Source: a virus (lineage: Duplodnaviria > Heunggongvirae > Uroviricota > Caudoviricetes). From it: a stretch of DNA of 64,000 bases. Shown here piece after piece: positions 1 through 64,000 of the stretch; positions within the stretch are counted from its first letter, which is position 1, and every line of letters starts with the position of its first letter. The translations under genes were made by a program, and so were the position numbers. Location: IMG/VR virus record IMGVR_UViG_2724679073_000003; one strand, 5' to 3'. The notes beneath the pieces were generated by a model, which worked only from the letters and a program-made list of their open reading frames with translations, was not told the DNA's origin and made no database searches.

Positions 1-1349
1 GTATGCCGACACGGGAGATCCCCGGCGCAATTGCCAACTATTTCATGATAACCAGGCGTTTTTATACCCGAACAGATAAGGCTGTGATCAACAAGCTACT
101 GATAGCCGAGATCAGGGATTATTTGATTGAACAAGGACGTCTACGTTACGCAACAGTGGCAGCAGAAATGAGAAAGGAGGCACATAGAATGACCAGTAAT
201 AATTTGAATGTTAAAAAACCAGCATCTGTTGCTTCAGCTACGCCATCACCAGCTGTGAATGTTATCTCCAACACTGGAGATACAATCGACAGCCAGACGC
301 TGTTAAAGATGGTCAATGAAGCGCGTAAGTTATGTGGGGAACCAGAGGTTCGGAACAACAAATTCATCGAAAAAATACTCGACGAATTAGAAGGTGAGGA
401 CGGTTACACAAAAAGTGCAACCGTGCCGCCAGGTGGCGGTACGCCTATGGTTGTCATAACCATGACCTACAAACAAGCCCTGCGAGTTGCCGCGCGCGAG
501 TCAAAAGCGGTCCGCCGTTCGCTACATACCATGATTCAGGCATTGGAACCTATAAATGTTGAAAATCATCCTGATGAAATTCCCGTTCTGGAATGGCAGG
601 GAGTACGCGTCGTGACAACCGAGACTCTTGCTAGAGGGTATGGCACTACACCTACTCGTATTCAGCAGAACTACAATCGCAATGAAGAACGATTTGTAGA
701 GGGTAAACACTTCTTTAAAATCAAAGGAGATGAGATAAAAAGTTTGCGACTATCTTTTAGCGAGTTGCAAATTTCCCCCAAGACCAGATCCTTAATACTC
801 TGGACCGAACGCGGAGCGGCACGCATGTCTAAGATCGTAGACACAGAGCAAGCGTGGGCATTCTTTGAAAAACTGGAAGACAGCTACTTCCGGCAAAAAG
901 AACAGCAACCGGTCGCAATCCCCCAGACGCTTCCCGAAGCTCTGCGCCTGGCTGCCGAGCTGGCTGAACAAAAGCAGCTACTGGAACAGAAAACCCACCA
1001 GCTAAATCAACAGCTGGTGGCCGCAGCCCCTAAAGTCGATTTTGCCGACCGGGTATCAGCGGCTAATGGAATCCTGATCGGGAACTTTGCAAAGGTCGTT
1101 GGACTTAAGCAAAACGCCCTTTTCTCATGGTTGCGCCAGAACGGCATTCTCATGGCTTTTGGTGCGCGCAAAAACGTACCGCGCCAGCAGTACATTAACG
1201 CCGGGTATTTCACGGTGAAAGAAGTGGTGCTGGATGATGAAAATGGCTACCAGATACGGCTGACGCCCCAATTAACGGGTAAAGGCCAGCAGTGGTTAAC
1301 TCGCAAGCTACTTGATGCTGGTTTGTTAAAACCAGTAGCAATAGGTTAA
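1..1349 (+). CDS. ant: Antirepressor Ant (immI-type), 5'-truncated at window edge, KilAC-type C-terminal domain
   Basis: ORF 3..1349 open to window start; N-terminal TREIPGAIANYFMI aligns to about residue 25 of the ant copy at 50294; C-terminal ~170 aa nearly identical to that copy; lies directly upstream of kilA-repL. Confidence 0.75.
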   Translation, partial: MPTREIPGAIANYFMITRRFYTRTDKAVINKLLIAEIRDYLIEQGRLRYATVAAEMRKEAHRMTSNNLNVKKPASVASATPSPAVNVISNTGDTIDSQTLLKMVNEARKLCGEPEVRNNKFIEKILDELEGEDGYTKSATVPPGGGTPMVVITMTYKQALRVAARESKAVRRSLHTMIQALEPINVENHPDEIPVLEWQGVRVVTTETLARGYGTTPTRIQQNYNRNEERFVEGKHFFKIKGDEIKSLRLSFSELQISPKTRSLILWTERGAARMSKIVDTEQAWAFFEKLEDSYFRQKEQQPVAIPQTLPEALRLAAELAEQKQLLEQKTHQLNQQLVAAAPKVDFADRVSAANGILIGNFAKVVGLKQNALFSWLRQNGILMAFGARKNVPRQQYINAGYFTVKEVVLDDENGYQIRLTPQLTGKGQQWLTRKLLDAGLLKPVAIG

Positions 1350-1362
1350 CAAAAGAAAAAAA

Positions 1363-1386
1363 CCTGCCAGCAAACTGGCAGGTTTC
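1363..1386 (+). terminator. Rho-independent terminator after ant
   Basis: Hairpin CCTGCCAG-CAAA-CTGGCAGG followed by TTTCT. Confidence 0.55.
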
Positions 1387-1427
1387 TGAGCAGATCGTCC
1401 AACCCGATCTGGATCGAGTCAGAAAAA

Positions 1428-1444
1428 TTTGCTCTAATAAATTT
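1428..1444 (+). promoter_or_regulatory. C1 operator upstream of kilA (Op53-like)
   Basis: TTTGCTCTAATAAATTT matches 16/17 of the P1 C1 operator consensus ATTGCTCTAATAAATTT; 70 bp upstream of kilA start. Confidence 0.7.
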
Positions 1445-1513
1445 CGTTTTCTAAGTGCAAAGAATCACCATTTCGAGCTGGTGATTGAAGGTTGATGCAA
1501 ATTTGGAGAAAAA

Positions 1514-2314
1514 ATGCAACAAACATTCAATGCGGATATGAATATATCAAACCTTCATCAAAATGTCGATCCTTCAACCACTCTGCCCGTTATTTGTGGT
1601 GTTGAAATTACGACCGACCGCGCTGGCCGTTACAACCTTAATGCTCTACACAGAGCGAGCGGACTCGGTGCCCATAAAGCGCCAGCTCAATGGCTAAGAA
1701 CGCTGTCAGCAAAACAGCTCATCGAAGAGCTTGAAAAAGAAACTATGCAGAATTGCATAGTTTCGTTCGAAGGCCGTGGCGGCGGCACTTTTGCCCATGA
1801 ATTGCTCGCTGTGGAGTACGCAGGCTGGATTTCTCCCGCGTTTCGGCTGAAGGTAAACCAGACATTTATCGACTATCGAGCCGGAAGATTACAACCTGCT
1901 ATTCCGCAGAGTCTCCCTGAAGCTCTCCGTTTGGCTGCCGACCTGGCAGAGCAAAAGCAACGGCTGGAGCAAAAAATGCTTATGGATGCACCTAAAGTCG
2001 AATTCGCCGAACGCGTTGCTACCGCCAGCGGGGTTCTAATCGGCAACTATGCCAAAGTGCTCGGCCTGGGCCAAAACTATCTCTTCACCTGGTTGCGTGA
2101 TAACGGAATTCTGATCGCAACCGGTGAACGCAGGAACGTCCCCAAACAAGAATACATATCCCGTGGGTATTTCACCCTTAAAGAAACCGTGATCGATACA
2201 AGCAATGGAAGCAGGATTTCTTTCACGACTCGTATAACCGGCAAAGGTCAGCAGTGGCTGATGAAGCGATTGCTTGATGCTGGTGTGCTGGTACCTGTCG
2301 CGGCAACGCGCTAA
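1514..2314 (+). CDS. kilA: KilA (KilA-N domain plus KilAC C-terminal domain), 266 aa
   Basis: Length matches P1 KilA; C-terminal region homologous to Ant C-termini; RBS GGAGAAAAA before ATG; followed by repL. Confidence 0.85.
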   Translation: MQQTFNADMNISNLHQNVDPSTTLPVICGVEITTDRAGRYNLNALHRASGLGAHKAPAQWLRTLSAKQLIEELEKETMQNCIVSFEGRGGGTFAHELLAVEYAGWISPAFRLKVNQTFIDYRAGRLQPAIPQSLPEALRLAADLAEQKQRLEQKMLMDAPKVEFAERVATASGVLIGNYAKVLGLGQNYLFTWLRDNGILIATGERRNVPKQEYISRGYFTLKETVIDTSNGSRISFTTRITGKGQQWLMKRLLDAGVLVPVAATR

Positions 2315-2343
2315 CAGACGTAGTAAGAACCACCAGCATTGTA

Positions 2344-3189
2344 ATGCTGGCTAAAGTCACTTTCCTGAGCTGTATAACGATGAGCGATTTTACTTTTTCT
2401 GGCTATGAATTGGCCTGCTTTGTAACACACTCCGGTCTATCCCGTAGCGCCGGGCATATCCTGTCGCAATGTGCAAATCTAGCGGCAACAACCAGTGAAT
2501 ACTTCATTCACAAGCCTCACCGCCTGATCGCGGCAGAAACTGGTTATAGCCAATCAACCGTCGTTCGTGCATTCCGTGAAGCTGTAAACAAAGGAATTCT
2601 GTCTGTAGAGATTGTTATCGGCGATCACCGTGAACGTCGCGCTAACCTGTACCGGTTTACGCCATCCTTTTTGGCCTTCGCACAACAAGCCAAAAATGCG
2701 CTGATTGAAAGCAAATTAAAGATCTCTTCAGCGGCAACCAAGGTTAAAGCTGTTCTCGCTAAGACATTGGCTTTATTTAATTTTTTATCCACACCCCCAT
2801 GTCAAAATGATACCCCCTCCCCCTGTCAGGATGACGTGGCAATAAAGAATAAGAAGTCACAAGTTAAAAAAACAAAAAGATCAGTTTCCGGCGGTGCCGG
2901 AACGAGCAGACTCAAAAAATTGACTTCATGGATCGCTGAGGCAAAAGCAAAGGCTGACAATCTGCGGTTATCCAAAAAACGCGCTCAAAAACATGAGTTC
3001 AAGCAGAAAGTAGAGGCGGCAGCGCGGAAATATGCTTACCTGAAGGACAAGCGTTCTCCTGATATTGGCGGGATATCAAACCTCGATAATCTGCCGCATT
3101 GCATGACGGTAAACGAAGCTCTTAATGCGGTTTTAGCCAAAAATAAAGATAACGAACAATGGGGTATACCGGCAGGATTCAGAGGGTGA
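2344..3189 (+). CDS. repL: RepL lytic replication initiator, 281 aa (oriL expected inside)
   Basis: Position downstream of kilA, length identical to P1 RepL, basic lysine-rich C-terminal half. Confidence 0.8.
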   Translation: MLAKVTFLSCITMSDFTFSGYELACFVTHSGLSRSAGHILSQCANLAATTSEYFIHKPHRLIAAETGYSQSTVVRAFREAVNKGILSVEIVIGDHRERRANLYRFTPSFLAFAQQAKNALIESKLKISSAATKVKAVLAKTLALFNFLSTPPCQNDTPSPCQDDVAIKNKKSQVKKTKRSVSGGAGTSRLKKLTSWIAEAKAKADNLRLSKKRAQKHEFKQKVEAAARKYAYLKDKRSPDIGGISNLDNLPHCMTVNEALNAVLAKNKDNEQWGIPAGFRG

Positions 3190-3239
3190 TAGATTGCTCT
3201 AATCTGGAGTCACCTGGCGTTTTCAGTTTGAGGTCGGAG

Positions 3240-3485
3240 ATGCAATCTGATTTTTTACAGTTAGCGATCGCTTTTGCAGGATATGTTTGTATTGGCTTCT
3301 GTGTATACATGATCAGCCGAAAAATGCTTGTCGATATCGACCGCAAAGAACGAGCAGAGGAGATCTTAGTATGGATTTTCTTTGGCGCGGTCTGGCCATT
3401 AGGGATCATGTTTGCTGCAACATTTCTTCTGATGTGGATATTCACCCTTCCAGGTGATTTCTATAGAAAAAAAGCCAGACATTGA
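3240..3485 (+). CDS. Small membrane protein (two hydrophobic helices)
   Basis: RBS GAGGTCGGAG before ATG at 3240; hydrophobic stretches LAIAFAGYVCIGFCVYMI and ILVWIFFGAVWPLGIMFAATFLLMWIF. Confidence 0.45.
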   Translation: MQSDFLQLAIAFAGYVCIGFCVYMISRKMLVDIDRKERAEEILVWIFFGAVWPLGIMFAATFLLMWIFTLPGDFYRKKARH

Positions 3486-3509
3486 TACAATCGTTGCGGG
3501 TGCTTGAGG

Positions 3510-3544
3510 CTATCTGCTTCAGGCATTACCCGAAAAGCAGATAG
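3510..3544. terminator. Convergent hairpin between + and - operons
   Basis: 10-bp stem CTATCTGCTT / AAGCAGATAG with 15-nt loop. Confidence 0.45.
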
Positions 3545-3667
3545 AAGAAAGCCCCAGATAACATTACGCGTCCTGCAAGACGCTTAACATTAATCTGAGG
3601 CCATATCTATGCTTAGCATACGTAGATTAACCCTCTCCCCTTTTAAGGAGCAAGGAATTTTTTACTG

Positions 3668-4264
3668 CTATGCCGCATTTCCAATTATGGATTCAGCGAC
3701 CAGAACAACCCCATGCTTACTTCGATCTGGGTGTTCACTCCATATCTCGGATTCAGGAATACTTACCCCGTCATAGCAAACACGTTCGCCGTCAAACGGG
3801 TAATACTGAGCGGCATCGGTGTCAAGGATAAACACTTTTAGCTCGGAAGAGCGACGGGCGATGTGTTGCCAAAGAGCTTTTCCACCTTCGTATTGCTCAT
3901 TATCACTGAGCAAAACAACACCAGCTTTTGAGGCTACGGTTTCGTAAACAAAAGTAGCTAAACCGACATCCCGGACGGTTCCATCAACCACGATACCTTC
4001 AATCTGGGCAACATCGCTATCCTCCCAGAACTTCCTTACCAGTACGCCTTCAAGCAGCGGGCGACGTTGAAGTTCAAGAGTAGCGACAACCTTATGGCGC
4101 ATATCACCATCGATAATAGAAGGCGCAGCCTCTATTACAGCTGCAAATGGGGTTTTGGAATCCCATATAACCTGGTAAAGAACACCTTGGATGGTAACTC
4201 CGTCCAGGATCGAAAATCGACGAGCGACAGTACCCGGGGAGTACGACATTGGAATCACAGCCAT
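3668..4264 (-). CDS. Hypothetical protein (structural/morphogenetic block)
   Basis: ORF with RBS AGGGGGAC upstream of internal ATG at 4264; last gene of the leftward head-tail operon. Confidence 0.5.
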   Translation of the reverse strand: MAVIPMSYSPGTVARRFSILDGVTIQGVLYQVIWDSKTPFAAVIEAAPSIIDGDMRHKVVATLELQRRPLLEGVLVRKFWEDSDVAQIEGIVVDGTVRDVGLATFVYETVASKAGVVLLSDNEQYEGGKALWQHIARRSSELKVFILDTDAAQYYPFDGERVCYDGVSIPESEIWSEHPDRSKHGVVLVAESIIGNAA

Positions 4265-4435
4265 TTTAGAGTCCCCCTTTAACAGTACAGGCACAAACAG
4301 CTACCTCAATAATTGTAGTTTATTAGAACATTAATAATCTAACATAAAACTCCAGACAATGTTATCGATGCATGTTTATATAAAATAGTTATAAAAAAAG
4401 CTCCCGAAGGAGCTTTAAAATACAAGGGATGACTC

Positions 4436-4945
4436 TTAATCCCACTCAATCCAGTTGTAGACGATACGAAGTGACGGGCGCACAGCGGCAGTCACATCTT
4501 CGGTACTAAAGTCGATTGCATCACTGTAGATTTTGCAGTCCAACATTTCAATTGTTGTAGCAGCTTTTGTCACAGCGTTAACCCCGGAAGATTTGGATTC
4601 AGGGGTCGCAGCCATCGTGATATCAACATAGTCCTTCGCCGCAATGCGATCTTTAATGAACTGAAGAATATCGCCTTCGATAGTCTCCACGCACTGGACC
4701 TGGATTTCCCCGGAGTTACGGATTGGACCGTGCTGGTTGAACTTCACACCATTTGGGCCATAGTCCTCCACATCCTCGCGGGTCATTTCAGGGATTTGCG
4801 ACGTGCGAACCAGTACGCTGATATCTTCATAGCCTGCAAAAGTGAGCTGGAATTCAGAAGATACCAGTCGTTCGCCTTTGGCCGCGTTGGCAGTATAGCG
4901 GCCCTTAATAAATTTACGGTTTCCCTTAGTGTTATTGTGCCCCAT
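4436..4945 (-). CDS. Putative tail tube protein (T4 gp19-like by length and C-terminal pattern)
   Basis: 169 aa; C-terminal ...IVYNWIEWD resembles the T4 gp19 C-terminus; sits in sheath/tube neighbourhood. Confidence 0.4.
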   Translation of the reverse strand: MGHNNTKGNRKFIKGRYTANAAKGERLVSSEFQLTFAGYEDISVLVRTSQIPEMTREDVEDYGPNGVKFNQHGPIRNSGEIQVQCVETIEGDILQFIKDRIAAKDYVDITMAATPESKSSGVNAVTKAATTIEMLDCKIYSDAIDFSTEDVTAAVRPSLRIVYNWIEWD

Positions 4946-4956
4946 ATAAAATCCTT

Positions 4957-5538
4957 TTACTGGAACGCCCGAACAATATCGGAGCTGTTATATATCGAAG
5001 AACCGGTCAACTGGAGGTTGACGGTGTTTTTCAGGAAATATCCATTACTGTCCCTTGGCGCATCGAGATCAAAACTTAAGTCCTGGATGGCGACATCGGT
5101 GATGTTGATCCGGCGACCAATGTTTAGCGTCACGCGCTCCGGGATTCGACCACCAACATTGGCCGCTTTTAGTTCCGGGCTAATCATGGCTGTCAACGCG
5201 GCGATAGCGCCTGAAACTTCAATGAATGGATTGTTCAAAGCAATGAAAGTTACGGGCAGCGTGAACGTCGGCGGAGTCCCCCCTTCCCAAACCATTAAGC
5301 TATTCCAACGGGCAACAGACGTTGTTTCAGTACCTACTTGCACAAAACCACCCAGAGCACCAGAAACAGATCCCATGGACATACCGGTAAATGGCGCTTC
5401 CCAATTCTGGGCCATGTTCATTGCCGCTCCCTGGCTGATATATCCGGTAACCTGGTACTGAGAGTTCGTTAAAGTAACTTTCAGATATGGCGATACACCG
5501 TCAGCCTGGCTGTAAACCCCATAAGCTATAGGAGCCAT
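4957..5538 (-). CDS. Hypothetical tail/virion protein
   Basis: 193-aa ORF, Gly/Ser/Thr-rich beta-type composition, co-oriented in structural operon. Confidence 0.45.
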   Translation of the reverse strand: MAPIAYGVYSQADGVSPYLKVTLTNSQYQVTGYISQGAAMNMAQNWEAPFTGMSMGSVSGALGGFVQVGTETTSVARWNSLMVWEGGTPPTFTLPVTFIALNNPFIEVSGAIAALTAMISPELKAANVGGRIPERVTLNIGRRINITDVAIQDLSFDLDAPRDSNGYFLKNTVNLQLTGSSIYNSSDIVRAFQ

Positions 5539-5573
5539 TCAAGTTAAAGGCCGGAGTTCTCCGGCCCCCTCCT

Positions 5574-6389
5574 TTAGCCAAGGCGCTTACGGCGCAGTTT
5601 CATTGACTTTTTGCGGGCAAGTTTTGCCGCGCCGGTCTGGGCTTTTCGACGCGCTTTTTTCAGCGCCGATTTTTGAGCCGCAGTCAGACGTTTTTTACGC
5701 AGGCGTTTACGGATGAGTTTGATCTCACCGTTACGAACAACCTTCTTAAATGCTTCAGTCAGCATTTCATCAGAAGTGCCAGCAACAACAAACGCCGCTT
5801 CCAGTTCGTCACGGTCGTCGCTATCTAAACCAGCGATAGAGGCACCAACATCAGCAGCAGCGTCGTCGTCTTCATCGTCAGCCAGTGCTTCGATCAGGTC
5901 ATCATCTACACCGCATGCTGCGAGGAAGTCAGCAACATTTGCCCATGCTTCGTTATAGGCATCGTCCTGTTCTTCTGTAACTTCGGAGTCGTCGTCATCA
6001 GAGATACCAGCGATAGCCTGAACGAAACCATCAAGGGAGTCGAAAGTCAGATCACCGCTATCAGCCCAGGAGAAAACGGCGTCGGCCGCATCACTCAACG
6101 CATTCTGCATAGCACTTCGATTTGCAGCTTCCAGAATCATCTGGTGCGCCTGTTCGACGGTCCATTCTTTACCGTCTTTCCCTTCCAGGATTTGCTCTGG
6201 AGCCGGGGCAGATGGAACGTTATCGTTAGTCTGTGCCGCCGGTTCCGGATTATTATTAATAACCGGATCTGTTGGCGGTTCGGCGCTTGCTCGGGCAGAC
6301 TCCATCAGCTGCACAGGATCAGAGTTCAAAGCGAAACGGGACAGTCCATTCCCCAAAAATGCCCCGGATTGAAAAAAGTTTTTGCTCAT
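5574..6389 (-). CDS. Highly acidic protein with polybasic C-terminal tail
   Basis: Asp/Glu-rich core (DDDDSEVTEEQDD, ADDEDDDAAAD) and C-terminus KLIRKRLRKKRLTAAQKSALKKARRKAQTGAAKLARKKSMKLRRKRLG. Confidence 0.55.
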   Translation of the reverse strand: MSKNFFQSGAFLGNGLSRFALNSDPVQLMESARASAEPPTDPVINNNPEPAAQTNDNVPSAPAPEQILEGKDGKEWTVEQAHQMILEAANRSAMQNALSDAADAVFSWADSGDLTFDSLDGFVQAIAGISDDDDSEVTEEQDDAYNEAWANVADFLAACGVDDDLIEALADDEDDDAAADVGASIAGLDSDDRDELEAAFVVAGTSDEMLTEAFKKVVRNGEIKLIRKRLRKKRLTAAQKSALKKARRKAQTGAAKLARKKSMKLRRKRLG

Positions 6390-6398
6390 TGTATTCCC

Positions 6399-7988
6399 TT
6401 ACTTAATAAGCAGCGGTACGCCCTGGATACGACGGGCTACGCCAGTCGGGCAGCAGGCCCAGACTACTTCCCATTTATCGAATTCCGCCTGCGTAACTTT
6501 CAGCACATACGGTTCTGTACCGTCAGCATCAGGATCACGAGGAGCCACCAGAGCGCCGGAGGCGACAAAGCGATCTAAAAGTTTGGTCATCCCTTTAGTC
6601 AGGCCAGCCGCAGTAATACCGTCCGGGCTATGCTTCATCTGTCGGGCTAACTGGACAAAGAAACGGCTGATTGCATTCATCAGGGATGGGACGTGCTGGA
6701 AGTGCAGATAGTTATCCTGCGTGCAGCAAGTTAAAGCATCGTCGATGATCATCTGGCCAGAGGTGCCAACAGATACTTTATTGAGACGGCCCTTGACCAT
6801 TGCTTCTTCGTCCGGGGTATCTTCCGGATACAGCGGTTGAATTGACGCACGAGCAATGACGGCACGTTCTTCACCAGCCGGTGAGTAATGCCAACCGCCG
6901 ACATCAGAGTTTTTCTTGACGCCACGAGCTTTCGCCGCATACGCCGCGCCAGACAGACCGAAGACCACACGGGATTGGGTCCATTTGTCTTTGCAGGAGA
7001 ACGGGAAGTGATAGACAGCACAGCTTACATAATCGGTACCAAGTAAACCGGTATCTTCAACAGCAGAGAGCGCTTCCGTATACGTCAATGTCGGTTTGAC
7101 ATCAAAGAAGCCATCAATCAGGCGATCAGAACAGATATTACCTAACGCGGTGATCGCCGCATTGTCATAGCAACCCAGGCCGAGAACAGCGGTGTACATG
7201 TACGGCGCATTATTCAGCACTTTAACCGCACGCAGGTACGCAGCGGTTGAGATTTTCGACTGATCGCCGTTGGTACCGCCAGTGAACGCCAACGATTTTT
7301 TGTTTGTTACTTTCGCTGTCGAAATCAGCTCTTCATTAACAACCGCGCGCAGATATTTAGAACGGGCTTCCAGAGCCGTAGGCAGATAACACAAGCGGCC
7401 CATGTCATCTTTCGCTTCTTCCGCCAAAGACACAGTGTGTGTCTCCAGGGTCGTTACCACGCCGAGCGAAGTCGTCTGGGTCAGTTTTAAGAGGAAGCGT
7501 TCATTACCCGCGCTGTCCGCTGTTGCCGTTTCGATGGTTAACTCACGGGTAGGTGAAATACACGGATCACCATCATCAACGTAGATAGCAAAGGCTTCGC
7601 CACTATCAAGTTCAATTTCAGAACCGTATGGCAACGCACTGTAAGCCGGTTCGCCTGATTCATCGAACATAATAATCGGGAACTTCGCATCATCCGGAAC
7701 AGCGCGAACAACATAACCAGACGTTTGCTGAATAGCTTCGTATACATGGCGAATTGGTTCGAACTGTGAGCCGGAAGACGGCTTCAGCGGTTCGCCGAGA
7801 ACATCTTCGTAATTGGACTCAGTAACCGCAAGAACAGTAAACGGCTTGCCACGCGCAAATACGCCAATACCAGCCCATAAGCTGCTATTTAATGCAACAC
7901 CGGTAGATAACGTCGCATCGGCATTGATCGGGCTAACCGCGACGCCGGATGCATTACCTAATGACTGTTGAATTGAATATTGAGACAT
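6399..7988 (-). CDS. Putative tail sheath protein (P1 gene 22 position), 529 aa
   Basis: Size about 57 kDa and position between capsid gene and tube-like genes, as in the P1 21-22-23 block. Confidence 0.5.
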   Translation of the reverse strand: MSQYSIQQSLGNASGVAVSPINADATLSTGVALNSSLWAGIGVFARGKPFTVLAVTESNYEDVLGEPLKPSSGSQFEPIRHVYEAIQQTSGYVVRAVPDDAKFPIIMFDESGEPAYSALPYGSEIELDSGEAFAIYVDDGDPCISPTRELTIETATADSAGNERFLLKLTQTTSLGVVTTLETHTVSLAEEAKDDMGRLCYLPTALEARSKYLRAVVNEELISTAKVTNKKSLAFTGGTNGDQSKISTAAYLRAVKVLNNAPYMYTAVLGLGCYDNAAITALGNICSDRLIDGFFDVKPTLTYTEALSAVEDTGLLGTDYVSCAVYHFPFSCKDKWTQSRVVFGLSGAAYAAKARGVKKNSDVGGWHYSPAGEERAVIARASIQPLYPEDTPDEEAMVKGRLNKVSVGTSGQMIIDDALTCCTQDNYLHFQHVPSLMNAISRFFVQLARQMKHSPDGITAAGLTKGMTKLLDRFVASGALVAPRDPDADGTEPYVLKVTQAEFDKWEVVWACCPTGVARRIQGVPLLIK

Positions 7989-8048
7989 AACTTTCCCTGT
8001 TATGCGCCCCGCACGGGGGCGCTATGTTAAACGGAGAACTTCCCCTGA

Positions 8049-9776
8049 TTACTCAGAGTCACCGGCATCAATCGTGTCGCCGCTAATGAAGTTAAGCCCG
8101 CCTTTTTTGGCCATTGTCAGCGTTACACGAGTGAAGTAATCAGCGCCGTTGCGTGGGTGCATATCGTTGATAGCCGAACCCCACAGCGTGGTACGGTTGA
8201 CCAGCGCCGGAGTGGTCGGATGCTGGAACGGGATGGCCGGGACAGCATCACCAGTCACGAAGCCTGCTTTACCTGGATTTTCATCACGGACGTAGCACAG
8301 CACATCCATCGAGCTGAACTGAATGTTCTCTGTCGTTAAGTTCTTACAAATACCAGCAGGTACTTCGTACACTTTCACGTTACCGAACAGGGTACCGATG
8401 TAGTGAACATACGGAGTCTGGATATAGTCTTCGGCTGGCTGGAAGAAATCCTTCGGCAACTGTTTGAAGAAAGATGCTGCATCAGCACCAGCAAACATCC
8501 CCATCGCACCAGAAGATTTAACGCGCTCAATAATGTCGCGATATACAGTCTGGAATTTGCCACGAATGATGGTTGCCCATACATCAAAGGACTGGTTAAC
8601 CGGCAGAGCGATGTCAAAGGTGTCGGTCGCAAGAGTGCGCCAGATCATGATGCGAAGACGCAGCATATCCTGTTCATGAGACAGGTATTCCTTCAGGGTG
8701 CGGAACTGTAGGGAACCCAGGTCCAGACCAAATTCACGCTGTGCTTCATACGCCGCCTGTACCGTGTGCTCAGCCGCGATAACGAACTGACTTGGGAACA
8801 GGGTGTATTTCTTCATTTCGTGGTTGATCAGCGGGATCAGCTCAGGAGCGGCTTCAATATTGATTTCCGTCTCAATTGCGATCTCAGTGCCTTTATCCGG
8901 CGCTTTGGAGAACGACAGGGCAATCTGACCAATGTTGTAGTTCAGAGAGCAGGTAACAGTGATTTGCTCACCAGCAGCATTAGTAAACGAGTGAAGTAGG
9001 CTGCCGGAACCGTTATCAACAACAGACTTAATACGGTTAACGTAGATGTTAGTGCGACCTTTTCGGATTGGTACATTCTGGCCTTCGAAGTCTTCCATCT
9101 TGAAGGTTGCGGTTTTGCTGGTGCCATCGGAGCTTGCCACCAGCACATAGCGGCGACGTAACTGGCTGTACACACCGACGGATTGCATGTCCAGAACATC
9201 ACCAGCAGCATAAGAACCAAAAGAGGAACCTGCCACGTTAAAGACTTCATAGATGTCGGACTGGTCACGCGTAACCGGAATGAAGGTACACGCATCAGCG
9301 GTAGCTGCCCCCAACTGAACAGGCAGGATCATCGCGAGGAATAAAGGCAGACGCATAACACCGTCAGAAACGCTCATCATCTCTGCTGCGACGGATTCCA
9401 GCATCGCTTTATTAGTGGCATCCATGCTATTGCGGGTGGACTCAATCAGGCAGTTTTCCAGCGTCTGGTGGCAGGAGGCCAGAATTTCCGGACGCGGCAT
9501 AGATTTATGTGCTGCGGCGTAGTCAGCCAGTGCACTTGCCCACGCTGTAGCGATTTGAGCGGTGGCATTATCAGAGATACCCGCAAAAACCGGGTCTTTA
9601 CGTGCAGCTTCAAGGATAGATGCGGCACGCGCGGCATCATCTTTAATGAATTGGTTATCAGTACCGAACTGCGCAGTGCTTGCCCAGCCAAGCACAGCTT
9701 TAGAGCGTTTTGCGATATCTGCAATACGATTCTGGTATTCGCGTAAGTTACTCAATTTACTCTTCCTTAAACACAA
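8049..9776 (-). CDS. Putative major head protein (P1 gene 23 position), 575 aa
   Basis: Large structural ORF immediately adjacent to parS, as gene 23 is in P1; size about 62 kDa. Confidence 0.45.
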   Translation of the reverse strand: MCLRKSKLSNLREYQNRIADIAKRSKAVLGWASTAQFGTDNQFIKDDAARAASILEAARKDPVFAGISDNATAQIATAWASALADYAAAHKSMPRPEILASCHQTLENCLIESTRNSMDATNKAMLESVAAEMMSVSDGVMRLPLFLAMILPVQLGAATADACTFIPVTRDQSDIYEVFNVAGSSFGSYAAGDVLDMQSVGVYSQLRRRYVLVASSDGTSKTATFKMEDFEGQNVPIRKGRTNIYVNRIKSVVDNGSGSLLHSFTNAAGEQITVTCSLNYNIGQIALSFSKAPDKGTEIAIETEINIEAAPELIPLINHEMKKYTLFPSQFVIAAEHTVQAAYEAQREFGLDLGSLQFRTLKEYLSHEQDMLRLRIMIWRTLATDTFDIALPVNQSFDVWATIIRGKFQTVYRDIIERVKSSGAMGMFAGADAASFFKQLPKDFFQPAEDYIQTPYVHYIGTLFGNVKVYEVPAGICKNLTTENIQFSSMDVLCYVRDENPGKAGFVTGDAVPAIPFQHPTTPALVNRTTLWGSAINDMHPRNGADYFTRVTLTMAKKGGLNFISGDTIDAGDSE

Positions 9777-9814
9777 GGCACTTGTGTGAATCCCTTTTCG
9801 GAAGAGATTTTATT

Positions 9815-9835
9815 GAAAGTCACTTGTTGACTTTC
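9815..9835 (-). promoter_or_regulatory. Perfect palindrome GAAAGTCA-N5-TGACTTTC upstream of the head/tail operon (candidate Lpa-dependent late promoter element)
   Basis: 8-bp inverted repeat about 40 bp upstream of the gene-23 start, followed in transcription direction by AATAAAAT -10-like box. Confidence 0.35.
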
Positions 9836-9889
9836 TCGTGACAAGCAATTTTTTTATTTTTTTCGGGAGTAGGGGAGGAAGGTAAAATC

Positions 9890-9982
9890 CAAGGTGAAAT
9901 CGTGGCGATTTCACCTTGAAATTTTAGAGAGATTTACTTTAAAAACAGTAGGTTAATAGTGAAATTTGAATGGCGAAAGTTT
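9890..9982. other. parS: parS partition site (ParB box A heptamers ATTTCAC and box B hexamers TCGCCA)
   Basis: GTGAAATCGTGGCGATTTCAC ... TAGTGAAATTTGAATGGCGAAAG directly downstream of parB stop. Confidence 0.75.
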
Positions 9983-30442: not shown

Positions 30443-31021
30443 ATGTTGCGCTTTACTGAGGAAGAGTTTCAGGCTTTTAGTGAGCGTCGAAATAAGGGGC
30501 GGCCCAGGCCAAAAACCAAAAAGGATCCATTCTTATCGCTTGCGCCGGTAAAAGAAGTTTCTCCACATGCGAAGGCACTTGCAGCACTTGCAAAGAACCC
30601 AGACCTGCGCGACGGAAATTGCGAGCACTTCGAGCAGGTTTTCATTTTTGATTACTTCGAACGCAAGCACCCTGACATCTATGAGCTGTTGCATGCAACG
30701 CCTAACGGAGGGAAACGTTCAAAAGCAACCGCCGGGAAAATGAAGGCTGAAGGGCAGAAAAAAGGTTATCCGGACATGAGTCTCGATAAAGCATGCGGTA
30801 TTTATCACGGCATGCGAATTGAGCTTAAAGAACCAAATGGTAAAGCCCCGACGAAAGAGCAGATCGCCTGGATGCGCAGGCTTAGAGAGGAAGGTTACTA
30901 CGTCGTTCTTGCGTATGGTGCAGAACAAGCGATAACCGCCATCCTGGAATACATAAGCCTTAAAAAGGGTGAGGCTATTGAGCATGTATTGAACGGCGAC
31001 AAGTGGTTGTATGCTGCTTAA
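30443..31021 (+). CDS. VRR-NUC domain nuclease
   Basis: GQKKGYPDMSL ... GMRIELKEPNGKAPTKEQIAWMRRLREEGYYV pattern of VRR-NUC PD-(D/E)xK nucleases. Confidence 0.65.
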   Translation: MLRFTEEEFQAFSERRNKGRPRPKTKKDPFLSLAPVKEVSPHAKALAALAKNPDLRDGNCEHFEQVFIFDYFERKHPDIYELLHATPNGGKRSKATAGKMKAEGQKKGYPDMSLDKACGIYHGMRIELKEPNGKAPTKEQIAWMRRLREEGYYVVLAYGAEQAITAILEYISLKKGEAIEHVLNGDKWLYAA

Positions 31022-31184
31022 AATAATAAATTAATTAGTACATATGCGCCATTTGATATAGCGCACATTAACATCGGGAGAATAGTCGTGTCATCCAAGG
31101 CTAATTATGAATCGCTGGCATCGATCATGCCGCGTAATGAACAGGAAACAGATGCTGTAGTGGACCCGGTAATCGCTGAAATGA

Positions 31185-31847
31185 ATGCTCGCCTGGAGGC
31201 TGAATTTGCAGCTGAGAATGAACATACCACCCAGGGCGACTAGGACTGTTTTTTGTGTCGGTAGCGGTCCGTCACTCACTCGTGAGGACTGTGCTGCTAT
31301 AGAAAAAACTGGCTGTTCAATCATCGCGGTTAACAATTCCTGGCAGATGTTCGATGACATTTATGCCTTATACGCCGGTGATTTGTCATGGTGGAAGCAA
31401 TACGGATCCACCATACCGGGAGGGAAATTCCGCAAAGTGACAGCCAACCTGGCGGCGGCGAAATCATTTTCGTTGGAGTACAGGCGATATTGTGGACCGG
31501 CGGAAGGGGTAAATAGCGGCGCGCAGGCTATCAGTCTGGCTGCTGAATCAGGGGCTGAAGTAGTTGTATTAGTCGGCTATGACTGTTCTCTGCAAAACGG
31601 CCTTCATTGGCATGGCGCGCACCCTCAAGCCCTACGGAATCCAACGCAGGTGTCTATTTCAAAATGGCAACAGCAGTTCCTGGATACCCGCAAAAAACAC
31701 GCAGATTTACATATTTTGAATGCAAGTAGGAGCAGTGCAATTCAATGTTTCCCAAGAATAAATTTAGAGGCAGTGATCGCGTTATTATCGTCGGCAGTGG
31801 CCCAAGCGCCGCAAACTTTGTTGCGCCGCGCGGAGTGCCGATTATAG
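31185..31847 (+). CDS. Putative GT42/DUF115 (Cst-II/MptE-like) transferase, paralog 1
   Basis: Motifs CVGSGPSL, IIAVNNSW, VLVGYDCS, HWHGAH; start uncertain (ATG 31185 or 31218); small overlapping ORF 31088..31249. Confidence 0.5.
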   Translation: MLAWRLNLQLRMNIPPRATRTVFCVGSGPSLTREDCAAIEKTGCSIIAVNNSWQMFDDIYALYAGDLSWWKQYGSTIPGGKFRKVTANLAAAKSFSLEYRRYCGPAEGVNSGAQAISLAAESGAEVVVLVGYDCSLQNGLHWHGAHPQALRNPTQVSISKWQQQFLDTRKKHADLHILNASRSSAIQCFPRINLEAVIALLSSAVAQAPQTLLRRAECRL

Positions 31848-32371
31848 CGGTCAATGGGGCCATCGACTGGCTGAACCGCGCTTCTTATTTTTTCACACTT
31901 GATCCATCGCCAGACAATATGCGGCGCGTTGGTCGTGGCCGCCGTCGCCGTGGTGTTTGTTATTGCATGGCACTACCCGATGTTAAAGAACGTGAAGTCA
32001 GAGACGGCGTTCTGTGCTTCCGTCGTGTGGCTGAACGTGGCATGGAGCCAAAAAATATGAATTCTCCCGAGTGGTGGGCGTGGCGCTGGTCCGCACATTT
32101 CGGACTTTGCGAAGATGAGAATGAAATTGCCAGCGGCAATAGTGCATATGGCGCTCTGAACCTGGCTTTCCATATCGGATTCAAACATGTCGCCCTGGTG
32201 GGCGTTGACGCTACACAAGAACCACGCGTTCACTCCGGCGGCACGCCAAAAAATCTAAGTCACCTGCCTTTGTTATTCCAGTCTGCGCGTGAACAGATTG
32301 ACGTTGTTTCATGCGGGAAAATGGGAGGTATTCCGCAGATGACTCTTAAAGAATGGCTGAAGAATACATGA
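31745..32371 (+). CDS. Putative GT42/DUF115-like transferase, paralog 2
   Basis: Motifs [30 protein letters not shown]; overlaps paralog 1 by about 100 nt. Confidence 0.5.
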
Positions 32372-33045
32372 TGGCACCCACAATTTATCACCGTATCGAC
32401 GGTACCAAATACAGGAATGTCTGGGTTGTTGGTGATCTGCATGGTTGCTACACCAGACTGATGTCCGAACTCCATCGTGTGGATTTTGACCCGGCGCAGG
32501 ATTTACTGATATCGGTCGGCGACCTTATCGATCGCGGTACTGAAAATGTCGAATGTCTGGAACTATTGCAGATGCCCTGGTTCAGGGCAGTGATGGGGAA
32601 CCATGAGCGGCTGATGATTGATGCGTTAAGTCCAGATGGCAACGTGAATAACTGGCTAATGAATGGCGGACAATGGTTCTTCATGCTGGACACTGATCAG
32701 GAAATATTAGCCTGGGCGCTGGTGGAGCTGGTAAAGCGTCTGCCCTATATCATTGAGTTGAACACCGGGCAAGAAACTATCGTTATAGCCCATGCCGACT
32801 ATCCGGATAATGAATACCAATTCGGTAAGGAGGTGCCGCTTTTCAACGTTGTCTGGGCGCGCGAGCGTATCAGTGATTCGATGGATGATATTGGTGGCGA
32901 AATTTCGGGCGCAGATCGTTTTATCTTTGGTCACACTCCGGTGAAAAGCCCGAAGACATTCTGGAATCAGCAGTATATCGACACTGGTGCCGTATTTTGC
33001 GGAAACCTGACATTGATGAAAGTGAAAGGTGATGGTGCAGCATGA
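32353..33045 (+). CDS. ppp: Ser/Thr protein phosphatase, lambda PPase-like
   Basis: Near-collinear match to lambda phosphatase as recalled: [64 protein letters not shown]. Confidence 0.85.
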
Positions 33046-33743
33046 AGATTGCTTTAGTTTTTCGCTCTGGTGGTGACTATAACGCTTCCGATGTGCAGTG
33101 GCTGGTTAATCAACTGCCAAAAGGCTATGAAATTATTTGCCTGACAGACCTGAAGCGTTTACATGTACCTGGCGTCAAAGTTGTCCCATTGATCAACCAG
33201 TGGCAAAAGTGCCGTGGCTGGTGGGCGAAAATCGAGTTGTTCCGACCGGATATAACAGATGATCTGTTCTATCTGGATTTGGACACAGTTATTGCCGGTG
33301 ATATACGCCCAATCCTTGAGAATCCACCAACCAGCTTCACCATGCTTAGGGATTTTTACCATCCACAATATCGTGGTAGCGGTGCCCTGTGGATACCAAA
33401 TAGTGTAAAAGCGCATATCTGGAGTTCATTCTGGCAAGATCCGGAAGGTTGGATTTCTCGTTGTGTCACTACTGAGTGCTGGGGTGATCAGGGGTTCTTA
33501 CGGAAGGTTATGGGCGATGATACACCAGCATTTCAGGATCTGTATCCAGGATGGTTTGTAAGTTACAAGGCCGATGTTGTGGAACCTGGTTCAAAATATG
33601 CGAGCGCGCGTTACTCCAGGGGGAATGGGGCATTACCAAAGGACTGCCGAATAATCTTTTTCCACGGCAAACCGCGACCTCGCGAAGTGTCAGAGGATTG
33701 GCTTCCCCTTATTAGCTCGTTTTTTGAGCGAGAATCAGAATAA
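33042..33743 (+). CDS. Putative DXD-motif (GT-A-like) glycosyltransferase
   Basis: Rossmann-like N-terminus [13 protein letters not shown] and FYLDLDTVI (DxD) motif; translationally coupled to ppp. Confidence 0.45.
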
Positions 33744-33744
33744 T

Positions 33745-33761
33745 ATTGCTCTAATAATTCC
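33745..33761 (+). promoter_or_regulatory. C1 operator (left of hairpin)
   Basis: ATTGCTCTAATAATTCC, first 13 positions match consensus. Confidence 0.6.
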
Positions 33762-33769
33762 ATATTTTT

Positions 33770-33797
33770 AAAACGTGATGTACACTCATCACGTTTT
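33770..33797. terminator. Perfect 11-bp stem hairpin with T-run (bidirectional terminator candidate)
   Basis: AAAACGTGATG-TACACT-CATCACGTTTT then TTA. Confidence 0.6.
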
Positions 33798-33810
33798 TTA
33801 TTAGAGCAAT
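33794..33810 (-). promoter_or_regulatory. C1 operator (right of hairpin, inverted orientation)
   Basis: TTTTTTATTAGAGCAAT, reverse complement ATTGCTCTAATAAAAAA. Confidence 0.6.
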
Positions 33811-33824
33811 CTACAAGGTGCACT

Positions 33825-34043
33825 ATGTGGCCATTCCGACGGAAATATCACTACTGGCTGATCGCCTTTGTTACGCCGACCGGCGGTATCAGGCATGTCA
33901 TCACCAGGTATCGCAACAAGAGACTCACCTTAGCCAGAATTTTACAGGCTGCCATAGGTGAGGGACTGGATACAAATTGCGTAGTCCTTCCTCCTTCATA
34001 CTTAGGAAAAATGACCGAAGCACAAGCTAATACGGAACTTTGA
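33825..34043 (+). CDS. Small hypothetical protein, 72 aa
   Basis: ORF downstream of operator pair. Confidence 0.3.
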   Translation: MWPFRRKYHYWLIAFVTPTGGIRHVITRYRNKRLTLARILQAAIGEGLDTNCVVLPPSYLGKMTEAQANTEL

Positions 34044-34044
34044 A

Positions 34045-35307
34045 ATGAGCACTTCAGCACAAAACCAATCAATCGAAAATGTATCTATCCCTGATGTCCT
34101 GAATGCCGGTATCCCGGCCATTATCCAGAACATCCGGGCCGCGCAACGCCGCGTTAGTTGTGATGACCTCACAGCACGTTTTTTTGATAATGCGGTTCAG
34201 TCAGCGGAGATGCTTCACGCACAGCTTATTGATGTTTATAACGCAGAAGCTGATAGCCATAACTCCCTGGTAGATGCAGCTGAAAATATGCAGTTGGATC
34301 TCGGTCTGAAGGGTAAAGAAATTGAAGAGCTTCAGCTGCAAATTGAACATTTGAAACGCCAGCAACAGGACGCGATCGACGATGCGACGCATGACGCCAA
34401 CCAGCGTGCTGATAATGCCGAACGTATAAGCATTGAGCTGGAAACAAAACTCAATGAAATGACCGCGATGGTTGAACTGCGGAACTCACAGATTTCAACG
34501 CTAAAATCTCAATATAAAGAGATCATGAAACTTGATCCTTTTAACCTTGAGAAACGCTATAACAAAGCTAAAAGCGAGCGACAGGAACTGCGTAAGCAGG
34601 TCGCCGACCTTAACCAACAGCTCAAAAAAACTATTAAAGATGCAAGCGAAGCGCGCGTGGCATTTGCTAATAAAAAAGCAGAGGTTACCGCGCTGGTTAA
34701 TGAGAATGCCAAATTTGCGACGCTCAAGAAGGAAATGTATGGCATTACTGAGCGCCGTTTCCCTGCAAGCAAACTTCATCCGACGTTAGGGCAAATCTCC
34801 TTCTTCCCGCGCCTCCTGGCTTATGGGATCTCATCGCCTAAAGAGTTCAATAACGAGCGTCCTTATATCGTTTCTAAGCTGGACTTTGCTTATCAGTTCT
34901 GCTGCGACATGGGCTATGCCATTGATATCCGGATCAACGAATGGTTGATGCCAAACTTCCAGCCGTTGGCCATTTTCCGCGAGTTCCAGCCGGAAGGTTG
35001 GGTAGAGTTCTTCCATGAATTGATCTGTAAAGAGATGGAAAGCCGCCGCCCGGAACTGGTCCGTCGAGTTGAGTGGGCGCAAGAGGTTATGTTGGCAGAG
35101 GCAGAGCTGCCGTTCGAACCGGAATTTATTGATGATCTGGCAGCTAAAGGGCTGCATACCCTGTTTGATGTGGTTACCCGCCGTCATGAGCAGTTGGTTG
35201 TCGAATTGGGTTTAGAGGAAACAGCGGCAAGAAGACTTCTCGATGTTTGCTATGCACGTAGCGATGCATGGGAAAAAGAGAACGGCGGCACTATTTACGT
35301 TCGCTGA
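34045..35307 (+). CDS. Coiled-coil protein, 420 aa
   Basis: Long heptad-rich central region. Confidence 0.55.
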   Translation: MSTSAQNQSIENVSIPDVLNAGIPAIIQNIRAAQRRVSCDDLTARFFDNAVQSAEMLHAQLIDVYNAEADSHNSLVDAAENMQLDLGLKGKEIEELQLQIEHLKRQQQDAIDDATHDANQRADNAERISIELETKLNEMTAMVELRNSQISTLKSQYKEIMKLDPFNLEKRYNKAKSERQELRKQVADLNQQLKKTIKDASEARVAFANKKAEVTALVNENAKFATLKKEMYGITERRFPASKLHPTLGQISFFPRLLAYGISSPKEFNNERPYIVSKLDFAYQFCCDMGYAIDIRINEWLMPNFQPLAIFREFQPEGWVEFFHELICKEMESRRPELVRRVEWAQEVMLAEAELPFEPEFIDDLAAKGLHTLFDVVTRRHEQLVVELGLEETAARRLLDVCYARSDAWEKENGGTIYVR

Positions 35308-35379
35308 CAGTTACAGTGTCACTTTTAATGCTGGTGGAGTGCGCCCACCAGCATTTTTTTCGTCCAATGAGGAGGGCAT

Positions 35380-35886
35380 TTGAGTATTTTCAATAAACAC
35401 GCACACCAGGAACGTCCGTATATCGTCATAGTTGATATTGATGGAACAATATCAGAGGCAACTGAAGACAGACTGCATTTGCTTCCGCCACCAGGTAAAG
35501 GTGCATTAACAAAGGACTGGAACGAGTTTAATCTCGCCTGTGACACTGATACTCCCATAACTCCAGTTATTGATATTGTGCGCCAGTTATTTAACGTTTA
35601 CACGGTCTGGTTTGTAACCGGGCGCTGTGAGATCGCAAGGGATAAAACACGAGCCTGGCTGCGGAAGTACGTAACAAACGGGGCTGAGCCTTTGCTATCT
35701 ATGCGTCCTGCCACCGATGACAGAAATGACGGCCCAGCAAAGATTGATCTCCTTAAGAAAATTGGTCTAAGTAAAATCGCGTTCGCGCTGGAAGATAAGA
35801 TTGAAGTGGCGCGTGTTTTCAGGAGGCACGGCGTGCTTACGTTAATGGTCAGGGAGTATGAAAACGCGCTTCTCCATCAACAATAA
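35380..35886 (+). CDS. HAD-superfamily phosphatase (possible pap position)
   Basis: Motif I VIVDIDGTIS; motif II VWFVTGR; lysine/aspartate motifs downstream. Confidence 0.6.
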   Translation: MSIFNKHAHQERPYIVIVDIDGTISEATEDRLHLLPPPGKGALTKDWNEFNLACDTDTPITPVIDIVRQLFNVYTVWFVTGRCEIARDKTRAWLRKYVTNGAEPLLSMRPATDDRNDGPAKIDLLKKIGLSKIAFALEDKIEVARVFRRHGVLTLMVREYENALLHQQ

Positions 35887-35902
35887 TTGCTCTAATAAAT
35901 AT
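35886..35902 (+). promoter_or_regulatory. C1 operator
   Basis: ATTGCTCTAATAAATAT 16/17. Confidence 0.7.
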
Positions 35903-36080
35903 TGATTTTTAAAACAGAGAAAGTGAAAATAAAAACATGCCGCAAGGCGCGGCATGTATCCAATCAATCACAGGAGCTGAAAATATGAACACGGCATTCA
36001 AAATCATTATGGCCGCGATCTATTTCTGGCTGTTCTCTATCACTTTTGGCGGCATCGTCGCACATGGGTAAGGGGGATGC

Positions 36081-36662
36081 ATGAAAGGCGAAGTGAAAGA
36101 GCGCGGCATGATTTTTAACGATGAGATGGTCCGGGCAATTCTTGGCGGGAATAAAACACAGACTCGCAGGATTGTTGAAGAAAAATTCTATGGACGGGCA
36201 GTGGCCGCAGAGTTGCTTGCCAAGCATTGTCCATATGGTCAACCTGGCGATCGTATTTGGGTTCGCGAAACCTACCGGGTACATGGCAAAGCGACGGACG
36301 TCGCAACGCTGGTTTATCGCGCAAGCGTGCGTAACTCCTGGACAGAACAAACGCACCGGGTTCCGGTCGAGGTTTGTAATAAACCAGTATCAGAAAAGTG
36401 GACGCCATCAATTCACATGCCGCGCTGGGCATCGCGCATTCTTCTGGAAATTACCAACGTGCGCGTTGAGCGGTTGAACGATATCAGCGAATGCGATGCA
36501 AGGGCTGAGGGCGCACCAACAGAATCGACCCTCATTGGCGATAAGCATTACCCAGGTTTCCGTAGCCTATGGAAATCAATTTATGGCGAAGATAGTTGGA
36601 ACGCTAATCCCTGGGTGTGGGTAATCGAGTTTGAGCGTATTCAGGGGGCAACCAGTGAGTAA
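36081..36662 (+). CDS. ASCH (PUA-like) domain protein
   Basis: MVRAILGGNKTQTRRI ... PGDRIWVRE ... HMPRWASRILLEI. Confidence 0.55.
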   Translation: MKGEVKERGMIFNDEMVRAILGGNKTQTRRIVEEKFYGRAVAAELLAKHCPYGQPGDRIWVRETYRVHGKATDVATLVYRASVRNSWTEQTHRVPVEVCNKPVSEKWTPSIHMPRWASRILLEITNVRVERLNDISECDARAEGAPTESTLIGDKHYPGFRSLWKSIYGEDSWNANPWVWVIEFERIQGATSE

Positions 36663-37299
36663 CCGTTTTTACATGATGTGCTTGCGTGAAACTGTGGGTA
36701 ATAACGCCTCATTCCATTGCCATAACGGCAATGGTTACAGTTCTGATATCGATCGCGCTCATATTTACACGCTGGAAGAAGCCCAAAAAGCCTGGAATTG
36801 TGGGCGAGATATCGATCAGCCTGTTTGTGCCGATAGTGTGGATGCAATGGCTGTGTGGCACGTTGATTGCCAGTACATCCCTACAGAAAGCCTGATTGAG
36901 TCAGATTGCACTGAGTATGTGGCCTACAAAAAAGGTAGCTGGAACGGCAACGATGTTTACTGGCTTCAACACGGTGGATTGCCAACAGATGACTTCAGTA
37001 AAGCGACCATCTTTAGCGTCGTCAACAAAAACGAACCAGGAATAGTTTGGTTGCCATTTTCCATTGCTGATGCAGCAAAGCGCCGGACGTTCAATATCAA
37101 TAACTTTAACCGCAGAACAATGGTTCAGGGCGCAGGGTTGGTCATGCCTGACTGGTTGAAAGAGCAGAACAGAAGAAAGAAGTCGCGAAGCGGGAAGGTG
37201 CGTTGGAATTGTCCGCATTGCGGAAAAATAACCTGGCAGTACAGCCCATATGATTTTGAAGGCTGTAGTGATTACAACTGTGAAGGATGGCGAGAATGA
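36654..37299 (+). CDS. Cys-rich protein with C-terminal zinc ribbon
   Basis: NCPHCGKITWQYSPYDFEGCSDYNCEGW; start uncertain (GTG 36654 or ATG 36673). Confidence 0.45.
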
Positions 37300-38162
37300 C
37301 AATTGACTATCAGGTACTGCGTGAGGCGGCAGAAAAGGCAACACCAGACGAATGGGTCGCATTTATTTCGACGGATACTGGTACTTATGCGGTGCACACG
37401 CCCGGTGATGAACGATGTGAAGACGTTATCAAATGGACCGGCTTTGATGGACAGAAAAATGCAGAGAACAACGCTCGTTATGTTGCCGCGTTCAACCCAA
37501 AGGTTGCACTGGAGCTGCTTGGTGAAATTAAGCGCCTGGAGGACACAAATATTGATGCTATGTGTCGAATTGCAGAGCTAGAGACTAATCTCGCGGCGCT
37601 GGCAGCGGAGAATGCGGCGCTGAAGGCCGGGGCTATGTATTTCTCATATGGCTCTGAATTTAGTTTCGAGTGTCACAAAACTGCTGAGGAGGCTATCGCT
37701 GCTGCTGAGGCTGCAATTGACGACTATAGAGGCGATGCTTGCGATGGATGGAGCGAAGAGGTCGAAAGCATTTGCTGGGGGGTAATTATTCAGCAGGCAA
37801 CCAAGGTCGGTGAACGCAAGAAGAGGAAATGCGACAGAGTATCACCATGGATTGAAAGAGTTTGTGATTATGAGCTTCGACCTAATGTCGAAACCCCAGC
37901 CACCGATGCTTTCCTGTCTGAAATTCGTGCGGAAGCACGCAACGAGGGGATTAACTATACCGCCAGCCGTCTTGCTGCTGCGTTCAATCACGGATTTATC
38001 AATAAGTCTTTGCGTGAAGTTTTCGACGTTACACGCATGATTTTGTCAGCGAAAGAAGAGTTGGCTAATGAAGCGCATCCGATTGATGGCCTGTCTGGTG
38101 AATATGCGGAGAAATCCCTTGAAGAATGGGCGGAACAAATTCGCAAAGGAAGCAGCCAGTGA
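37287..38162 (+). CDS. Paralog family member 1 (IDYQ-LRE-AEK N-terminus, PATDAFL and RKG C-terminus)
   Basis: Shares N-terminal TIDYQVLREAAEKATPDEW and C-terminal PATDAFLSEIRAE ... AEQIRKGSSQ with the two downstream genes. Confidence 0.55.
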   Translation: MARMTIDYQVLREAAEKATPDEWVAFISTDTGTYAVHTPGDERCEDVIKWTGFDGQKNAENNARYVAAFNPKVALELLGEIKRLEDTNIDAMCRIAELETNLAALAAENAALKAGAMYFSYGSEFSFECHKTAEEAIAAAEAAIDDYRGDACDGWSEEVESICWGVIIQQATKVGERKKRKCDRVSPWIERVCDYELRPNVETPATDAFLSEIRAEARNEGINYTASRLAAAFNHGFINKSLREVFDVTRMILSAKEELANEAHPIDGLSGEYAEKSLEEWAEQIRKGSSQ

Positions 38163-38449
38163 ATATCGACACGACAATAACGATCGATACGCTCCTAAAT
38201 ACCGGTCTGGCACTTCTCGGTTGGCTTTACATCATGTCCCGCACATGGCGATGGCTGGGTTCCATTTTCCTAAAACAGTGGAAAAAACGGCGCAAACAGG
38301 AACTACGCCAGAAGGCATTAGAAGCGTTCTATGACGCATTTGAGCTTAGCCGCATTGAACCAGGTACAACAGCCAGGATAGCGACAAAAGGCGACCTGAT
38401 GATAGTGATGTTCCGACAGGAGAGAGCAGAGAAAGGGGAATCAGCATGA
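38158..38449 (+). CDS. Small membrane protein
   Basis: GTG start overlapping upstream stop; TM LLNTGLALLGWLYIM then basic stretch. Confidence 0.4.
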
Positions 38450-39180
38450 AATTTTCCAAATTTTCTGAGTTGGTGAATCGTATTTTGTCCAACAACCACA
38501 GCCATCGTCGCGATATGGATGTAACAATCGTTGTTCATTCGCCTGGCAGCATTGGTTCAACACCTTCAGTTGAGGTTCAGTCAATTCACGCTGGTTTTGA
38601 TTGGGATTCCGGGAAAGTGCTTATTTTCCCATCACAGCCACTGACCACGCTAACACCAGAACAGATTACTGATATCACTGATAGTGTGCGCAAAGGTCAG
38701 TCTTGGCACGCATATCAGGAATACAAGAAGCATCAAGAGCAGTTGGAAAAATTGTCGATTGAACTGGATGCCGCAAAACAGCGCATTGCAGAGCTGGAGG
38801 GTAATCGCACGGCGCTGGCAGTCGAGAATGAGCTGGCTCGTAAGGCAGTTCAGGCATTCTGCGATGTTGTTGGCGACAACACCGAGGTTATCGCTGAGGT
38901 GGTTGGGCGAGATGGCGTTCTGGTTATTTTGGAGGCCATGAAGGCAACAGGAAATATGCCAGCCACCGATGCTTTCCTGGCTGAAGTGCGGGCGCAGGGC
39001 GTGGATGCTGCTATAGAAGCTGCAAAAAATCTGGTGGCCCAAGAATATGAGTATAAGGATTTCAAAGCGGCGCAGAGTGATTGCTGTATGCACCCTGGTT
39101 CAGACCTGGTAGGGAAGGTTGAAATGACTGAGTGGTTAGTTGACTTTGCTGCCCAGCTTCGCAAAGGAGGCAACCAGTGA
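38446..39180 (+). CDS. Paralog family member 2
   Basis: Contains PATDAFLAEVRAQG ... AAQLRKGGNQ and coiled-coil LEKLSIELDAAKQRIAELEGNRTALAVENE matching member 1. Confidence 0.55.
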   Translation: MKFSKFSELVNRILSNNHSHRRDMDVTIVVHSPGSIGSTPSVEVQSIHAGFDWDSGKVLIFPSQPLTTLTPEQITDITDSVRKGQSWHAYQEYKKHQEQLEKLSIELDAAKQRIAELEGNRTALAVENELARKAVQAFCDVVGDNTEVIAEVVGRDGVLVILEAMKATGNMPATDAFLAEVRAQGVDAAIEAAKNLVAQEYEYKDFKAAQSDCCMHPGSDLVGKVEMTEWLVDFAAQLRKGGNQ

Positions 39181-39821
39181 GCAAGATTGATTATCAAAAG
39201 CTTCGTGAAATCGCTGAAAAAACAAAAATTGCTGGTGAAGCACCTGTAATGCCCTTCGATCAGCGAATTAATGCGCTTAACGATTTTATGAAGCACTTTT
39301 CGCCAGATATCGCGCTGGCACTGCTGGATGAACTGGAAAGAAACCAGCAATACATCAAATCACGCGACCAGGAGAACGAGGAAATTGCGCTAACGGTAGG
39401 GAAGCTGCGTGTTGAGCTGGAAGGCAAAGACAGCAAAATAGCCAATCTTACCGCCGAACGCGATGCTCTTCGTGAAGGTGAGATGGGCGACGCTAGGCAT
39501 AGCAACACACGGGCCGCAGCTGATATCTACTTCCAACTGGTCGAGGAGTGCGAAATTCCTGCTGGCGGATCTCTGGTCGAGTACGTTGACGATATGCGCG
39601 AGAAGCTGGAAGCCGCAGAGAAGCGCATTGCAGAGTTAGAAAGTGGTTCTCAGGCACAAAAGTTAGTTGAAGCAATCATTGTTGCGATAGAAAACGAACA
39701 GGAAAGGCTTTTTGATGAAGATTACCTAATGGATTCGAAAGAATGCATTGACGTAATTCGTGAAGAAGTAAAGCGATGGAATGATTCCCGTGCCGCTGGC
39801 ATTCGCATCAAAGGAGAGTGA
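39177..39821 (+). CDS. Paralog family member 3
   Basis: N-terminal KIDYQKLREIAEKTKIAGEAP and ALALLDELERNQ coiled coil parallel to member 1. Confidence 0.55.
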   Translation: MSKIDYQKLREIAEKTKIAGEAPVMPFDQRINALNDFMKHFSPDIALALLDELERNQQYIKSRDQENEEIALTVGKLRVELEGKDSKIANLTAERDALREGEMGDARHSNTRAAADIYFQLVEECEIPAGGSLVEYVDDMREKLEAAEKRIAELESGSQAQKLVEAIIVAIENEQERLFDEDYLMDSKECIDVIREEVKRWNDSRAAGIRIKGE

Positions 39822-39823
39822 TA

Positions 39824-40086
39824 TGGCAACTTTAACAAAAAAAGAACGGGCATGGTTGAACGAATTACAGGACGTTCTTGATCGCTGCCCATCACCGAAA
39901 AAAATTGGTTTTTACACCATTGGCGATAAAAGCATTTACCTGTATGACCTGCGCCGCATGGATGAAATCATGGAGGCTCTTGATAATCGTTCGTCGATGG
40001 ATTGGTGTGTTGCTGTCCATGATATGAATGCCGGATTTGATGAAAAGATTTTATTCCCTTCATCAGTTGAAAGCACAGCAGGATAA
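39824..40086 (+). CDS. Hypothetical protein
   Basis: ORF beginning MATLTKKERAWLNELQDVL. Confidence 0.45.
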
Positions 40087-40122
40087 GGACTAACACATGA
40101 CAACATGGGAAAGGAAAGTGAT

Positions 40123-40638
40123 ATGGCGTTAACACACCACGAACTCTGTCAGATTGCGTACAAGTTCCTTAAGCGCAACGGGTTCAAGGTTTGCTTTCAT
40201 GACCGCTTTGTTGCTGTAACCAGTACCGGAGAACAGCCAGATGCTATGGGATTCAGAAATTCAGCATCATGCCTGATAGAGGCGAAGTGTTCTCGTGCTG
40301 ACTTGTTGGCAGATAGAAAAAAGCGTTTCCGTAAAAATCCCTCACTTGGCATGGGCGACTGGCGATTCTTTATTAGTGAGCCGGAAATTATTTCAGTTGA
40401 GGATTTACCTCCCGGCTGGGGATTACTTCACGTTGTTAACGGAAGAGTACGGAAAGTACATGGATGGCCCAGGGGTAATTGCTGTTGGGGTAATCCTGAC
40501 GATAAGCCATTTACTGGGAATAAGCAGGTTGAATGCGATTACATGTTATCTGCATTAAGGCGCATGGAGCTAAGAGGACACCTTAATGAAATATATGACG
40601 GTGTAATTGTTAATAAGAAAGAAGGAAACGCGGCATGA
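40123..40638 (+). CDS. PD-(D/E)xK nuclease-like protein
   Basis: GEQPDAMGF ... CLIEAKCS (D ... E-x-K arrangement); RBS GGAAAGGAAAG before ATG 40123. Confidence 0.45.
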   Translation: MALTHHELCQIAYKFLKRNGFKVCFHDRFVAVTSTGEQPDAMGFRNSASCLIEAKCSRADLLADRKKRFRKNPSLGMGDWRFFISEPEIISVEDLPPGWGLLHVVNGRVRKVHGWPRGNCCWGNPDDKPFTGNKQVECDYMLSALRRMELRGHLNEIYDGVIVNKKEGNAA

Positions 40639-41438
40639 TCACTATTACCAATAAGAAACAGTATCCCAGCGAGCAATATCTTAATGAGCTGATCACCAAC
40701 ATAGAGTTTGCTGCAAGGGCACCAGTTGAAGTCGTGAGAGCAATGGCAGCAGAGCTACAGAAGCGGCGCGAAGCTGATAGCGCAGAACCAGTTGCTTATA
40801 TTTTCAAACATCCGGCCGGGAAATTATTCTGGGCTTTAACGGATGAAAGCAATAAAGATCAATCGGACGTTATTCCTGTTTATGCCGCCCCTCCAGTGCC
40901 AGTAGTACCTGCTGCATTACCTGAGAACGACGATGAGGACGGGCATGACATTGATTATCTTGAGCCATCTGAAGTTTACTCGCTTGGGCGAATAGCTGGC
41001 TGGAACGCCTGCCGTGCTGCCATGCTTCATGGTGCCGAACCTGTAAGCCAAACTTACAAGTTGCCTCCCCTGTCATCCAGAGAAGTAAACGACGCGGCAT
41101 GGAAATTACACAACATGCTGACTGAACACGGCCCTCTAAATGGGTGTCAGTTCAACAATTTGAAAGAGTGCTTCTATGAGGCATTAAAGGTCGCAATGCG
41201 CAACTATCCGGTAACTCCGGATGGTTGGATAAGCTGTAGTGAGCGAATGCCGGATACCAAAACAGCCGTTCTTGTTGCCGTGGAGTTTGACAGGAAAGGT
41301 GACTGGCGAATGAAATGGGCGACTTACATCCCGGGGCATCCTGACGCTAATGATGGGTGGATAATTCCTGGTGCGTCGTGGAAACCGTCACACTGGATGC
41401 GGCTACCAGAACCGCCGCAGGAGGTTAACCGTGGCTAA
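40635..41438 (+). CDS. DUF551-like phage protein
   Basis: C-terminal DGWISCSERMPD ... VLVAVEF ... W pattern. Confidence 0.5.
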   Translation: MITITNKKQYPSEQYLNELITNIEFAARAPVEVVRAMAAELQKRREADSAEPVAYIFKHPAGKLFWALTDESNKDQSDVIPVYAAPPVPVVPAALPENDDEDGHDIDYLEPSEVYSLGRIAGWNACRAAMLHGAEPVSQTYKLPPLSSREVNDAAWKLHNMLTEHGPLNGCQFNNLKECFYEALKVAMRNYPVTPDGWISCSERMPDTKTAVLVAVEFDRKGDWRMKWATYIPGHPDANDGWIIPGASWKPSHWMRLPEPPQEVNRG

Positions 41439-41712
41439 CCTGCAACTAGCCGTTAAAGGTGAATACTTCGATGCCATGATTCGTGGAGAGAAAACGGAAG
41501 AGTATCGCCTGTGTAATGACTACTGGAATAAGCGAATTATGTTCCGGGAGTATGACCGCCTGATTATCACAAAGGGATATCCGAAGCGCGACGATTCCAG
41601 TCGCAGAATAGACGTCCCGTATAACGGATATGAAATCAAGACAATCACACATCCGCACTTCGGTGATAAACCGGTAAAGGTGTACGCGATAAAGGTGAAT
41701 ATCAATGGCTAA
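41431..41712 (+). CDS. ASCH-like domain protein
   Basis: GTG start with RBS GCAGGAGG; VKGEYFDAMIRGEKTEEYRL motif. Confidence 0.45.
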   Translation: MANLQLAVKGEYFDAMIRGEKTEEYRLCNDYWNKRIMFREYDRLIITKGYPKRDDSSRRIDVPYNGYEIKTITHPHFGDKPVKVYAIKVNING

Positions 41713-42121
41713 ATTTCAAAGAGCTATTATTTTTCTGGCTATGTTATCAGCCAGTCATTTATCCCACGCGTCAGTTATTGCCGCTGGAGCGGCGGCAACA
41801 GCAGCGACCACGGCGGCAGTAAATGCTTCTATCGCCAGCGAGCAAGCGCGGCGTGCTGCAACCAATGCTTCCGCAAACACCACCACGGTATCAGCCACAC
41901 AATCAAAACCGAATATAGGCTTTGTTACTTGCGGAAAGAGGAATAGCGAAATGGTTGGTTCTCTTGGTTGTGTAATGTGGCAAGAGGACGATAGGCCTGA
42001 AATCCCGTGGAACTCATGGCCTGGTTACATTCTTGGTAAGAAGATACCCACCAGCTATGAAGTAAATGCTATTTCATTCGACCAATATAACGGTGTTGCA
42101 ACGGTGTATTTTCTGTATTAA
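41705..42121 (+). CDS. Secreted protein with signal peptide
   Basis: MAKFQRAIIFLAMLSASHLSHA signal-like N-terminus then Ala/Thr-rich region. Confidence 0.5.
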   Translation: MAKFQRAIIFLAMLSASHLSHASVIAAGAAATAATTAAVNASIASEQARRAATNASANTTTVSATQSKPNIGFVTCGKRNSEMVGSLGCVMWQEDDRPEIPWNSWPGYILGKKIPTSYEVNAISFDQYNGVATVYFLY

Positions 42122-42133
42122 CACGGAGTAATT

Positions 42134-42427
42134 ATGTGGCGTGGTAATAATCATGGCAAAAGCCAGATGATACTTACCGAATATACGTTAGACCACAAAA
42201 CCAATAAATCACGCTCAGTATATTTGCTCCGGCACAATAGCCGCGTAAGGAATACCGTACTGGAGCAAAATCTGACCGTTGAAATGGATAATTTTGGGAA
42301 CTTCAAGCCAACAATTGCGCTTGATGATTTCCCGCGTGGTTTAAGCGAAAGAGAAGCAATGCTGAAATTAGCAGAATGGCTACAAAGATTAAGCATTGCT
42401 ATTGAAGATAACTGGTCTGAACCTTAA
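42134..42427 (+). CDS. Hypothetical protein
   Basis: 97-aa ORF. Confidence 0.45.
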   Translation: MWRGNNHGKSQMILTEYTLDHKTNKSRSVYLLRHNSRVRNTVLEQNLTVEMDNFGNFKPTIALDDFPRGLSEREAMLKLAEWLQRLSIAIEDNWSEP

Positions 42428-42433
42428 ATTTAT

Positions 42434-42808
42434 ATGATGACACTAAAACATTTTCTTGACCGCCCATTATGGGCGGCAGCCGCAGGCTATGACTTTAATT
42501 ATATGGATTGCATGTCTTATACTGCCAATGCATACGACCATTCGTTCAGCCTGCTGTTTAATTCTTTAAGAATATTGCCGGAAACAGAAGTTGGAGAGCT
42601 TCATTTATGGCTATTGGGTTTTATCGCGGCTGTCGTTGGTATTGCTGTATGGCCTTTTATTTTCTGGCTGGTGGCTGTTGTAGTGTGGTTTAAGTGCAAG
42701 ACATACCGGAAAAAGTATTTCTTAGGTGATGGAATGACTGATATTGCCAAAATGAACATTGAAAAATGGACTAAGGAATGTGAAAAGAAATGGCGCAAAA
42801 AGAAATGA
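42434..42808 (+). CDS. Membrane protein
   Basis: TM segment LWLLGFIAAVVGIAVWPFIFWLVAVVVWF. Confidence 0.5.
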   Translation: MMTLKHFLDRPLWAAAAGYDFNYMDCMSYTANAYDHSFSLLFNSLRILPETEVGELHLWLLGFIAAVVGIAVWPFIFWLVAVVVWFKCKTYRKKYFLGDGMTDIAKMNIEKWTKECEKKWRKKK

Positions 42809-43413
42809 CCAGAATCACTGAAGAGCGTATATCAGAGATTATTTCCCGTATCGAAATGTATGGTCACGGAGCTGGATATACGGCAGATGAAGTATTGGAA
42901 ATAGCCCAGCAGATGCTGGCCTTGAGACAAAAAGAGCAACATGAAAGCAATACGTGTAGATTGAATTTTGAGCAGTGGCTGGAACAGCAACGCGGGAAAA
43001 TCGATGTGGACTGTGGTTGTGTGTCCACTGAAACATTCATGCACTGGCTGCGGGTAGCTTACGAGGCTGGCAACTATCCGGATATTCCGGATAGTTCGGC
43101 GCAAGCACCAGGGAAGGGGGGCTTCCCCGGAGAGCGGATCCGAATTAAGCCGCATGTTTACCGTGAACTGGTTAACCGCCTCCACGATACAGCGATCAAG
43201 TGTGCTGGCACCCAGCAATTACGGGAAAGAATTAGCCGCGTTTTGGGCGAAGTTATTACACCAGATCGTCATAAACAAGCCGAGAAAAGCGGCCTGGAAA
43301 GGAGTCATCTTGAGGCGGCATTAAACATTAAACCGGGGCATACGCTAGGTGTCATTGATGCCATGTTGGTTCATGAAATGGCTAAGGCGTTATTGCCACT
43401 GGAGGCTGATTAA
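42790..43413 (+). CDS. Hypothetical protein
   Basis: 207-aa ORF. Confidence 0.5.
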   Translation: MAQKEMTRITEERISEIISRIEMYGHGAGYTADEVLEIAQQMLALRQKEQHESNTCRLNFEQWLEQQRGKIDVDCGCVSTETFMHWLRVAYEAGNYPDIPDSSAQAPGKGGFPGERIRIKPHVYRELVNRLHDTAIKCAGTQQLRERISRVLGEVITPDRHKQAEKSGLERSHLEAALNIKPGHTLGVIDAMLVHEMAKALLPLEAD

Positions 43414-43476
43414 ATTCCGGATAAAGCTGATATCTGATCACCATGCTAAAATCCCCTCAATTCACAGAGGGGATTT

Positions 43477-43749
43477 TTGTATATGTTGCGTAGATTTTTA
43501 GGTAAAAGCGTTATTGTCGGTGCGATGTTGGCTATGTCTGGGTGTGCTATGGTGCAATACAATGACGGAGAAAAGGTTAGCATCCAGTCAGATGGTTGGT
43601 ATGGTCTGGATAGCCTGCAAAAAACAGCGGATAAAGCCTGCCAGCAATACGGAAAGTCTAAAGCCGTATATCAGCATAGCGCGAACGCTAACCCTCATCT
43701 TGCGCCCGGTTCGGGTGTTCAGAATACCATCTGGAAATGTGAGCCTTAA
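43477..43749 (+). CDS. Lipoprotein
   Basis: Signal plus lipobox [12 protein letters not shown]. Confidence 0.55.
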
Positions 43750-43751
43750 AC

Positions 43752-44000
43752 ATGAGCGACTGGAATATTGCAGCCAAAAGTCAGGAAGAACGGGATAAGG
43801 TTAACGTAGATCTGGCTGCCAGCGGTGTGGCGTACAAAGAGCGATTGAACATACCAGTCATAGCGGAACAGGTGGCCAGGGAACAACCTGAGCACTTGCG
43901 TGCATATTTCATGGAAAGACTACGTTATTACCGCGAGCAGAGCGTGAAACTACCAAAAGGAAGTGATCCGGTATATCAAAAGGCAGATCCACAAAAATAA
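43752..44000 (+). CDS. hot: DNA polymerase III theta-subunit homolog
   Basis: [38 protein letters not shown] resembles E. coli HolE as recalled. Confidence 0.8.
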
Positions 44001-44075
44001 GCCTTTTCAATAAGCTATATCACCACCAGCTAAAAAATACATTCTGACTTGCATGAAATGCGCCCTTTAGCGATA

Positions 44076-44095
44076 TACTGTATATAAACACAGTA
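44076..44095 (+). promoter_or_regulatory. LexA box upstream of humD
   Basis: TACTGTATATAAACACAGTA (CTGT-N8-ACAG). Confidence 0.85.
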
Positions 44096-44111
44096 TTTAG
44101 GAGGGCGTATA

Positions 44112-44504
44112 ATGGGATTCCCATCACCAGCAGCCGATTTTGCTGAAAGCAGAATTTCGCTTGACGCACAATTCATCAAACGACCAACCGCAACATATTT
44201 CATGCGGGCCGCCTGCTCACATCTCCGTGAGGGGATTTTGCAAGGTGCAATGCTGGTGGTTGATTCATCTCTTCCACCACTGGATGGTTCTCTACTCATA
44301 TGTGCCGTAGAGGGAGAATTTCGCGTAAAGCGATACCGCAAGCATCCTCGCCCACACCTTGAGGATCTGGAAAGCGGAAGACGTGAGTCACTGCCAGATG
44401 ATGATGACAGCAGCTATTCCGGGAGTCAGGCCATATTCGGGGTAATCACATACATCATTAACGATGCCAGGAGTGGGGAATTTGATGATTGCCCGGTGAT
44501 TTAA
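44112..44504 (+). CDS. humD: UmuD'-like protein
   Basis: Resembles C-terminal S24-peptidase fold of UmuD; LexA box upstream. Confidence 0.8.
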   Translation: MGFPSPAADFAESRISLDAQFIKRPTATYFMRAACSHLREGILQGAMLVVDSSLPPLDGSLLICAVEGEFRVKRYRKHPRPHLEDLESGRRESLPDDDDSSYSGSQAIFGVITYIINDARSGEFDDCPVI

Positions 44505-44539
44505 GCTGCAAAGAGCTGGTGCTTTATGCTTGTGAAGTT

Positions 44540-44572
44540 TATACTTGTGTACACATAACGAGTACACGAGGT
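44540..44572 (+). promoter_or_regulatory. phd-doc promoter/operator palindromes
   Basis: CTTGTGTACACATAACGAGTACAC containing GTGTACAC-type palindromes directly upstream of phd. Confidence 0.5.
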
Positions 44573-44576
44573 GTTT

Positions 44577-44798
44577 ATGCAATCCATTAACTTCCGTACC
44601 GCGCGCGGCAACCTTTCTGAAGTGCTCAACAATGTTGAAGCCGGGGAAGAGGTTGAAATCACCCGCAGAGGCCGTGAGCCAGCAGTAATTGTCAGCAAGG
44701 CTACTTTCGAAGCCTACAAAAAAGCGGCGCTGGATGCTGAATTTGCATCCCTGTTTGACACCCTGGACTCCACCAACAAGGAACTGGTTAACCGATAA
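44577..44798 (+). CDS. phd: Phd antitoxin
   Basis: [73 protein letters not shown], recognised as P1 Phd. Confidence 0.92.
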
Positions 44799-45178
44799 TG
44801 AGGCATATATCACCGGAAGAACTTATTGCGCTTCATGATGCGAATATAAGCCGCTACGGCGGCCTGCCTGGCATGTCAGATCCGGGCAGGGCAGAGGCCA
44901 TTATCGGGAGAGTTCAGGCCAGAGTTGCCTACGAAGAGATCACCGACCTTTTCGAAGTCTCCGCCACCTACCTGGTGGCTACAGCGAGAGGGCATATATT
45001 CAATGATGCCAATAAGCGTACCGCGCTAAACAGCGCGCTGCTATTTCTACGCCGTAACGGGGTGCAGGTATTTGATTCACCTGAACTGGCAGACCTTACT
45101 GTAGGCGCTGCGACTGGCGAGATATCTGTATCTTCTGTCGCCGACACGTTACGTAGATTGTATGGTTCTGCGGAGTAG
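44798..45178 (+). CDS. doc: Doc toxin (Fic-family kinase)
   Basis: ATGA overlap with phd; Fic-like motif [11 protein letters not shown]. Confidence 0.92.
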
Positions 45179-45362
45179 ATTAATGGCACGCAAATACAAC
45201 AAATTGTCCCGTGAAGCGTTAAAGATGCTTCTTGATGGCGTGAGTCGCCGCGAGGTAAAGCAATACCTGGTTGGTAAGCAAATTGGAGCCAGGACTGCTA
45301 TTGCTGTGTTATGCCGTCAGGAAATGGTTGTGCTTAAACAGAGAATGCCGGGCAGCAGATAA
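45162..45362 (+). CDS. pdcA: Post-doc small protein
   Basis: 66-aa ORF overlapping doc end. Confidence 0.45.
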
Positions 45363-45389
45363 AGCCCAATCAGTGATGAAAGGTGTGAT

Positions 45390-46433
45390 GTGAAAGCCGT
45401 AATTACTCCCTTTGTACAAAAAGAGCTTGGCGTCGCCACATTCAAAGTGGATCAGGAAGTCAGAAAGCTGGTGGAGGCTGGCCGTAAATTTATTATGGAG
45501 CCGGTGCCGCGTGAGTTAATCGAGCACATGGACGACGGCCTCGTTGTTTCCGAGCAAACTATGGCAACAAATGAGGCGTTGCAGCCGTTTTTTAACAGCG
45601 ATGAACTGTTTCGCCGTATTGGTGGAATTGACGCGCTGGTGGCGTGGTTGCGCAGGAAAGAGGGGCAATGCCAGGCCGCAGATCGTAGCTGGTGTGACAA
45701 CCATATTGTCCACGCAGAACGAGACAATAGCGCGGTGTTGTTGTGCTGGCATCACGATAACCATTACCGGATGCGTGGTTTTAATGAGCTGAAAGAAACG
45801 CTGCATAATAATCGCGTTAACTGGATACTGGATGTCGCCCGTCAGGAAATGGGGCTTTCAGATGGCCATGATTTAAGTATTCAGGAACTGTGCTGGTGGG
45901 CTTTCATGCGCAACATGATGCACCTGATGCCGGAAGAAGTTTGCCGTATATCAATAAATAAGATGAAAGCCGCAACGCAGGATAGCGGACCTCTGAAAGA
46001 GGCGGATATTCGCCCGTATGACGATCGCGCTACAGCATATGTTCAGATGATGGAAGAACGCGCCGCGCCGATGCGTGCAAAAGTATGCCCTGTGGATGTT
46101 GACTCCGACCCTGGCATGGCGCATTTCAAAATACCAAAACTGCAATCGCTAAAATTACCTGAGTACATGGACTTTGTTGCTTCCCGTCCATGCTGTGGGT
46201 GTGGAGCGGCGGGAGCTGGCGCTCACATTACGCCTTATATCGTTCGTCATAGTCGATTATGCGCGCATGACATTTACGCAATTCCTCTGTGCCAGTCATG
46301 CCAGCGTGATATTGAGCGTGACCGCGATAATTGGGAGAAGACGCACGGTAGGCTGGCGATGCATCAACGATTGTTCTTTGATTACGCGCTTGGAGTCGGC
46401 GCTATCACAAGTCACTCGTCGAGCGTTAGATAA
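45390..46433 (+). CDS. pdcB: Post-doc Cys-rich protein
   Basis: 347-aa [15 protein letters not shown] ... CQSCQ cysteine cluster. Confidence 0.55.
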
Positions 46434-46434
46434 A

Positions 46435-46451
46435 ATTGCTCTAATGTATTG
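46435..46451 (+). promoter_or_regulatory. C1 operator upstream of lpa
   Basis: ATTGCTCTAATGTATTG, first 11 positions match consensus. Confidence 0.55.
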
Positions 46452-46521
46452 CTATTTCTTTAATCGAGGGTATTATATTCCACGTTGATTAGTTGACATG
46501 GGCTAATCAGTAGGTGACAGG

Positions 46522-46974
46522 ATGTTACTTAACTGGCAGGGACGCCACTTCATGGAAATAAATCACTCACGAATAACATCGTACGAGATTGCGGATTACA
46601 TGATCCGCACTAAATCTCTTCTATCAGCGAAAGAACTCGCAGCAATTCTTGAAAAGGAATACCCGCATCTGGATGTCGATAAGCGCGATGTTTATCTGCG
46701 CTTAAAGGCTATCGCTGTGTCTAAGTATTCGTCTGTTTTGATTGATGACAGTACACGCCCACGTAGATTTCAGATCCACTCTCTGAATCCTGAATTCTTT
46801 CGCCGTAGCCGCGCTCCGCGCCGGTTTGATGAAAAACTCCAGAACGAACTCTATATGACGCAGGACGAAAAGGAACGCCGGGAGCACCAGCCTTGGGTAA
46901 TGGCGCGTCAACTTTTCAATAAGGTGGCCCGTCAGCACCGTCATTACGGTAATGCCACATCCGCACGTATCTGA
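46522..46974 (+). CDS. lpa: Late promoter activator Lpa candidate
   Basis: About 150-aa ORF between C1 operator and pacA, as in P1; start may be internal Met at 46552. Confidence 0.65.
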   Translation: MLLNWQGRHFMEINHSRITSYEIADYMIRTKSLLSAKELAAILEKEYPHLDVDKRDVYLRLKAIAVSKYSSVLIDDSTRPRRFQIHSLNPEFFRRSRAPRRFDEKLQNELYMTQDEKERREHQPWVMARQLFNKVARQHRHYGNATSARI

Positions 46975-47059
46975 TTGATTGCTTGCCCGTTCCGGGCCTT
47001 TTGACATGTGACTTTCGTTACCCTCGCGTCAAAAAGAGTTTTTACGAAAGGAAGCATAA

Positions 47060-48253
47060 GTGACCTGGGACGATCACAAGAAGAATTTTGCTCGCCTGGC
47101 GCGAGATGGTGGTTACACCATCGCACAGTATGCCGCCGAGTTTAATCTTAACCCTAATACCGCACGTCGTTATCTCCGTGCCTTCAAAGAAGACACCAGG
47201 ACAGCGGACAGCCGCAAGCCAAATAAGCCAGTCAGGAAGCCACTAAAAAGCATGATCATTGATCACTCTAATGATCAACATGCAGGTGATCATATTGCAG
47301 CTGAAATAGCTGAAAAACAAAGAGTTAATGCTGTTGTCAGTGCCGCAGTCGAGAACGCTAAGCGCCAAAATAAGCGCATAAATGATCGTTCTGATGATCA
47401 TGACGTGATCACCCGCGCCCACCGTACCTTACGTGATCGCCTGGAACGCGACACCCTGGATGATGATGGTGAACGCTTTGAATTCGAAGCTGGCGATTAC
47501 CTGATAGATAACGTTGAAGCGCGGAAGGCCGCTCGCGCTATGTTGCGTCGGTCCGGGGCCGATGTTCTGGAAACCACTCTTCTGGAAAAGTCTCTTTCTC
47601 ATCTCCTTATGCTGGAGAACGCCAGGGATACGTGTATTCGCCTGGTGCAGGAAATGCACGAGCAGCAAAAAGACGATGATGAAGGTACTCCGCCTGAATA
47701 CCGTATCGCGAGCATGCTAAACAGCTGTTCCGCGCAGATAAGCAGCCTGATCAACACCATTTACAGCATCCGGAATAACTATCGAAAAGAAAGCCGGGAG
47801 GCGGAAAAGCACGCTTTGTCTATGGGGCAAGCTGGCATTGTTAAGCTGGCATACGAACGAAAGCGTGAAAATAACTGGTCAGTGCTGGAAGCAGCTGAAT
47901 TCATCGAGGCGCATGGCGGGAAAGTGCCGCCCCTGATGCTGGAGCAAATCAAAGCCGATCTGCGTGCTCCGAAGACCAATACCGATGATGAGGAAAGGCA
48001 AACAGCCGTCGGTGGCCCTTCTCTTGAAGATCTGGACAAAGTTGCGCGAGAACGGGCCGCCAACCGCCGCGCCGATGCCGCATTGTGGATTGAGCAGCGT
48101 AGGGAAGAAATCGCCGATATCGTTGATACAGGCGGTTATGGAGATGTTGATACTGAAGGTGTATCAAACGAACCATGGCTGGAACAAGACCTGGACGAAG
48201 ACGAGGAGGAAGACGAAGAAGTTACCCGCAAGCTATACGGGGATGATGATTAA
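47060..48253 (+). CDS. pacA: Terminase small subunit PacA, 397 aa
   Basis: GTG start with RBS AAGGAAG; length equals P1 PacA; contains pac repeats; acidic C-terminus. Confidence 0.85.
47252..47412 (+). other. pac cleavage site: clustered TGATCA/G hexamers with GATC Dam sites inside pacA
   Basis: CATGATCATTGATCACTCTAATGATCAACATGCAGGTGATCAT ... AATGATCGTTCTGATGATCATGACGTGATCAC. Confidence 0.75.
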
Positions 48254-49737
48254 TGGCCAGAAGTTGCGTAACGGATCCACGTTGGCGCGAGCTGGTGGCG
48301 CTATATCGTTATGACTGGATTGCGGCCGCTGATGTTTTGTTCGGCAAAACACCTACCTGGCAGCAGGATCTGATTATTGAGTCTGTGCAGGAACAGGGTA
48401 GCAAGACATCTGTTTCGTCTGGCCACGGTACCGGGAAATCAGACATGACTTCTATCATGATCATGTTGTTCATAATCATGTATCCCGGTGCCCGAGCCAT
48501 TATCGTTGCGAACAAAATTCAGCAGGTAATGACCGGTATATTCAAGTACATCAAGATAAACTGGGCTACTGCCACCAGCCGTTTTCCATGGCTTGCTGAT
48601 TATTTTGTTCTGACAGAAACCGCTTTCTATGAGGTTACTGGTAAAGGTGTATGGACTGTAGTACCGAAGGGCTTTCGTCTGGGAAGTGAAGAAGCTCTCG
48701 CCGGTGAACACGCAGATCATCTTCTGTATATTATCGATGAAGCCTCCGGTGTCAGTGATAGAGCTTTCGGTATCATCACCGGTGCTCTTACCGGACAGGA
48801 TAACCGCATCTTATTACTGTCACAGCCTACACGCCCAAGCGGCTATTTCTACGATACTCACCATAAACTGGCCAAGCGTCCTGGTAACCCTGATGGCGTT
48901 TATACGGCGATCACGCTTAACAGTGAGGAATCACCGCTGGTAACGCCAGCATTTATCAAAATGAAGCTGGCGGAGTACGGCGGGCGTGATAACCCTATGT
49001 ACATGATTAAGGTACGCGGACTATTCCCTAAATCACAGGATGGCTTCCTTCTTGGACGTGATGAGGTTGAACGTGCGACGCGGCGGAAAGTCAAGATTGC
49101 CAAAGGATGGGGCTGGCTTGCATGTGTGGACGTTGCTGGTGGTACGGGACGGGATAAGTCCGTTATCAATATCATGATGGTGTCCGGCCAGAGAAATAAA
49201 CGCCGTGTAATCAACTATCGAATGCTGGAATACACAGACGTTACAGAAACGCAGCTTGCCGCCAAAATTTTCGCAGAATGTAATCCTGAGCGATTCCCAA
49301 ATATCACCATAGCGATAGACGGCGATGGGCTGGGTAAAGCAACGGCGGATCTGATGTACGAGTATTATGGTATTACCGTACAGCGTATACGCTGGGGTAA
49401 AAAGATGCATAGTCGTGAAGATAAGAGCCTGTACTTTGATAAACGTGCTTATGCCAACGTTCAAGCCGCAGAGGCCGTAAAATCTGGTCGTATGAGACTG
49501 GATAAGGGTAATGAAACTATTGAGGAAGCGTCGAAAATCCCTGTAGGGATTAACTCCGCAGGTCAATGGAAGGTGATGAGTAAGGAGGATATGAAGAAAA
49601 AACTCAACCTGCACTCACCAGACCATTGGGATACATATTGTTTCGCTATGCTGGCGGATTATGTTCCCCAGGATGAAGTGCTTAGCGTCGAAGACGAAGC
49701 GCAGGTTGATGAAGCTCTGGCATGGCTTAATGAATGA
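48253..49737 (+). CDS. pacB: Terminase large subunit PacB, 494 aa
   Basis: ATGA-coupled to pacA; length equals P1 PacB; Walker A-like SGHGTGKS. Confidence 0.88.
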
Positions 49738-49740
49738 ATA

Positions 49741-49757
49741 TTTGCTCTAATAAATTG
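49741..49757 (+). promoter_or_regulatory. C1 operator (Op51-like) heading immI-like cassette
   Basis: TTTGCTCTAATAAATTG 15/17. Confidence 0.65.
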
Positions 49758-49895
49758 TGTTTTTTAACTGCCGATGTTACATTGAACCTGACCTCTTGCG
49801 CCTTGAGGCATTTTCGGTTTATGCTTATCAGGCACCTCATTAAAACGGGTGCCGGGATTGGCCTCCCGCTTAAGTCTAAGGCGATACAGACGCCG

Positions 49896-49939
49896 CTCGC
49901 GTCTTTTTTTGTATCGGCGTACACGCACACCTCTACAAT
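49896..49939 (+). promoter_or_regulatory. Sigma70-like promoter directly upstream of c4-like RNA
   Basis: TTGTAT-N19-TACAAT. Confidence 0.4.
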
Positions 49940-49940
49940 G

Positions 49941-50015
49941 GTGGGCTGTATGGGGCTACCTTCGGGTAGGCTGGTTACCTTGGACGCCAGTAAGGCCAAC
50001 TCCGTACAGTCCACC
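49941..50015 (+). ncRNA. c4-like antisense RNA candidate (about 75 nt)
   Basis: Terminal stem GGTGGGCTGTATGG / CCGTACAGTCCACC enclosing UUCG-loop hairpin; CCTTGGACG complementary (one G-U) to the icd RBS region CGTCTAAGG. Confidence 0.45.
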
Positions 50016-50075
50016 GCCAGCAAGATTGGTCTCTTCTGCGGTGGTTACATACCAACGTCTAAGGAGGCTGCCAAT

Positions 50076-50297
50076 ATGGCTACTATCCCTACCCCAACTC
50101 ATCCTGAATTTATCTGGCGCTTTTACTCCTGCCAAAAACGTCACTATCACTTCGTTATTGCACCGACAGAAGATGAGGCTCGCTCTCAGCTTCCGGATGC
50201 TCCCTGCATTTTCTCCGCCCGTTTTTCCACTGATTTGCGCAATTCTCTCAGTTACTGGTGCCTCCCTGTAAACGCTTCTGCTCAGGAGGGACTATGA
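50076..50297 (+). CDS. icd: Icd-like small protein, 73 aa, translationally coupled to ant
   Basis: RBS AAGGAGG before ATG 50076; stop overlaps ant start (ATGA). Confidence 0.6.
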   Translation: MATIPTPTHPEFIWRFYSCQKRHYHFVIAPTEDEARSQLPDAPCIFSARFSTDLRNSLSYWCLPVNASAQEGL

Positions 50298-51406
50298 GAA
50301 CGTCATTAGTCACCCGTGAAGAGATGATCGAGGCAATTGAACAGCATACCGCCTGTATCAGTACCAGGGATATACCAGGCGTTATTGCCAACTACTTCAT
50401 GATCACCAAACAACTTTACCGGAGAAAGGACAAAAACGCGGTTCACCGCATTCTGCTAACCGATATCCGTGAATACCTGCTCGAACAGGGTCATCTGAAT
50501 TACGCAACCGTCGCAGCCGAAGCACGCAAGGAGGCACACAGAATGAAAGCAACTAACGTTAAATCAGAAAAAATTTATGCACCTTCAGTTCAGGAATCGG
50601 AACTGGTGGTTGTTCAGAATCAGCCGGATGAAATTCCCGTTCTGGAGTGGCAGGGGGTGCGTGTAGTGACAACCGAGACTCTTGCTAGAGGGTATGGGAC
50701 CGAAACTAATAACATCAAAGTTAACTATACGCGTAATGCTGATCGCTTTGAGGAAGGTAAACATTACTTTCTACTAACTGGTTCAAAATTAAAAGAATTG
50801 AAGGACAAGGTTACTCAAAGTAACTTAGTCGCACCGCGAGCAAAGCACCTCACTCTCTGGACGGAACGCGGCGCAGCCCGCCACGCTAAAATGCTCGAAA
50901 CCGATCAGGCATGGGCATTCTTTGAAAAACTGGAAGACAGCTACTTCCGGCAAAAAGAACAGCAACCGGTTGCAATCCCCCAGACGCTTCCAGAAGCTCT
51001 GCGCCTGGCTGCCGAACTGGCTGAACAAAAGCAGCTTCTGGAACAGAAAGCCCACCAGCTAAATCAGCAGCTGGTGGCCGCCGCTCCTAAAGTCGATTTT
51101 GCCGACCGGGTATCAGTAGCTAAAGGGATCCTGATTGGGAATTTTGCAAAGGTTGTTGGACTTAAGCAAAACGCGCTGTTTGTCTGGTTACGGGAGAACG
51201 GCATCCTGATAGCGTCCGGTGGACGTAAAAATGTGCCGTTCCAGCAGTACATCAACGCGGGGTATTTCACGGTGAAAGAAGTGGTACTGGATGATGAAGA
51301 TGGCTACCAGATACGGTTGACGCCTCAATTAACGGGTAAAGGCCAGCAGTGGTTGACGCGTAAACTGCTCGATGCTGGCTTGTTAAAACCGGTGGCGGCT
51401 GAATAA
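50294..51406 (+). CDS. ant: Antirepressor Ant, second copy, KilAC C-terminal domain
   Basis: RBS AGGAGGG before ATG 50294; C-terminal 170 aa nearly identical to the ant at the window start. Confidence 0.8.
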   Translation: MRTSLVTREEMIEAIEQHTACISTRDIPGVIANYFMITKQLYRRKDKNAVHRILLTDIREYLLEQGHLNYATVAAEARKEAHRMKATNVKSEKIYAPSVQESELVVVQNQPDEIPVLEWQGVRVVTTETLARGYGTETNNIKVNYTRNADRFEEGKHYFLLTGSKLKELKDKVTQSNLVAPRAKHLTLWTERGAARHAKMLETDQAWAFFEKLEDSYFRQKEQQPVAIPQTLPEALRLAAELAEQKQLLEQKAHQLNQQLVAAAPKVDFADRVSVAKGILIGNFAKVVGLKQNALFVWLRENGILIASGGRKNVPFQQYINAGYFTVKEVVLDDEDGYQIRLTPQLTGKGQQWLTRKLLDAGLLKPVAAE

Positions 51407-51413
51407 TGGAAGA

Positions 51414-51435
51414 ATGCCCGGTTGATGCCGGGCAT
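51414..51435. terminator. Bidirectional hairpin between convergent ant and c1
   Basis: ATGCCCGG-TTGATG-CCGGGCAT. Confidence 0.6.
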
Positions 51436-51438
51436 AAT

Positions 51439-52290
51439 TTATTGCGCGCTTTCGGGGTTGTCGTTTACTGGCTGCCCCTTCTTGGTTTTACGGCTGCGCG
51501 TAACTGATGCGGCTGATTTGACCTTTTTCTCTTCGCGAGTGATGGCAATTTGTTTTTTTACATTTTCAATATCTGCCAGGCGATATATTTTTGCTTGCGG
51601 CCAGCGGTCGCAGATGATCGGTTCTATGGAGTCATAAAGGCTAAATTTTGCTTTTTCGAATTCACCGTTGATGATAATTCCATCACGGAGAGTTTCATCG
51701 CAGATAAACACGCCACACAGCGGCACATGGTAACTAACTGATTTACCGTTATTGTAGTTAGGACTACTGGAGATGTAGTGAACGCGCAGCATTGTTTCGC
51801 TAAAGCCGTGTACGCGCATACGGAATTTTTCATCCTCCGGGTACTGCTTCATTAGCTCTTTTGTTGCTTCCAGGTTCTCTATGTATTTCGCACTGTGCTC
51901 ATTGAACCCCGCGCTTTTTTGGATGCGAATGTCCTTATCAATCAGATGAATAATGCGGCCAGCGGTCATGTTGACGCTGTTCACAGCTTCTGTCTGATAA
52001 GTTGTAACCTTGCGCACACCGCGAAGGATGTTAGGCACTGGATATAAAATAGTCTTTGGGATATTGAGGTCTGGGTACTGTTCCAGTTCCCGCGCCATTA
52101 AAGTCCATTTATCAATTTCAGCCTGAATGCTGTCAGTTTCTTTGAACGGTAGAACGACAACCGGGCGTACAGGACGACCGTCGCTGGCTGTATCAACGTG
52201 TTGGGCGCGTGCAACAGCTTTTTTTAGAAAGAGATCCCTGAAGCTGACGAACTCCTGGTACAGTTGTTCGCCGTAGACATAATTTATCAT
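51439..52290 (-). CDS. c1: C1 repressor of lysis, 283 aa
   Basis: Begins MINYVYGEQLYQEFVSFRDLFLKK..., recognised as P1 C1; same length. Confidence 0.95.
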   Translation of the reverse strand: MINYVYGEQLYQEFVSFRDLFLKKAVARAQHVDTASDGRPVRPVVVLPFKETDSIQAEIDKWTLMARELEQYPDLNIPKTILYPVPNILRGVRKVTTYQTEAVNSVNMTAGRIIHLIDKDIRIQKSAGFNEHSAKYIENLEATKELMKQYPEDEKFRMRVHGFSETMLRVHYISSSPNYNNGKSVSYHVPLCGVFICDETLRDGIIINGEFEKAKFSLYDSIEPIICDRWPQAKIYRLADIENVKKQIAITREEKKVKSAASVTRSRKTKKGQPVNDNPESAQ

Positions 52291-52384
52291 TGATCCTCCT
52301 CCAGAATTGACATGGTCAATAACGCCCGGCTGAGAAAACCGGTCATTACTGACCTATATTATAGAGGGATCAAACAAAAATAAT

Positions 52385-52401
52385 AGATTTATTAGTGCAT
52401 T
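52385..52401 (-). promoter_or_regulatory. C1 operator between coi and c1
   Basis: Reverse complement AAATGCACTAATAAATC, 14/17. Confidence 0.55.
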
Positions 52402-52610
52402 TATTGTGAGTCTAACTGGTTAGTTGCCATGAGATATTCGATTGTGTCAGTGAGGTCATCCAGGTCGTCTTGGGTGATGCGGTACTCCTGATTGGATATC
52501 TTTGAGTAGTGTTCAGCAATGGCGCGGGCAGCGTCGGTTTCGGCAGGGTCTACAGATAAAGCGTTAGAGCAATATCTAACGTCGTCGATGGTTGGTTGAA
52601 TGAAAGCCAT
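52401..52610 (-). CDS. coi: C1 inactivator Coi, 69 aa
   Basis: 69-aa acidic ORF immediately upstream of c1, co-oriented. Confidence 0.85.
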   Translation of the reverse strand: MAFIQPTIDDVRYCSNALSVDPAETDAARAIAEHYSKISNQEYRITQDDLDDLTDTIEYLMATNQLDSQ

Positions 52611-52848
52611 AATTATGCCTCACTGTATTGACAACACAGAGCCTGAAGCTCTGACCTACTGTTTCACCCATGATCCATGCTGGGGTAATCTAACAACATT
52701 GCGCTGTGTGTAAGATGAGCAATGCATAGCTGTAATGCCGTTGTATAAGGTTTCCCTGTTTGCTCATTTCCTTCTGAGCCGCTCTACAACGCTGAAGACA
52801 CATTAAATAGTGAATCCAAAGTCGTATTACGTAACGGCGGCAAAACTA

Positions 52849-52865
52849 TAATTTATTAGAGCAAT
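52849..52865 (-). promoter_or_regulatory. C1 operator (Op99 cluster)
   Basis: Reverse complement ATTGCTCTAATAAATTA, 16/17. Confidence 0.65.
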
Positions 52866-52930
52866 TGTCAAACAACTATGAAAAACAATCCAGTTTTTGG
52901 CTGGTGGAGTGGGATTTTTCTCTCAAAATT

Positions 52931-52947
52931 TATTGCTCTAATAGTTC
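52931..52947 (+). promoter_or_regulatory. C1 operator (Op99 cluster)
   Basis: ATTGCTCTAATAGTTCT, 14/17. Confidence 0.55.
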
Positions 52948-52990
52948 TTGATCTTTATGCGCAGCTGGACGTAAACTGCTCTTCAGACCT

Positions 52991-53024
52991 AATAACTTCG
53001 TATAGCATACATTATACGAAGTTA
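52991..53024 (+). other. loxP: loxP recombination site
   Basis: Exact ATAACTTCGTATAGCATACATTATACGAAGTTAT. Confidence 0.97.
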
Positions 53025-53039
53025 TCTTAAGGGTTATTG

Positions 53040-53120
53040 AACATGATCAATTTACCTGTAAATCCATACAGTTCAATACCTTATCAGGTCAAATAGTGAT
53101 CACTTGATCATTTGATCAAG
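53040..53120 (+). promoter_or_regulatory. GATC-rich cre promoter region
   Basis: Four GATC sites at 53044, 53098, 53105 and 53113. Confidence 0.5.
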
Positions 53121-53443
53121 GTTGCGCTACGTAAAATCTGCGAAATGTTGGCAGTGTTAGTGCTCCAGATTTCGCGTAGCGCACTTAGCACCACCAATCA
53201 ATCAGAGGTGAAAAATGGGATATTCAGCTGCTAAAGTGTCCACTCATCTTGAGCTTGAGAAAAACCGTGGTTACTGGCGGGCAAAAGGGTTTGATCGTGA
53301 TAGTTGTCAACTGTCATTATCGCGCGGTGAAGAGAAAATAGAACGCACGCGCGGTCGCTGGCGTTTCTATGACGAGAACCATAAACAGGTAAAGGCAGAG
53401 CCGATCCTGTACACTTTACTTAAAACCATTATCTGAGTGTTAA

Positions 53444-54475
53444 ATGTCCAATTTACTGACCGTACACCAAAATTTGCCTGCATTACCGGTCGATGCAACG
53501 AGTGATGAGGTTCGCAAGAACCTGATGGACATGTTCAGGGATCGCCAGGCGTTTTCTGAGCATACCTGGAAAATGCTTCTGTCCGTTTGCCGGTCGTGGG
53601 CGGCATGGTGCAAGTTGAATAACCGGAAATGGTTTCCCGCAGAACCTGAAGATGTTCGCGATTATCTTCTATATCTTCAGGCGCGCGGTCTGGCAGTAAA
53701 AACTATCCAGCAACATTTGGGCCAGCTAAACATGCTTCATCGTCGGTCCGGGCTGCCACGACCAAGTGACAGCAATGCTGTTTCACTGGTTATGCGGCGG
53801 ATTCGAAAAGAAAACGTTGATGCCGGTGAACGTGCAAAACAGGCATTGGCGTTCGAACGCACTGATTTCGACCAGGTTCGTTCACTCATGGGAAATAGCG
53901 ATCGCTGCCAGGATATACGGAATCTGGCATTTCTGGGGATTGCTTATAACACCCTGTTACGTATAGCCGAAATTGCCAGGATCAGGGTTAAAGATATCTC
54001 ACGTACTGACGGTGGGAGAATGTTAATCCATATTGGCAGAACGAAAACGCTGGTTAGCACCGCAGGTGTAGAGAAGGCACTTAGCCTGGGGGTAACTAAA
54101 CTGGTCGAGCGATGGATTTCTGTCTCTGGTGTGGCTGATGATCCGAATAACTACCTGTTTTGCCGTGTCAGAAAAAATGGTGTTGCCGCGCCATCTGCCA
54201 CCAGCCAGCTATCAACTCGCGCTCTGGAAGGGATTTTTGAAGCAACTCATCGATTGATTTACGGCGCTAAGGATGACTCTGGGCAGAGATACCTGGCCTG
54301 GTCTGGACACAGTGCCCGTGTCGGAGCCGCGCGAGATATGGCCCGCGCCGGAGTTTCAATACCGGAGATCATGCAAGCTGGTGGCTGGACCAACGTAAAT
54401 ATTGTCATGAACTATATCCGTAACCTGGATAGTGAAACAGGGGCAATGGTGCGCCTGCTGGAAGATGGCGATTAG
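53444..54475 (+). CDS. cre: Cre tyrosine recombinase, 343 aa
   Basis: Begins MSNLLTVHQNLPALPVDATSDEVRKNLMDMFRDRQAFSEHTWKMLLSVCRSWAAWCKLNNRKWFPAEPEDVRDYLLYLQARGLAVKTIQQHLGQLNMLHRRSGLPRPSDSNAVSLVMRRIRKENVDAGERAKQALAFERTDF, recognised as Cre. Confidence 0.97.
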   Translation: MSNLLTVHQNLPALPVDATSDEVRKNLMDMFRDRQAFSEHTWKMLLSVCRSWAAWCKLNNRKWFPAEPEDVRDYLLYLQARGLAVKTIQQHLGQLNMLHRRSGLPRPSDSNAVSLVMRRIRKENVDAGERAKQALAFERTDFDQVRSLMGNSDRCQDIRNLAFLGIAYNTLLRIAEIARIRVKDISRTDGGRMLIHIGRTKTLVSTAGVEKALSLGVTKLVERWISVSGVADDPNNYLFCRVRKNGVAAPSATSQLSTRALEGIFEATHRLIYGAKDDSGQRYLAWSGHSARVGAARDMARAGVSIPEIMQAGGWTNVNIVMNYIRNLDSETGAMVRLLEDGD

Positions 54476-54492
54476 CCATTAACGCGTAAATG

Positions 54493-54509
54493 ATTGCTCT
54501 AATTCTTTG
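54493..54509 (+). promoter_or_regulatory. C1 operator-like site upstream of cra
   Basis: ATTGCTCTAATTCTTTG, first 11 positions match. Confidence 0.45.
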
Positions 54510-54525
54510 ATATTTATGGTGACAT

Positions 54526-54837
54526 ATGAGAAAGGATTTCAACATCGACGGAAAATATGTAGTGCTGTCTGTAAGCACTAATATTCAGTCGCCAGCCGTC
54601 ATTGTCACTGTAAAGCTGAGCGATAGAATGCCTGATATTGATTCAATATCCGTTGCGTTCCCTGTCAAAAGTATGCGTGGTGCTGAACATTTCGTGATGA
54701 ATGCCACCGAGGAAGAAGCACGGCGCGGTTTTGCTAAAGTGATGTCTGAGTTTGGCGAATTTTTGGGGCACGTTGACAAAGCCCTCTCAATCAGTTCAGC
54801 AAGGTCCAAAGCGTTAACAGCTTCCATGATGAAATAA
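54526..54837 (+). CDS. cra: Cre-associated protein
   Basis: 103-aa ORF directly downstream of cre. Confidence 0.55.
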   Translation: MRKDFNIDGKYVVLSVSTNIQSPAVIVTVKLSDRMPDIDSISVAFPVKSMRGAEHFVMNATEEEARRGFAKVMSEFGEFLGHVDKALSISSARSKALTASMMK

Positions 54838-54967
54838 AAAAAGCCTGGCAAGGAGCCAGGCTGCACAAAAGAGCGGGTTTGTATTCCGCATCCAATCAAT
54901 CAAGAAGGAGTATAGCACACAGGTACTGAAGTGAAAAAATGTGATTCGCGATAAATAAACAACTTTA

Positions 54968-54997
54968 ATTGCTCTAATTGATTGCTATAATTGAGTC
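54968..54997 (+). promoter_or_regulatory. Tandem overlapping C1 operators upstream of ref (Op2-like)
   Basis: ATTGCTCTAATTGATTGCTATAATTG. Confidence 0.6.
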
Positions 54998-55083
54998 GCA
55001 GTTTTTGTCAACTACGAAGACGTTGCCATTACTTCACTCCTTGACATCATAGGCGGCCATTAGGCCGCCTTTTTTTTGACCAT

Positions 55084-55644
55084 ATGAAAACAATCGAACA
55101 AAAAATTGAACAGTGCCGCAAGTGGCAGAAGGCAGCCAGAGAACGAGCGATCGCTCGGCAACGGGAGAAGTTGGCTGATCCGGTCTGGCGAGAATCTCAA
55201 TATCAGAAAATGCGGGATACTATCGACCGCCGTATCGCTAAACAGAAAGAGCGCCCACCAGCCAGCAAAACGCGGAAAAGCGCGGTAAAAATAAAATCTC
55301 GTGGCTTGAAGGGGAGAACACCAACGGCGGAGGAACGGCGCATCGCCAATGCTCTTGGCACTCTCCCCTGCATTGCCTGCTATATGCATGGAGTAATATC
55401 TAATGAGGTGTCTCTGCACCATATCGCCGGTCGTACCGCGCCGGGTTGTCATAAAAAGCAATTGCCACTTTGTAGATGGCACCACCAGCATGCAGCACCG
55501 GCTGAAGTAAGAGCAAAATACCCCTGGCTGGTCCCTGTTCATGCCGATGGTGTGGTTGGAGGCAAGAAAGAATTCACCCTGCTGAACAAGTCAGAGATGG
55601 AGTTACTGGCTGACGCCTATGAGATGGCAAACATCATGCACTAA
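55084..55644 (+). CDS. ref: Ref recombination enhancement HNH endonuclease, 186 aa
   Basis: HNH-like CIACYMHGVISNEVSLHHIAGR ... CRWHHQ; length equals P1 Ref. Confidence 0.8.
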   Translation: MKTIEQKIEQCRKWQKAARERAIARQREKLADPVWRESQYQKMRDTIDRRIAKQKERPPASKTRKSAVKIKSRGLKGRTPTAEERRIANALGTLPCIACYMHGVISNEVSLHHIAGRTAPGCHKKQLPLCRWHHQHAAPAEVRAKYPWLVPVHADGVVGGKKEFTLLNKSEMELLADAYEMANIMH

Positions 55645-55833
55645 TAAATATATTATTTTTAATGATAAATGATTGACAACTGACAAGTGACTTCAGTCAG
55701 AATCATCACATGCCCGGTACGGATGGATCCCTTTTCAAATATTCCATGGACGGCACAGTCTGAGTACCGGGCGCTACCTTCAGTTGTATTGCTAAGCCGC
55801 CGCTGGTGGCTTTTCTTTTTTGTAGGGGGCGCT

Positions 55834-56475
55834 ATGGATAAGAAAATATGCGTTGTTTCGATGAGCGTCGGCAAACCGGCGTCAATGACTGCTGCATGGA
55901 TCAATAACGAGCTGATAATGGCTGAGCGGACCAGCTACCCTGAACGCCGCCGCGATATGGAACTCCAGCTGCTGCGCGAATTGCGAGAAAAAGAGGAAAA
56001 GGGTTTTATCGTGCTGGTGGAAGAGGAAAACAGCTTTATTACTGGTCGAGTTGGCCAGCGTGTAAGGTTGCGCGATCCCTTCATGAACGGCAGGCCGGTA
56101 CTGATTGAAGCAATGCAGATTTACAAGGAGCTGGAACGCCAGAAAGCAATCAAGTTACCGCGCAAGGAATCCGGCAAATACATTCTCCACCAAAGCATCT
56201 TCGATTCCGAACACGATAAAAAAGGCGATGAATTTTTCAACATCAACTGGAGCGAAATAACGACAGAGCATGTTCTGACGTTACTATGTTGCTTTGCGAC
56301 GGAATACAACAACGTTGCCAGCGCCGACTACATCAGGGCAATGGCTGGAGAAGTTGAGGCCCGCCAAGAACCATCGTTACTAAGTCCACTGATTAACATA
56401 ATTCTGGGCACCCAGATACTGGAACAAAAAAAAGTGCCGAAAGGGGTATTAACAGGCAAGCATAATTATTTTTAA
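55834..56475 (+). CDS. Hypothetical protein at the P1 mat position
   Basis: RBS AGGGGGCG before ATG 55834. Confidence 0.45.
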   Translation: MDKKICVVSMSVGKPASMTAAWINNELIMAERTSYPERRRDMELQLLRELREKEEKGFIVLVEEENSFITGRVGQRVRLRDPFMNGRPVLIEAMQIYKELERQKAIKLPRKESGKYILHQSIFDSEHDKKGDEFFNINWSEITTEHVLTLLCCFATEYNNVASADYIRAMAGEVEARQEPSLLSPLINIILGTQILEQKKVPKGVLTGKHNYF

Positions 56476-56568
56476 CAATTACATACAGTAATTTTGTGGT
56501 TACATTCTCCATTGATTTTCTAACCGCTTTATCATTAGATGTAACAGCATGTAAATCATTTAAAATGG

Positions 56569-57705
56569 ATGAAAGCAATGGGGAATGAAGTTTATCAAAG
56601 TCAAAAATGCAAGTTGAAATATTCAAAATCTCAAATTGATAGGGCTGCTCAATTGATAAGGCACGGGTGTAGTGACGAAGAAAGGCAGCAATCTATTGAA
56701 ATGATACAAAATTTCCGTGAGCTGCATCTTTATCCATTAATGCTCATGAAAAATCATTTAGCAAGAGCAGCTGCTAAGGTTGACAAGGACAAAAAGATTC
56801 TCGTTGCAAGAAGACTTAAGCGACTTTCTACCATAATAGATAAACTAGAGCGTCCTAGTCTTGATGGAGGCAGAACTAGCAATGCAATTAAATTAACACG
56901 GATGCAGGACGTTGGCGGATGTAGGGCCATTGTCAGAAACTTAGACCAGTTGATACAGCTAAAGGAACGTCTTTTAAAAAGCAAATCTGTTCATAGGATT
57001 GTTAAAGAGTATGATTATCTTACTCCCAAAGACAGCGGCTATAGTGGAATCCACCTTGCATACAGTTGCTTCGATCAGAAAGAGGATCAATATCCGTGGC
57101 GAAAAACAAAGATTGAGATACAGTTAAGAACTCAATTGCAGCATGCTTGGGCTACTAGCCTTGAAATAATTGATACCCTTGAAGGTATCAAGCTGAAAAC
57201 TTCAAGTGAAGGGCATCCAGAATGGAGACGATTTTTCTATCTAGCCGGATGTCTTGTAGCGCACGACGAAAAAGCCTGCACTCTTGATGAGCTAGTTGTA
57301 TCTCAGTATGAAGGCGAGCTTAAAGAGCTGGAACGGACTTTATCTGTACGGAGGAAACTAAGCACATACACCATCGCCTTAAATTTAACTTCTGACGCGA
57401 ATTTGATTAAGAAGTTGCCAAAAAATCATAAGGGGCATTACTTAGTAACAATGAGAAATGCAGAAAACAAGCCCAATACAAAAAACAAAAAAATGTTCCT
57501 AGTGTCTGTTCGCGCATTTAAAACAAAAGAAGCAGATGAAGCCCTTGAGGCCTTAAATAAAGACGATTCTAATCCTAATGTATTGATATCTGTTCTCGTT
57601 GCTACAGATAACATTAAGTCACTAAAAAAAGCCTACCCCAACTATTTTGGCTCAACAAACCAGTTTACAAAATTCTTAGATAAGCATCTTCGTAACGAAG
57701 GATAG
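56569..57705 (+). CDS. RelA/SpoT-family nucleotidyltransferase (toxSAS/CapRel-like), 378 aa
   Basis: Synthetase-domain motifs DVGGCRAIV, GYSGIHLAY, EIQLRTQLQHAWATSLE; visibly AT-rich coding sequence; no adjacent co-oriented partner gene. Confidence 0.75.
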   Translation: MKAMGNEVYQSQKCKLKYSKSQIDRAAQLIRHGCSDEERQQSIEMIQNFRELHLYPLMLMKNHLARAAAKVDKDKKILVARRLKRLSTIIDKLERPSLDGGRTSNAIKLTRMQDVGGCRAIVRNLDQLIQLKERLLKSKSVHRIVKEYDYLTPKDSGYSGIHLAYSCFDQKEDQYPWRKTKIEIQLRTQLQHAWATSLEIIDTLEGIKLKTSSEGHPEWRRFFYLAGCLVAHDEKACTLDELVVSQYEGELKELERTLSVRRKLSTYTIALNLTSDANLIKKLPKNHKGHYLVTMRNAENKPNTKNKKMFLVSVRAFKTKEADEALEALNKDDSNPNVLISVLVATDNIKSLKKAYPNYFGSTNQFTKFLDKHLRNEG

Positions 57706-57713
57706 TTGCTTAA

Positions 57714-57738
57714 TTTTGCCCGGTAATTCCGGGCAAAA
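57714..57738. terminator. Bidirectional terminator hairpin
   Basis: TTTTGCCCGG-TAATT-CCGGGCAAAA. Confidence 0.65.
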
Positions 57739-57741
57739 TTG

Positions 57742-57990
57742 TCAATCTGCATTCAGGAGCAATGCGTTATCTATGATGATCTGCTCCCATTCTTCGAATG
57801 CCCGATCGCGGACGCCCTGGGGAACACTGTTAGTTTTGAAATCGACCACCGTCCGCCATTTCCCGTCCGGGCGGTACATGCGCAGAGCTTTACTTCCCCC
57901 TTCCCTGCGCACCTCAACGTTATGCTTATCAGCAAACTCTTGTAATGCTCGTAGCGTCCCATGCTTTACTGTGTAGTATCGCTTTTTCAA
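57742..57990 (-). CDS. Small protein, 82 aa, with HicA-like GS(K)-x-P-x-G-x-TV motif (uncertain)
   Basis: GGSKALRMYRPDGKWRTVVDF; ATGA overlap with upstream gene. Confidence 0.45.
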   Translation of the reverse strand: MKKRYYTVKHGTLRALQEFADKHNVEVRREGGSKALRMYRPDGKWRTVVDFKTNSVPQGVRDRAFEEWEQIIIDNALLLNAD

Positions 57991-58427
57991 GTTTTCTCTC
58001 CAGCCTGTGCCAAGGCTTCAACTTCCAAATCGTAAGACTCAAACTCATAGTCCTGGTCGTCAACTTCTTCAGGCACTGGCAGTAAATGCCAGGCTGAGTA
58101 TATCTGACCATTATCAAAACGCTCCTGGCTGTAGAGCGTCGCGGCTATGAGTGTTAGCGCCGGGCGGTCATAACGGTAAATTTTGCGAACGTCACGGTCA
58201 ACGAGACGACCGAAATTACCATAACCGCGCTCCAGTAATAATTTTTTAATTTCCGGCCAGTATGGACCATAGCTGCGGTACAGGCGGGGATTTTTCAGTA
58301 ATCGCCCGCGTAGCCCTGACAGGAAGAAATCAACGTATTCGTCTTCTGTCTTTCCTAACAACGCTGTACGGAGTACCGCCTCAAGATATGTTTTATTCGG
58401 TTTTATTGTATCAGATAGTGTGGCCAT
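57987..58427 (-). CDS. Hypothetical protein, 146 aa, downstream of darB
   Basis: Translationally coupled to the 82-aa gene. Confidence 0.45.
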   Translation of the reverse strand: MATLSDTIKPNKTYLEAVLRTALLGKTEDEYVDFFLSGLRGRLLKNPRLYRSYGPYWPEIKKLLLERGYGNFGRLVDRDVRKIYRYDRPALTLIAATLYSQERFDNGQIYSAWHLLPVPEEVDDQDYEFESYDLEVEALAQAGEKT

Positions 58428-58460
58428 ATTATGCGACGCCCGGCGAACCGGGCGCTCCTG

Positions 58461-61400
58461 TTATGCGTATTGTTGGATGACGGCCAGAACGTCCGCCACG
58501 TTGTGTTTTGTCTCGATAATCCACCAGTTACCTGGGAAGTCGCTGTTCTTCGCCTTCGCTGGCAACCAGCGAGCGCCGAATTTCGCCTTGATTGCGTCTT
58601 TCGCACGGAAAAGAACCCCTTTCATGCCGGAGGCTTCCTGAAGCCCAAATACCTCGCCAGCGGCGAATTTTGGTGCGTACATCATCTTCAGGTCGGCGGT
58701 GGATACGCGATAATTCAGACCAAGAGACTGAGCTATGCTGGTGGCATCACCCTGTATTGATGATAACTCTTCTTGTTTCTCGTTTCTGGCGGCAATTTCT
58801 TCCTCCGTGATGTTGCCAAGGGCCAGGTTTATCCGATCAGCGTCTGCCTGTTTCTCTTCATCGGTGCGCCCGGCAAGTACCGTGTTAATTCTGTGCAATA
58901 TCTCCACATGATTCTTGCGCATGCTGAGCAATTCCGGCGTAACCTCGTTAAGGTCCACCAGCCCAAGGATGGCAAGGTCGGAAAACATTGATACCAGGTT
59001 GTAGGTCATGCGATAGCTGAGTTGACCATAGGCTGATGGCAACTTCACCGCATCCATTTGATAGGCATCCATAAATTTAGAGCCGTCGTTTACGACATCC
59101 GCAATTGCCGGTGTGATTTTCCCTGTGGTGGCGGCCTCCCTGATTGCTGTTACCCACGATTGAGTCAGCGCGGCGACTGCATGATTCAGATTGGCTTTCC
59201 GTTCTGCTGCAATGCGCGCGCTTGCTGCGTCCATTGTCTGCTTGATCTCGTCTTTATTGCTGTAAATGCCAATGGTGCCAAACTGTGCTGTGGTGATCTC
59301 ATAATCTGACGCCCGGAACTCATTGGTACCGAAAATGGCATTGGTGACTTCAAGTTCAGAATCCCCGTTACGAGTAGCCCCCTGGCTTGTTTTTTCCGGC
59401 ATTCTGGCGATCGCATCCGCTATTTTCTCCTGAATTGCTTCAGGGGATAGCGTATCTCCGTATGACGCGATTACATCGCCATAATTGGAGCCAAACAGTT
59501 CAACCAGGAATGTTTCTGCCGAACGGATCTGGCGGTTATTCCCTTCCGACATCATACCAAGCACCCATTTTGCAATTGACGACTTCAGCGCGCTGTCACG
59601 GCGATCCGGGTAAACCGCATGCTTCAGTGGGTCCGTATAGGTACCAACAAAATCAATGCTATAGCCTGACTCTGTAGTCTGAACGCCGTATGAGTCAGTG
59701 ATTTTGATCATGCCGCGCTGCTGGAAACGGTAGAAATCGTCACAGGAAACGATGTCGTTAATCCCGGCGATGGAGACGCCACCACTGATTTTCTGCATAA
59801 CAGCATCTTCATCGGGAGTTACATCAACCTGTTTATCCAGCGTCTTCACATCCCAGTTACCCGATTTGGTGCCTTTGAAGGTAAAGATGATCTCCACGTC
59901 TGCGCGCTGGCTGTCGAAGTCCAGCGACTTAATGCGAACAATATCACCGGCACAATCATAGTATTGGCCTACACGCCATGAGCGATCGCCGATAACAAGG
60001 AACTCATTCGCATGGTTAACCAGATCAGGATCAACATCCAGAATGCCTTTATTTATTGCATCCTCCACCAGCGGGCGCAGGCGTTTGATATCCGTCGCGG
60101 CCTTCTGAGTACGGTTCAATAATTTCTCATAGCGGGAGATGGCCTGAGAGATATTAGCCTTGCGCTGAATGGCGCTTTTCAACGACGCGCGATACTGTGC
60201 TAACAACATACGGTCTGTGTGATGGACGCTACCCCAGCGGGCTTTCCAGTCTGCGTTATCAGCTGCTTTGGCCATTACCGCCTGTTTGAATTTGGCGACG
60301 TCGGCGGTGGTCTTTTCAAGTTCCGCTTTGCTTCTCTCCAATTCAGCGGTAAGTACCTCCACATCCTCACCAGCTGCGTGCTGCGCCTTGATGTAGTTCT
60401 GAAGGTCGATAGTAGCCTGTTCTTTCTGGCGAGCGCGTTTCGCAGCTTTCGCCTTATCCATTTGAACCTGCATCATTGCCAGACGTTCGCCGTCATCCTT
60501 CGCGGTATACATCTGCATTTCGATCATATCGTTGGCGTCGGCGTTCTCCATTTCTGACTTATCTGAACGGAGGATATCGGAGATCCAGCCTGCTTTACGC
60601 TTCAGCGTCTTCAGTCGGTATTCATCGAAAGACCCCTTGCCGCAGTAGTAGTGAACGCGAACGCTTGCACGGTTGGAGCCAACTCGGGCACCGCGACCGT
60701 TTCGTTGCGCAATACTGGCTGGAGTCCATGGCAACGTCAGATGATGGATGTCAGTCGTTCCTCGATGCAGGTTGATACCCACCTCTGCCTTTTTGTTGCA
60801 GATGATGATCGGAGTCCGGCCCTCCTGGAAGTCGGCTGCAATCTTTTCCAGACCGCCCAACGACATTTCATTTTGCTGCGCGATATAGGCGTCATACAGA
60901 GCCATTTGCTCGTTGTATTTCGCTATCTGTGCATCTGTTGGTTCATCCGGTAACTCTTTCGGCGGTTTAACCGCTTTCAGTTTCTTACCGGTTTTACCTG
61001 CCTCGGCAACCGTCTGAGCATTCAGTATCCCCACCTTTGAAGGTTCAAGGTTAAGAGCATTGCAGATAATGCGCTTGAGCTTCTGGTGCTGCGTTTTTTC
61101 ATCGGTGAAGATGATTTGCTTACCTTCCGGGAAAAACTCCTTCAGCGTGGCAATCAGCTTCGCGTATTTGGGCGTAACGGGGTGAGTTACGGTCTGTTCG
61201 TCAATGCCAAACCTGGCCAGGCGCTTATTCACTTCCTGCTCGAACGCTTCCGGAACCTGCAACTGAATAAACTCGCCCTTATCTATCAGGGAGTATTGCG
61301 ATTGCTGCGTGATTGAATCATCACTGTCGTCGTCTTCGCTGGTGGCTTGTTTAGGCAAACTGTCCGCCAGCTGCTGCACCGCATCGGCGTACTCCGGCAG

Positions 61401-64000
61401 GAAACGATAGGTGATCCGGCGATAGTACAGGTCCATGTCAGTACATACGCGGTCCATATCCCTGATTATTGAGAAGATCGGACGGGCTTTCTCGTGCTCA
61501 ATCACGCCGTCTTCATTGACCGAGGTCGTTACGCCATTGTTGGCTTTGGCCGCCGCTTCCGCCTGCTGACGCAATTCTTCATACGCCGCCAGTTGTTCTT
61601 CAGTAAGTGGTGCATCCTGCTGGTGTTCGTCCAGCTCCGGGATCTCCACGGTATCCTTAACGTCTTCCGCCGTTTTAAGCGTTACCCAGCGATGGAATAT
61701 ACCGCGCAGCGCATCAAGGTTTTCAAAGCCCACCAGCGCCATTTTTTCTTCAACTTCACCGCTAATTTTCTGTACCGTTTCCAGCCTGGTCTTGCCGAAG
61801 AATTTAACGAAGTCATCAGGACCGTAGATCCCCATGTTCTGCCAGTATTCCTTCGGCAGAACATGAGAAAGCATGTTGTATGCATCGATCGGGGTGTTAA
61901 CGACTGGCGTTGCAGTCAGGAGAACCGGCCCGCGCCCACCATTCTTTTTCATCAGGTACGCGTTTTTAATTGCCATATCTCGCGCCGATTGCGCCACCGC
62001 GCTGGTGGGCAGATAGGCCAGTTGTGACGCTTCGCGACCATTTTTATAGCTATTGCGGTAGTTGTGACCTTCGTCAGCGATCACACTATCGAAGCCCATA
62101 TCCTCAAAGTACGGATACTTCTCTGCTTTTTCGGTGCCGGTATCTGAATACTCCGACAATACCCGGCGACGCGCGGCCTCTTTGCGGTGGGAGTCGGAGT
62201 CCATTGCGCTGGCTACGCGTCCGGCGGCAACGAAGTCATAAAGCATATCCTGTGCATGCTCATCTACGGTGTCATCACGTAGCGGAATGCGGGCGTATTG
62301 TTCTTTGGTAAACACGACTGCACGGTAATTTGAGTGCGGGATCGCGTTCATCCGCGCCGTGATAGTGGCTTCATCTGCCAGCTTAAGAGCATCGCGCATA
62401 ACTGGAGTGCCATCAGTACCAAGAACAGGTTTACCGTTCTCATCGAGCACCTGCACCTGGCGAATCTGATCGCCATCCATCAGCACATCAAGACCGACGA
62501 ACAGGTAGTTACTGAATGCCTCTTCACTCAGGAATTCTTTTGCTTCGTAATACCAGTTTTCCAGCACTGATTTAGGCACTACATACGCAGTACGGGTGGA
62601 GCGACCGTTCTCATAGTTGAACGCCTCAAGCGCCAGCGCGGTCGTGGTTTTACCCAGCCCGGTGCCGAAGCCCAGGATGCCGCGCCCATCTTCGGACAGT
62701 CGGCGCACCTCGCTATTCTGGTAATCAAATGGCTGGCGCTTACCGCTTAATCCCTTCAACCCAAGCGGATCGCCAGAGTGTTCATACGGGATATTGCTAT
62801 TGAACACATCGTTGTATTTGGCAACCAGCTCATCGTAGCGATCGTGCGTCTTGATCCACTTATTGAACTGGTCCTCAAGCAGTGCCATCTGCTCGCGGTA
62901 GCCGTTCGCCGTCGCGCTATCTTTGCCACCGATACGCGCACCATTGAGATACTTTTCCAGCTGTGCCGGGAACCCGGTCGCGTTTTCACCTGATTTACGG
63001 TCCCACTCGTAGCGAATCTCACCTGTTTCTTTATCCTTGCGCTGGACGACACCGTATCGGTGCCCGACGAACAGACCATCACCACCGTGATAGGTGTCAG
63101 AAACCATTTCGTCGCCTTCCAGCTGCACTGACTGCACATAGCGCAGATCCGGATAGCCGTTTTCCTGCAAAAATTCCAGAATGACGGAACGGTCGAACCA
63201 ACGGCTATTGAGCTTAAACCGGATATTCTCTGCTGGCGTCTTGATGCGCTTCTCTTCGATAGCTGCCAGCTGATTAAGGACGTTGTTCTTTACTGGACCG
63301 TCGGGGAGTGTGGCGAGGAATTCCTGTTTTGGAGCCACTATCTCGTTAATGTCGCCGCTGGTGGCGCGGGCGAACGGAACAATCCCGCCATACGGTGAAA
63401 CCGCAATACCAGGGGTGCTGGCCAATAAATTAAGCAACTCTTCATCACTGGCTGGCAGTTCGCCGGTAAACGCAAGGCGGAAATCATCGAGCTGGATTGG
63501 ATCGCGGGTGAGATCGCTATAGAGATAACGCAGGGTGTCCTGATAGCTGGTGGAGTCATAACTTGCGCTGGAATCATGCGTAACCAGCTTCCCTGTCAGC
63601 TCGTCAGAAATAGTGCCATCCAGCTTAATTGCACCACGGAAAGCAAACCAGGCGCGCGCACCGCTCCCCGACAATTTCGCTATCGGACCGCGACCGGGGT
63701 TACCAAAACGGTCAATCTCTGCCTGCAAACGGGATACCAGAGAAAGGCGCTGCTGTTCGATTTGTTCAGCACTATGCCCGGCGGCCTTCATGTCCTGATA
63801 TTCAATTAACATCCGGCCAATCATCGCCCCGCGATACAAGCGTTCACGGTATTTTTCAGGCTGGCTGTTAATCCAGTCCACCAGCTGCACCATATCGTCG
63901 CTGATTGATGTGGTGTACTTATCGCGGACATTTGCCATCTGGGTAAATGTCATGCCGAGACGGCCTTCTGTTGTAGTCAGGTTACGCTGAAGAGCCTCCC
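58461..64000 (-). CDS. darB: DarB-like giant antirestriction protein with SNF2/DExH helicase, N-terminus beyond window end
   Basis: ORF open to window end; helicase motifs GFGTGLGKTTTALA, VIADEGHNYRN, LLLTATPVVNTP; at least 1830 aa in window. Confidence 0.7.
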   Translation of the reverse strand, partial: EALQRNLTTTEGRLGMTFTQMANVRDKYTTSISDDMVQLVDWINSQPEKYRERLYRGAMIGRMLIEYQDMKAAGHSAEQIEQQRLSLVSRLQAEIDRFGNPGRGPIAKLSGSGARAWFAFRGAIKLDGTISDELTGKLVTHDSSASYDSTSYQDTLRYLYSDLTRDPIQLDDFRLAFTGELPASDEELLNLLASTPGIAVSPYGGIVPFARATSGDINEIVAPKQEFLATLPDGPVKNNVLNQLAAIEEKRIKTPAENIRFKLNSRWFDRSVILEFLQENGYPDLRYVQSVQLEGDEMVSDTYHGGDGLFVGHRYGVVQRKDKETGEIRYEWDRKSGENATGFPAQLEKYLNGARIGGKDSATANGYREQMALLEDQFNKWIKTHDRYDELVAKYNDVFNSNIPYEHSGDPLGLKGLSGKRQPFDYQNSEVRRLSEDGRGILGFGTGLGKTTTALALEAFNYENGRSTRTAYVVPKSVLENWYYEAKEFLSEEAFSNYLFVGLDVLMDGDQIRQVQVLDENGKPVLGTDGTPVMRDALKLADEATITARMNAIPHSNYRAVVFTKEQYARIPLRDDTVDEHAQDMLYDFVAAGRVASAMDSDSHRKEAARRRVLSEYSDTGTEKAEKYPYFEDMGFDSVIADEGHNYRNSYKNGREASQLAYLPTSAVAQSARDMAIKNAYLMKKNGGRGPVLLTATPVVNTPIDAYNMLSHVLPKEYWQNMGIYGPDDFVKFFGKTRLETVQKISGEVEEKMALVGFENLDALRGIFHRWVTLKTAEDVKDTVEIPELDEHQQDAPLTEEQLAAYEELRQQAEAAAKANNGVTTSVNEDGVIEHEKARPIFSIIRDMDRVCTDMDLYYRRITYRFLPEYADAVQQLADSLPKQATSEDDDSDDSITQQSQYSLIDKGEFIQLQVPEAFEQEVNKRLARFGIDEQTVTHPVTPKYAKLIATLKEFFPEGKQIIFTDEKTQHQKLKRIICNALNLEPSKVGILNAQTVAEAGKTGKKLKAVKPPKELPDEPTDAQIAKYNEQMALYDAYIAQQNEMSLGGLEKIAADFQEGRTPIIICNKKAEVGINLHRGTTDIHHLTLPWTPASIAQRNGRGARVGSNRASVRVHYYCGKGSFDEYRLKTLKRKAGWISDILRSDKSEMENADANDMIEMQMYTAKDDGERLAMMQVQMDKAKAAKRARQKEQATIDLQNYIKAQHAAGEDVEVLTAELERSKAELEKTTADVAKFKQAVMAKAADNADWKARWGSVHHTDRMLLAQYRASLKSAIQRKANISQAISRYEKLLNRTQKAATDIKRLRPLVEDAINKGILDVDPDLVNHANEFLVIGDRSWRVGQYYDCAGDIVRIKSLDFDSQRADVEIIFTFKGTKSGNWDVKTLDKQVDVTPDEDAVMQKISGGVSIAGINDIVSCDDFYRFQQRGMIKITDSYGVQTTESGYSIDFVGTYTDPLKHAVYPDRRDSALKSSIAKWVLGMMSEGNNRQIRSAETFLVELFGSNYGDVIASYGDTLSPEAIQEKIADAIARMPEKTSQGATRNGDSELEVTNAIFGTNEFRASDYEITTAQFGTIGIYSNKDEIKQTMDAASARIAAERKANLNHAVAALTQSWVTAIREAATTGKITPAIADVVNDGSKFMDAYQMDAVKLPSAYGQLSYRMTYNLVSMFSDLAILGLVDLNEVTPELLSMRKNHVEILHRINTVLAGRTDEEKQADADRINLALGNITEEEIAARNEKQEELSSIQGDATSIAQSLGLNYRVSTADLKMMYAPKFAAGEVFGLQEASGMKGVLFRAKDAIKAKFGARWLPAKAKNSDFPGNWWIIETKHNVADVLAVIQQYA

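What the first reader, a model, noticed from the sequence alone, without database searches (positions are those of the whole stretch)
841..1349. Near-identical ~500-bp direct repeat shared by the two ant 3' ends
On visual alignment the large majority of positions in 901..1349 match 50961..51406, both on the + strand. Direct repeats of this size in a circular replicon are substrates for RecA-mediated deletion or inversion and could generate subgenomic circles separating the lytic replicon from the plasmid-maintenance and immC functions.
Basis: seen in the sequence. Interest (0 to 1): 0.4.

Follow-up and report, generated by a model that had tools for sequence, protein, structure and literature searches.

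The report
Shared tail of two antirepressor genes
The roughly 500-bp repeat is real, but it is just the conserved end of two related antirepressor genes in a P1-like phage-plasmid, an arrangement found in hundreds of sequenced plasmids and not shown to break the genome apart.

Summary
The window is a P1-like phage-plasmid. The repeat exists: 853-1340 aligns without gaps to 50910-51397 (offset 50,057, direct orientation) at 88.9% identity. Weaker homology extends back to 535/50589. It is not near-identical: dS is 0.49 and dN is 0.039.

Both copies are the linker plus KilAC (Pfam ANT) coding ends of two antirepressor genes.
- Copy A is ant1 of the canonical immI locus, upstream of kilA and repL.
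- Copy B ends a complete second immI-type cassette inserted between pacB and c1: C1 operator, isrK-like leader, C4 antisense RNA, icd-like gene, ant.

That insertion is already reported for RCS47 and pTZ20_1P, and 268 PLSDB plasmids carry it.

Across 87 loci, including those from the window's relatives, the last 345 bp is strictly locus-specific. This rules out recent duplication or homogenisation. Past crossovers lie upstream of about 999.

Direct repeats cannot invert. The plasmid replicon (rep, parAB) lies between the repeats together with repL, so only immC would be separated. Neither predicted circle looks viable. No deletion junction was found in 72,556 plasmids or 5,426 complete E. coli genomes.

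The finding is ordinary and of low interest.

The parts
1..1349 (+). ant1 of the canonical immI locus. The window start cuts off roughly the first 20 codons. This is the long-form allele: P1 Ant1-type 5' part, then ORF6N, then linker and KilAC.
   Evidence: ORF 3-1349. Pfam ORF6N covers aa 195-278 and ANT covers aa 336-437. 1-523 is 89.6% and 999-3203 is 98.7% identical to P1 ant1-kilA-repL; 524-998 is absent from P1. The same allele occurs in 19 PLSDB plasmids.
853..1340 (+). Repeat copy A: high-identity core, encoding the linker plus the KilAC domain.
   Evidence: Ungapped, 88.9% identical to 50910-51397. dS 0.49, dN 0.039.
50910..51397 (+). Repeat copy B: high-identity core.
535..852 (+). 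Weaker homology upstream of copy A (ORF6N domain region), paired with 50589-50909.
   Evidence: D3 at 75% identity. Third-codon-position identity is about 0.4 and dS is 1.5.
1008..1313 (+). KilAC (Pfam ANT, PF03374) domain of ant1.
   Evidence: E = 1.2e-30.
51065..51370 (+). KilAC (Pfam ANT) domain of the second ant.
   Evidence: E = 2.4e-31.
1514..2314 (+). kilA, the third KilAC-domain gene in the window (KilA-N plus ANT). It is only about 65% identical to the ant copies at the DNA level.
   Evidence: Pfam; blastn 64.7% over 309 bp.
49741..49757 (+). C1 operator-like site immediately after the pacB stop codon, at the head of the second immI cassette.
   Evidence: TTTGCTCTAATAAATTG, 2 mismatches to the consensus. 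The window has 14 such sites against 0.38 expected by chance. It is a member of repeat family D2.
49832..49909 (+). isrK-like leader RNA element. It contains candidate a1 (49858-49864) and b1 (49874-49881) sites.
   Evidence: Rfam RF01394, 60.8 bits against a gathering score of 50. Complementarity to the C4 loops was read from the sequence.
49934..50021 (+). C4 antisense RNA gene of the second cassette.
   Evidence: Rfam RF01695, 75.9 bits against a gathering score of 45.
50076..50297 (+). icd-like gene (73 aa), overlapping the ant start codon by ATGA. Candidate b2 site at 50058-50065 covers its ribosome-binding site; candidate a2 site at 50026-50032.
   Evidence: NCBIfam NF033153, E = 2.6e-13. 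79% amino-acid identity to P1 Icd. Sequence read.
50294..51406 (+). Second antirepressor gene (370 aa; ORF6N plus KilAC).
   Evidence: Pfam. Homologues are annotated as ant in RCS47 and as KilAC antirepressor in plasmids.
51439..52290 (-). c1 repressor, convergent with the second ant.
   Evidence: NCBIfam NF041318, 609 bits.
48253..49737 (+). pacB, the left flank of the second cassette.
   Evidence: 92.7% identical to the P1 region containing pacB.
9981..14386 (-). Plasmid partition and replication genes (ParB, ParA, a T5orf172-domain ORF, Rep3-type initiator). They lie between the two repeat copies.
   Evidence: Pfam.

Best explanation
The repeat is not an element in its own right. It is the homologous coding end (linker plus KilAC/ANT domain) of two paralogous immI-type antirepressor genes in a P1-like phage-plasmid. 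Copy A ends ant1 of the canonical immI locus, upstream of kilA and repL. Copy B ends the ant gene of a complete second immI-type cassette inserted between pacB and c1: C1 operator, isrK-like leader, its own C4 antisense RNA with matching a/b target sites, an icd-like gene, then ant. Two things keep the DNA similar. The first is strong purifying selection on the protein. The second is older mosaic exchange among ant alleles: the conserved block around 855-1097 and the icd/N-terminal region appear to act as homologous arms, and the variable middle domains are swapped between them. The last 345 bp stays linked to its own flank. As a recombination substrate the pair is weak, and the two product circles would be dead ends. 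One 50-kb circle would carry both replicons but no c1. The remainder would carry c1 but no replicon. Steps shown here: the paralogy, the domain content, the cassette anatomy, the mosaic structure, the locus-specific 3' block, and the absence of junctions in databases. Steps inferred: that both proteins act on C1, that the second C4 confers a second immunity specificity, and that the deletion circles are inviable.
For: The repeat is real and confined to coding sequence. Both genes have ORF6N plus ANT domains and kilA has a third ANT domain. dN/dS is about 0.08 in the repeat. dS is mosaic: 0.24, 1.44 and 0.60 in three sub-blocks, against about 1.8 upstream. The cassette has C4 and isrK Rfam hits above their gathering scores, an Icd-like gene, a C1 operator, and a1/b1 and a2/b2 sites complementary to the C4 loops. 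P1 has only about 25 bp between pacB and c1, so the cassette is an insertion relative to P1. It is present in RCS47, JL22 and 673R5 and in 268 PLSDB records, and the literature notes it (PMC6906374). The 3' 345 bp is at least 97.9% A-type in 9 of 9 kilA-flanked loci and 92.5-99.7% B-type in 55 of 55 c1-flanked loci. Alleles with a B-type 5' part and an A-type 3' part sit at the canonical locus in full-size plasmids. A P1-type cassette with a B-type 3' end sits next to c1 in the closed plasmid p88_1577-1. This shows past crossovers inside or just upstream of the repeat.
Against: No experiment here shows that either Ant binds C1 or that the second C4 is expressed. The a2 and b2 pairings each need one G.U wobble. 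No sigma-70-like promoter was called by the simple scan upstream of the second C4. The very high conservation of the 855-998 block across all loci could instead reflect a nucleotide-level function that I did not identify.
Confidence: 0.88

Rival explanations
1. The repeats are an active RecA substrate that regularly resolves the prophage into two subgenomic circles, with biological consequences.
For: The repeats are in direct orientation, 488 bp long, with exact runs of 59, 31, 29 and 26 bp. Historical crossovers within ant genes are evident. One draft IMG/VR contig of 45.5 kb joins the immI left flank to c1 through an ant gene.
Against: The copies differ by 11%. No deletion junction was found in 72,556 plasmids or 5,426 complete E. 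coli genomes. The J1-type joins that were found are all in plasmids of 87 kb or more, as an allelic variant at the canonical locus. The draft contig is explained by a 2.1-kb, 93% identical repeat seen in the closed plasmid p88_1577-1, which would collapse in a short-read assembly. Both replicons lie on the circle without c1 and the other circle has no replicon, so I infer neither would persist. The two-copy arrangement is stable in hundreds of closed plasmids.
Confidence: 0.07
2. The similarity reflects a recent duplication within this genome, or ongoing gene conversion between the two loci (concerted evolution).
For: Third-codon-position identity jumps from about 0.4 to about 0.9 at position 850. 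The 855-1097 block has dS of only 0.24.
Against: dS across the repeat is 0.49 and across the KilAC block 0.69. The long-form ant1 allele is 99.3% identical in plasmids that mostly show no second copy. The 3' block is locus-specific in all 64 flank-typed loci, including contigs that carry both copies (L014 with L074, L031 with L072).
Confidence: 0.04
3. Part of the repeat (about 855-1020) is conserved because it carries a nucleotide-level signal, for example the perfect 10-bp-stem hairpin at 995-1020 and 51052-51077.
For: The hairpin is present in both copies, with a change only in the loop. The 855-998 block is 90-100% identical in all loci regardless of position. The homology breakpoint between P1 and the long form (999) falls inside the hairpin.
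Against: The region is protein-coding under strong purifying selection (dN 0.016). The terminator-like calls are simple consensus matches on the non-coding strand. No covariation test was possible because the stem is invariant.
Confidence: 0.04

Closest known systems
Phage P1 immI operon (Op51-c4-icd-ant1/ant2) followed by kilA-repL
   Same: Copy A is this locus: 97-99% DNA identity from 999 onward and 89.6% for 1-523. The second cassette has the same logic: C1 operator, C4 RNA flanked by a/b target sites, a 73-aa Icd translationally overlapped with ant, and an Ant with a KilAC C-terminus.
   Different: The window's ant1 carries an extra 475-bp segment (524-998, with an ORF6N domain) that P1 lacks. 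The second cassette has an isrK-like leader instead of the Rfam c4-a1b1 leader. Its C4 loop sequences differ from P1's. It sits between pacB and c1, where P1 has only about 25 bp.
The ant gene inserted between pacB and c1 in P1-like phage-plasmids RCS47 and pTZ20_1P
   Same: It has the same position and the same gene. RCS47 matches 100% of 49600-51500 at 89.9% identity, annotated pacB / ant / c1. The insertion is described in PMC6906374.
   Different: The window's C4 region differs from that of RCS47 (alignment A2). The papers I read mention only 'two short ORFs and ant'. They do not mention the C4 RNA, the operator or the repeat shared with ant1.
KilAC/ANT-domain antirepressor families with shuffled N-terminal modules (KilA-N, ORF6N and others)
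   Same: Three genes in the window share ANT (PF03374) combined with different N-terminal domains. Natural alleles recombine these modules.
   Different: Nothing differs in kind. This is one instance of that pattern. The comparison to the published domain-shuffling literature is from my own knowledge and was not retrieved here.
IsrK / antirepressor module of Salmonella Gifsy-1-type prophages
   Same: An isrK-family RNA lies upstream of an antirepressor gene (Rfam RF01394). Twenty-three IMG/VR loci carry the B-type ant outside the P1 pacB-c1 and kilA contexts.
   Different: I did not compare the proteins or the regulation with the Salmonella system. The resemblance rests on the Rfam hit and on my recollection of the literature.

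Membership tests
Pfam ANT / KilAC domain (PF03374) | Profile match above the gathering score in the region encoded by each repeat copy | tested here: met
   Copy A scores 106.5 bits and copy B 108.7 bits, against a cutoff of 25.3.
Pfam ORF6N domain (PF10543) | Profile match above the gathering score upstream of KilAC | tested here: met
   74.6 and 73.1 bits, against a cutoff of 27.8. P1 Ant1 lacks this domain.
P1 immI-type immunity cassette | C4 antisense RNA gene upstream of icd-ant | tested here: met
   RF01695, 75.9 bits against 45, full length, at 49934-50021.
P1 immI-type immunity cassette | Icd-like ORF translationally coupled to ant | tested here: met
   NF033153, 49.8 bits against 25. 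79% identity to P1 Icd. ATGA overlap at 50294-50297.
P1 immI-type immunity cassette | C1 operator at the promoter | tested here: met
   A 15-of-17 match to the operator consensus at 49741-49757. The window has 14 sites against 0.38 expected. Binding was not tested.
P1 immI-type immunity cassette | a/b target sites complementary to the C4 loops, with b2 covering the icd ribosome-binding site | tested here: inconclusive
   a1 TTGGCCT pairs perfectly. a2 TTGGTCT and b1/b2 GTCTAAGG each pair with one G.U wobble. b2 overlaps the ribosome-binding site TAAGGAGG. This was found by inspection only.
P1 immI-type immunity cassette | Ant protein inactivates the C1 repressor | not testable with these tools
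   This needs a binding or induction assay.
RecA-dependent direct-repeat deletion substrate | Direct orientation, with exact-identity runs above the minimal processing segment (about 25-30 bp, from established knowledge) | tested here: met
   Offset of 50,057 on the same strand, with runs of 59, 31, 29 and 26 bp.
RecA-dependent direct-repeat deletion substrate | Deletion or resolution junctions observable in sequenced molecules | tested here: not met
   The J1 and J2 chimeric queries and the L087 junction query found no product of about 50 or 45 kb in PLSDB or in complete E. coli genomes. The one draft contig is ambiguous.

The most novel reading that the evidence does not exclude
P1-like phage-plasmids may carry arrays of up to four c4-icd-ant cassettes at different loci: immI, pacB/c1, near cre, and between dbn and gene 5. 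The conserved icd/N-terminal region and the linker block at the start of the KilAC repeat could serve as shared crossover arms that let cassettes and their C4 specificities move between loci and between co-resident elements. This would build combinatorial superinfection-immunity repertoires.
Probability: 0.3. Interest if true: 0.45.

Novelty: already known. Interest (0 to 1): 0.15.

Why it matters
It matters little for the original claim. The repeat is a by-product of paralogy, and the two-ant arrangement is common and already annotated. The useful results are three corrections. The second ant belongs to a complete, C1- and C4-controlled immI-type cassette with its own antisense specificity. 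The replicon layout makes the proposed subgenomic circles dead ends. Assemblers can collapse these repeats into chimeric contigs, which is relevant to anyone typing P1-like plasmids from short reads. If multi-cassette immunity arrays prove functional, they would bear on heteroimmunity and coexistence among P1-like elements that carry resistance genes.

Tried and rejected
1. Deletion-junction search with J1 (antB 5' + antA 3' + kilA). It found 25 PLSDB records, but the 15 listed are all 87-268 kb and one that I inspected (NZ_CP023961.1) is an allelic variant at the canonical immI locus, not a 50-kb circle.
2. Deletion-junction search with J2 (antA 5' + antB 3' + c1). No record spans the junction. 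The 81% hits are ordinary B loci.
3. CP057803.1 (48.9 kb) looked like a candidate circle by size, but its ant is flanked normally by pacB and c1.
4. phi456 has only the 3' end of the second ant. This is explained by an IS1-associated deletion, not by homologous exchange.
5. IMG/VR locus L087/L093 joins the immI left flank to c1. I followed it up and it is best explained by collapse of a 2.1-kb repeat that exists in the closed plasmid p88_1577-1.
6. NCBIfam gave no family for the three KilAC proteins.
7. I had guessed a Rha-like domain in the P1-type middle of Ant1. Pfam gave no hit, so I dropped the label.
8. The promoter scan did not call a promoter for the second cassette.
9. Two literature searches found only brief mentions of the pacB-c1 ant insertion.

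Full report
**Observation**

The repeat is real. MAFFT alignment of 841-1400 against 50900-51460 gives 91% mean column identity, and the similarity ends at the two stop codons. The repeat finder returns 798-1097 / 50855-51154 at 89% and 535-716 / 50589-50770 at 75%. blastn gives 79.9% over 822 bp (535-1339 vs 50589-51396), E = 0.

The core is ungapped. 853-1340 pairs with 50910-51397 at an offset of 50,057 on the same strand, with 54 mismatches in 488 bp (88.9%). The longest exact runs are 59, 31, 29 and 26 bp. Chance cannot produce this.

"Near-identical" is too strong.

**Where the window comes from**

The window is a P1-like phage-plasmid (Punavirus).
- Bases 1-3000 match P1 ant1-kilA-repL at 97-98.5%.
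- Mapping against an annotated P1 genome shows collinearity from ant1 through kilA, repL, the head genes, ban, phd/doc, lpa and pacAB to c1 and coi.
- cre lies at 53444-54475.
- The window starts about 20 codons into ant1.

**What the two copies are**

Copy A is the 3' end of ant1 (ORF 3-1349). Copy B is the 3' end of a second ant gene (50294-51406). Both proteins have an ORF6N domain followed by a KilAC/ANT domain. KilA (1514-2314) carries a third ANT domain, and P1 Ant1 has ANT only.

The second ant is not a lone gene. Between the pacB stop (49737) and c1 (51439-52290, minus strand; NF041318) lies a full immI-type cassette:
- a C1 operator-like site at 49741-49757. The window has 14 operator matches against 0.38 expected;
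- an isrK-family leader at 49832-49909 and a C4 antisense RNA at 49934-50021, both above their Rfam gathering scores;
- a 73-aa Icd-like gene at 50076-50297 (NF033153; 79% identical to P1 Icd), which overlaps the ant start by ATGA.

The C4 loops (CCTTGGAC and AAGGCCAA) have complementary sites upstream of C4: TTGGCCT at 49858 and GTCTAAGG at 49874. They also have sites downstream: TTGGTCT at 50026 and GTCTAAGG at 50058. The last of these covers the icd ribosome-binding site. This mirrors the a1/b1 and a2/b2 layout annotated in P1, but with different sequences. I infer a different antisense specificity.

P1 itself has only about 25 bp between pacB and c1, so the cassette is an insertion relative to P1.

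**How common and how well known it is**

- The cassette occurs in phages RCS47, JL22 and vB_EcoM-673R5.
- It occurs in full in 268 PLSDB plasmids, where PGAP annotates an Icd-like protein and a KilAC antirepressor.
- Venturini et al. [quoted passage not shown] RCS47)".

The arrangement is therefore known. The C4 and operator content of the insertion and the repeat it shares with ant1 were not mentioned in the papers I could read.

**History of the similarity**

Third-codon-position identity is about 0.35-0.55 upstream of position 850. It then jumps to 0.8-0.95.

| Region (window coordinates) | dS | dN |
|---|---|---|
| Whole repeat, 855-1343 | 0.49 | 0.039 |
| 855-1097 | 0.24 | 0.016 |
| 1098-1199 | 1.44 | 0.111 |
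| 1203-1343 | 0.60 | 0.029 |
| Homologous part upstream of 850 | about 1.8 | 0.343 |

All values are Nei-Gojobori estimates. They show that the copies are old paralogues under strong purifying selection (dN/dS about 0.08) and that they have a mosaic history. They are not a recent duplicate.

Relative to P1, the window's ant1 has an extra segment (524-998) holding the ORF6N domain and the first part of the repeat. That long-form allele is 98-99.3% identical in 19 PLSDB plasmids, and most of those show no second copy. So it was not created by conversion from the resident copy B.

A multi-sequence comparison was extended to 80 IMG/VR loci and 7 database loci. It shows two things.
- The last 345 bp is locus-specific. 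It is at least 97.9% A-type and at most 87.7% B-type in 9 of 9 copies followed by kilA. It is 92.5-99.7% B-type and at most 90.3% A-type in 55 of 55 copies followed by c1. This includes contigs that carry both copies about 49.8 kb apart (L014 with L074).
- The parts upstream of about 999 are shuffled. NZ_CP023961.1 has a B-type leader, icd and ant 5' part joined to an A-type 3' block at the canonical locus, in a 96.8-kb plasmid. L078-type alleles put a different middle domain at the pacB-c1 locus.

The repeat region has therefore served as a crossover zone over evolutionary time. The two loci are not being homogenised.

**The recombination model**

Direct repeats can resolve a circle into two, but they cannot invert the intervening segment.

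In the window, ParB (9981-10982), ParA (10999-12195) and the Rep3-type initiator (13466-14386) lie between the repeats, together with kilA and repL. The 50,057-bp product would therefore hold both replicons, phd/doc and pacAB. It would lack c1. As far as P1 gene order applies, it would also lack the lysis and tail genes. The complementary product would hold c1, coi and cre but no replicon.

From P1 biology (my own knowledge), the first product should derepress kilA, repL and the late functions and kill the host. The second should be diluted out.

Homeologous exchange at 11% divergence is strongly reduced in mismatch-repair-proficient E. coli. This is established knowledge and was not measured here.

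Database tests:
- The chimeric query J1 (antB 5' + antA 3' + kilA) hit 25 plasmids. The 15 listed are all 87 kb or larger, and the one I inspected is an allelic variant at the canonical locus.
- The chimeric query J2 (antA 5' + antB 3' + c1) hit none across the junction.

One IMG/VR draft contig (45.5 kb; L087/L093) does join the immI left flank through a P1-type ant to a B-type 3' end and c1. The same junction sequence occurs in one closed plasmid, p88_1577-1 (95.8 kb). There it lies between pacB and c1 as a nested cassette (isrK-C4-icd'-simA'-a1b1-C4-icd-ant). It forms a 2,141-bp, 92.9% identical direct repeat with that plasmid's own immI locus. A short-read assembly would readily collapse such a repeat, so the draft contig is not evidence for a deletion circle.

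Hundreds of closed full-size plasmids keep both copies.

**Verdict**

The feature is the expected DNA footprint of two paralogous antirepressor genes in a known, widespread variant of P1-like phage-plasmids. Novelty is "already known" and interest is low.

The most novel reading still open is that these cassettes form mobile, multi-locus immunity arrays. Up to four occur in p88_1577-1, and they would exchange through the conserved arms.

Noticed in passing
window 3204-4393 (sok RNA at 3498-3672): The P1 rlfA/rlfB region downstream of repL has no match in the window. In its place is a segment with a full-length sok antitoxin RNA (Rfam RF01794, 94.7 bits), which suggests a hok/sok-type toxin-antitoxin module. 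The same element occurs in NZ_CP023961.1.
   Followed up: partly
window 9926-14547: The partition and replication region shows no megablast-level similarity to P1 parB-parA-repA. It encodes ParB, ParA, a T5orf172-domain ORF (12364-13173) inserted between parA and rep, and a Rep3-type initiator. This is a different replicon and partition type from P1.
   Followed up: partly
window 36137-44454: An 8.3-kb segment is absent from P1 and lies between the pmgT-side block and phd. It has two Ead/Ea22-like paralogues (37287-38162 and 39177-39821), which account for the 49-nt repeat D4, plus a DUF551 protein and an S24 peptidase-like ORF.
   Followed up: partly
window 20839-21082 and 22526-22598: Rfam calls four tRNA genes, one of them weak (20919-21002, 41.9 bits). 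The annotated P1 record used for comparison lists three.
   Followed up: no
window 995-1020 and 51052-51077: A perfect 10-bp-stem hairpin (CCACCAGCT...AGCTGGTGG) is conserved inside both repeat copies, with a change only in the loop. The homology breakpoint between P1 ant1 and the long-form ant1 (999) falls within it.
   Followed up: no
L097 8175-10667 and 14338-15801; L098 13726-14981 (NZ_CP074805.1, p88_1577-1): This closed 95.8-kb P1-like plasmid shows four matching places, three of which I located as icd-ant cassettes. Its pacB-c1 locus holds two C4 genes in tandem: a B-type leader, then a nested P1-type immI with a simA fragment. Another cassette lies inverted near cre.
   Followed up: partly
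L093 (IMGVR_UViG_2534681832_000025, 45.5 kb); also L086 and L055: This draft contig joins the canonical immI left flank to c1 through one ant gene, and its ends appear to overlap near coi/cre. It is probably a repeat-collapse chimera rather than a real 45-kb circle. The same genome has icd-ant cassettes between dbn and gene 5 (L086) and near cre (L055).
   Followed up: partly
window 49934-50021 vs L002 and L007 (alignment A2): The C4 RNA stem and loop sequences of the window's second cassette differ from those of RCS47's cassette at the same locus and from those of NZ_CP023961.1. This suggests several antisense specificities among otherwise similar cassettes.
   Followed up: partly
L001 (phage phi456, OR339795.1 69899-71014): An IS1 element abuts a 3' remnant of the second ant next to c1. 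pacA, pacB and the 5' part of the cassette are missing, and pdcB is shortened. This looks like an IS-mediated deletion in a record described as a complete phage genome.
   Followed up: no

What the first reader, a model, noticed from the sequence alone, without database searches (positions are those of the whole stretch)
33745..33810. Two inverted C1 operators flanking a perfect 11-bp-stem hairpin
ATTGCTCTAATAATT - hairpin AAAACGTGATG/CATCACGTTTT - AATTGCTCTAATAAAAAA (inverted). This symmetric operator-terminator-operator module between the ppp operon and the downstream operon could allow repressor-dependent looping or control of termination and read-through.
Basis: seen in the sequence. Interest (0 to 1): 0.45.

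Follow-up and report, generated by a model that had tools for sequence, protein, structure and literature searches.

The report
Documented P1 Op86 operator pair
The two inverted repressor sites and the hairpin are real. They are the pmgR control region already annotated in phage P1 (operators Op86a/b), so the finding is ordinary, apart from a likely correction of where the promoter's -10 box lies.

Summary
The window is the P1-like phage-plasmid RCS47. Two C1-operator 17-mers lie at 33745-33761 (+) and 33794-33810 (-), each with a perfect 13-nt core. A perfect 11-bp hairpin lies at 33770-33797. All of it sits between the pmgQ stop codon and the pmgR start codon.

The finding meets its own refutation clause. 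The P1 GenBank record annotates these sites as OpmgRa/OpmgRb (former Op86a/b) with a predicted promoter PpmgR. P7 annotates them as Op(sht[a])/Op(sht[b]).

Comparison with divergent relatives (PmgR 72-84% identical) shows a fixed 66-bp module. The hairpin stem changes sequence but keeps pairing, and only on the + strand RNA. That fits an intrinsic terminator for the upstream pmgN-pmgQ operon.

The hairpin loop is an invariant TAnnnT. It lies 16 nt after a -35-like hexamer that overlaps the end of operator a, which is the geometry of the documented Olpa/Plpa. I therefore propose that the loop is the true -10 of PpmgR. The two operators would then cover about -48..-32 and +2..+18, bracketing RNA polymerase. 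The annotated -10 (TAAAAC) is not conserved.

Looping, or repressor control of termination, is not supported. No transcript ends or C1 binding could be tested here.

The parts
33042..33743 (+). pmgQ (glycosyltransferase-like), last gene of the overlapping pmgN-pmgO-pmgP-ppp-pmgQ gene string. Its stop codon TAA is at 33741-33743.
   Evidence: ORF list. P1 and RCS47 annotation. phrog_1962, E 4.9e-128.
33745..33761 (+). C1 operator a = OpmgRa (former Op86a): ATTGCTCTAATAATTCC.
   Evidence: Consensus match. Annotated protein_bind at P1 82152-82168 and in P7. The core varies at 3 of 689 nucleotide positions compared in 53 gene-anchored metagenome loci.
33746..33774 (+). PpmgR as predicted in the P1 record: -35 TTGCTC (33746-33751), -10 TAAAAC (33769-33774). 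I consider this register unlikely.
   Evidence: labelled 'predicted sigma 70 promoter'. The -10 lacks the T at its last position. Its second position (A-11) is G in 6 of 26 distinct module variants (column 26).
33759..33764 (+). Proposed -35 hexamer (TCCATA here; TTTACT, TTCAAT, TTTAAT or TTCATT in relatives). It starts at operator offset 14 and overlaps the operator's last 3 bases.
   Evidence: Hexamer scan in 13 lineages. Same offset as the -35 of documented Plpa and Pc1.
33770..33797 (+). Hairpin: 11-bp stem (33770-33780 with 33787-33797) and a 6-nt loop. With the T-run 33794-33799 it is the inferred intrinsic terminator of the pmgN-pmgQ operon.
   Evidence: All 11 pairs vary somewhere, 3 pairs show double compensatory changes, and 96.5% of cells are paired. 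There are 26 G.U against 4 C.A cells, and the + strand RNA stays at -13.4 to -16.5 kcal/mol in the divergent lineages while the - strand falls to -5.8.
33781..33786 (+). Hairpin loop TACACT = proposed -10 hexamer of PpmgR (TATCAT or TATTAT in relatives). The predicted start is near G33793.
   Evidence: T, A and the final T are invariant in 26 distinct variants, and only the three middle positions vary. It is the only candidate among the top scorers in all 13 lineages, 9/12 in 6 of them. No variation at 318 nucleotide positions compared in the P1 lineage. The start site is inferred, not mapped.
33794..33810 (-). C1 operator b = OpmgRb (former Op86b): ATTGCTCTAATAAAAAA. Its 3' tail is the terminator's T-run. 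It would cover about +2..+18 of the proposed promoter.
   Evidence: It varies at 1 of 901 nucleotide positions compared in gene-anchored loci, against 53 of 742 in the 14-nt leader that follows.
33811..33824 (+). Leader with a Shine-Dalgarno-like AAGG. This is the most variable stretch of the intergenic region.
33825..34043 (+). pmgR (72 aa). It is essential in P1; its deletion gives unjoined heads and tails.
   Evidence: PMC9024508.
34045..35307 (+). pmgS (420 aa), second gene of the unit.
   Evidence: phrog_1660 'PmgS-like head morphogenesis'.
35327..35360 (+). Strong terminator-like hairpin plus T-run after pmgS. It closes the two-gene pmgR-pmgS unit.
   Evidence: 11 pairs, 6 of them G-C, tail TTTTT.
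51439..52290 (-). c1, the cognate repressor gene, encoded in the same window.
   Evidence: 279/283 residues identical to P1 C1.100.

Best explanation
This is the control region of the pmgR-pmgS unit of a P1-type phage-plasmid. It is the already annotated operator pair OpmgRa/OpmgRb (Op86a/b).

The fixed 66-bp module carries three overlapping signals:
1. A weak sigma-70 promoter. Its -35 (33759-33764) overlaps the 3' end of operator a. Its -10, as I propose, is the hairpin loop (33781-33786), so transcription would start near G33793.
2. Two monomer-binding C1 operators in inverted orientation. They would cover about -48..-32 and +2..+18, the two ends of the RNA-polymerase footprint, and shut the promoter in the lysogen.
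3. An RNA hairpin plus U-run (33770-33799). It forms only in transcripts arriving from the upstream pmgN-pmgQ operon and terminates them. Transcripts started at PpmgR lack the 5' arm and so escape it.

Shown here: the presence of the sites, their orthology to the annotated sites, their conservation, the compensatory and strand-specific conservation of the hairpin, and the promoter geometry.
Inferred: C1 binding here, the start site, and termination.
For: Identity of the region: 100% to RCS47 and 99% to P1 and P7. P1 and P7 annotate both operators at the orthologous bases. C1 is encoded in the window.

Fixed length: the module is exactly 66 nt in 26 of 29 distinct variants; of the other three, two carry a one-base insertion in a homopolymer run and L130 one inside operator b. 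These include lineages with only 72-84% PmgR identity that were found by gene, not by operator.

Hairpin: none of the 11 pairs is invariant, yet 96.5% of cells are paired. Three pairs carry double changes (G-C to A-U, A-U to G-C). Locus L141 has a re-registered stem that still folds at -16.5 kcal/mol.

Strand asymmetry: 26 G.U against 4 C.A cells. The - strand energy collapses to -5.8 kcal/mol in several lineages. This argues for a + strand RNA structure. It lies 27 nt after the pmgQ stop and is followed by T6.

Promoter:
- The loop keeps T-A-n-n-n-T while all three n positions vary.
- -35 at offset 14, a 16-nt spacer and -10 at offset 36 scores among the best in all 13 lineages and is the only candidate that does so throughout: 9/12 in six, 8/12 in six, 7/12 in the P1 type.
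- Documented Plpa has the same offsets, 14 and 36 (TTGCTA, 16 nt, TATTAT). Pc1 has its -35 at offset 14.

Population data: loop 0 of 318, operator b 1 of 901, operator a core 3 of 689 and leader 53 of 742 nucleotide positions differ from the consensus.

Unit boundary: a strong terminator after pmgS delimits a two-gene unit.
Against: - No experimental data on C1 binding, transcript 5' ends or 3' ends for this region could be reached. The P1 genome paper was not readable.
- In the P1/RCS47 lineage itself the proposed promoter is weak (7/12; -35 TCCATA is 3/6). It ties in match count with the annotated register.
- The hairpin core is modest (7 bp with 4 G-C pairs, -13.4 kcal/mol including the A-U pairs). 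The consensus terminator scan did not call it.
- The TAnnnT pattern rests on few independent lineages. The chance that the three variable loop positions are exactly the n positions is about 1 in 20.
- Relatedness of the sequences inflates the covariation counts.
Confidence: 0.6

Rival explanations
1. Annotated model. PpmgR uses -35 TTGCTC inside operator a and -10 TAAAAC (33769-33774), starting at about 33781 in the loop. The hairpin is only the upstream operon's terminator, or incidental.
For: This is the prediction in AF234172. The analogous P2pmgT prediction at Op88 uses the same hexamers. Its match count in P1 (7/12) equals that of the loop model.
Against: TAAAAC lacks the nearly invariant T at -7. 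In relatives the hexamer is TGAAGC, TAAAGC or TGAGGC, so the critical A-11 position is G in 6 of 26 variants, and those changes are explained by G.U pairing in the stem. It fails the A2/T6 filter in every lineage. The record labels it 'predicted'.
Confidence: 0.2
2. First reader's model. The two operators let C1 (with Lxc) loop the DNA, or modulate termination and read-through at the hairpin, coupling the upstream and downstream operons.
For: Two operators flank a terminator-like hairpin, and operator b contains the T-run. [quoted passage not shown] C1-mediated looping in the immC region of P1 is reported, from my own knowledge, not verified here.
Against: The centre-to-centre distance is 49 bp, about 4.7 helical turns. 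That is very short and out of phase for a loop. The operators sit at the two ends of an RNA-polymerase footprint around a promoter-like site, which explains them without looping. The P1 record also places a C1 operator (Oppp) at the upstream operon's predicted promoter, so when C1 is bound few upstream transcripts should exist to be regulated.
Confidence: 0.07
3. Leader-attenuator model. A promoter whose -10 is the AATAAT inside operator a starts upstream of the hairpin. The hairpin would then be an attenuator in the pmgR leader, as reported for the P1 ref gene.
For: AATAAT at operator offset 8 scores 7-8/12 with upstream hexamers in several lineages. The ref region in this window shows an operator, TATAAT and a strong leader terminator before the ATG. 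The title of Windle et al. [quoted passage not shown]
Against: The -35 candidates (GCGAGA, GTGAAT, AAGCGA) are poor, not conserved, and lie in pmgQ coding sequence. AATAAT belongs to every C1 operator, so it is not specific evidence. No antiterminator alternative structure is evident. The fold of the 76-nt region gives only the hairpin plus operator-arm pairing.
Confidence: 0.08
4. The inner inverted repeat is a DNA palindrome bound by a dimeric protein, or a - strand terminator, rather than a + strand RNA hairpin.
For: The palindrome is perfect in the P1 type and is equally stable on both strands there.
Against: The stem sequence differs between lineages (CGTGATG, CATGGTG, CGGCATG), which a sequence-specific site would not tolerate. 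The wobble changes are G.U on the + strand (26 against 4), so the - strand or duplex palindrome is broken in most divergent lineages (-5.8 against -14 kcal/mol). No co-directional gene ends here on the - strand.
Confidence: 0.05

Closest known systems
P1 OpmgRa/OpmgRb (former Op86a/Op86b) with predicted PpmgR; P7 Op(sht[a])/Op(sht[b])
   Same: Orthologous bases. The 66-bp module is identical in P1, P7 and RCS47. Orientation, flanking genes pmgQ and pmgR, and the stated role ('controls expression of pmgR and pmgS') are all the same.
   Different: Nothing differs in the operators. The records do not annotate the hairpin or terminator. They place the predicted -10 twelve bases upstream of where comparative data put it.
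P1 Olpa/Plpa (Op94/P94) and Oc1a/Pc1 promoter-operator modules
   Same: A single asymmetric C1 operator whose 3' end overlaps the -35 (offset 14), with the -10 at offset 36 (Plpa) or 38 (Pc1). The operator begins 1-2 nt after the preceding stop codon.
   Different: Those modules have no second inverted operator downstream of the start, and no hairpin wrapped around the -10.
Bivalent C1 operators of P1 (Op72a/b at ban, Oc1ab)
   Same: Two inverted 17-mers act on one promoter.
   Different: In bivalent operators the two 17-mers overlap, with starts 11 bp apart (window 20156/20167). Here they are 49 bp apart and have a promoter and a hairpin between them.
P1 ref promoter-operator with leader attenuator
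   Same: A C1 operator, a promoter and an intrinsic-terminator hairpin packed into one short intergenic region.
   Different: At ref the terminator lies well downstream of the promoter, in the leader just before the ATG. Here the hairpin arms flank the proposed -10, so the unit's own transcript cannot form it.
Canonical Rho-independent terminators with A-tract/U-tract arms
   Same: A G+C-containing stem, a 6-nt loop, a U6 tail and an upstream A-tract that extends the stem.
   Different: The loop doubles as a -10-like hexamer, and the U-tract doubles as the tail of a repressor operator.

Membership tests
P1-type C1-controlled operator | Match to the asymmetric 17-bp consensus ATTGCTCTAATAAATTT (consensus as quoted in PMC8546580) | tested here: met
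   Both sites have 3 mismatches, all in positions 14-17, and positions 1-13 are perfect. The window holds 14 sites against 0.38 expected.
P1-type C1-controlled operator | Orthology to sites annotated as C1 protein_bind features in reference genomes | tested here: met
   AF234172 82152-82168 and 82201-82217. AF503408 84533-84549 and 84582-84598.
P1-type C1-controlled operator | Cognate C1 repressor encoded by the same element | tested here: met
   Window 51439-52290 (-) is 279/283 identical to P1 C1.100.
P1-type C1-controlled operator | Sequence constraint beyond the neighbouring non-coding DNA | tested here: met
   Operator b differs at 1 of 901, the operator a core at 3 of 689 and the leader at 53 of 742 nucleotide positions compared. 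Both are retained in lineages with 72-84% PmgR identity.
P1-type C1-controlled operator | Binding of purified C1 (EMSA or footprint) | not testable with these tools
   The name 'former Op86a/b' in the P1 record does not show whether binding was measured, and the primary papers could not be read.
Rho-independent (intrinsic) terminator | Stable stem-loop directly followed by a U-run on the transcribed strand, downstream of a co-directional gene | tested here: met
   Core stem CGUGAUG/CAUCACG, then U6, 27 nt after the pmgQ stop. -13.4 kcal/mol, z -5.
Rho-independent (intrinsic) terminator | Detection by the consensus terminator scan | tested here: not met
   Not listed. The likely reason is that the scan extends the stem through the four A-U pairs, which leaves TTATTAGA as the tail.
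Rho-independent (intrinsic) terminator | Pairing maintained by compensatory and wobble changes on the RNA strand | tested here: met
   Three pairs have double changes, no pair is invariant, 96.5% of cells are paired, and slid controls give 41-58%. 26 G.U against 4 C.A.
Rho-independent (intrinsic) terminator | Mapped RNA 3' ends or termination in vitro | not testable with these tools
   No Term-seq or 3'-RACE data for P1 were found.
Sigma-70 promoter (proposed register: -35 33759-33764, -10 33781-33786) | -35 and -10 hexamers with a 16-18 nt spacer, with A at position 2 and T at position 6 of the -10 | tested here: inconclusive
   7/12 in the P1 type and 8-9/12 in the 12 other lineages examined, always at the same offsets. 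The generic scan threshold of 9/12 is not reached in the window itself.
Sigma-70 promoter (proposed register: -35 33759-33764, -10 33781-33786) | Mapped transcription start | not testable with these tools
   No start-site data were found. PpmgR is only 'predicted' in the P1 record.
Repressor-mediated DNA loop between operators | Operators separated by a loopable, helically phased distance | tested here: not met
   49 bp centre to centre (33753 to 33802), about 4.7 turns. The spacing is fixed at this value in 26 of 29 distinct variants.

The most novel reading that the evidence does not exclude
The module is a conserved 'promoter inside a terminator'. The -10 hexamer of PpmgR is the loop of the upstream operon's terminator hairpin. 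The termination point and the next start site coincide within a few bases. The U-run is at once the terminator tail, the initially transcribed sequence (GUUUUUU) and the tail of the downstream operator. This would correct the published PpmgR prediction. It would also give a compact, testable example of triple-coded regulatory DNA that insulates two repressor-controlled operons.
Probability: 0.4. Interest if true: 0.35.

Novelty: already known. Interest (0 to 1): 0.15.

Why it matters
The finding as stated matters little. The operator pair has been in the P1 and P7 reference annotations since 2003-2004.

The residual value is a refinement. pmgR is an essential head-completion gene (PMC9024508) whose promoter has only been predicted. 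Comparative data suggest the prediction is in the wrong register, and that a terminator is built around the -10.

The module occurs in about 12% of complete E. coli genomes (673 of 5426), on P1-like phage-plasmids that often carry resistance genes. Correct transcription-unit boundaries are therefore useful for annotating and engineering these elements, but they do not open a new question.

Tried and rejected
- Literature. Searches for Op86 found nothing. The P1 genome paper (three identifiers) and the ref paper are not held. A search on operator names returned only noise.
- Rfam. A scan of 33500-34100 at E up to 1 gave no match.
- Genome search. A genome-contig scan with PmgS gave only two near-identical loci. 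Divergent relatives came instead from a PmgR protein search followed by contig look-ups.
- Plasmids. A search with the JK004 version found no closer relatives of that lineage.
- Late (Lpa-dependent) promoter. The -22 boxes of LPhot and LPpac (AAGTTACTT, ATGTGACTT) have no counterpart in the module.
- Outer 13-bp 'helix' formed by the two operator cores. Ten of 13 pairs are invariant, and the variable positions include C.A and other mismatches. It is a by-product of two protein sites, not an RNA structure under selection.
- Leftward promoter from operator b. No TAnnnT lies at offsets 25-49 on the - strand.
- P1 record features. The record lists no terminator between 78.9 and 94.8 kb, not even at the position of the strong post-pmgS hairpin. 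The absence of a terminator feature at the pmgQ-pmgR junction is therefore uninformative.
- My own error. I first took window 49741 for Olpa. One search showed that Olpa is at 46435.

Full report
**What the window is.** Bases 33000-34600 are 100% identical to Escherichia phage RCS47 (a P1-like phage-plasmid) and 99% identical to P1 and P7. The finding lies in the 81-nt gap between the stop codon of pmgQ (33741-33743) and the ATG of pmgR (33825). pmgQ is the last gene of a string of overlapping genes, pmgN-pmgO-pmgP-ppp-pmgQ. pmgR and pmgS follow and are closed by a strong terminator-like hairpin at 35327-35355. The cognate repressor gene c1 is in the same window (51439-52290, - strand) and is 279/283 identical to P1 C1.100.

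**Check of the observation.**
- Operator-like 17-mers lie at 33745-33761 (+, ATTGCTCTAATAATTCC) and 33794-33810 (-, ATTGCTCTAATAAAAAA). Each has three mismatches to ATTGCTCTAATAAATTT, all in the last four positions. That consensus is the one quoted in PMC8546580.
- The two 13-nt cores are perfect inverted repeats, and the inner 11-nt arms (33770-33780 and 33787-33797) are perfectly complementary around a 6-nt loop.
- The window has 14 consensus matches against 0.38 expected.
- The hairpin folds at -13.4 kcal/mol, z = -5.

The corrections are minor. The module is not symmetric: 12 nt lie between operator a and the stem, while operator b overlaps the 3' arm by 4 nt.

**It is already documented.** The P1 record AF234172 annotates 'monovalent C1-controlled operator OpmgRa; corresponds to former Op86a; controls expression of pmgR and pmgS' at 82152-82168. 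It annotates OpmgRb (former Op86b) at 82201-82217 on the opposite strand. It also gives a predicted sigma-70 promoter PpmgR, with -35 at 82153-82158 and -10 at 82176-82181. These are exactly the window positions shifted by 48407. P7 annotates Op(sht[a]) and Op(sht[b]) at the same bases. The 66-bp module is identical in P1, P7 and RCS47. A published P1 genome map also marks operators 'patterned if C1 binds at dual sites' (PMC8201110).

**What more can be said: comparative data.** I collected the module in three ways.
- An operator-anchored pattern scan of viral contigs returned 120 stretches.
- A gene-anchored search started from PmgR. A protein search gave clusters at 72-84% identity from Salmonella, Cronobacter and metagenomes, and their contigs were fetched. 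Cronobacter phage JK004 was added.
- A gene-anchored metagenome scan gave 56 loci.

Every locus that covers the region carries the module. It is exactly 66 nt long in 26 of 29 distinct variants. Of the three exceptions, two carry a single-base insertion in a homopolymer run, and L130 carries one inside operator b. Within the P1 lineage (53 gene-anchored loci) the counts of nucleotide positions that differ from the consensus are 0 of 318 in the loop, 1 of 901 in operator b, 3 of 689 in the operator a core, and 53 of 742 in the 14-nt leader after operator b. The module occurs in 673 of 5426 complete E. coli genomes, almost always on plasmids.

**The hairpin is a + strand RNA structure.** Across 26 distinct variants none of the 11 stem pairs is invariant, yet 96.5% of cells pair. 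Three pairs show double changes, G-C to A-U at pair 31/48 and A-U to G-C at pairs 34/45 and 29/50. Slid controls pair at only 41-58%.
- The P1 type has AAAACGTGATG/CATCACGTTTT.
- Salmonella types have AAAACATGGTG/CACCATGTTTT.
- JK004 has GAAGCATGGTG/CGCCATGTTTT.
- L141 has re-registered the stem (CGGCATG/CATGCCG) and still folds at -16.5 kcal/mol.

One-sided changes are overwhelmingly G.U on the + strand, 26 cells against 4 C.A. The + strand RNA therefore stays at -13.4 to -16.5 kcal/mol in all divergent lineages, while the - strand drops as low as -5.8. This excludes a sequence-specific DNA palindrome and a - strand terminator. A hairpin 27 nt after a stop codon and followed by U6 is most simply the intrinsic terminator of the pmgN-pmgQ operon. 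That is an inference, because no 3' ends are available. The outer 'helix' formed by the operator cores shows conservation, not covariation (10 of 13 pairs invariant).

**Where the promoter is.** The annotated -10 (TAAAAC, 33769-33774) lacks the final T. In relatives it reads TGAAGC, TAAAGC or TGAGGC. Its key second position is G in 6 of 26 variants, and those changes are explained by G.U pairing in the stem.

By contrast the hairpin loop reads TACACT, TATCAT, TATTAT or TACGCT. T, A and the last T are invariant, and exactly the three middle positions vary. A hexamer scan in 13 lineages places one candidate among the top scorers everywhere, and no other candidate recurs in all of them: -35 at operator offset 14, a 16-nt spacer, and -10 at offset 36. 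It scores 9/12 in six lineages (TTTACT, 16 nt, TATCAT or TATTAT), 8/12 in six, and 7/12 in the P1 type.

These are the offsets of the documented Plpa behind Olpa (window 46435: TTGCTA at 14, TATTAT at 36). Pc1 behind Oc1a also has its -35 at offset 14.

With this register the start falls near the conserved G33793. Operator a then covers about -48..-32 and operator b about +2..+18, so the two operators bracket the span that RNA polymerase occupies on a promoter (a span known from general knowledge). A transcript started there lacks the 5' arm of the hairpin and cannot terminate at it. Its leader shows no significant structure (fifth fold).

In the P1 lineage itself the promoter is weak, and the two registers tie on match count. 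I give the loop register about 0.55-0.6.

**Rivals.**
The centre-to-centre distance is a fixed 49 bp. The P1 record also places a C1 operator (Oppp, former Op83) at the upstream operon's predicted promoter. Promoter occlusion explains both sites.
- A leader-attenuator arrangement like that of the P1 ref gene is visible in this window at 54968-55085. Here it would need a promoter upstream of 33770, and the only candidates use the AATAAT present in every operator together with poor, unconserved -35 hexamers.
- No late-promoter -22 box is present.
- There is no Rfam match.

**Function of the controlled genes.** pmgR is essential in P1, and its deletion gives unjoined heads and tails (PMC9024508). 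pmgS belongs to a 'PmgS-like head morphogenesis' family. P7 names the pair shtA and shtB.

**Verdict.** Two points are new and modest: comparative support for a + strand terminator hairpin, and a probable re-assignment of the PpmgR -10 to the hairpin loop. Both need 5' and 3' end mapping.

Noticed in passing
window 49741-49757 and 50258-51406: A C1-operator-like site (TTTGCTCTAATAAATTG, 2 mismatches) lies 3 nt after the pacB stop codon. It has the usual promoter geometry (TTGTGT at offset 14, TTACAT/TACATT at 36/37). It heads a roughly 1.7-kb segment between pacB and c1 that P1 lacks, and that segment encodes a 382-aa protein with ORF6N and ANT/KilAC antirepressor domains. This may be an extra C1-controlled antirepressor cassette in RCS47.
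   Followed up: partly
window 54968-55085: The ref control region. An operator (ATTGCTCTAATTGATTG) runs into a TATAAT and is followed by a strong leader hairpin, GGCGGCC-ATTA-GGCCGCC plus T8, ending 7 nt before the ATG. This matches the 'promoter-operator and attenuator' control in the title of Windle et al. 1988, cited in PMC10695390.
   Followed up: no
window 35886-35960: Op88 (OpmgT) starts at the last base of the pap stop codon. It shares the motif ATTTTTAAAAC with the Op86a module. It is followed by a 10-bp G+C-rich hairpin (35935-35957) that the scan scores as a - strand terminator, although the flanking annotated genes (pap, pmgT) are on the + strand.
   Followed up: no
window 31028-31044 (P1 79435-79451): The operator annotated in P1 as Oppp (former Op83) already has 4 mismatches to the consensus in P1 (CATGCACTAATTAATTT). 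It has about 5 in RCS47 (TATGTACTAATTAATTT), so the 3-mismatch search missed it. A better site (ATTGCACTAATAATTTT, - strand) lies 900 bp upstream at 30121-30137.
   Followed up: partly
plasmid hits H55-H59 relative to window 33450-34150: In several P1-like plasmids homology begins only at window position 33566 (inside pmgQ), and in one plasmid at 33857 (inside pmgR). These are mosaic junctions close to the module.
   Followed up: no
L130 (GCA_045575315.1 contig JBIGSS010000005.1), 2420-2500: This copy has a one-base insertion inside operator b (TTATTAGAAACAA) and fragmented neighbouring genes. It looks like a decaying P1-like prophage.
   Followed up: no
MH160767.1 / NC_050153.1 (phage vB_EcoM-Ro157c2YLVW), pmgR homologue: The 72-aa PmgR gene is annotated there as 'L: RNA-directed RNA polymerase L', an evident annotation error.
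   Followed up: no
window 33793-33799: If transcription starts at G33793, the initially transcribed sequence is GUUUUUU. Sequences of this kind can cause reiterative (slippage) transcription at some E. coli promoters (my own knowledge, not tested).
   Followed up: no

Follow-up and report, generated by a model that had tools for sequence, protein, structure and literature searches.

Three neighbouring genes of a P1-like phage-plasmid probably encode mosaic Ead/Ea22- and EaE-type accessory proteins with exchangeable modules

We analysed a window of 64,000 nt (the whole stretch of DNA under study; all coordinates refer to it) and focused on three genes, here called A (37287..38162), B (38446..39180) and C (39177..39821), all on the plus strand. 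It is probable that these genes encode mosaic accessory proteins of the Ead/Ea22–EaE(Oad2) type, in which swappable modules are separated by short islands, the last island being a putative ribosome-binding site. The family itself is already known, as its members are catalogued as ead/Ea22-like proteins and both their mosaicism and their multi-copy occurrence have been published; as a genome feature the locus is ordinary and corresponds to a region of P1-like phage-plasmids known to vary. The three open reading frames at 37287, 38446 and 39177 were all present as given in the preliminary description, where they were regarded as a tandem triplet. They are indeed neighbours, but they are not strictly contiguous, as a DUF4752 gene (38159..38449, plus strand) between A and B had been missed.

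Genomic setting of the genes

The window belongs to a P1-like phage-plasmid of E. coli, with pmgS, pap and 14 C1 operators present. The operon holding the three genes is headed by a promoter-like site with a C1 repressor operator at 35858..35902 (plus strand; ATTGCTCTAATAAATAT, with 1 mismatch; the operator itself at 35886-35902), which by its position is the counterpart of OpmgT/Op88 of P1 and Op(hea) of P7. Genes A, B and C are located in the Op88/pmgT slot, the variable cargo slot of the C1-repressed early operon, and the region of this slot has been counted as one of eight highly variable regions among P1-like phage-plasmids (PMC9603915). In P7 the same slot, downstream of pap and the C1 operator, is the Upf88.3 / pmgT–humD variable region, and Upf88.3 has already been annotated as similar to P22 Ead. 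The number of Ead genes is one in P7, none in reference P1 and three in the present element, which, unlike the P7 slot, also has other lambdoid-type cargo (DUF4752, DUF551).

The neighbours of the three genes are pap, phrog_874, phrog_2457, DUF4752, DUF551 and similar genes. The known EaE/Oad2 genes lie in the erf / abc2 recombination locus, whereas A and B do not, and no adjoining erf, abc2 or gam recombination-related gene was found among the neighbouring genes inspected. The phrog_874 gene (36081..36662, plus strand) is unrelated to A and B but carries at its end a copy of the A/B-type gene-boundary sequence (GGGGGCAACCAGTGA, 36644..36658, plus strand), within which lies the GTG start, at 36655, of the phrog_2457 gene (36655..37299, plus strand). 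The DUF4752 gene encodes 96 aa from a GTG start, with an N-terminal hydrophobic helix, and its end (gagAAAGGGGAatcagcATGA) overlaps the start of B. Following C is a phrog_1714 gene of 87 aa (39823..40086, plus strand), the ATG of which is located 1 nt past the C stop codon.

Module composition of the three proteins

The proteins follow the plan of N-module, coiled-coil stalk, central cassette and C-module, and three short DNA islands, J1 to J3, separate the modules. J1 encodes the coiled-coil patch …RIAELE…ALAAEN; J2, about 45 nt, encodes (E)TPATDAFLAEVRA; J3, about 21-27 nt, encodes (I/L)RKGxxQ-stop, or IRIKGE-stop in C.

Gene A encodes 291 aa from 37287, but the ATG at 37296, which forms an ATGA overlap with the upstream stop codon and is the choice of PGAP, is the likelier start and would give 288 aa. 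In the protein, an Ead/Ea22 N-module is joined through a coiled coil to an EaE-type body. It matched Pfam family PF13935 (Ead_Ea22; InterPro IPR025153) with 70.1 bits over residues 5-129, compared with a gathering score of 27 bits, and it also matched phrog_368 and phrog_614 (2.8e-50 for the latter). In BLASTP it aligned to P22 EaE with 35% identity over 134 aa (E 3e-21) and to Oad2 with E 8e-8. Its N-module (37296..37565, plus strand, as are all features below) consists of the IDYQVLREAAEKA helix, a three-strand insert and the start of a long helix; such an insert has been described for Ea22 of Stx phages (PMC7093339, PMC10834534), with which A shares the N-module only, the Stx-type beta insert included. 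J1 of A (37566..37620, RIAELETNLAALAAENAAL) is followed by the central cassette (37632..37889; residues 116-201, with five Cys; phrog_21696), which is 98-100% conserved among proteins whose N and C modules differ. J2 (37890..37931, ETPATDAFLSEIRA) leads into the C-module (37929..38138), which is of the P22 EaE type (C-module class 1, 35% identical to that of EaE). J3 (38140..38162, ttcgcAAAGGAAGcagccaGTGA) codes for (I)RKGSSQ-stop, and within it lie the Shine-Dalgarno site of the DUF4752 gene and the GTG with which that gene starts in overlap with A.

Gene B encodes 244 aa. Its N-module, phrog_6026, is unlike that of A, and a coiled coil and a body of the EaE/Oad2 type follow. The protein matched phrog_368 at 1.9e-75 and phrog_614 at 2.8e-25, and aligned to Oad2 with 28% identity over 170 aa (BLASTP, E 5e-7). 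B itself gave no Pfam match in the PF13935 profile search, but relatives of 246 aa that are 83% identical to it do carry PF13935. Its J1 (38782..38836, RIAELEGNRTALAVEN), central cassette (38830..38952, ELARKAVQAFCDVVGDN…MKATG), J2 (38953..38994, NMPATDAFLAEVRA) and J3 (39158..39180, ttcgcAAAGGAGGcaaccaGTGA) were located in the same order; J3 codes for (L)RKGGNQ-stop and likewise contains the Shine-Dalgarno site of gene C, whose GTG start overlaps the end of B. The close relatives of B vary almost only in the central cassette, for which at least 3 alternatives were found. The exact A and B proteins are already in public databases, each on at least 1000 contigs.

The plan of EaE and Oad2, namely a stalk ending in (A/V)LA(A/V)EN, a cassette, (E)TPATDAFLAEVRA, a C-module and Q(I/L)RKGxxQ-stop, is found in both A and B, and phrog_614 is common to A, B, P22 EaE (4.6e-55) and HK446 Oad2 (8.3e-53). 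The central and C cassettes of Oad2 differ from those of A and B, and the overall identity of 28-29% resides mainly in the junction islands; in the natural proteins P0092 and P0105, the Oad2 N-module is fused to the central and C modules of A.

Gene C encodes 214 aa from a GTG start and is of the lambda Ea22 / P22 EaD type. The protein matched PF13935 with 68.3 bits (residues 2-155) and fell in phrog_250 together with lambda Ea22 and P22 EaD, as well as matching phrog_368; the profile search gave no phrog_614 match. Residues 1-88 align with residues 1-79 of lambda Ea22 at 56% identity (BLASTP, E 8e-23), covering the N-module and coiled coil, and the two proteins have in common the N-terminal helix, the stalk 'LLDExERNQQYIKxRDQENExIALTVGKLRVELE' and the AGIRIKGE-stop end, which is identical in DNA. 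The alignment stops at residue 88, and the C-terminal domain of C is unrelated to the solved domain of lambda Ea22 (an NMR dimer fold); apart from a spurious hit to YbaB, C had no PDB sequence match at E <= 1. The two genes differ in location, as lambda ea22 sits in the pL-driven lambdoid exo-xis region and C in the C1/Op88 operon of a P1-like phage-plasmid. The boundary island of C (39795..39821, gctggcattcgcatcAAAGGAGagTGA) supplies the Shine-Dalgarno site of the following gene. The C-terminal tripeptide (K/R)GE is present in C (IRIKGE), while A ends in RKGSSQ and B in RKGGNQ. The exact C protein is public as WP_062810339.1.

Similarity among the three proteins was assessed by BLASTP and by Smith-Waterman z scores from composition-preserving shuffles. 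A and C are similar at their N-termini, in the Ead N-module (A6-117 versus C4-103, 29% identity, E 4e-6; z = 10.6, with 0 of 500 shuffles as high). The similarity of B and C is limited to the coiled-coil patch LEAAEKRIAELE (E 0.002, z = 7.2). A and B are similar in the C-terminal part only (A204-291 versus B172-244, E 9e-5; z = 10.1). The conserved C-terminus described for them resolves into two islands, PATDAFLxExRA and Q(I/L)RKGxxQ, with nothing similar in the 50-70 residues between J2 and J3 (z = 0.2, no BLASTP alignment); downstream of the stalk, islands are all that A and B share. The central regions of the three proteins are unrelated (z < 0), as had been stated. The AF2 monomer models were of low confidence (pLDDT 46 and 49). 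Taken as one mosaic superfamily linked by PF13935, phrog_368, phrog_614 and phrog_250, the three proteins do form the paralogous family proposed.

Junction islands and natural recombinants

At the DNA level, the islands of A and B form repeats of 49 nt (84% identity; J1 of A against B 38782-38830), 36 nt (89%; J2 of A against B 38959-38994) and 23 nt (91%), with E down to 5e-11. We collected viral loci from about 200 phage contigs by means of the junction patterns themselves; this is a biased sample, and the combination counts below are counts among the matches listed. For J2, 17 classes of central cassette and 16 classes of C-module occur among these matches in at least 43 combinations in 70 ORFs. 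The third-codon positions of J2 are conserved at 0.93-1.00, and conservation falls abruptly to background at codon -3, although the islands may be so alike at synonymous sites because they descend from a recent common ancestor, and not through selection.

Domain shuffling, which had been suggested from the three genes, is borne out by natural recombinants. Alignment showed that P0091 combines the N-module of B with the centre and C-module of A, P0110 the N- and C-modules of A with the centre of B, and P0087 the N-module and centre of A with the C-module of B; correspondingly, the identity of single modules to those of A is bimodal, being either at least 94% or at most 37%. In gene A of locus L210 the cassette has been swapped, and the two breakpoints, at nt 319 and nt 601 of the gene, coincide with the edges of J1 and J2. 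The B-type cassette of this gene is only 90% identical to the B carried by the L210 genome, so the swap does not demonstrate an exchange of tandem copies within a single genome.

J3 is found in a constant layout, consisting of AAAGGAG, a spacer of 5-7 nt and a start codon in overlap with the stop codon or directly next to it. The 15-nt J3 junction has 3 copies in the window where 0.04 are expected, one of them after an unrelated gene. Of the IKGE-type instances listed, 119/122 show TGA followed 1 nt later by a start codon, and 11 upstream and 19 downstream classes occur among them in at least 40 combinations; the downstream class 'MATLTKKERAW…', to which the phrog_1714 gene belongs, accounts for at least 16 cases. 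Likewise, 117 of the 124 RKGGNQ-type instances listed have an ORF of at least 40 aa starting from the overlapping GTG, with 7 x 15 classes in at least 33 combinations among the matches, and two of the upstream classes are not Ead-like. The J3 sequence also closes unrelated non-Ead proteins, including HNH/AP2-like ones. In the remaining tail variants the geometry is unchanged, the residues after KG varying in number and identity so that ATGA/GTGA falls 5-10 nt past AAAGGAG. From its sequence, J3 is the predicted Shine-Dalgarno site of the next gene, and the conserved C-terminal motif, previously taken as a protein feature, is on this evidence largely a gene-boundary signal at the DNA level. J3 would be kept chiefly as a ribosome-binding site and translational-coupling signal, and this role would account for the published '+GE' motif of Ea22 proteins. 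In lambda itself, no gene starts directly after the IKGE boundary; the Shine-Dalgarno role therefore cannot alone explain why the sequence persists.

J3 is short conserved gene-boundary DNA between interchangeable, unrelated flanks. The concept of boundary sequences in lambdoid phages is cited in PMC3029335, and the lambdoid boundary or linker sequences (Susskind & Botstein 1978; Clark et al. 2001, HK620) are likewise short, conserved and located at gene boundaries. J3 and the copy at 36644 resemble them in joining stop codon, Shine-Dalgarno site and overlapping start between interchangeable genes. J1 and J2, however, are intragenic, with domains shuffled within one reading frame, and the islands differ from the lambdoid sequences also in occurring in a P1-like genome, which reveals exchange between the lambdoid and P1-like gene pools. 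The islands may act as homology patches at which homologous or homeologous recombination reshuffles the cassettes, and the enzymes could be of the Red/Erf/RecT type or of the host; Red is reported to recombine diverged DNA (PMC2327257).

Alternatively, ALAAEN, PATDAFL and RKG/IKGE might be kept for reasons at the protein level, for instance in oligomerisation, in binding a common partner or as a tag for degradation, their roles in DNA being incidental. The invariance of these amino acids in very different contexts, the persistence of the IKGE end in lambda and the position of J1 inside the coiled coil, which is a structural element, are in line with this explanation; but selection on the protein does not need the 93-100% conservation of four-fold degenerate third positions in J2, nor does it fit with J3 ending unrelated proteins and with residues after KG that vary exactly as the placement of ATGA/GTGA requires, and we regard it as quite unlikely. 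That the similarities are low-complexity or coiled-coil artefacts among unrelated genes, as the long helices predicted in all three proteins and the confinement of B–C similarity to a coiled-coil patch might suggest, can be dismissed, because the N-termini of A and C and the C-terminal islands of A and B each reach z = 10 and lie outside the coiled coil, the curated Pfam and PHROG matches are far above threshold, and the repeats are seen in DNA.

Possible functions of the proteins

Ea22 has been described as a mosaic, pro-lysogenic tetramer whose C-terminal domain is variable, and genomes are reported to carry two or three variants of it (PMC7093339, PMC10834534). The mosaic build, the variable C-terminal domain and the two or three variants per genome are matched here, and A, B and C are, like ea22, early, repressor-controlled genes. 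By analogy, C may be an Ea22-like modulator of the lysis/lysogeny outcome, and all three proteins would be made on infection or induction, with the coiled coil possibly mediating oligomerisation and the variable cassettes possibly binding proteins of the host or of rival elements. For the EaE branch, a preprint of July 2026 reported that Oad2 (HK446 gp27) binds and inhibits the P2 OLD nuclease (OLD tetramer), that an HK75 homologue 54% identical to Oad2 is inactive against OLD, and that Oad2 is related to EaE and in some cases fused to EaD/Ea22. On this analogy A and B are candidate Oad2-like inhibitors of defence proteins, and for these two the counter-defence role suggested in the preliminary description is plausible but tentative. 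Since the HK75 homologue is inactive at 54% identity and A and B reach no more than 28-29% identity with Oad2, activity against OLD itself is not transferable to them. Searches of Pfam, PDB and PADLOC gave no match to any variable module; the PADLOC defence models were matched by neither A nor C, and by B with one weak coiled-coil match of 13 bits.

It is conceivable, though on balance somewhat unlikely, that all three proteins are purely pro-lysogenic developmental modulators like Ea22 of lambda and Stx phages, with no counter-defence role, and that their cassette diversity is adaptation to differing host physiology or stress pathways. [quoted passage not shown] However, phrog_614 places A and B in the EaE/Oad2 branch, whose one characterised member directly inhibits a defence nuclease; in addition, lysogeny of P1 is plasmid-based and controlled unlike that of lambda, and reference P1 lacks these genes, which are thus dispensable for its developmental switch. 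Superinfection exclusion, with the proteins made from the prophage and blocking other phages, would suit the accessory 'moron-like' cargo region and the membrane-like helix of the intervening DUF4752 protein, but it is very unlikely, as an operon under a C1 operator is expected to be off in the lysogen, neither PADLOC nor exclusion models were matched, A, B and C have no membrane or signal features, and the known family members serve the phage during infection.

Implications

A more far-reaching reading, which we consider unlikely but worth stating, is that the islands constitute a cassette-exchange architecture of the lambdoid and P1-like pools, in which a fixed coiled-coil scaffold receives 'head' cassettes swapped for anti-defence specificities; homology patches of 25-50 nt would swap the heads, and the targets would be OLD-family and other host defence proteins. 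If so, A and B would be a pair of Oad2-type inhibitors that carry different loads, their tandem array would amount to a repertoire, and the synonymous conservation of the islands would reflect selection for exchangeability and not just recent descent.

The conserved ends of Ea22 and EaE proteins, including the '+GE' motif that is unexplained in the literature, find their best explanation in the ribosome-binding site of the following gene together with the overlap of start and stop codons. These ends are embedded in a portable boundary sequence, which cautions against calling such motifs protein features. As A and B are built on the same module plan as Oad2, the recently reported OLD inhibitor, these widespread genes of P1-like phage-plasmids and their natural chimeras offer a ready panel for finding the cassette that sets anti-defence specificity.

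Locus and family assignment of the three genes

The window is from an E. coli P1-like (IncY) phage-plasmid. The P1 C1 operator consensus ATTGCTCTAATAAATTT matches 14 times across the whole window at up to three mismatches, against 0.38 expected (e.g. at 1428, 16880, 20156, 35886 and 52849), which confirms a P1-type immunity circuit. PmgS and Pap lie immediately upstream of the region, which is 99% identical to plasmids including pFORC64.1. A C1 operator at 35886-35902 (one mismatch) and a promoter-like site form the head of the operon, at the same position as P7 Op(hea) and P1 OpmgT/Op88. Two upstream genes of the operon (36081-37299), matching phrog_874 (193 aa) and phrog_2457 (214 aa from GTG 36655), are joined by a GGGGGCAACCAGTGA junction, and the phrog_2457 gene is also found directly 3' of RKGGNQ-ending genes in lambdoid contigs; from this shared junction and these neighbours, the whole operon looks built from lambdoid 'ea/nin-type' cargo genes.

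The three Ead/Ea22–EaE-family genes that follow are listed as ORFs on one strand: A (37287..38162, 291 aa), B (38446..39180, 244 aa) and C (39177..39821, 214 aa, GTG start). A likely starts at ATG 37296, in an overlap with the stop codon of the preceding gene; RefSeq plasmids use this start too. The preliminary description of a tandem family stands in that the genes share a strand, and has to be qualified in that a DUF4752 gene (38159..38449), whose 96-aa product has an N-terminal hydrophobic helix, lies between A and B and overlaps each of them by 4 nt, its GTG start at 38159 lying within the stop of A (GTGA) and its own end overlapping B as ATGA. The order A–DUF4752–B–C was found again in many IncY P1-like plasmids. 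In the corresponding slot, reference P1 carries pmgT-U-V and upfM-N-O without Ead genes, whereas P7 carries one, Upf88.3, annotated as Ead-like; pmgT–humD is one of eight highly variable regions in a survey of P1-like phage-plasmids (PMC9603915).

A and C passed the gathering score of PF13935 Ead_Ea22 (70 and 68 bits, respectively; threshold 27). All three proteins match phrog_368; A and B also match phrog_614, the best family for P22 EaE and HK446 gp27, and C matches phrog_250, as do lambda Ea22 and P22 EaD. Residues 158-288 of A are 35% identical to P22 EaE (E 3e-21), residues 81-244 of B 28% identical to HK446 gp27 (E 5e-7), and residues 1-88 of C 56% identical to lambda Ea22 (E 8e-23). A is composed of an Ead/Ea22 N-module joined to an EaE-type body, B of a different N-module (phrog_6026) and an EaE/Oad2-type body, and C is of the lambda Ea22/EaD type and differs in its C-terminal domain. 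At E <= 1e-3, database relatives number 4,678 for A and 3,804 for B, nearly all enterobacterial among the matches listed. Exact copies are present on at least 1000 contigs each for A and B and on a single contig for C (WP_062810339.1), and most of them already bear the name 'ead/Ea22-like family protein'. Neither the mosaic family nor the variable region in which it lies is new, and its exact proteins are already catalogued.

Searches with A, B and C gave no credible match among PDB sequences, nothing relevant in NCBIfam and no defence match in PADLOC. Lenient Pfam scans of six separate modules returned PF13935 for the N-module of A and otherwise weak coiled-coil noise only, and the variable modules had no match in Pfam, PDB or PADLOC. 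The AF2 models of A (mean pLDDT 45.8, 27-sequence alignment) and B (48.9, 13 sequences) are too poor for fold comparison and give a secondary-structure outline only.

Shared segments and unrelated centres

Pairwise comparison showed that A and C share an N-terminal region (29% identity over about 110 aa, E 4e-6; z = 10.6), A and B a C-terminal region (E 9e-5; z = 10.1), and B and C a coiled-coil patch only (E 0.002; z = 7.2), the z-scores being relative to composition-preserving shuffles. Such scores refute the possibility that the similarities are mere coiled-coil artefacts, and the existence of a three-gene family is confirmed. The central regions are, as originally proposed, unrelated to one another (z < 0). 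The proposal of shared ends holds for the A–C N-terminal region and for A and B at their C-termini; N-module homology between B and A is marginal (z = 2.0, reached by 25 of 500 shuffles) and is not claimed. The A–B C-terminal similarity lies wholly within two short islands, PATDAFLxExRA and Q(I/L)RKGxxQ, and the intervening 50-70 residues are unrelated (z = 0.2; no BLASTP alignment). At the DNA level, A and B share three repeats, J1 in the coiled-coil stalk (49 nt, 84%), J2 at PATDAFL (36 nt, 89%) and J3 at the gene end (23 nt, 91%).

Probable exchange of modules at J1 and J2

When A was aligned with its more divergent relatives, interchangeable blocks were seen, parted by the near-invariant junctions J1 (ALAAENAxLKAG), J2 (PATDAFL) and J3 ((I/L)RKG plus a tail of at most three residues). 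Identity to A per module is bimodal, either at least 94% or at most 37%, which indicates that the diversity arises from block replacement and not from gradual substitution. Natural proteins combine the N-module of B with the centre and C-module of A (P0091), the centre of B with the N- and C-modules of A (P0110), or the N-module and centre of A with the C-module of B (P0087 and P0088), and close relatives of B diverge nearly exclusively in a central cassette of about 45 aa. In L210, another P1-like plasmid, the gene in the slot of A equals A up to nt 319 (99%) and again from nt 601 (96%), numbered from ATG 37296, and carries a B-type cassette in between, with both breakpoints at the edges of the J1 and J2 patches. 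Recent gene conversion between the tandem copies within L210 is unsupported, since this cassette is only 90% identical to L210's own B, the neighbouring paralogue. The chimeras, the bimodal identities and the L210 swap bear out the domain shuffling that had been suspected.

Among 70 distinct PATDAFL ORFs from about 200 lambdoid viral contigs, 17 central-cassette classes and 16 C-module classes are joined through J2 in 43 combinations. When each combination is represented once, J2 stands out as an island of about 45 nt with sharp edges: conservation at third positions is 93-100% for four-fold degenerate codons (CCA GCC ACC GAT GCT TTC CTG GCT GAA), and by codon -3 identity is down to background (0.3-0.5). 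The J1 island is shorter (GCG CTG GCG GCG GAG AAT GCG).

A DUF551 protein is encoded at 40635-41438, with PF04448 at residues 197-262 and a mosaic N-part matching several PHROGs. 'AEPV' occurs in it at two places (DSAEPVAYIF and GAEPVSQTYKLP), and a motif 'ARIALASLxAEPV' is common to several genes 3' of Ead genes in viral contigs; these motifs suggest another shuffled family that has a junction motif of its own. DUF551 is also part of Ea22_V2 in Stx phages.

J3 as a probable gene-boundary signal

At all four junctions in the window, a Shine-Dalgarno core is followed by a 5-7 nt spacer and a start codon overlapping or abutting the stop: cgcAAAGGAAGcagccaGTGA at the end of A precedes the GTG of the DUF4752 gene, gagAAAGGGGAatcagcATGA at the end of the latter the ATG of B, cgcAAAGGAGGcaaccaGTGA at the end of B the GTG of C, and atcAAAGGAGagtgatATG at the end of C the ATG of gene 39823. 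The DUF4752 protein ends in EKGESA-stop, again AAAGGGGA with a spacer and ATGA. The 15-nt junction GGRRGCARCCAGTGA is present in three copies in the window, against 0.04 expected, and the first copy (36644) comes after an unrelated gene. The ends of C and of lambda ea22 are identical DNA (gctggcattcgcatcAAAGGAGagTGA) despite unrelated preceding domains.

A scan of a viral contig collection found at least 120 loci for each of the IKGE-type and RKGGNQ-type junctions; these loci were picked by the motif itself, and by chance an ATG or GTG is expected in about 36% of 14-nt stretches. Among the matches listed, the start codon lies 1 nt after TGA in 119 of 122 IKGE-type instances, which join 11 unrelated upstream C-terminal classes to 19 downstream gene classes in 40 combinations. 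An ORF of at least 40 aa begins at the overlapping GTG in 117 of the 124 RKGGNQ-type instances among the matches listed (33 combinations of 7 upstream with 15 downstream classes); some two thirds of the listed genes 3' of these junctions are Ead-like in turn, which makes tandem Ead arrays the usual arrangement. Further tail variants (VQS, ADK, KAA, GF, GGE and more) have the same geometry, in which the AAAGG(A/G) core supplies KG, the spacer supplies the additional residues, and ATGA or GTGA fixes the last one. From these sequences, the conserved C-terminal motif is most likely a gene-boundary signal, J3 also serving translational coupling to the next gene. The geometry would account for the '(K/R)GE tripeptide' of Ea22, described by Dydecka et al. 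(PMC7093339) as of 'significance unknown', and agrees with the older idea that lambdoid genomes contain short conserved boundary sequences (Clark 2001; Susskind & Botstein 1978, as cited in PMC3029335). The Shine-Dalgarno reading fails on lambda itself, the founding member, where the boundary is present with no ORF start behind it, ea8.5 being 191 nt away, in contrast to the listed IKGE-type junctions.

A degenerate copy (GGGAAAGGAAAGTGATATGGCG, 40086-40125) of the IKGE-type boundary AAAGGAGAGTGATATG lies upstream of a phrog_9263/631 gene (40123..40638), which probably starts at ATG 40123 (MALTHHELCQ…); no Ead gene precedes this copy here. In viral contigs, that gene is directly 3' of an IKGE-ending gene in 18 cases among the matches listed, and the boundary thus seems to travel with the downstream gene. 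Some AGIRIKGE-ending proteins among the matches listed are not Ead-like: one resembles an HNH/AP2-type homing endonuclease, and a second contains a P-loop-like segment (…VVVSGFTGCGKSAIAGEIE…). Homing endonucleases beside these boundaries could help to mobilise cassettes. One viral contig (IMGVR_UViG_3300018478_000065, 11159-12694) has three RKGxxQ-type junctions in a stretch of 1.5 kb, which indicates another array of at least three EaE/Ead-type genes.

Possible functions

Published work describes Ea22 as an early, non-essential, tetrameric protein in which a short N-region and a coiled coil are combined with a C-terminal domain that is variable, dimeric and acidic. It is mosaic in organisation, and single genomes are reported to carry two or three variants. 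Ea22 promotes lysogeny by an unknown mechanism, and by analogy all three proteins could be developmental modulators of this kind, a reading that we consider rather doubtful. HK446 gp27, named Oad2, binds the P2 OLD tetramer and blocks OLD activation; it is related to P22 EaE and at times fused to EaD/Ea22 proteins, and a homologue at 54% identity is inactive (July 2026 preprint). Oad2 has the same islands as A and B, namely J1 SLAAENAGMK, J2 ETPATDAFLAEVRAQ and J3 QLRKGGNQ-stop, and its N-module is joined to the central and C-modules of A in natural proteins such as P0092 and P0105. By this analogy, the counter-defence role suggested in the preliminary description has real support at the level of the family. 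It is not transferable to A or B, because their cassettes differ from those of Oad2, and the two may tentatively be regarded as candidate anti-defence proteins. Most likely, A, B and C would be coiled-coil oligomers that display exchangeable binding cassettes, shuffled through recombination at the three short DNA islands J1, J2 and J3, the last of which would double as the translational-coupling signal of the next gene.

Follow-up and report, generated by a model that had tools for sequence, protein, structure and literature searches.

A 1.7-kb segment lying between pacB and c1 in a phage-plasmid of the P1 family is probably a complete and functional second immI-type module. We put the probability of this reading at about 0.7. 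The segment was studied in a window of 64,000 nucleotides (IMG/VR record IMGVR_UViG_2724679073_000003). The RNA recognition code of this extra immI at pacB-c1 is distinct; the insert occurs commonly among natural P1 relatives, and published mentions of it are brief. P1 immunity is usually taught as a matter of three loci: immC, immI and immT.

In the window, pacB ends at 49737, and c1, which is on the minus strand, ends at 51439. As the two stop codons are only 24 bp apart in P1, the 1.7 kb found between them (49738-51438) were counted as inserted. The initial annotation, made from the sequence alone, had placed a complete immI-like cassette between these genes, and the cassette is indeed there. 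Alignment with P1 and 11 other cassettes revealed homology with P1 immI element by element, from the operator to ant. The features are as follows:

49741..49757, plus strand: C1 operator-like site TTTGCTCTAATAAATTG, 4 nt past the pacB stop, 15/17 to the consensus (2 mismatches)
49755..49783, plus strand: putative C1-controlled promoter TTGTGT-N17-TACATT, equivalent to P51a (P2c4) by positional homology with the annotated P1 P2c4
49796..49825, plus strand: putative leader promoter TTGCGC-N18-TATGCT, proposed from homologous position and spacing
49832..49909, plus strand: IsrK-type leader RNA, Rfam RF01394, 60.8 bits (gathering score 50)
49858-64, plus strand: a1 UUGGCCU, in the leader RNA
49874-81, plus strand: b1 GUCUAAGG, in the leader RNA
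49934..50021, plus strand: C4 antisense RNA, Rfam RF01695, 75.9 bits (gathering score 45)
49978-85, plus strand: b' CCUUGGAC(G), loop of C4 hairpin 2
49993-99, plus strand: a' AGGCCAA, single-stranded bulge of C4
50026-32, plus strand: a2 UUGGUCU, C4 target in the icd leader (target region 50026..50064)
50056-64, plus strand: b2 CGUCUAAGG, C4 target, overlapping the icd Shine-Dalgarno AAGGAGG (50061-67)
50076..50297, plus strand: icd, 73 aa, phrog_1426, Icd-like cell-division inhibitor and upstream coupling ORF for ant
50294..51406, plus strand: ant1, 370 aa; ORF6N and KilAC domains; in phrog_63, to which P1 Ant1 also belongs
50543 (codon 84), plus strand: ant2, nested in-frame start preceded by AAGGAGG, at codon 84 as in P1
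51414..51435, no strand assigned: GC-rich hairpin with a 9-bp stem, lying between the stop codons of ant and c1

The hairpin at the end of the list is likely a terminator that separates the convergent ant and c1 genes. A long ORF of 187 aa that starts at 49734 and continues in frame into icd (Pfam Phage_ASH match; 'ash family protein' in RefSeq) was rejected as coding because its frame is open in this C4 type only; in the majority of other leaders it is closed by stops 6-11 codons ahead of icd.

The map position of immI in P1 and P7, from sim to kilA-repL, is not that of the cassette. The canonical site is occupied by another ant gene, and the window opens inside it, directly upstream of kilA-repL, as had been noticed from the sequence:

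3..1349, plus strand: 3' part of the canonical immI ant, truncated by the window start, upstream of kilA and repL
1514-2314: kilA, downstream of the canonical ant
2344-3189: repL, downstream of kilA

KilA itself is very common, with matches in 22,421 blocks of the assembly collection. Because the canonical c4 and icd of this genome would lie upstream of window position 1, they were deduced from relatives only. The relative L006, which is 99.3% identical over window positions 1-3200, has an operator, an IsrK-type leader, C4 and icd upstream of its canonical ant.

A C1 operator had been proposed directly after pacB, and the predicted site at 49741-57 agrees with the proposal. The site aligns without gaps with P1 Op51 (Oc4), shows positional homology with the operators of P1 and P7, and is conserved in 13/13 aligned cassettes. 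In a consensus scan, 14 operator-like sites with up to 3 mismatches were found in the window versus 0.38 expected by chance. The −35 of the candidate promoter at 49755-49783 overlaps the operator, in the manner of Op51 and P51a of P1/P7. A promoter scan picked up no promoter at this operator-proximal position, owing to its weak match to the consensus. The putative leader promoter would place the transcription start around 49832, which is the 5' end of the IsrK model. Its position and spacing are those of the strong promoter TTGACT-N18-TATATT found upstream of isrK in the Stx2 phage F039, and it is conserved in L006 as TTGCGT-N18-TATCCT. The motif TTGTAT-N19-TACAAT, initially annotated as the promoter, exists (49909-39), but such a role is not credible and better candidates lie upstream of the leader. 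Its spacer is 19 nt, the arrangement is interrupted by a 21-nt insertion in sister cassettes, and its −10 extends to the base that opens the C4 stem, leaving a transcript that would lack the 5' strand of the stem.

Two structured RNAs precede icd. The first, the IsrK-type leader with its terminator at 49832-49909, was overlooked in the initial annotation. It scores as isrK (RF01394) and not as c4-a1b1 (RF03163). The IsrK model consists of three hairpins ending in an intrinsic terminator, represented here by a hairpin at 49888-49904 followed by a U-run; the fold of the isolated leader is not unusually stable (z = −1.0). When a degenerate 14-base IsrK pattern was run across genome contigs, only chance matches in unrelated phyla were obtained. 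The second RNA is the C4 antisense RNA. A stem-enclosed, c4-like RNA of about 75 nt had been noted, and the C4 core measures 77 nt, with a predicted mature form at about 49940-50016 and a fold of −41.8 kcal/mol (z = −3.7). The segment said to be complementary to the ribosome-binding region of icd is b', which pairs with b2. Altogether, a' and b' form duplexes of 7 bp and 9 bp with a2 and b2 in the icd leader. In the minimum-energy fold of the precursor, a1/b1 are paired with a'/b'.

These pairings are maintained across relatives. Among 25 IsrK-class leaders, a':a2 and b':b2 were paired in 100% of cells, with compensatory changes, and a1:a' and b1:b' were paired in 100% of 375 cells, with 7/15 pairs compensatory, changed on both sides. 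Slid controls were 24-55% paired. The internal helices of C4 were paired in 100% of 650 cells and included 9 compensatory pairs.

The sequences of a' and b' define a recognition code, and at least 12 distinct (b', a') types were found among 61 unique leaders, with P7 as a further type. In every type, changes in a'/b' are mirrored in a1/b1 and a2/b2. The orthogonality of the two cassettes in this genome was judged through relatives, namely L006 and the pair L016/L051. In L006 and L051, the closest relatives, the canonical immI C4 has b' CCUUUUGC and a' GUUCCAA, and the window C4 differs from it at 3 positions in each of a' and b'. P1 and P7 are heteroimmune. Between them, a' and b' are changed at 2 nt each, with a1, a2, b1 and b2 following; the divergence of the window C4 from the canonical C4 of its relatives exceeds this 2+2 difference. 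The recognition loops of the window C4 are unlike the loops found in P1, in P7 and in the relatives' canonical immI, and match their own targets only. Predicted cross-pairing is about −10 kcal/mol, compared with −21 to −22.5 for cognate pairs. In the matrix of duplex energies, the window C4 reaches −22.5 kcal/mol with its cognate target and −7.8 to −13.3 with the other 11 types. Hence, of the two explanations first offered for the presence of two ant genes, two immunity specificities or a recombination-prone duplication, the former fits the data: the C4 codes differ and predicted cross-pairing is weak. These sequence comparisons support the view that the pacB-c1 cassette may confer a second, orthogonal immunity specificity.

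Some P1-like elements have a third cassette near cre, and the RNA code is different at each position. Within each of 38 isolate genomes, all the cassettes differ in type. This uniformity lacks statistical power as a sign that identical codes are avoided, as the repertoires of types at different positions barely overlap.

The coding part of the cassette also resembles P1 immI. The 73-aa ORF with a strong ribosome-binding site described at the outset is icd, with AAGGAGG at 50061-67, and its product is identical to P1 Icd at 53/73 residues and to the Icd of a relative at 60/73. Coupling of ant through ATGA was likewise confirmed, as the icd stop overlaps the ant start at 50294-97. Divergence is found in the centre of Ant: a segment of about 100 aa, common to P1 Ant and to the first Ant of the window, is absent from the cassette Ant and replaced by ORF6N. 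Because of this replacement, binding of C1 by the cassette Ant is not assured. A structure search returned no solved structure matching the cassette Ant.

An alternative deserves consideration: the cassette might be active while its Ant targets the repressors of other resident prophages, or switches on another gene set, instead of acting on its own C1. The cassette would then be a module for cross-talk or warfare and would stand outside P1 immunity proper. In addition to the ORF6N swap, this possibility finds some support in the fact that the same IsrK-C4 leader drives Rha/Ant-type genes in phages of the Stx, SfV and phiP27 types, and that AnrP of Gifsy-1 acts on antQ, switching it on (PMC4825925). 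We consider it unlikely, however. The cassette Ant is close to P1 Ant over its N-terminal 90 aa and in its KilAC part at the C-terminus, where the last 130 aa are nearly identical, and both the assignment to phrog_63 and the nesting of Ant1/Ant2 are shared. Furthermore, a C1 operator is retained in every P1-family cassette, and non-P1 homologues such as that of the Stx phage have none, which ties the cassette to the C1 circuit.

A less probable possibility is that only the RNA part matters. C4 would then be a determinant of superinfection immunity against relatives with the same code, and the cassette's own icd-ant would be permanently off or dispensable. Five different C4 codes are found at the pacB-c1 position, which suggests selection on the RNA code, and C4 would be constitutive in lysogens, as it is in P1 lysogens. 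Against this explanation, neither icd nor ant is disrupted, conservation extends to the coupling signals and to the nested ant2 start, and no frameshifted copies were seen among the IMG/VR loci examined. Moreover, 41 blocks of the assembly collection contain the identical Ant of 370 aa.

The two ant genes of the window were also compared with each other. The first Ant is longer, as had been pointed out, by about 100 aa and not about 70. Their last 500 bp or so had been described as near-identical; the actual identity there is about 81-93% per 100-nt block. Over 818 bp of shared 3' sequence the identity is 79.7%, with a longest exact run of 59 bp. The 3' ends, at about 87% identity (range about 80-88%), are therefore not near-identical. 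A recent, recombination-prone duplication is not supported by such values. The order pacB, icd, ant, c1 was found in 6/6 of the matches listed for the identical Ant. The insert is present in about 248 complete E. coli genomes, the plain P1 junction being present in 308, and in 268 PLSDB plasmids, and its junctions are the same in the phage records RCS47, JL22 and 673R5. Around 4 out of 10 P1-like elements in complete E. coli genomes have an extra immI at pacB-c1. An assembly chimera, in particular, is ruled out by the finding of the identical Ant in the same context in independent assemblies and of the same junctions in phage records, plasmids and complete genomes. Hence, although two ants with a similar 3' end lie about 50 kb apart, a chimera or a recent duplication of canonical immI has a negligible probability, given the recurrence of the junctions, the different C4 codes and the mere 70-80% DNA identity between the two cassettes.

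If the cassette is a second immI-type module, as we favor, its operation can be envisaged as follows, by homology with immI of P1 and P7. In a lysogen, C1 bound to the operator would shut the promoter that overlaps it, while the weaker leader promoter would remain active. Its transcripts would either end at the leader terminator, yielding an IsrK-like RNA of about 78 nt, or read through and be processed to a C4 RNA of about 77 nt. Pairing of b' with b2, over the icd ribosome-binding site, and of a' with a2 would leave icd untranslated; because ant is translationally coupled to icd through ATGA, no antirepressor would be made. Should transcription outrun C4, upon infection or loss of C1, Icd and Ant1/Ant2 would be produced and Ant would inactivate C1. 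In the unprocessed precursor, a1/b1 would mask a'/b'. The free short leader RNA may in turn titrate C4, acting as an anti-antisense RNA, as experiments have shown for IsrK of Gifsy-1. As the a'/b' code appears orthogonal to that of canonical immI, the phage would hold two independently locked antirepressor genes and two immunity RNAs. A resident phage might thus silence incoming relatives with either code, and an invading phage might break the immunity of residents that lack either one.

Should the cassettes function like immI of P1 and P7, they would govern which P1-like phage-plasmids can superinfect, induce or coexist with one another. These elements spread resistance genes, and their immunity codes could be read directly from sequence. 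A broader and more tentative proposal, which we hold with rather less than even confidence, is that P1-family phage-plasmids may carry two to four orthogonal C4/Ant modules (canonical immI, pacB-c1, near cre). Their codes might make up a combinatorial RNA 'immunity barcode' that decides superinfection, induction and coexistence, with the IsrK-type leader as the anti-antisense RNA that opens each lock; 'orf45' of Gifsy-1 would then be a C4 RNA. The link between 'orf45' and C4 was drawn from the text of PMC4825925 only; when the phage collection was searched with the IsrK consensus, Gifsy-1 was not among the matches. The data themselves connect the IsrK family of Salmonella sRNAs with the a1/b1 sites, the partners of C4 antisense RNAs.

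Among the closest known systems, P1 immI has the same order of parts (Op51, P51a/b, a1b1 leader, c4, icd, ant1/ant2), and similarities include a C1 operator overlapping the first promoter, the C4 fold, the location of b2 over the icd ribosome-binding site, the matching of a'/b' with a1/b1 and a2/b2, an icd of 73 aa coupled through ATGA, and an ant2 that starts at codon 84. Differences are found in the site (sim-kilA in P1, pacB-c1 here), in the a'/b' code, in the leader class (c4-a1b1, RF03163, versus isrK, RF01394), in the central segment of Ant, and in DNA identity, which is only about 70% across icd and the 5' part of ant. In the P1/P7 operon, RNase P matures C4, and Ant binds C1 and inactivates it. 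P7 immI sets the precedent for a new immunity specificity arising from a few base changes in a'/b' that are matched in the targets. P7 has a single cassette, located at the canonical site, whereas here a second one with a more divergent code is found in the same genome.

RCS47 and pTZ20_1P have the same insertion point and the same gene content. The RCS47 record annotates ant there, and the pacB-c1 interval of pTZ20_1P has been mentioned as containing ant and two short ORFs (Venturini et al. 2019, PMC6906374). RCS47, about 90% identical overall, differs in its C4 code (b' CCUUUGAC, a' GUCUCAA). The operator, the leader RNA, C4 and the specificity are undescribed both in the RCS47 record and in the pTZ20_1P paper; in the searchable literature, the insert was found to be noted only in passing and no description of its RNA anatomy was found.

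In the isrK-orf45-anrP region of Salmonella Gifsy-1, IsrK pairs with a region about 130 nt downstream and activates the downstream antirepressor; IsrK supplied in trans activates translation, and the antirepressor-like gene is translationally coupled through AUGA (PMC4825925). An IsrK-family leader with a terminator, a pairing region and a coupled antirepressor-like gene thus follow one another as in the cassette, and the pairing distance is similar to the a1-a' spacing of the latter. In contrast, neither a C1 operator nor icd is reported for Gifsy-1, and the paired region is called 'orf45', with C4 unmentioned (PMC4825925). Lastly, in Stx-converting and other lambdoid phages (F039, SfV and phiP27, for example), both RNAs occur in this order and their a/b sites co-vary. 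Their leaders differ from that of the cassette in lying upstream of Rha-family or other Ant genes, in lacking a C1 operator and in having a strong consensus promoter.

The window belongs to a P1-family phage-plasmid (Punavirus). Whereas the pacB and c1 stop codons lie 24 bp apart in P1, they are here separated by ~1.7 kb (49738-51438). The initial annotation placed a full immI-like cassette in this interval, and such a cassette is indeed present, intact, and alignable part by part with P1 immI:

48253-49737, plus strand: pacB
49741-57: C1 operator-like site TTTGCTCTAATAAATTG, 15/17 to consensus
49832-49909: match to the IsrK sRNA family (Rfam; 60.8 bits, gathering score 50), with an intrinsic terminator at its end
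49934-50021: match to the C4 antisense RNA family (Rfam; 75.9 bits, gathering score 45)
50076-50297: icd, 73 aa, preceded by an AAGGAGG Shine-Dalgarno sequence
50294-51406: ant, 370 aa, its ATG overlapping the icd stop (ATGA)
50543: second in-frame start of ant (codon 84), with its own AAGGAGG
51414-35: GC-rich hairpin between ant and the convergent c1
51439-52290, minus strand: c1

The predicted fold of the 77-nt C4 core agrees with the C4 model (-41.8 kcal/mol, z = -3.7). Part order is identical in 13 aligned cassettes, P1 included: operator, operator-overlapping promoter, second promoter, a1/b1 leader with terminator hairpin, C4, a2, b2 with the Shine-Dalgarno sequence, and icd. The Icd of the insert matches P1 Icd at 53 of 73 residues, its Ant shares a PHROG family with P1 Ant1 (phrog_63), and the ant1/ant2 nesting is exactly that annotated in P1. 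C1 operator-like sites number 14 in the window, against 0.38 expected by chance. They are spread along it (e.g. 1428, 16880, 20156/20167, 35886 and 52849), with a bivalent-looking overlapping pair at 20156-20183.

An assembly chimera, the artefact initially contemplated, is excluded by recurrence of the insert in phages RCS47, JL22 and vB_EcoM-673R5, in 268 PLSDB plasmids (coverage ≥80%) and in 248 complete E. coli genomes, compared with 308 that carry an uninterrupted P1-type junction. In an assembly collection, 41 indexed blocks contain this exact 370-aa Ant, and the order pacB, icd, ant, c1 is found in all six places shown.

As had been recognized from the sequence, an ant gene cut by the start of the window precedes kilA and repL, which is the canonical immI position. 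The closest relative of this end, plasmid NZ_CP098199 (99.3% identical over 3.2 kb), has its canonical-position ant preceded by an operator, an IsrK-type leader, C4 and icd. The question of whether both ant genes have c4-icd is thus answered affirmatively for relatives; the canonical c4-icd presumed for this genome would lie outside the window. Two details of the initial annotation had to be revised. The 3' ends of the two ant genes, described as near-identical, share 79.7% identity over 818 bp (~81-93% for individual 100-nt blocks of the last 500 bp; longest exact run, 59 bp), and the first Ant is longer by ~100 aa, not ~70. The first Ant contains a P1-type central segment plus ORF6N, the insert's Ant ORF6N only, and P1 Ant the central segment only; the insert's Ant also has a KilAC domain. 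In this lineage the canonical-position Ant (window 3-1349; 2440-3849 in the close relative L006) is a 470-aa composite of P1-type central segment, ORF6N and KilAC, compared with 347 aa in P1, and the canonical immI leader is IsrK-type rather than of the c4-a1b1 type found in P1.

In P1, C4 pairs through two loops: b' with b2, which covers the icd ribosome-binding site, and a' with a2. Upstream are copies of these targets, named a1 and b1. The insert has all six sites, a1 and b1 falling within the IsrK-type leader:

49858-64: a1, UUGGCCU, pairs with a'
49874-81: b1, GUCUAAGG, pairs with b'
49978-85: b', CCUUGGAC(G), complementary to b2 and b1
49993-99: a', AGGCCAA, complementary to a2 and a1
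50026-32: a2, UUGGUCU, pairs with a'
50056-64: b2, CGUCUAAGG, pairs with b'

In the minimum-energy fold predicted for the precursor, a1/b1 are paired with a'/b'. The 61 unique leaders collected, which came from reference phages and IMG/VR loci, contain twelve different (b', a') combinations, or codes, and P7 has a further one; in every combination a1/b1 and a2/b2 change together with a'/b'. At least five codes occur at the pacB-c1 position. Formal counts in 25 distinct IsrK-class leaders gave 100% pairing in 375 cells for a1:a' plus b1:b' and likewise in 375 cells for a':a2 plus b':b2, with both-sided changes in 7/15 pairs of either set; because these leaders are related and amount to about five independent types, the evidence consists of a few clean coordinated switches and not of hundreds of independent events. 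When the partner was slid by 1-3 columns, pairing fell to 24-55%. Within C4, the helices were likewise paired in 100% of cells, and 9 of their pairs were compensatory.

The classically heteroimmune phages P1 and P7 are distinguished by 2 nt in each of a' and b'. Between the window's cassette and the canonical immI of its relatives (b' CCUUUUGC, a' GUUCCAA), three positions differ in each site, and the predicted duplex energy is ~-10 kcal/mol, compared with -21 to -22.5 for cognate pairs. Among 38 isolate genomes that carry between two and four cassettes each, none has the same code twice, an observation that shows heterotypy but cannot show avoidance, as the type sets at different genome positions barely overlap. 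A phage with two orthogonal codes would possess two immunity RNAs and two antirepressors, each under a lock of its own. Altogether, the insert is a genuine second immI-type module that is intact, common and endowed with a C4 specificity of its own. Venturini et al. noted ant together with two short ORFs at the pacB-c1 position (PMC6906374). No description of the operator, RNAs or specificity of the pacB-c1 insert was found in the literature searched; the module is new, or at least under-described, and is neither a new kind of system nor an artefact.

Additional cassettes were also detected. P1-like elements show a third position near cre, ~6-8 kb from the pacB-c1 cassette, occupied by C4-icd-ant (L077, L079, L080, L090, L091 and other IMG/VR contigs); its probable counterpart is the set of icd-ant homologues described for RD-1 of pSvP1 (PMC6906374). 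Three cassettes, each with a different code, are found on contig 646311924_000007 (97.9 kb), and four cassettes in genome 2534681832. Tandem cassettes adjoin pacB in two loci: in L015 the two are of one type, their icd genes starting at 2500 and 4066, while L300 carries one with the code of the window's cassette (type A), followed by one of P1-like type.

The TTGTAT-N19-TACAAT motif initially proposed as the promoter is present at 49909-39 but is unlikely to act as one. Transcripts from it would be missing the 5' strand of the C4 stem, because the -10 runs up to the first base of that stem; its spacer measures 19 nt; the leader terminator has TTGT(A/G)T as its conserved tail; and sister cassettes have 21 extra nt at that place. 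Judging from sequence, two better candidates may be proposed upstream of it. TTGTGT-N17-TACATT (49755-83) would be the positional homologue of the C1-controlled P51a of P1, and TTGCGC-N18-TATGCT (49796-49825) would start the leader at ~49832; the latter is homologous in position to TTGACT-N18-TATATT, the strong promoter that precedes isrK in Stx2 phage F039.

RefSeq 'ash family protein' calls and a Pfam Phage_ASH match (E = 3.6e-7) map to the IsrK/C4 RNA leader. Only the window's C4 type keeps this frame open, most others interrupt it, and such calls look like translations of an RNA gene. The coordinates of the frame, and those of other window features, are:

49734-50075, plus strand: ash-type frame (also 2222-2452 in L005 and 9528-10004 in L008, two compared loci)
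3498-3672, plus strand: sok antitoxin RNA of a hok/sok-type toxin-antitoxin locus, downstream of repL (Rfam RF01794, 94.7 bits)
20839-21082 and 22526-22598, plus strand: four tRNA genes (Rfam), a cluster of three followed after 1.4 kb by the fourth

A tentative mechanism can be outlined. In a lysogen, if P1/P7 biology applies, C1 would shut the operator-overlapping promoter. The leader promoter would yield a short leader RNA and, upon read-through and processing, C4, which would bind b2 and a2, turning off icd translation and, via translational coupling, ant. In cis, the a1/b1 leader would mask C4, which it may also titrate in trans. Upon infection or derepression, a transcription burst would exceed C4, permitting production of Icd and Ant1/Ant2. 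The main uncertainty is the action on C1 of the insert's Ant, which is devoid of the P1 central segment. Every P1-family cassette retains the C1 operator, whereas the Stx-phage homologue has none; this speaks for a module connected to the C1 circuit.

That homologue, in Stx2 phage F039 (L303, 2500-3389), has an IsrK-C4 leader with yet another co-varying a/b code, and such leaders occur in ~90 other lambdoid phage records. The F039-type leader, without C1 operator, precedes a 216-aa Rha-family gene that opens with the Icd-like residues MATIPA. The paper on Gifsy-1 isrK-orf45-anrP never mentions P1 or C4; several of its observations would fit 'orf45' being a C4 RNA homologue: its nucleotides are conserved and its amino acids are not, it gives a processed RNA of ~80 nt (STnc1160), and it pairs with the middle of IsrK (PMC4825925). 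In Gifsy-1, IsrK activates in trans the translation of the coupled antirepressor gene by pairing ~130 nt downstream, as proved by compensatory mutations (PMC4825925). The a1-a' spacing in the insert is 135-141 nt, compared with ~130 nt for Gifsy-1 IsrK (PMC4825925).

What the first reader, a model, noticed from the sequence alone, without database searches (positions are those of the whole stretch)
57742..58427. Two translationally coupled small genes downstream of darB, converging on the RelA/SpoT gene
A 146-aa and an 82-aa ORF overlap by ATGA and lie between darB and the bidirectional terminator. The 82-aa product has a GGSK...RPDGKWRTVV stretch reminiscent of HicA-type small RNase folds but lacks the usual histidine. 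Small coupled pairs next to a defence gene may be a toxin-antitoxin or Dar accessory module.
Basis: inference. Interest (0 to 1): 0.45.

Follow-up and report, generated by a model that had tools for sequence, protein, structure and literature searches.

The report
Phage P1 ulx and lxc genes
The two small overlapping genes are the already known phage P1 genes ulx (a capsid-packaged helper of the DarB anti-restriction protein) and lxc/bof (a co-repressor that helps the C1 immunity repressor), not a toxin-antitoxin pair, so the finding is ordinary.

Summary
The window is a P1-type phage/plasmid prophage. The 82-aa ORF (57742-57990, minus) is 100% identical to P1 Lxc (formerly Bof). The 146-aa ORF (57987-58427, minus) is 144/146 identical to P1 Ulx. 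Both sit in P1's own order, darB-ulx-lxc.

[quoted passage not shown] Ulx is a virion head protein of the six-protein Dar system that aids DarB incorporation and protection against EcoB/EcoK.

Two details of the observation are wrong or overstated. The overlap is TTGA, because lxc starts at TTG, not ATGA. The "bidirectional terminator" is a strong hairpin without a 3' U-tract.

The real difference from P1 lies next door: a CapRel-type RelA/SpoT defence gene replaces res/mod, as in phage SJ46.

Verdict: already known, low interest.

The parts
57742..57990 (-). lxc (formerly bof): 82-aa co-repressor ('modulator') of the C1 immunity repressor; TTG start codon
   Evidence: 82/82 aa identical to P1 Lxc AAQ13983. 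The curated P1 record annotates it as 'modulator of C1 action; enhances binding of C1 to all its operators'. PHROG 2160, 7.8e-57. Function from PMC8546580.
57987..58427 (-). ulx: 146-aa Dar-system protein packaged in the virion head; aids DarB incorporation
   Evidence: 144/146 aa identical to P1 Ulx AAQ13984. PHROG 1629 'Ulx-like anti-restriction', 4.5e-66. Detected in the P1 virion proteome as a head protein that 'aids DarB localization' (PMC9024508). Listed as a Dar component in PMC12810830 and PMC12707154.
57987..57990 (-). 4-nt overlap TTGA: lxc start codon TTG overlapping the ulx stop codon TGA
   Evidence: Read directly from the minus-strand sequence. Overlaps of 1 to 8 nt are conserved in divergent relatives.
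57998..58001 (-). GGAG Shine-Dalgarno for lxc, 7 nt upstream of the TTG start, inside the end of ulx
   Evidence: Read directly from the sequence; inference.
58035..58063 (-). P1lxc sigma-70 promoter inside ulx, assigned by homology to the curated P1 annotation
   Evidence: Hexamers TTGACG / GAGTCT are identical to P1. Not found by the generic consensus scan.
58213..58241 (-). P2lxc sigma-70 promoter inside ulx, assigned by homology to the P1 annotation
   Evidence: Hexamers TTATTA / TAATTT are identical to P1.
58358..58384 (-). P3lxc promoter position; the -10 hexamer differs from P1 (CATTGT in P1, CGTTGT here)
58436..58455 (-). 8-bp G+C-rich hairpin in the 33-nt gap between the darB stop and the ulx ATG
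   Evidence: dG -17.1 kcal/mol, z -2.2. Function not tested.
57711..57741 (.). 13-bp hairpin filling the 36-nt gap between the convergent RelA/SpoT and lxc stop codons; likely RNA 3'-end or termination element, but not canonical
   Evidence: dG -20.4 (minus strand) and -22.5 (plus strand), z about -4.5, with 0 of 200 shuffles as stable. Not called as a terminator. SJ46 carries a different hairpin sequence at the same place.
58461..64000 (-). darB (3' part; the gene runs off the window edge), first gene of the darB-ulx-lxc cluster
   Evidence: Annotated DarB in P1 at the homologous position. The reading frame is open to the window end.

Best explanation
These are the phage P1 genes ulx and lxc, the two distal genes of the conserved darB-ulx-lxc cluster of a P1-type plasmid prophage.

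Ulx is made with DarB, packaged into the capsid as part of the six-protein Dar system (Hdf, DarA, DdrA, DdrB, DarB, Ulx), and helps DarB get into the head. The injected DNA is thereby protected in cis from EcoB/EcoK type I restriction.

Lxc has a different job. It is a small co-repressor that joins C1 bound to its operators in a ternary complex. This strengthens C1 binding, lowers c1 expression, and blocks the anti-repressor Coi from stripping C1 off DNA, so it tunes the lysis-lysogeny decision. It is translated from a TTG that overlaps the ulx stop (TTGA) behind a GGAG. In P1 it also has its own constitutive promoters inside ulx.

Shown here: the identity of the genes, the conserved gene order, and the presence of C1 and Coi in the window. 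Taken from published P1 work: the biochemical functions. Inferred: translational coupling.
For: - **Identity.** Lxc is 82/82 and Ulx 144/146 identical to P1. The DNA is 97.7% identical to P1 and more than 98% to P7, RCS47 and SJ46, with annotated Ulx/Lxc/DarB under the match. The curated P1 record shows the same darB-ulx-lxc order and lxc promoters inside ulx, and two of three promoter hexamer pairs are identical here.
- **Selection.** All 10 lxc substitutions relative to P1 are synonymous.
- **Lxc partners.** C1 (279/283) and Coi (66/69) are encoded in the window.
- **Literature on Ulx.** It is a Dar component and virion head protein that aids DarB (PMC9024508; PMC12810830; PMC12707154). Both genes are non-essential (PMC10695390).
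- **Conserved arrangement.** In three divergent P1-like lineages (Ulx 47-55% identical, Lxc 21-27%), the order darB, ulx, overlapping small lxc homolog is kept.
Against: Nothing contradicts the identification. The caveats are these. The functions are transferred from P1 rather than tested in this element. The primary Ulx paper (Piya et al. 2017, Mol Microbiol 105:399) could not be read here, so Ulx's role is cited from later papers. Translational coupling is inferred from the overlap and the Shine-Dalgarno only. In P1, lxc also has its own promoters, so coupling may not be its main route of expression.
Confidence: 0.95

Rival explanations
1. The pair is a type II toxin-antitoxin module: the 82-aa protein is a HicA-like RNase toxin that has lost its catalytic histidine, and the 146-aa protein is its antitoxin.
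For: - The genes are small and overlapping.
- The AlphaFold model of Lxc has an alpha-beta-beta-beta-alpha core, the same order of elements as HicA/dsRBD-like folds.
Against: - None of 20 Lxc family members hits Pfam HicA_toxin even at E<=10, whereas E. coli HicA hits it at 3e-7.
- hhalign of the Lxc family against E. coli HicA gives 0.24% probability, with 8 columns aligned out of register.
- The GGSK and RPDGKWRTVV motifs vary across the family, and no member has His at the K34 position.
- Ulx has no HicB, antitoxin or DNA-binding-domain signal.
- Gene order is the putative 'antitoxin' first, the 146-aa protein is a virion protein, and the pair was never seen apart from darB.
- Lxc was over-expressed from an inducible plasmid in E. 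coli for lysogeny assays, and the passages read mention no toxicity.
Confidence: 0.02
2. Both proteins are Dar accessory proteins. On this reading Lxc has a second, undescribed role in anti-restriction or capsid loading, which would explain why it stays fused to the darB-ulx unit in all P1-like lineages.
For: darB-ulx-lxc synteny with overlapping ulx/lxc reading frames is conserved even where Lxc has diverged to 21-27% identity.
Against: - Lxc is absent from the published list of virion proteins; the term 'lxc' occurs zero times in the virion proteome paper, while Ulx and DarB are listed.
- The Dar system is described as six proteins that do not include Lxc.
- Lxc has a fully sufficient known function with C1.
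- In P1 it has its own constitutive promoters, separate from darB expression.
Confidence: 0.04
3. Lxc is an evolutionarily exapted, catalytically dead HicA/dsRBD-like domain that now serves as a protein-DNA complex clamp. Under this view it works as a co-repressor, as published, but descends from a toxin fold.
For: - The secondary-structure order is the same as HicA.
- HicA-family entries occur among the top weak Foldseek matches.
Against: - All structural scores are at noise level.
- The profile comparison is negative.
- The alpha-beta-beta-beta-alpha arrangement is a very common small-domain topology.
- The C-terminal helix of Lxc (65-81) is much longer than in HicA and carries most of the invariant residues: R61, W68, I72 and L79.
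Confidence: 0.07

Closest known systems
Bacteriophage P1 Lxc (Bof), co-repressor of C1
   Same: The protein is 100% identical, with the same TTG start and the same position downstream of ulx and darB. C1 and Coi are present in the same element.
   Different: Nothing differs at the protein level; there are 10 synonymous DNA differences. Downstream context differs: in P1, lxc is followed by mod/res in the same orientation, whereas here it meets a convergent CapRel-type gene.
Bacteriophage P1 Ulx, component of the Dar anti-restriction system
   Same: The protein is 144/146 identical, has the same length and position, and overlaps lxc.
   Different: There are two substitutions, I83F and Q101H relative to P1. 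The P3lxc -10 hexamer inside the gene differs by one base.
Salmonella phage SJ46 and Escherichia phage vB_EcoM-673R5 (Punavirus) lxc-ulx-darB region
   Same: The local architecture is the same: mat, then a RelA/SpoT (CapRel) gene, converging on lxc-ulx-darB. 673R5 is 99.5% identical over the whole finding including the hairpin.
   Different: The CapRel protein is only 74% identical to that of SJ46, and the intergenic hairpin has a different sequence.
HicA toxin (Pfam PF07927) of HicAB toxin-antitoxin systems
   Same: Both are small proteins of about 60-80 aa with an alpha-beta-beta-beta-alpha order of secondary-structure elements.
   Different: There is no sequence or profile similarity, no catalytic His, and structural scores at noise level. 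The gene order is different and the neighbour is unrelated. Lxc has a known non-toxic regulatory function.

Membership tests
P1 Lxc/Bof (C1 co-repressor) | Sequence homology to P1 Lxc over the full length | tested here: met
   82/82 identical; PHROG 2160 at 7.8e-57.
P1 Lxc/Bof (C1 co-repressor) | Encoded in a P1-type element that also encodes its partners C1 and Coi | tested here: met
   C1 is 279/283 identical at 51439..52290, and Coi is 66/69 identical at 52401..52610.
P1 Lxc/Bof (C1 co-repressor) | Position immediately downstream of, and overlapping, ulx in the darB-ulx-lxc cluster | tested here: met
   The arrangement is conserved in divergent relatives.
P1 Lxc/Bof (C1 co-repressor) | [quoted passage not shown] | not testable with these tools
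   Published for the identical P1 protein (PMC8546580).
P1 Ulx (Dar anti-restriction system) | Sequence homology to P1 Ulx over the full length | tested here: met
   144/146 identical; PHROG 1629 'Ulx-like anti-restriction' at 4.5e-66.
P1 Ulx (Dar anti-restriction system) | Located directly downstream of darB | tested here: met
   The darB stop is at 58461 and the ulx ATG at 58427. The same order holds in four lineages.
P1 Ulx (Dar anti-restriction system) | Packaged in the virion head and needed for DarB incorporation and EcoB/EcoK protection | not testable with these tools
   Published for P1. The primary paper is not held in the library.
HicA toxin (PF07927) | Match to the HicA_toxin profile | tested here: not met
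   0 of 20 Lxc family members hit it at E<=10. The positive control, E. coli HicA, hits at 3e-7. hhalign probability is 0.24%.
HicA toxin (PF07927) | Catalytic histidine in the G-S-H type motif on strand beta2 | tested here: not met
   The position is K34 in Lxc and K/R/Q in relatives. The G-S dipeptide is itself not conserved.
HicA toxin (PF07927) | Significant 3D similarity to solved HicA structures | tested here: not met
HicA toxin (PF07927) | Adjacent HicB-type antitoxin with a DNA-binding domain | tested here: not met
   Ulx has no Pfam, NCBIfam, PADLOC or PDB sequence match of that kind.
HicA toxin (PF07927) | Toxicity on expression, neutralised by the partner | not testable with these tools
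   Published IPTG-induced Lxc expression in E. coli was used for lysogeny assays, and the passages read mention no toxicity.

The most novel reading that the evidence does not exclude
The most novel reading not excluded concerns why darB, ulx and lxc stay together. The tight, overlapping darB-ulx-lxc linkage is kept across P1-like lineages in which Lxc has diverged to about 21-27% identity. This could reflect an undescribed functional tie between the immunity co-repressor and the capsid-delivered Dar system, for example Lxc dosage being set by late darB-operon transcription. Alternatively, Lxc could be an exapted, catalytically dead HicA/dsRBD-like domain.
Probability: 0.08. Interest if true: 0.35.

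Novelty: already known. Interest (0 to 1): 0.07.

Why it matters
It matters little, because both genes are textbook P1 genes with published functions. The useful outcome is negative: the pair should not be listed as a candidate toxin-antitoxin or new defence accessory. Two by-products may help annotation. First, diverged Lxc homologs (21-27% identity, annotated 'hypothetical protein') sit downstream of ulx in Enterobacter and other P1-like plasmid prophages. Second, there is now a confident fold model for Lxc, which has no solved structure.

Tried and rejected
- **HicA/HicB membership.** Pfam, NCBIfam and PADLOC scans at lax thresholds were negative for both proteins and for all family members. 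PDB sequence and profile searches were negative. hhalign of the Lxc family against E. coli HicA was negative.
- **Single-sequence AlphaFold model of Lxc.** pLDDT was 61, too weak to use, and its Foldseek search was uninformative.
- **First Lxc homolog search.** It returned only near-identical or frameshifted copies. The exhaustive HMMER search added two real relatives, P0057 and P0058, plus spurious repeat-protein hits. Real diversity came from reading the gene downstream of divergent ulx homologs.
- **Building a HicA family profile from the PDB.** This failed because phmmer with E. coli HicA retrieves only itself.
- **AFDB fold search.** The library was unavailable.
- **Primary papers.** Piya 2017 and Lobocka 2004 are not held.
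- **Canonical terminator and promoter calls in 57400-58800.** None was relevant.

Full report
**1. What is in the sequence**

The ORF listing gives an 82-aa ORF at 57742..57990 (-) starting with TTG, and a 146-aa ORF at 57987..58427 (-) starting with ATG. The minus-strand sequence reads ...GAG AAA ACT TGA for the end of the 146-aa ORF and TTG AAA AAG CGA... for the start of the 82-aa ORF. A GGAG lies 7 nt upstream of the TTG.

Upstream on the same strand is a very large ORF ending at 58461 whose frame stays open to the window edge. Downstream, on the opposite strand, a 378-aa ORF (56569..57705) carries a RelA_SpoT domain (PF04607, 3e-12). The coordinates, lengths, 4-nt overlap and neighbourhood are thus as described.

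**2. Identity**

Megablast of 57700-58470 against phage records finds 18 Punavirus records at 97.5-99.5% identity, including P1, P7, SJ46, RCS47 and phi456. The features under the match are annotated Ulx, Lxc ('modulator protein', bof) and DarB.

The curated P1 record AF234172 shows darB, ulx and lxc in this order and orientation. It annotates lxc as 'modulator of C1 action; enhances binding of C1 to all its operators; lowers expression of C1; former name bof'. It also places three sigma-70 promoters for lxc inside ulx.

- The 82-aa product is 82/82 identical to P1 Lxc.
- The 146-aa product is 144/146 identical to P1 Ulx.
- Over the 727 aligned bases there are 17 substitutions and no gaps. Ten fall in lxc and all are synonymous, since the protein is identical. 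This is a direct sign of purifying selection.
- The P1lxc and P2lxc promoter hexamers are identical to P1. The P3lxc -10 differs by one base.
- PHROGs places the proteins in phrog_2160 (Lxc) and phrog_1629 ('Ulx-like anti-restriction').
- Lxc's partners are in the same window: C1 is 279/283 identical (51439..52290) and Coi is 66/69 identical (52401..52610).

**3. What the genes do (from the literature)**

Lxc ('lowers expression of c1') is a co-repressor. [quoted passage not shown] Its promoters are not C1-controlled, so it is taken to be constitutive. Over-expressing it from an IPTG-inducible plasmid raises the probability of lysogeny (PMC8546580). That last experiment also argues against toxicity.

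[quoted passage not shown] The proteins are incorporated in order, with DarB and Ulx late. Ulx, DarB and DdrB are tied to the EcoB/EcoK phenotype (PMC12810830; PMC12707154). Ulx was detected by LC-MS/MS in purified P1 virions as a head protein that 'aids DarB localization', whereas lxc is not mentioned in that paper (PMC9024508). A CRISPRi screen lists lxc, ulx and darB as non-essential (PMC10695390). The primary Ulx paper (Piya et al. 2017) is not held in the library.

**4. Is the pair a module of its own?**

Ulx homologs reach down to about 47% identity on 80-100 kb P1-like contigs. I looked at three divergent lineages: L003/L004 from Enterobacter, L005, and L006/L007. In each, a 2250-2310-aa DarB is followed by ulx and then by an 83-87-aa gene that overlaps the ulx stop by 1-8 nt.

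These small genes are diverged Lxc homologs. Pairwise BLASTP gives 2e-7 and 1e-5, and a profile search unites them with annotated 'modulator proteins' from Salmonella, Citrobacter and Pantoea.

The unit that is conserved is therefore darB-ulx-lxc, always inside P1-like elements. The small pair was not seen as a free-standing cassette, which is how toxin-antitoxin modules usually occur.

**5. The HicA idea**

Sequence tests were all negative.
- No Pfam or NCBIfam hit for Lxc at E<=10.
- None in any of 20 family members.
- No PDB hit by sequence or profile.
- hhalign of the family against E. coli HicA (sequence verified as PDB 6hpb_A) gives 0.24% probability over 8 out-of-register columns.
- As a positive control, E. 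coli HicA itself hits PF07927 at 3e-7.

The resemblance is at most a shared, very common small-domain topology, and membership in the HicA family is not supported. Ulx shows no HicB, antitoxin or DNA-binding signal by sequence.

**6. The 'bidirectional terminator'**

The 36-nt gap between the two convergent stop codons is almost entirely a 13-bp hairpin at 57711-57741. Its dG is -20.4 on the minus strand and -22.5 on the plus strand, z is about -4.5, and none of 200 shuffles is as stable. On both strands the transcript would read UUUU-stem-AAAA, so there is no 3' U-tract, and the consensus scan does not call a terminator.

SJ46 has a hairpin of different sequence at the same position. This suggests a selected RNA 3'-end or termination element that belongs to the CapRel cassette. 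Its function is inferred, not shown.

**7. What actually differs from P1**

In P1, lxc is followed by mod and res (EcoPI) on the same strand. Here that slot holds a 378-aa RelA/SpoT-domain gene in convergent orientation. It is 98% identical to the gene in phage vB_EcoM-673R5 and 74% identical to the SJ46 gene. It also matches PADLOC model PDC-S33 at 6.7e-86.

The SJ46 gene is CapRel^SJ46, a fused toxSAS toxin-antitoxin that senses phage capsid protein (PMC9712102). This lies outside the finding but is the more interesting feature of the neighbourhood. It is a known kind of system in a known location.

**8. Verdict**

The toxin-antitoxin/HicA interpretation is not supported, and the 'Dar accessory' alternative is right for ulx only. 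Both genes are already known and experimentally characterised in P1. Interest is low.

Noticed in passing
window 56569-57705 (+): A 378-aa RelA/SpoT-domain gene occupies the slot of P1 res/mod. It is 74% identical to the CapRel^SJ46 locus protein of phage SJ46, a fused toxSAS toxin-antitoxin anti-phage system, and matches PADLOC PDC-S33 at 6.7e-86. It is probably a distinct CapRel allele, possibly with a different capsid-sensing specificity.
   Followed up: partly
window 57711-57741: A very stable 13-bp hairpin fills the gap between the convergent RelA/SpoT and lxc stop codons. It lacks a 3' U-tract on either strand, so it is not a canonical intrinsic terminator. SJ46 has a different hairpin sequence at the same place.
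   Followed up: partly
window 58436-58455 (-): An 8-bp G+C hairpin (dG -17 kcal/mol, z -2.2) lies between the darB stop and the ulx ATG, preceded by AGGAG. It could modulate read-through or ulx translation.
   Followed up: no
L003 4425-4685, L005 4440-4691, L006 4420-4683: In Enterobacter and other P1-like plasmid prophages, 83-87-aa 'hypothetical proteins' overlap the end of ulx. They are diverged Lxc homologs (21-27% identity) that word-based searches miss, and they are unannotated as such in databases.
   Followed up: yes
L002 (ON470615.2) 4881-5980 and 6762-12771: In the closest public record, vB_EcoM-673R5, both the RelA/SpoT gene and darB are split into several CDS, most likely by frameshift errors in that record. 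The RelA/SpoT gene is intact in the window, and the portion of darB within the window is a single open frame.
   Followed up: partly
proteins P0009, P0014 (database entries named 'modulator protein'): Some database Lxc entries at 60-74% identity are frameshifted copies that read into the alternative frame (the 63-aa ORF at 57771..57962). They are not real variants.
   Followed up: yes
window 58358-58363 (-): The -10 hexamer of the annotated P3lxc promoter differs from P1 (CATTGT in P1, CGTTGT here), while P1lxc and P2lxc are unchanged.
   Followed up: no
Ulx homologs P0016, P0017, P0021 and others: NCBI names Ulx homologs 'peptide-binding protein'. No Pfam, NCBIfam or PDB match found here explains that name.
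   Followed up: no
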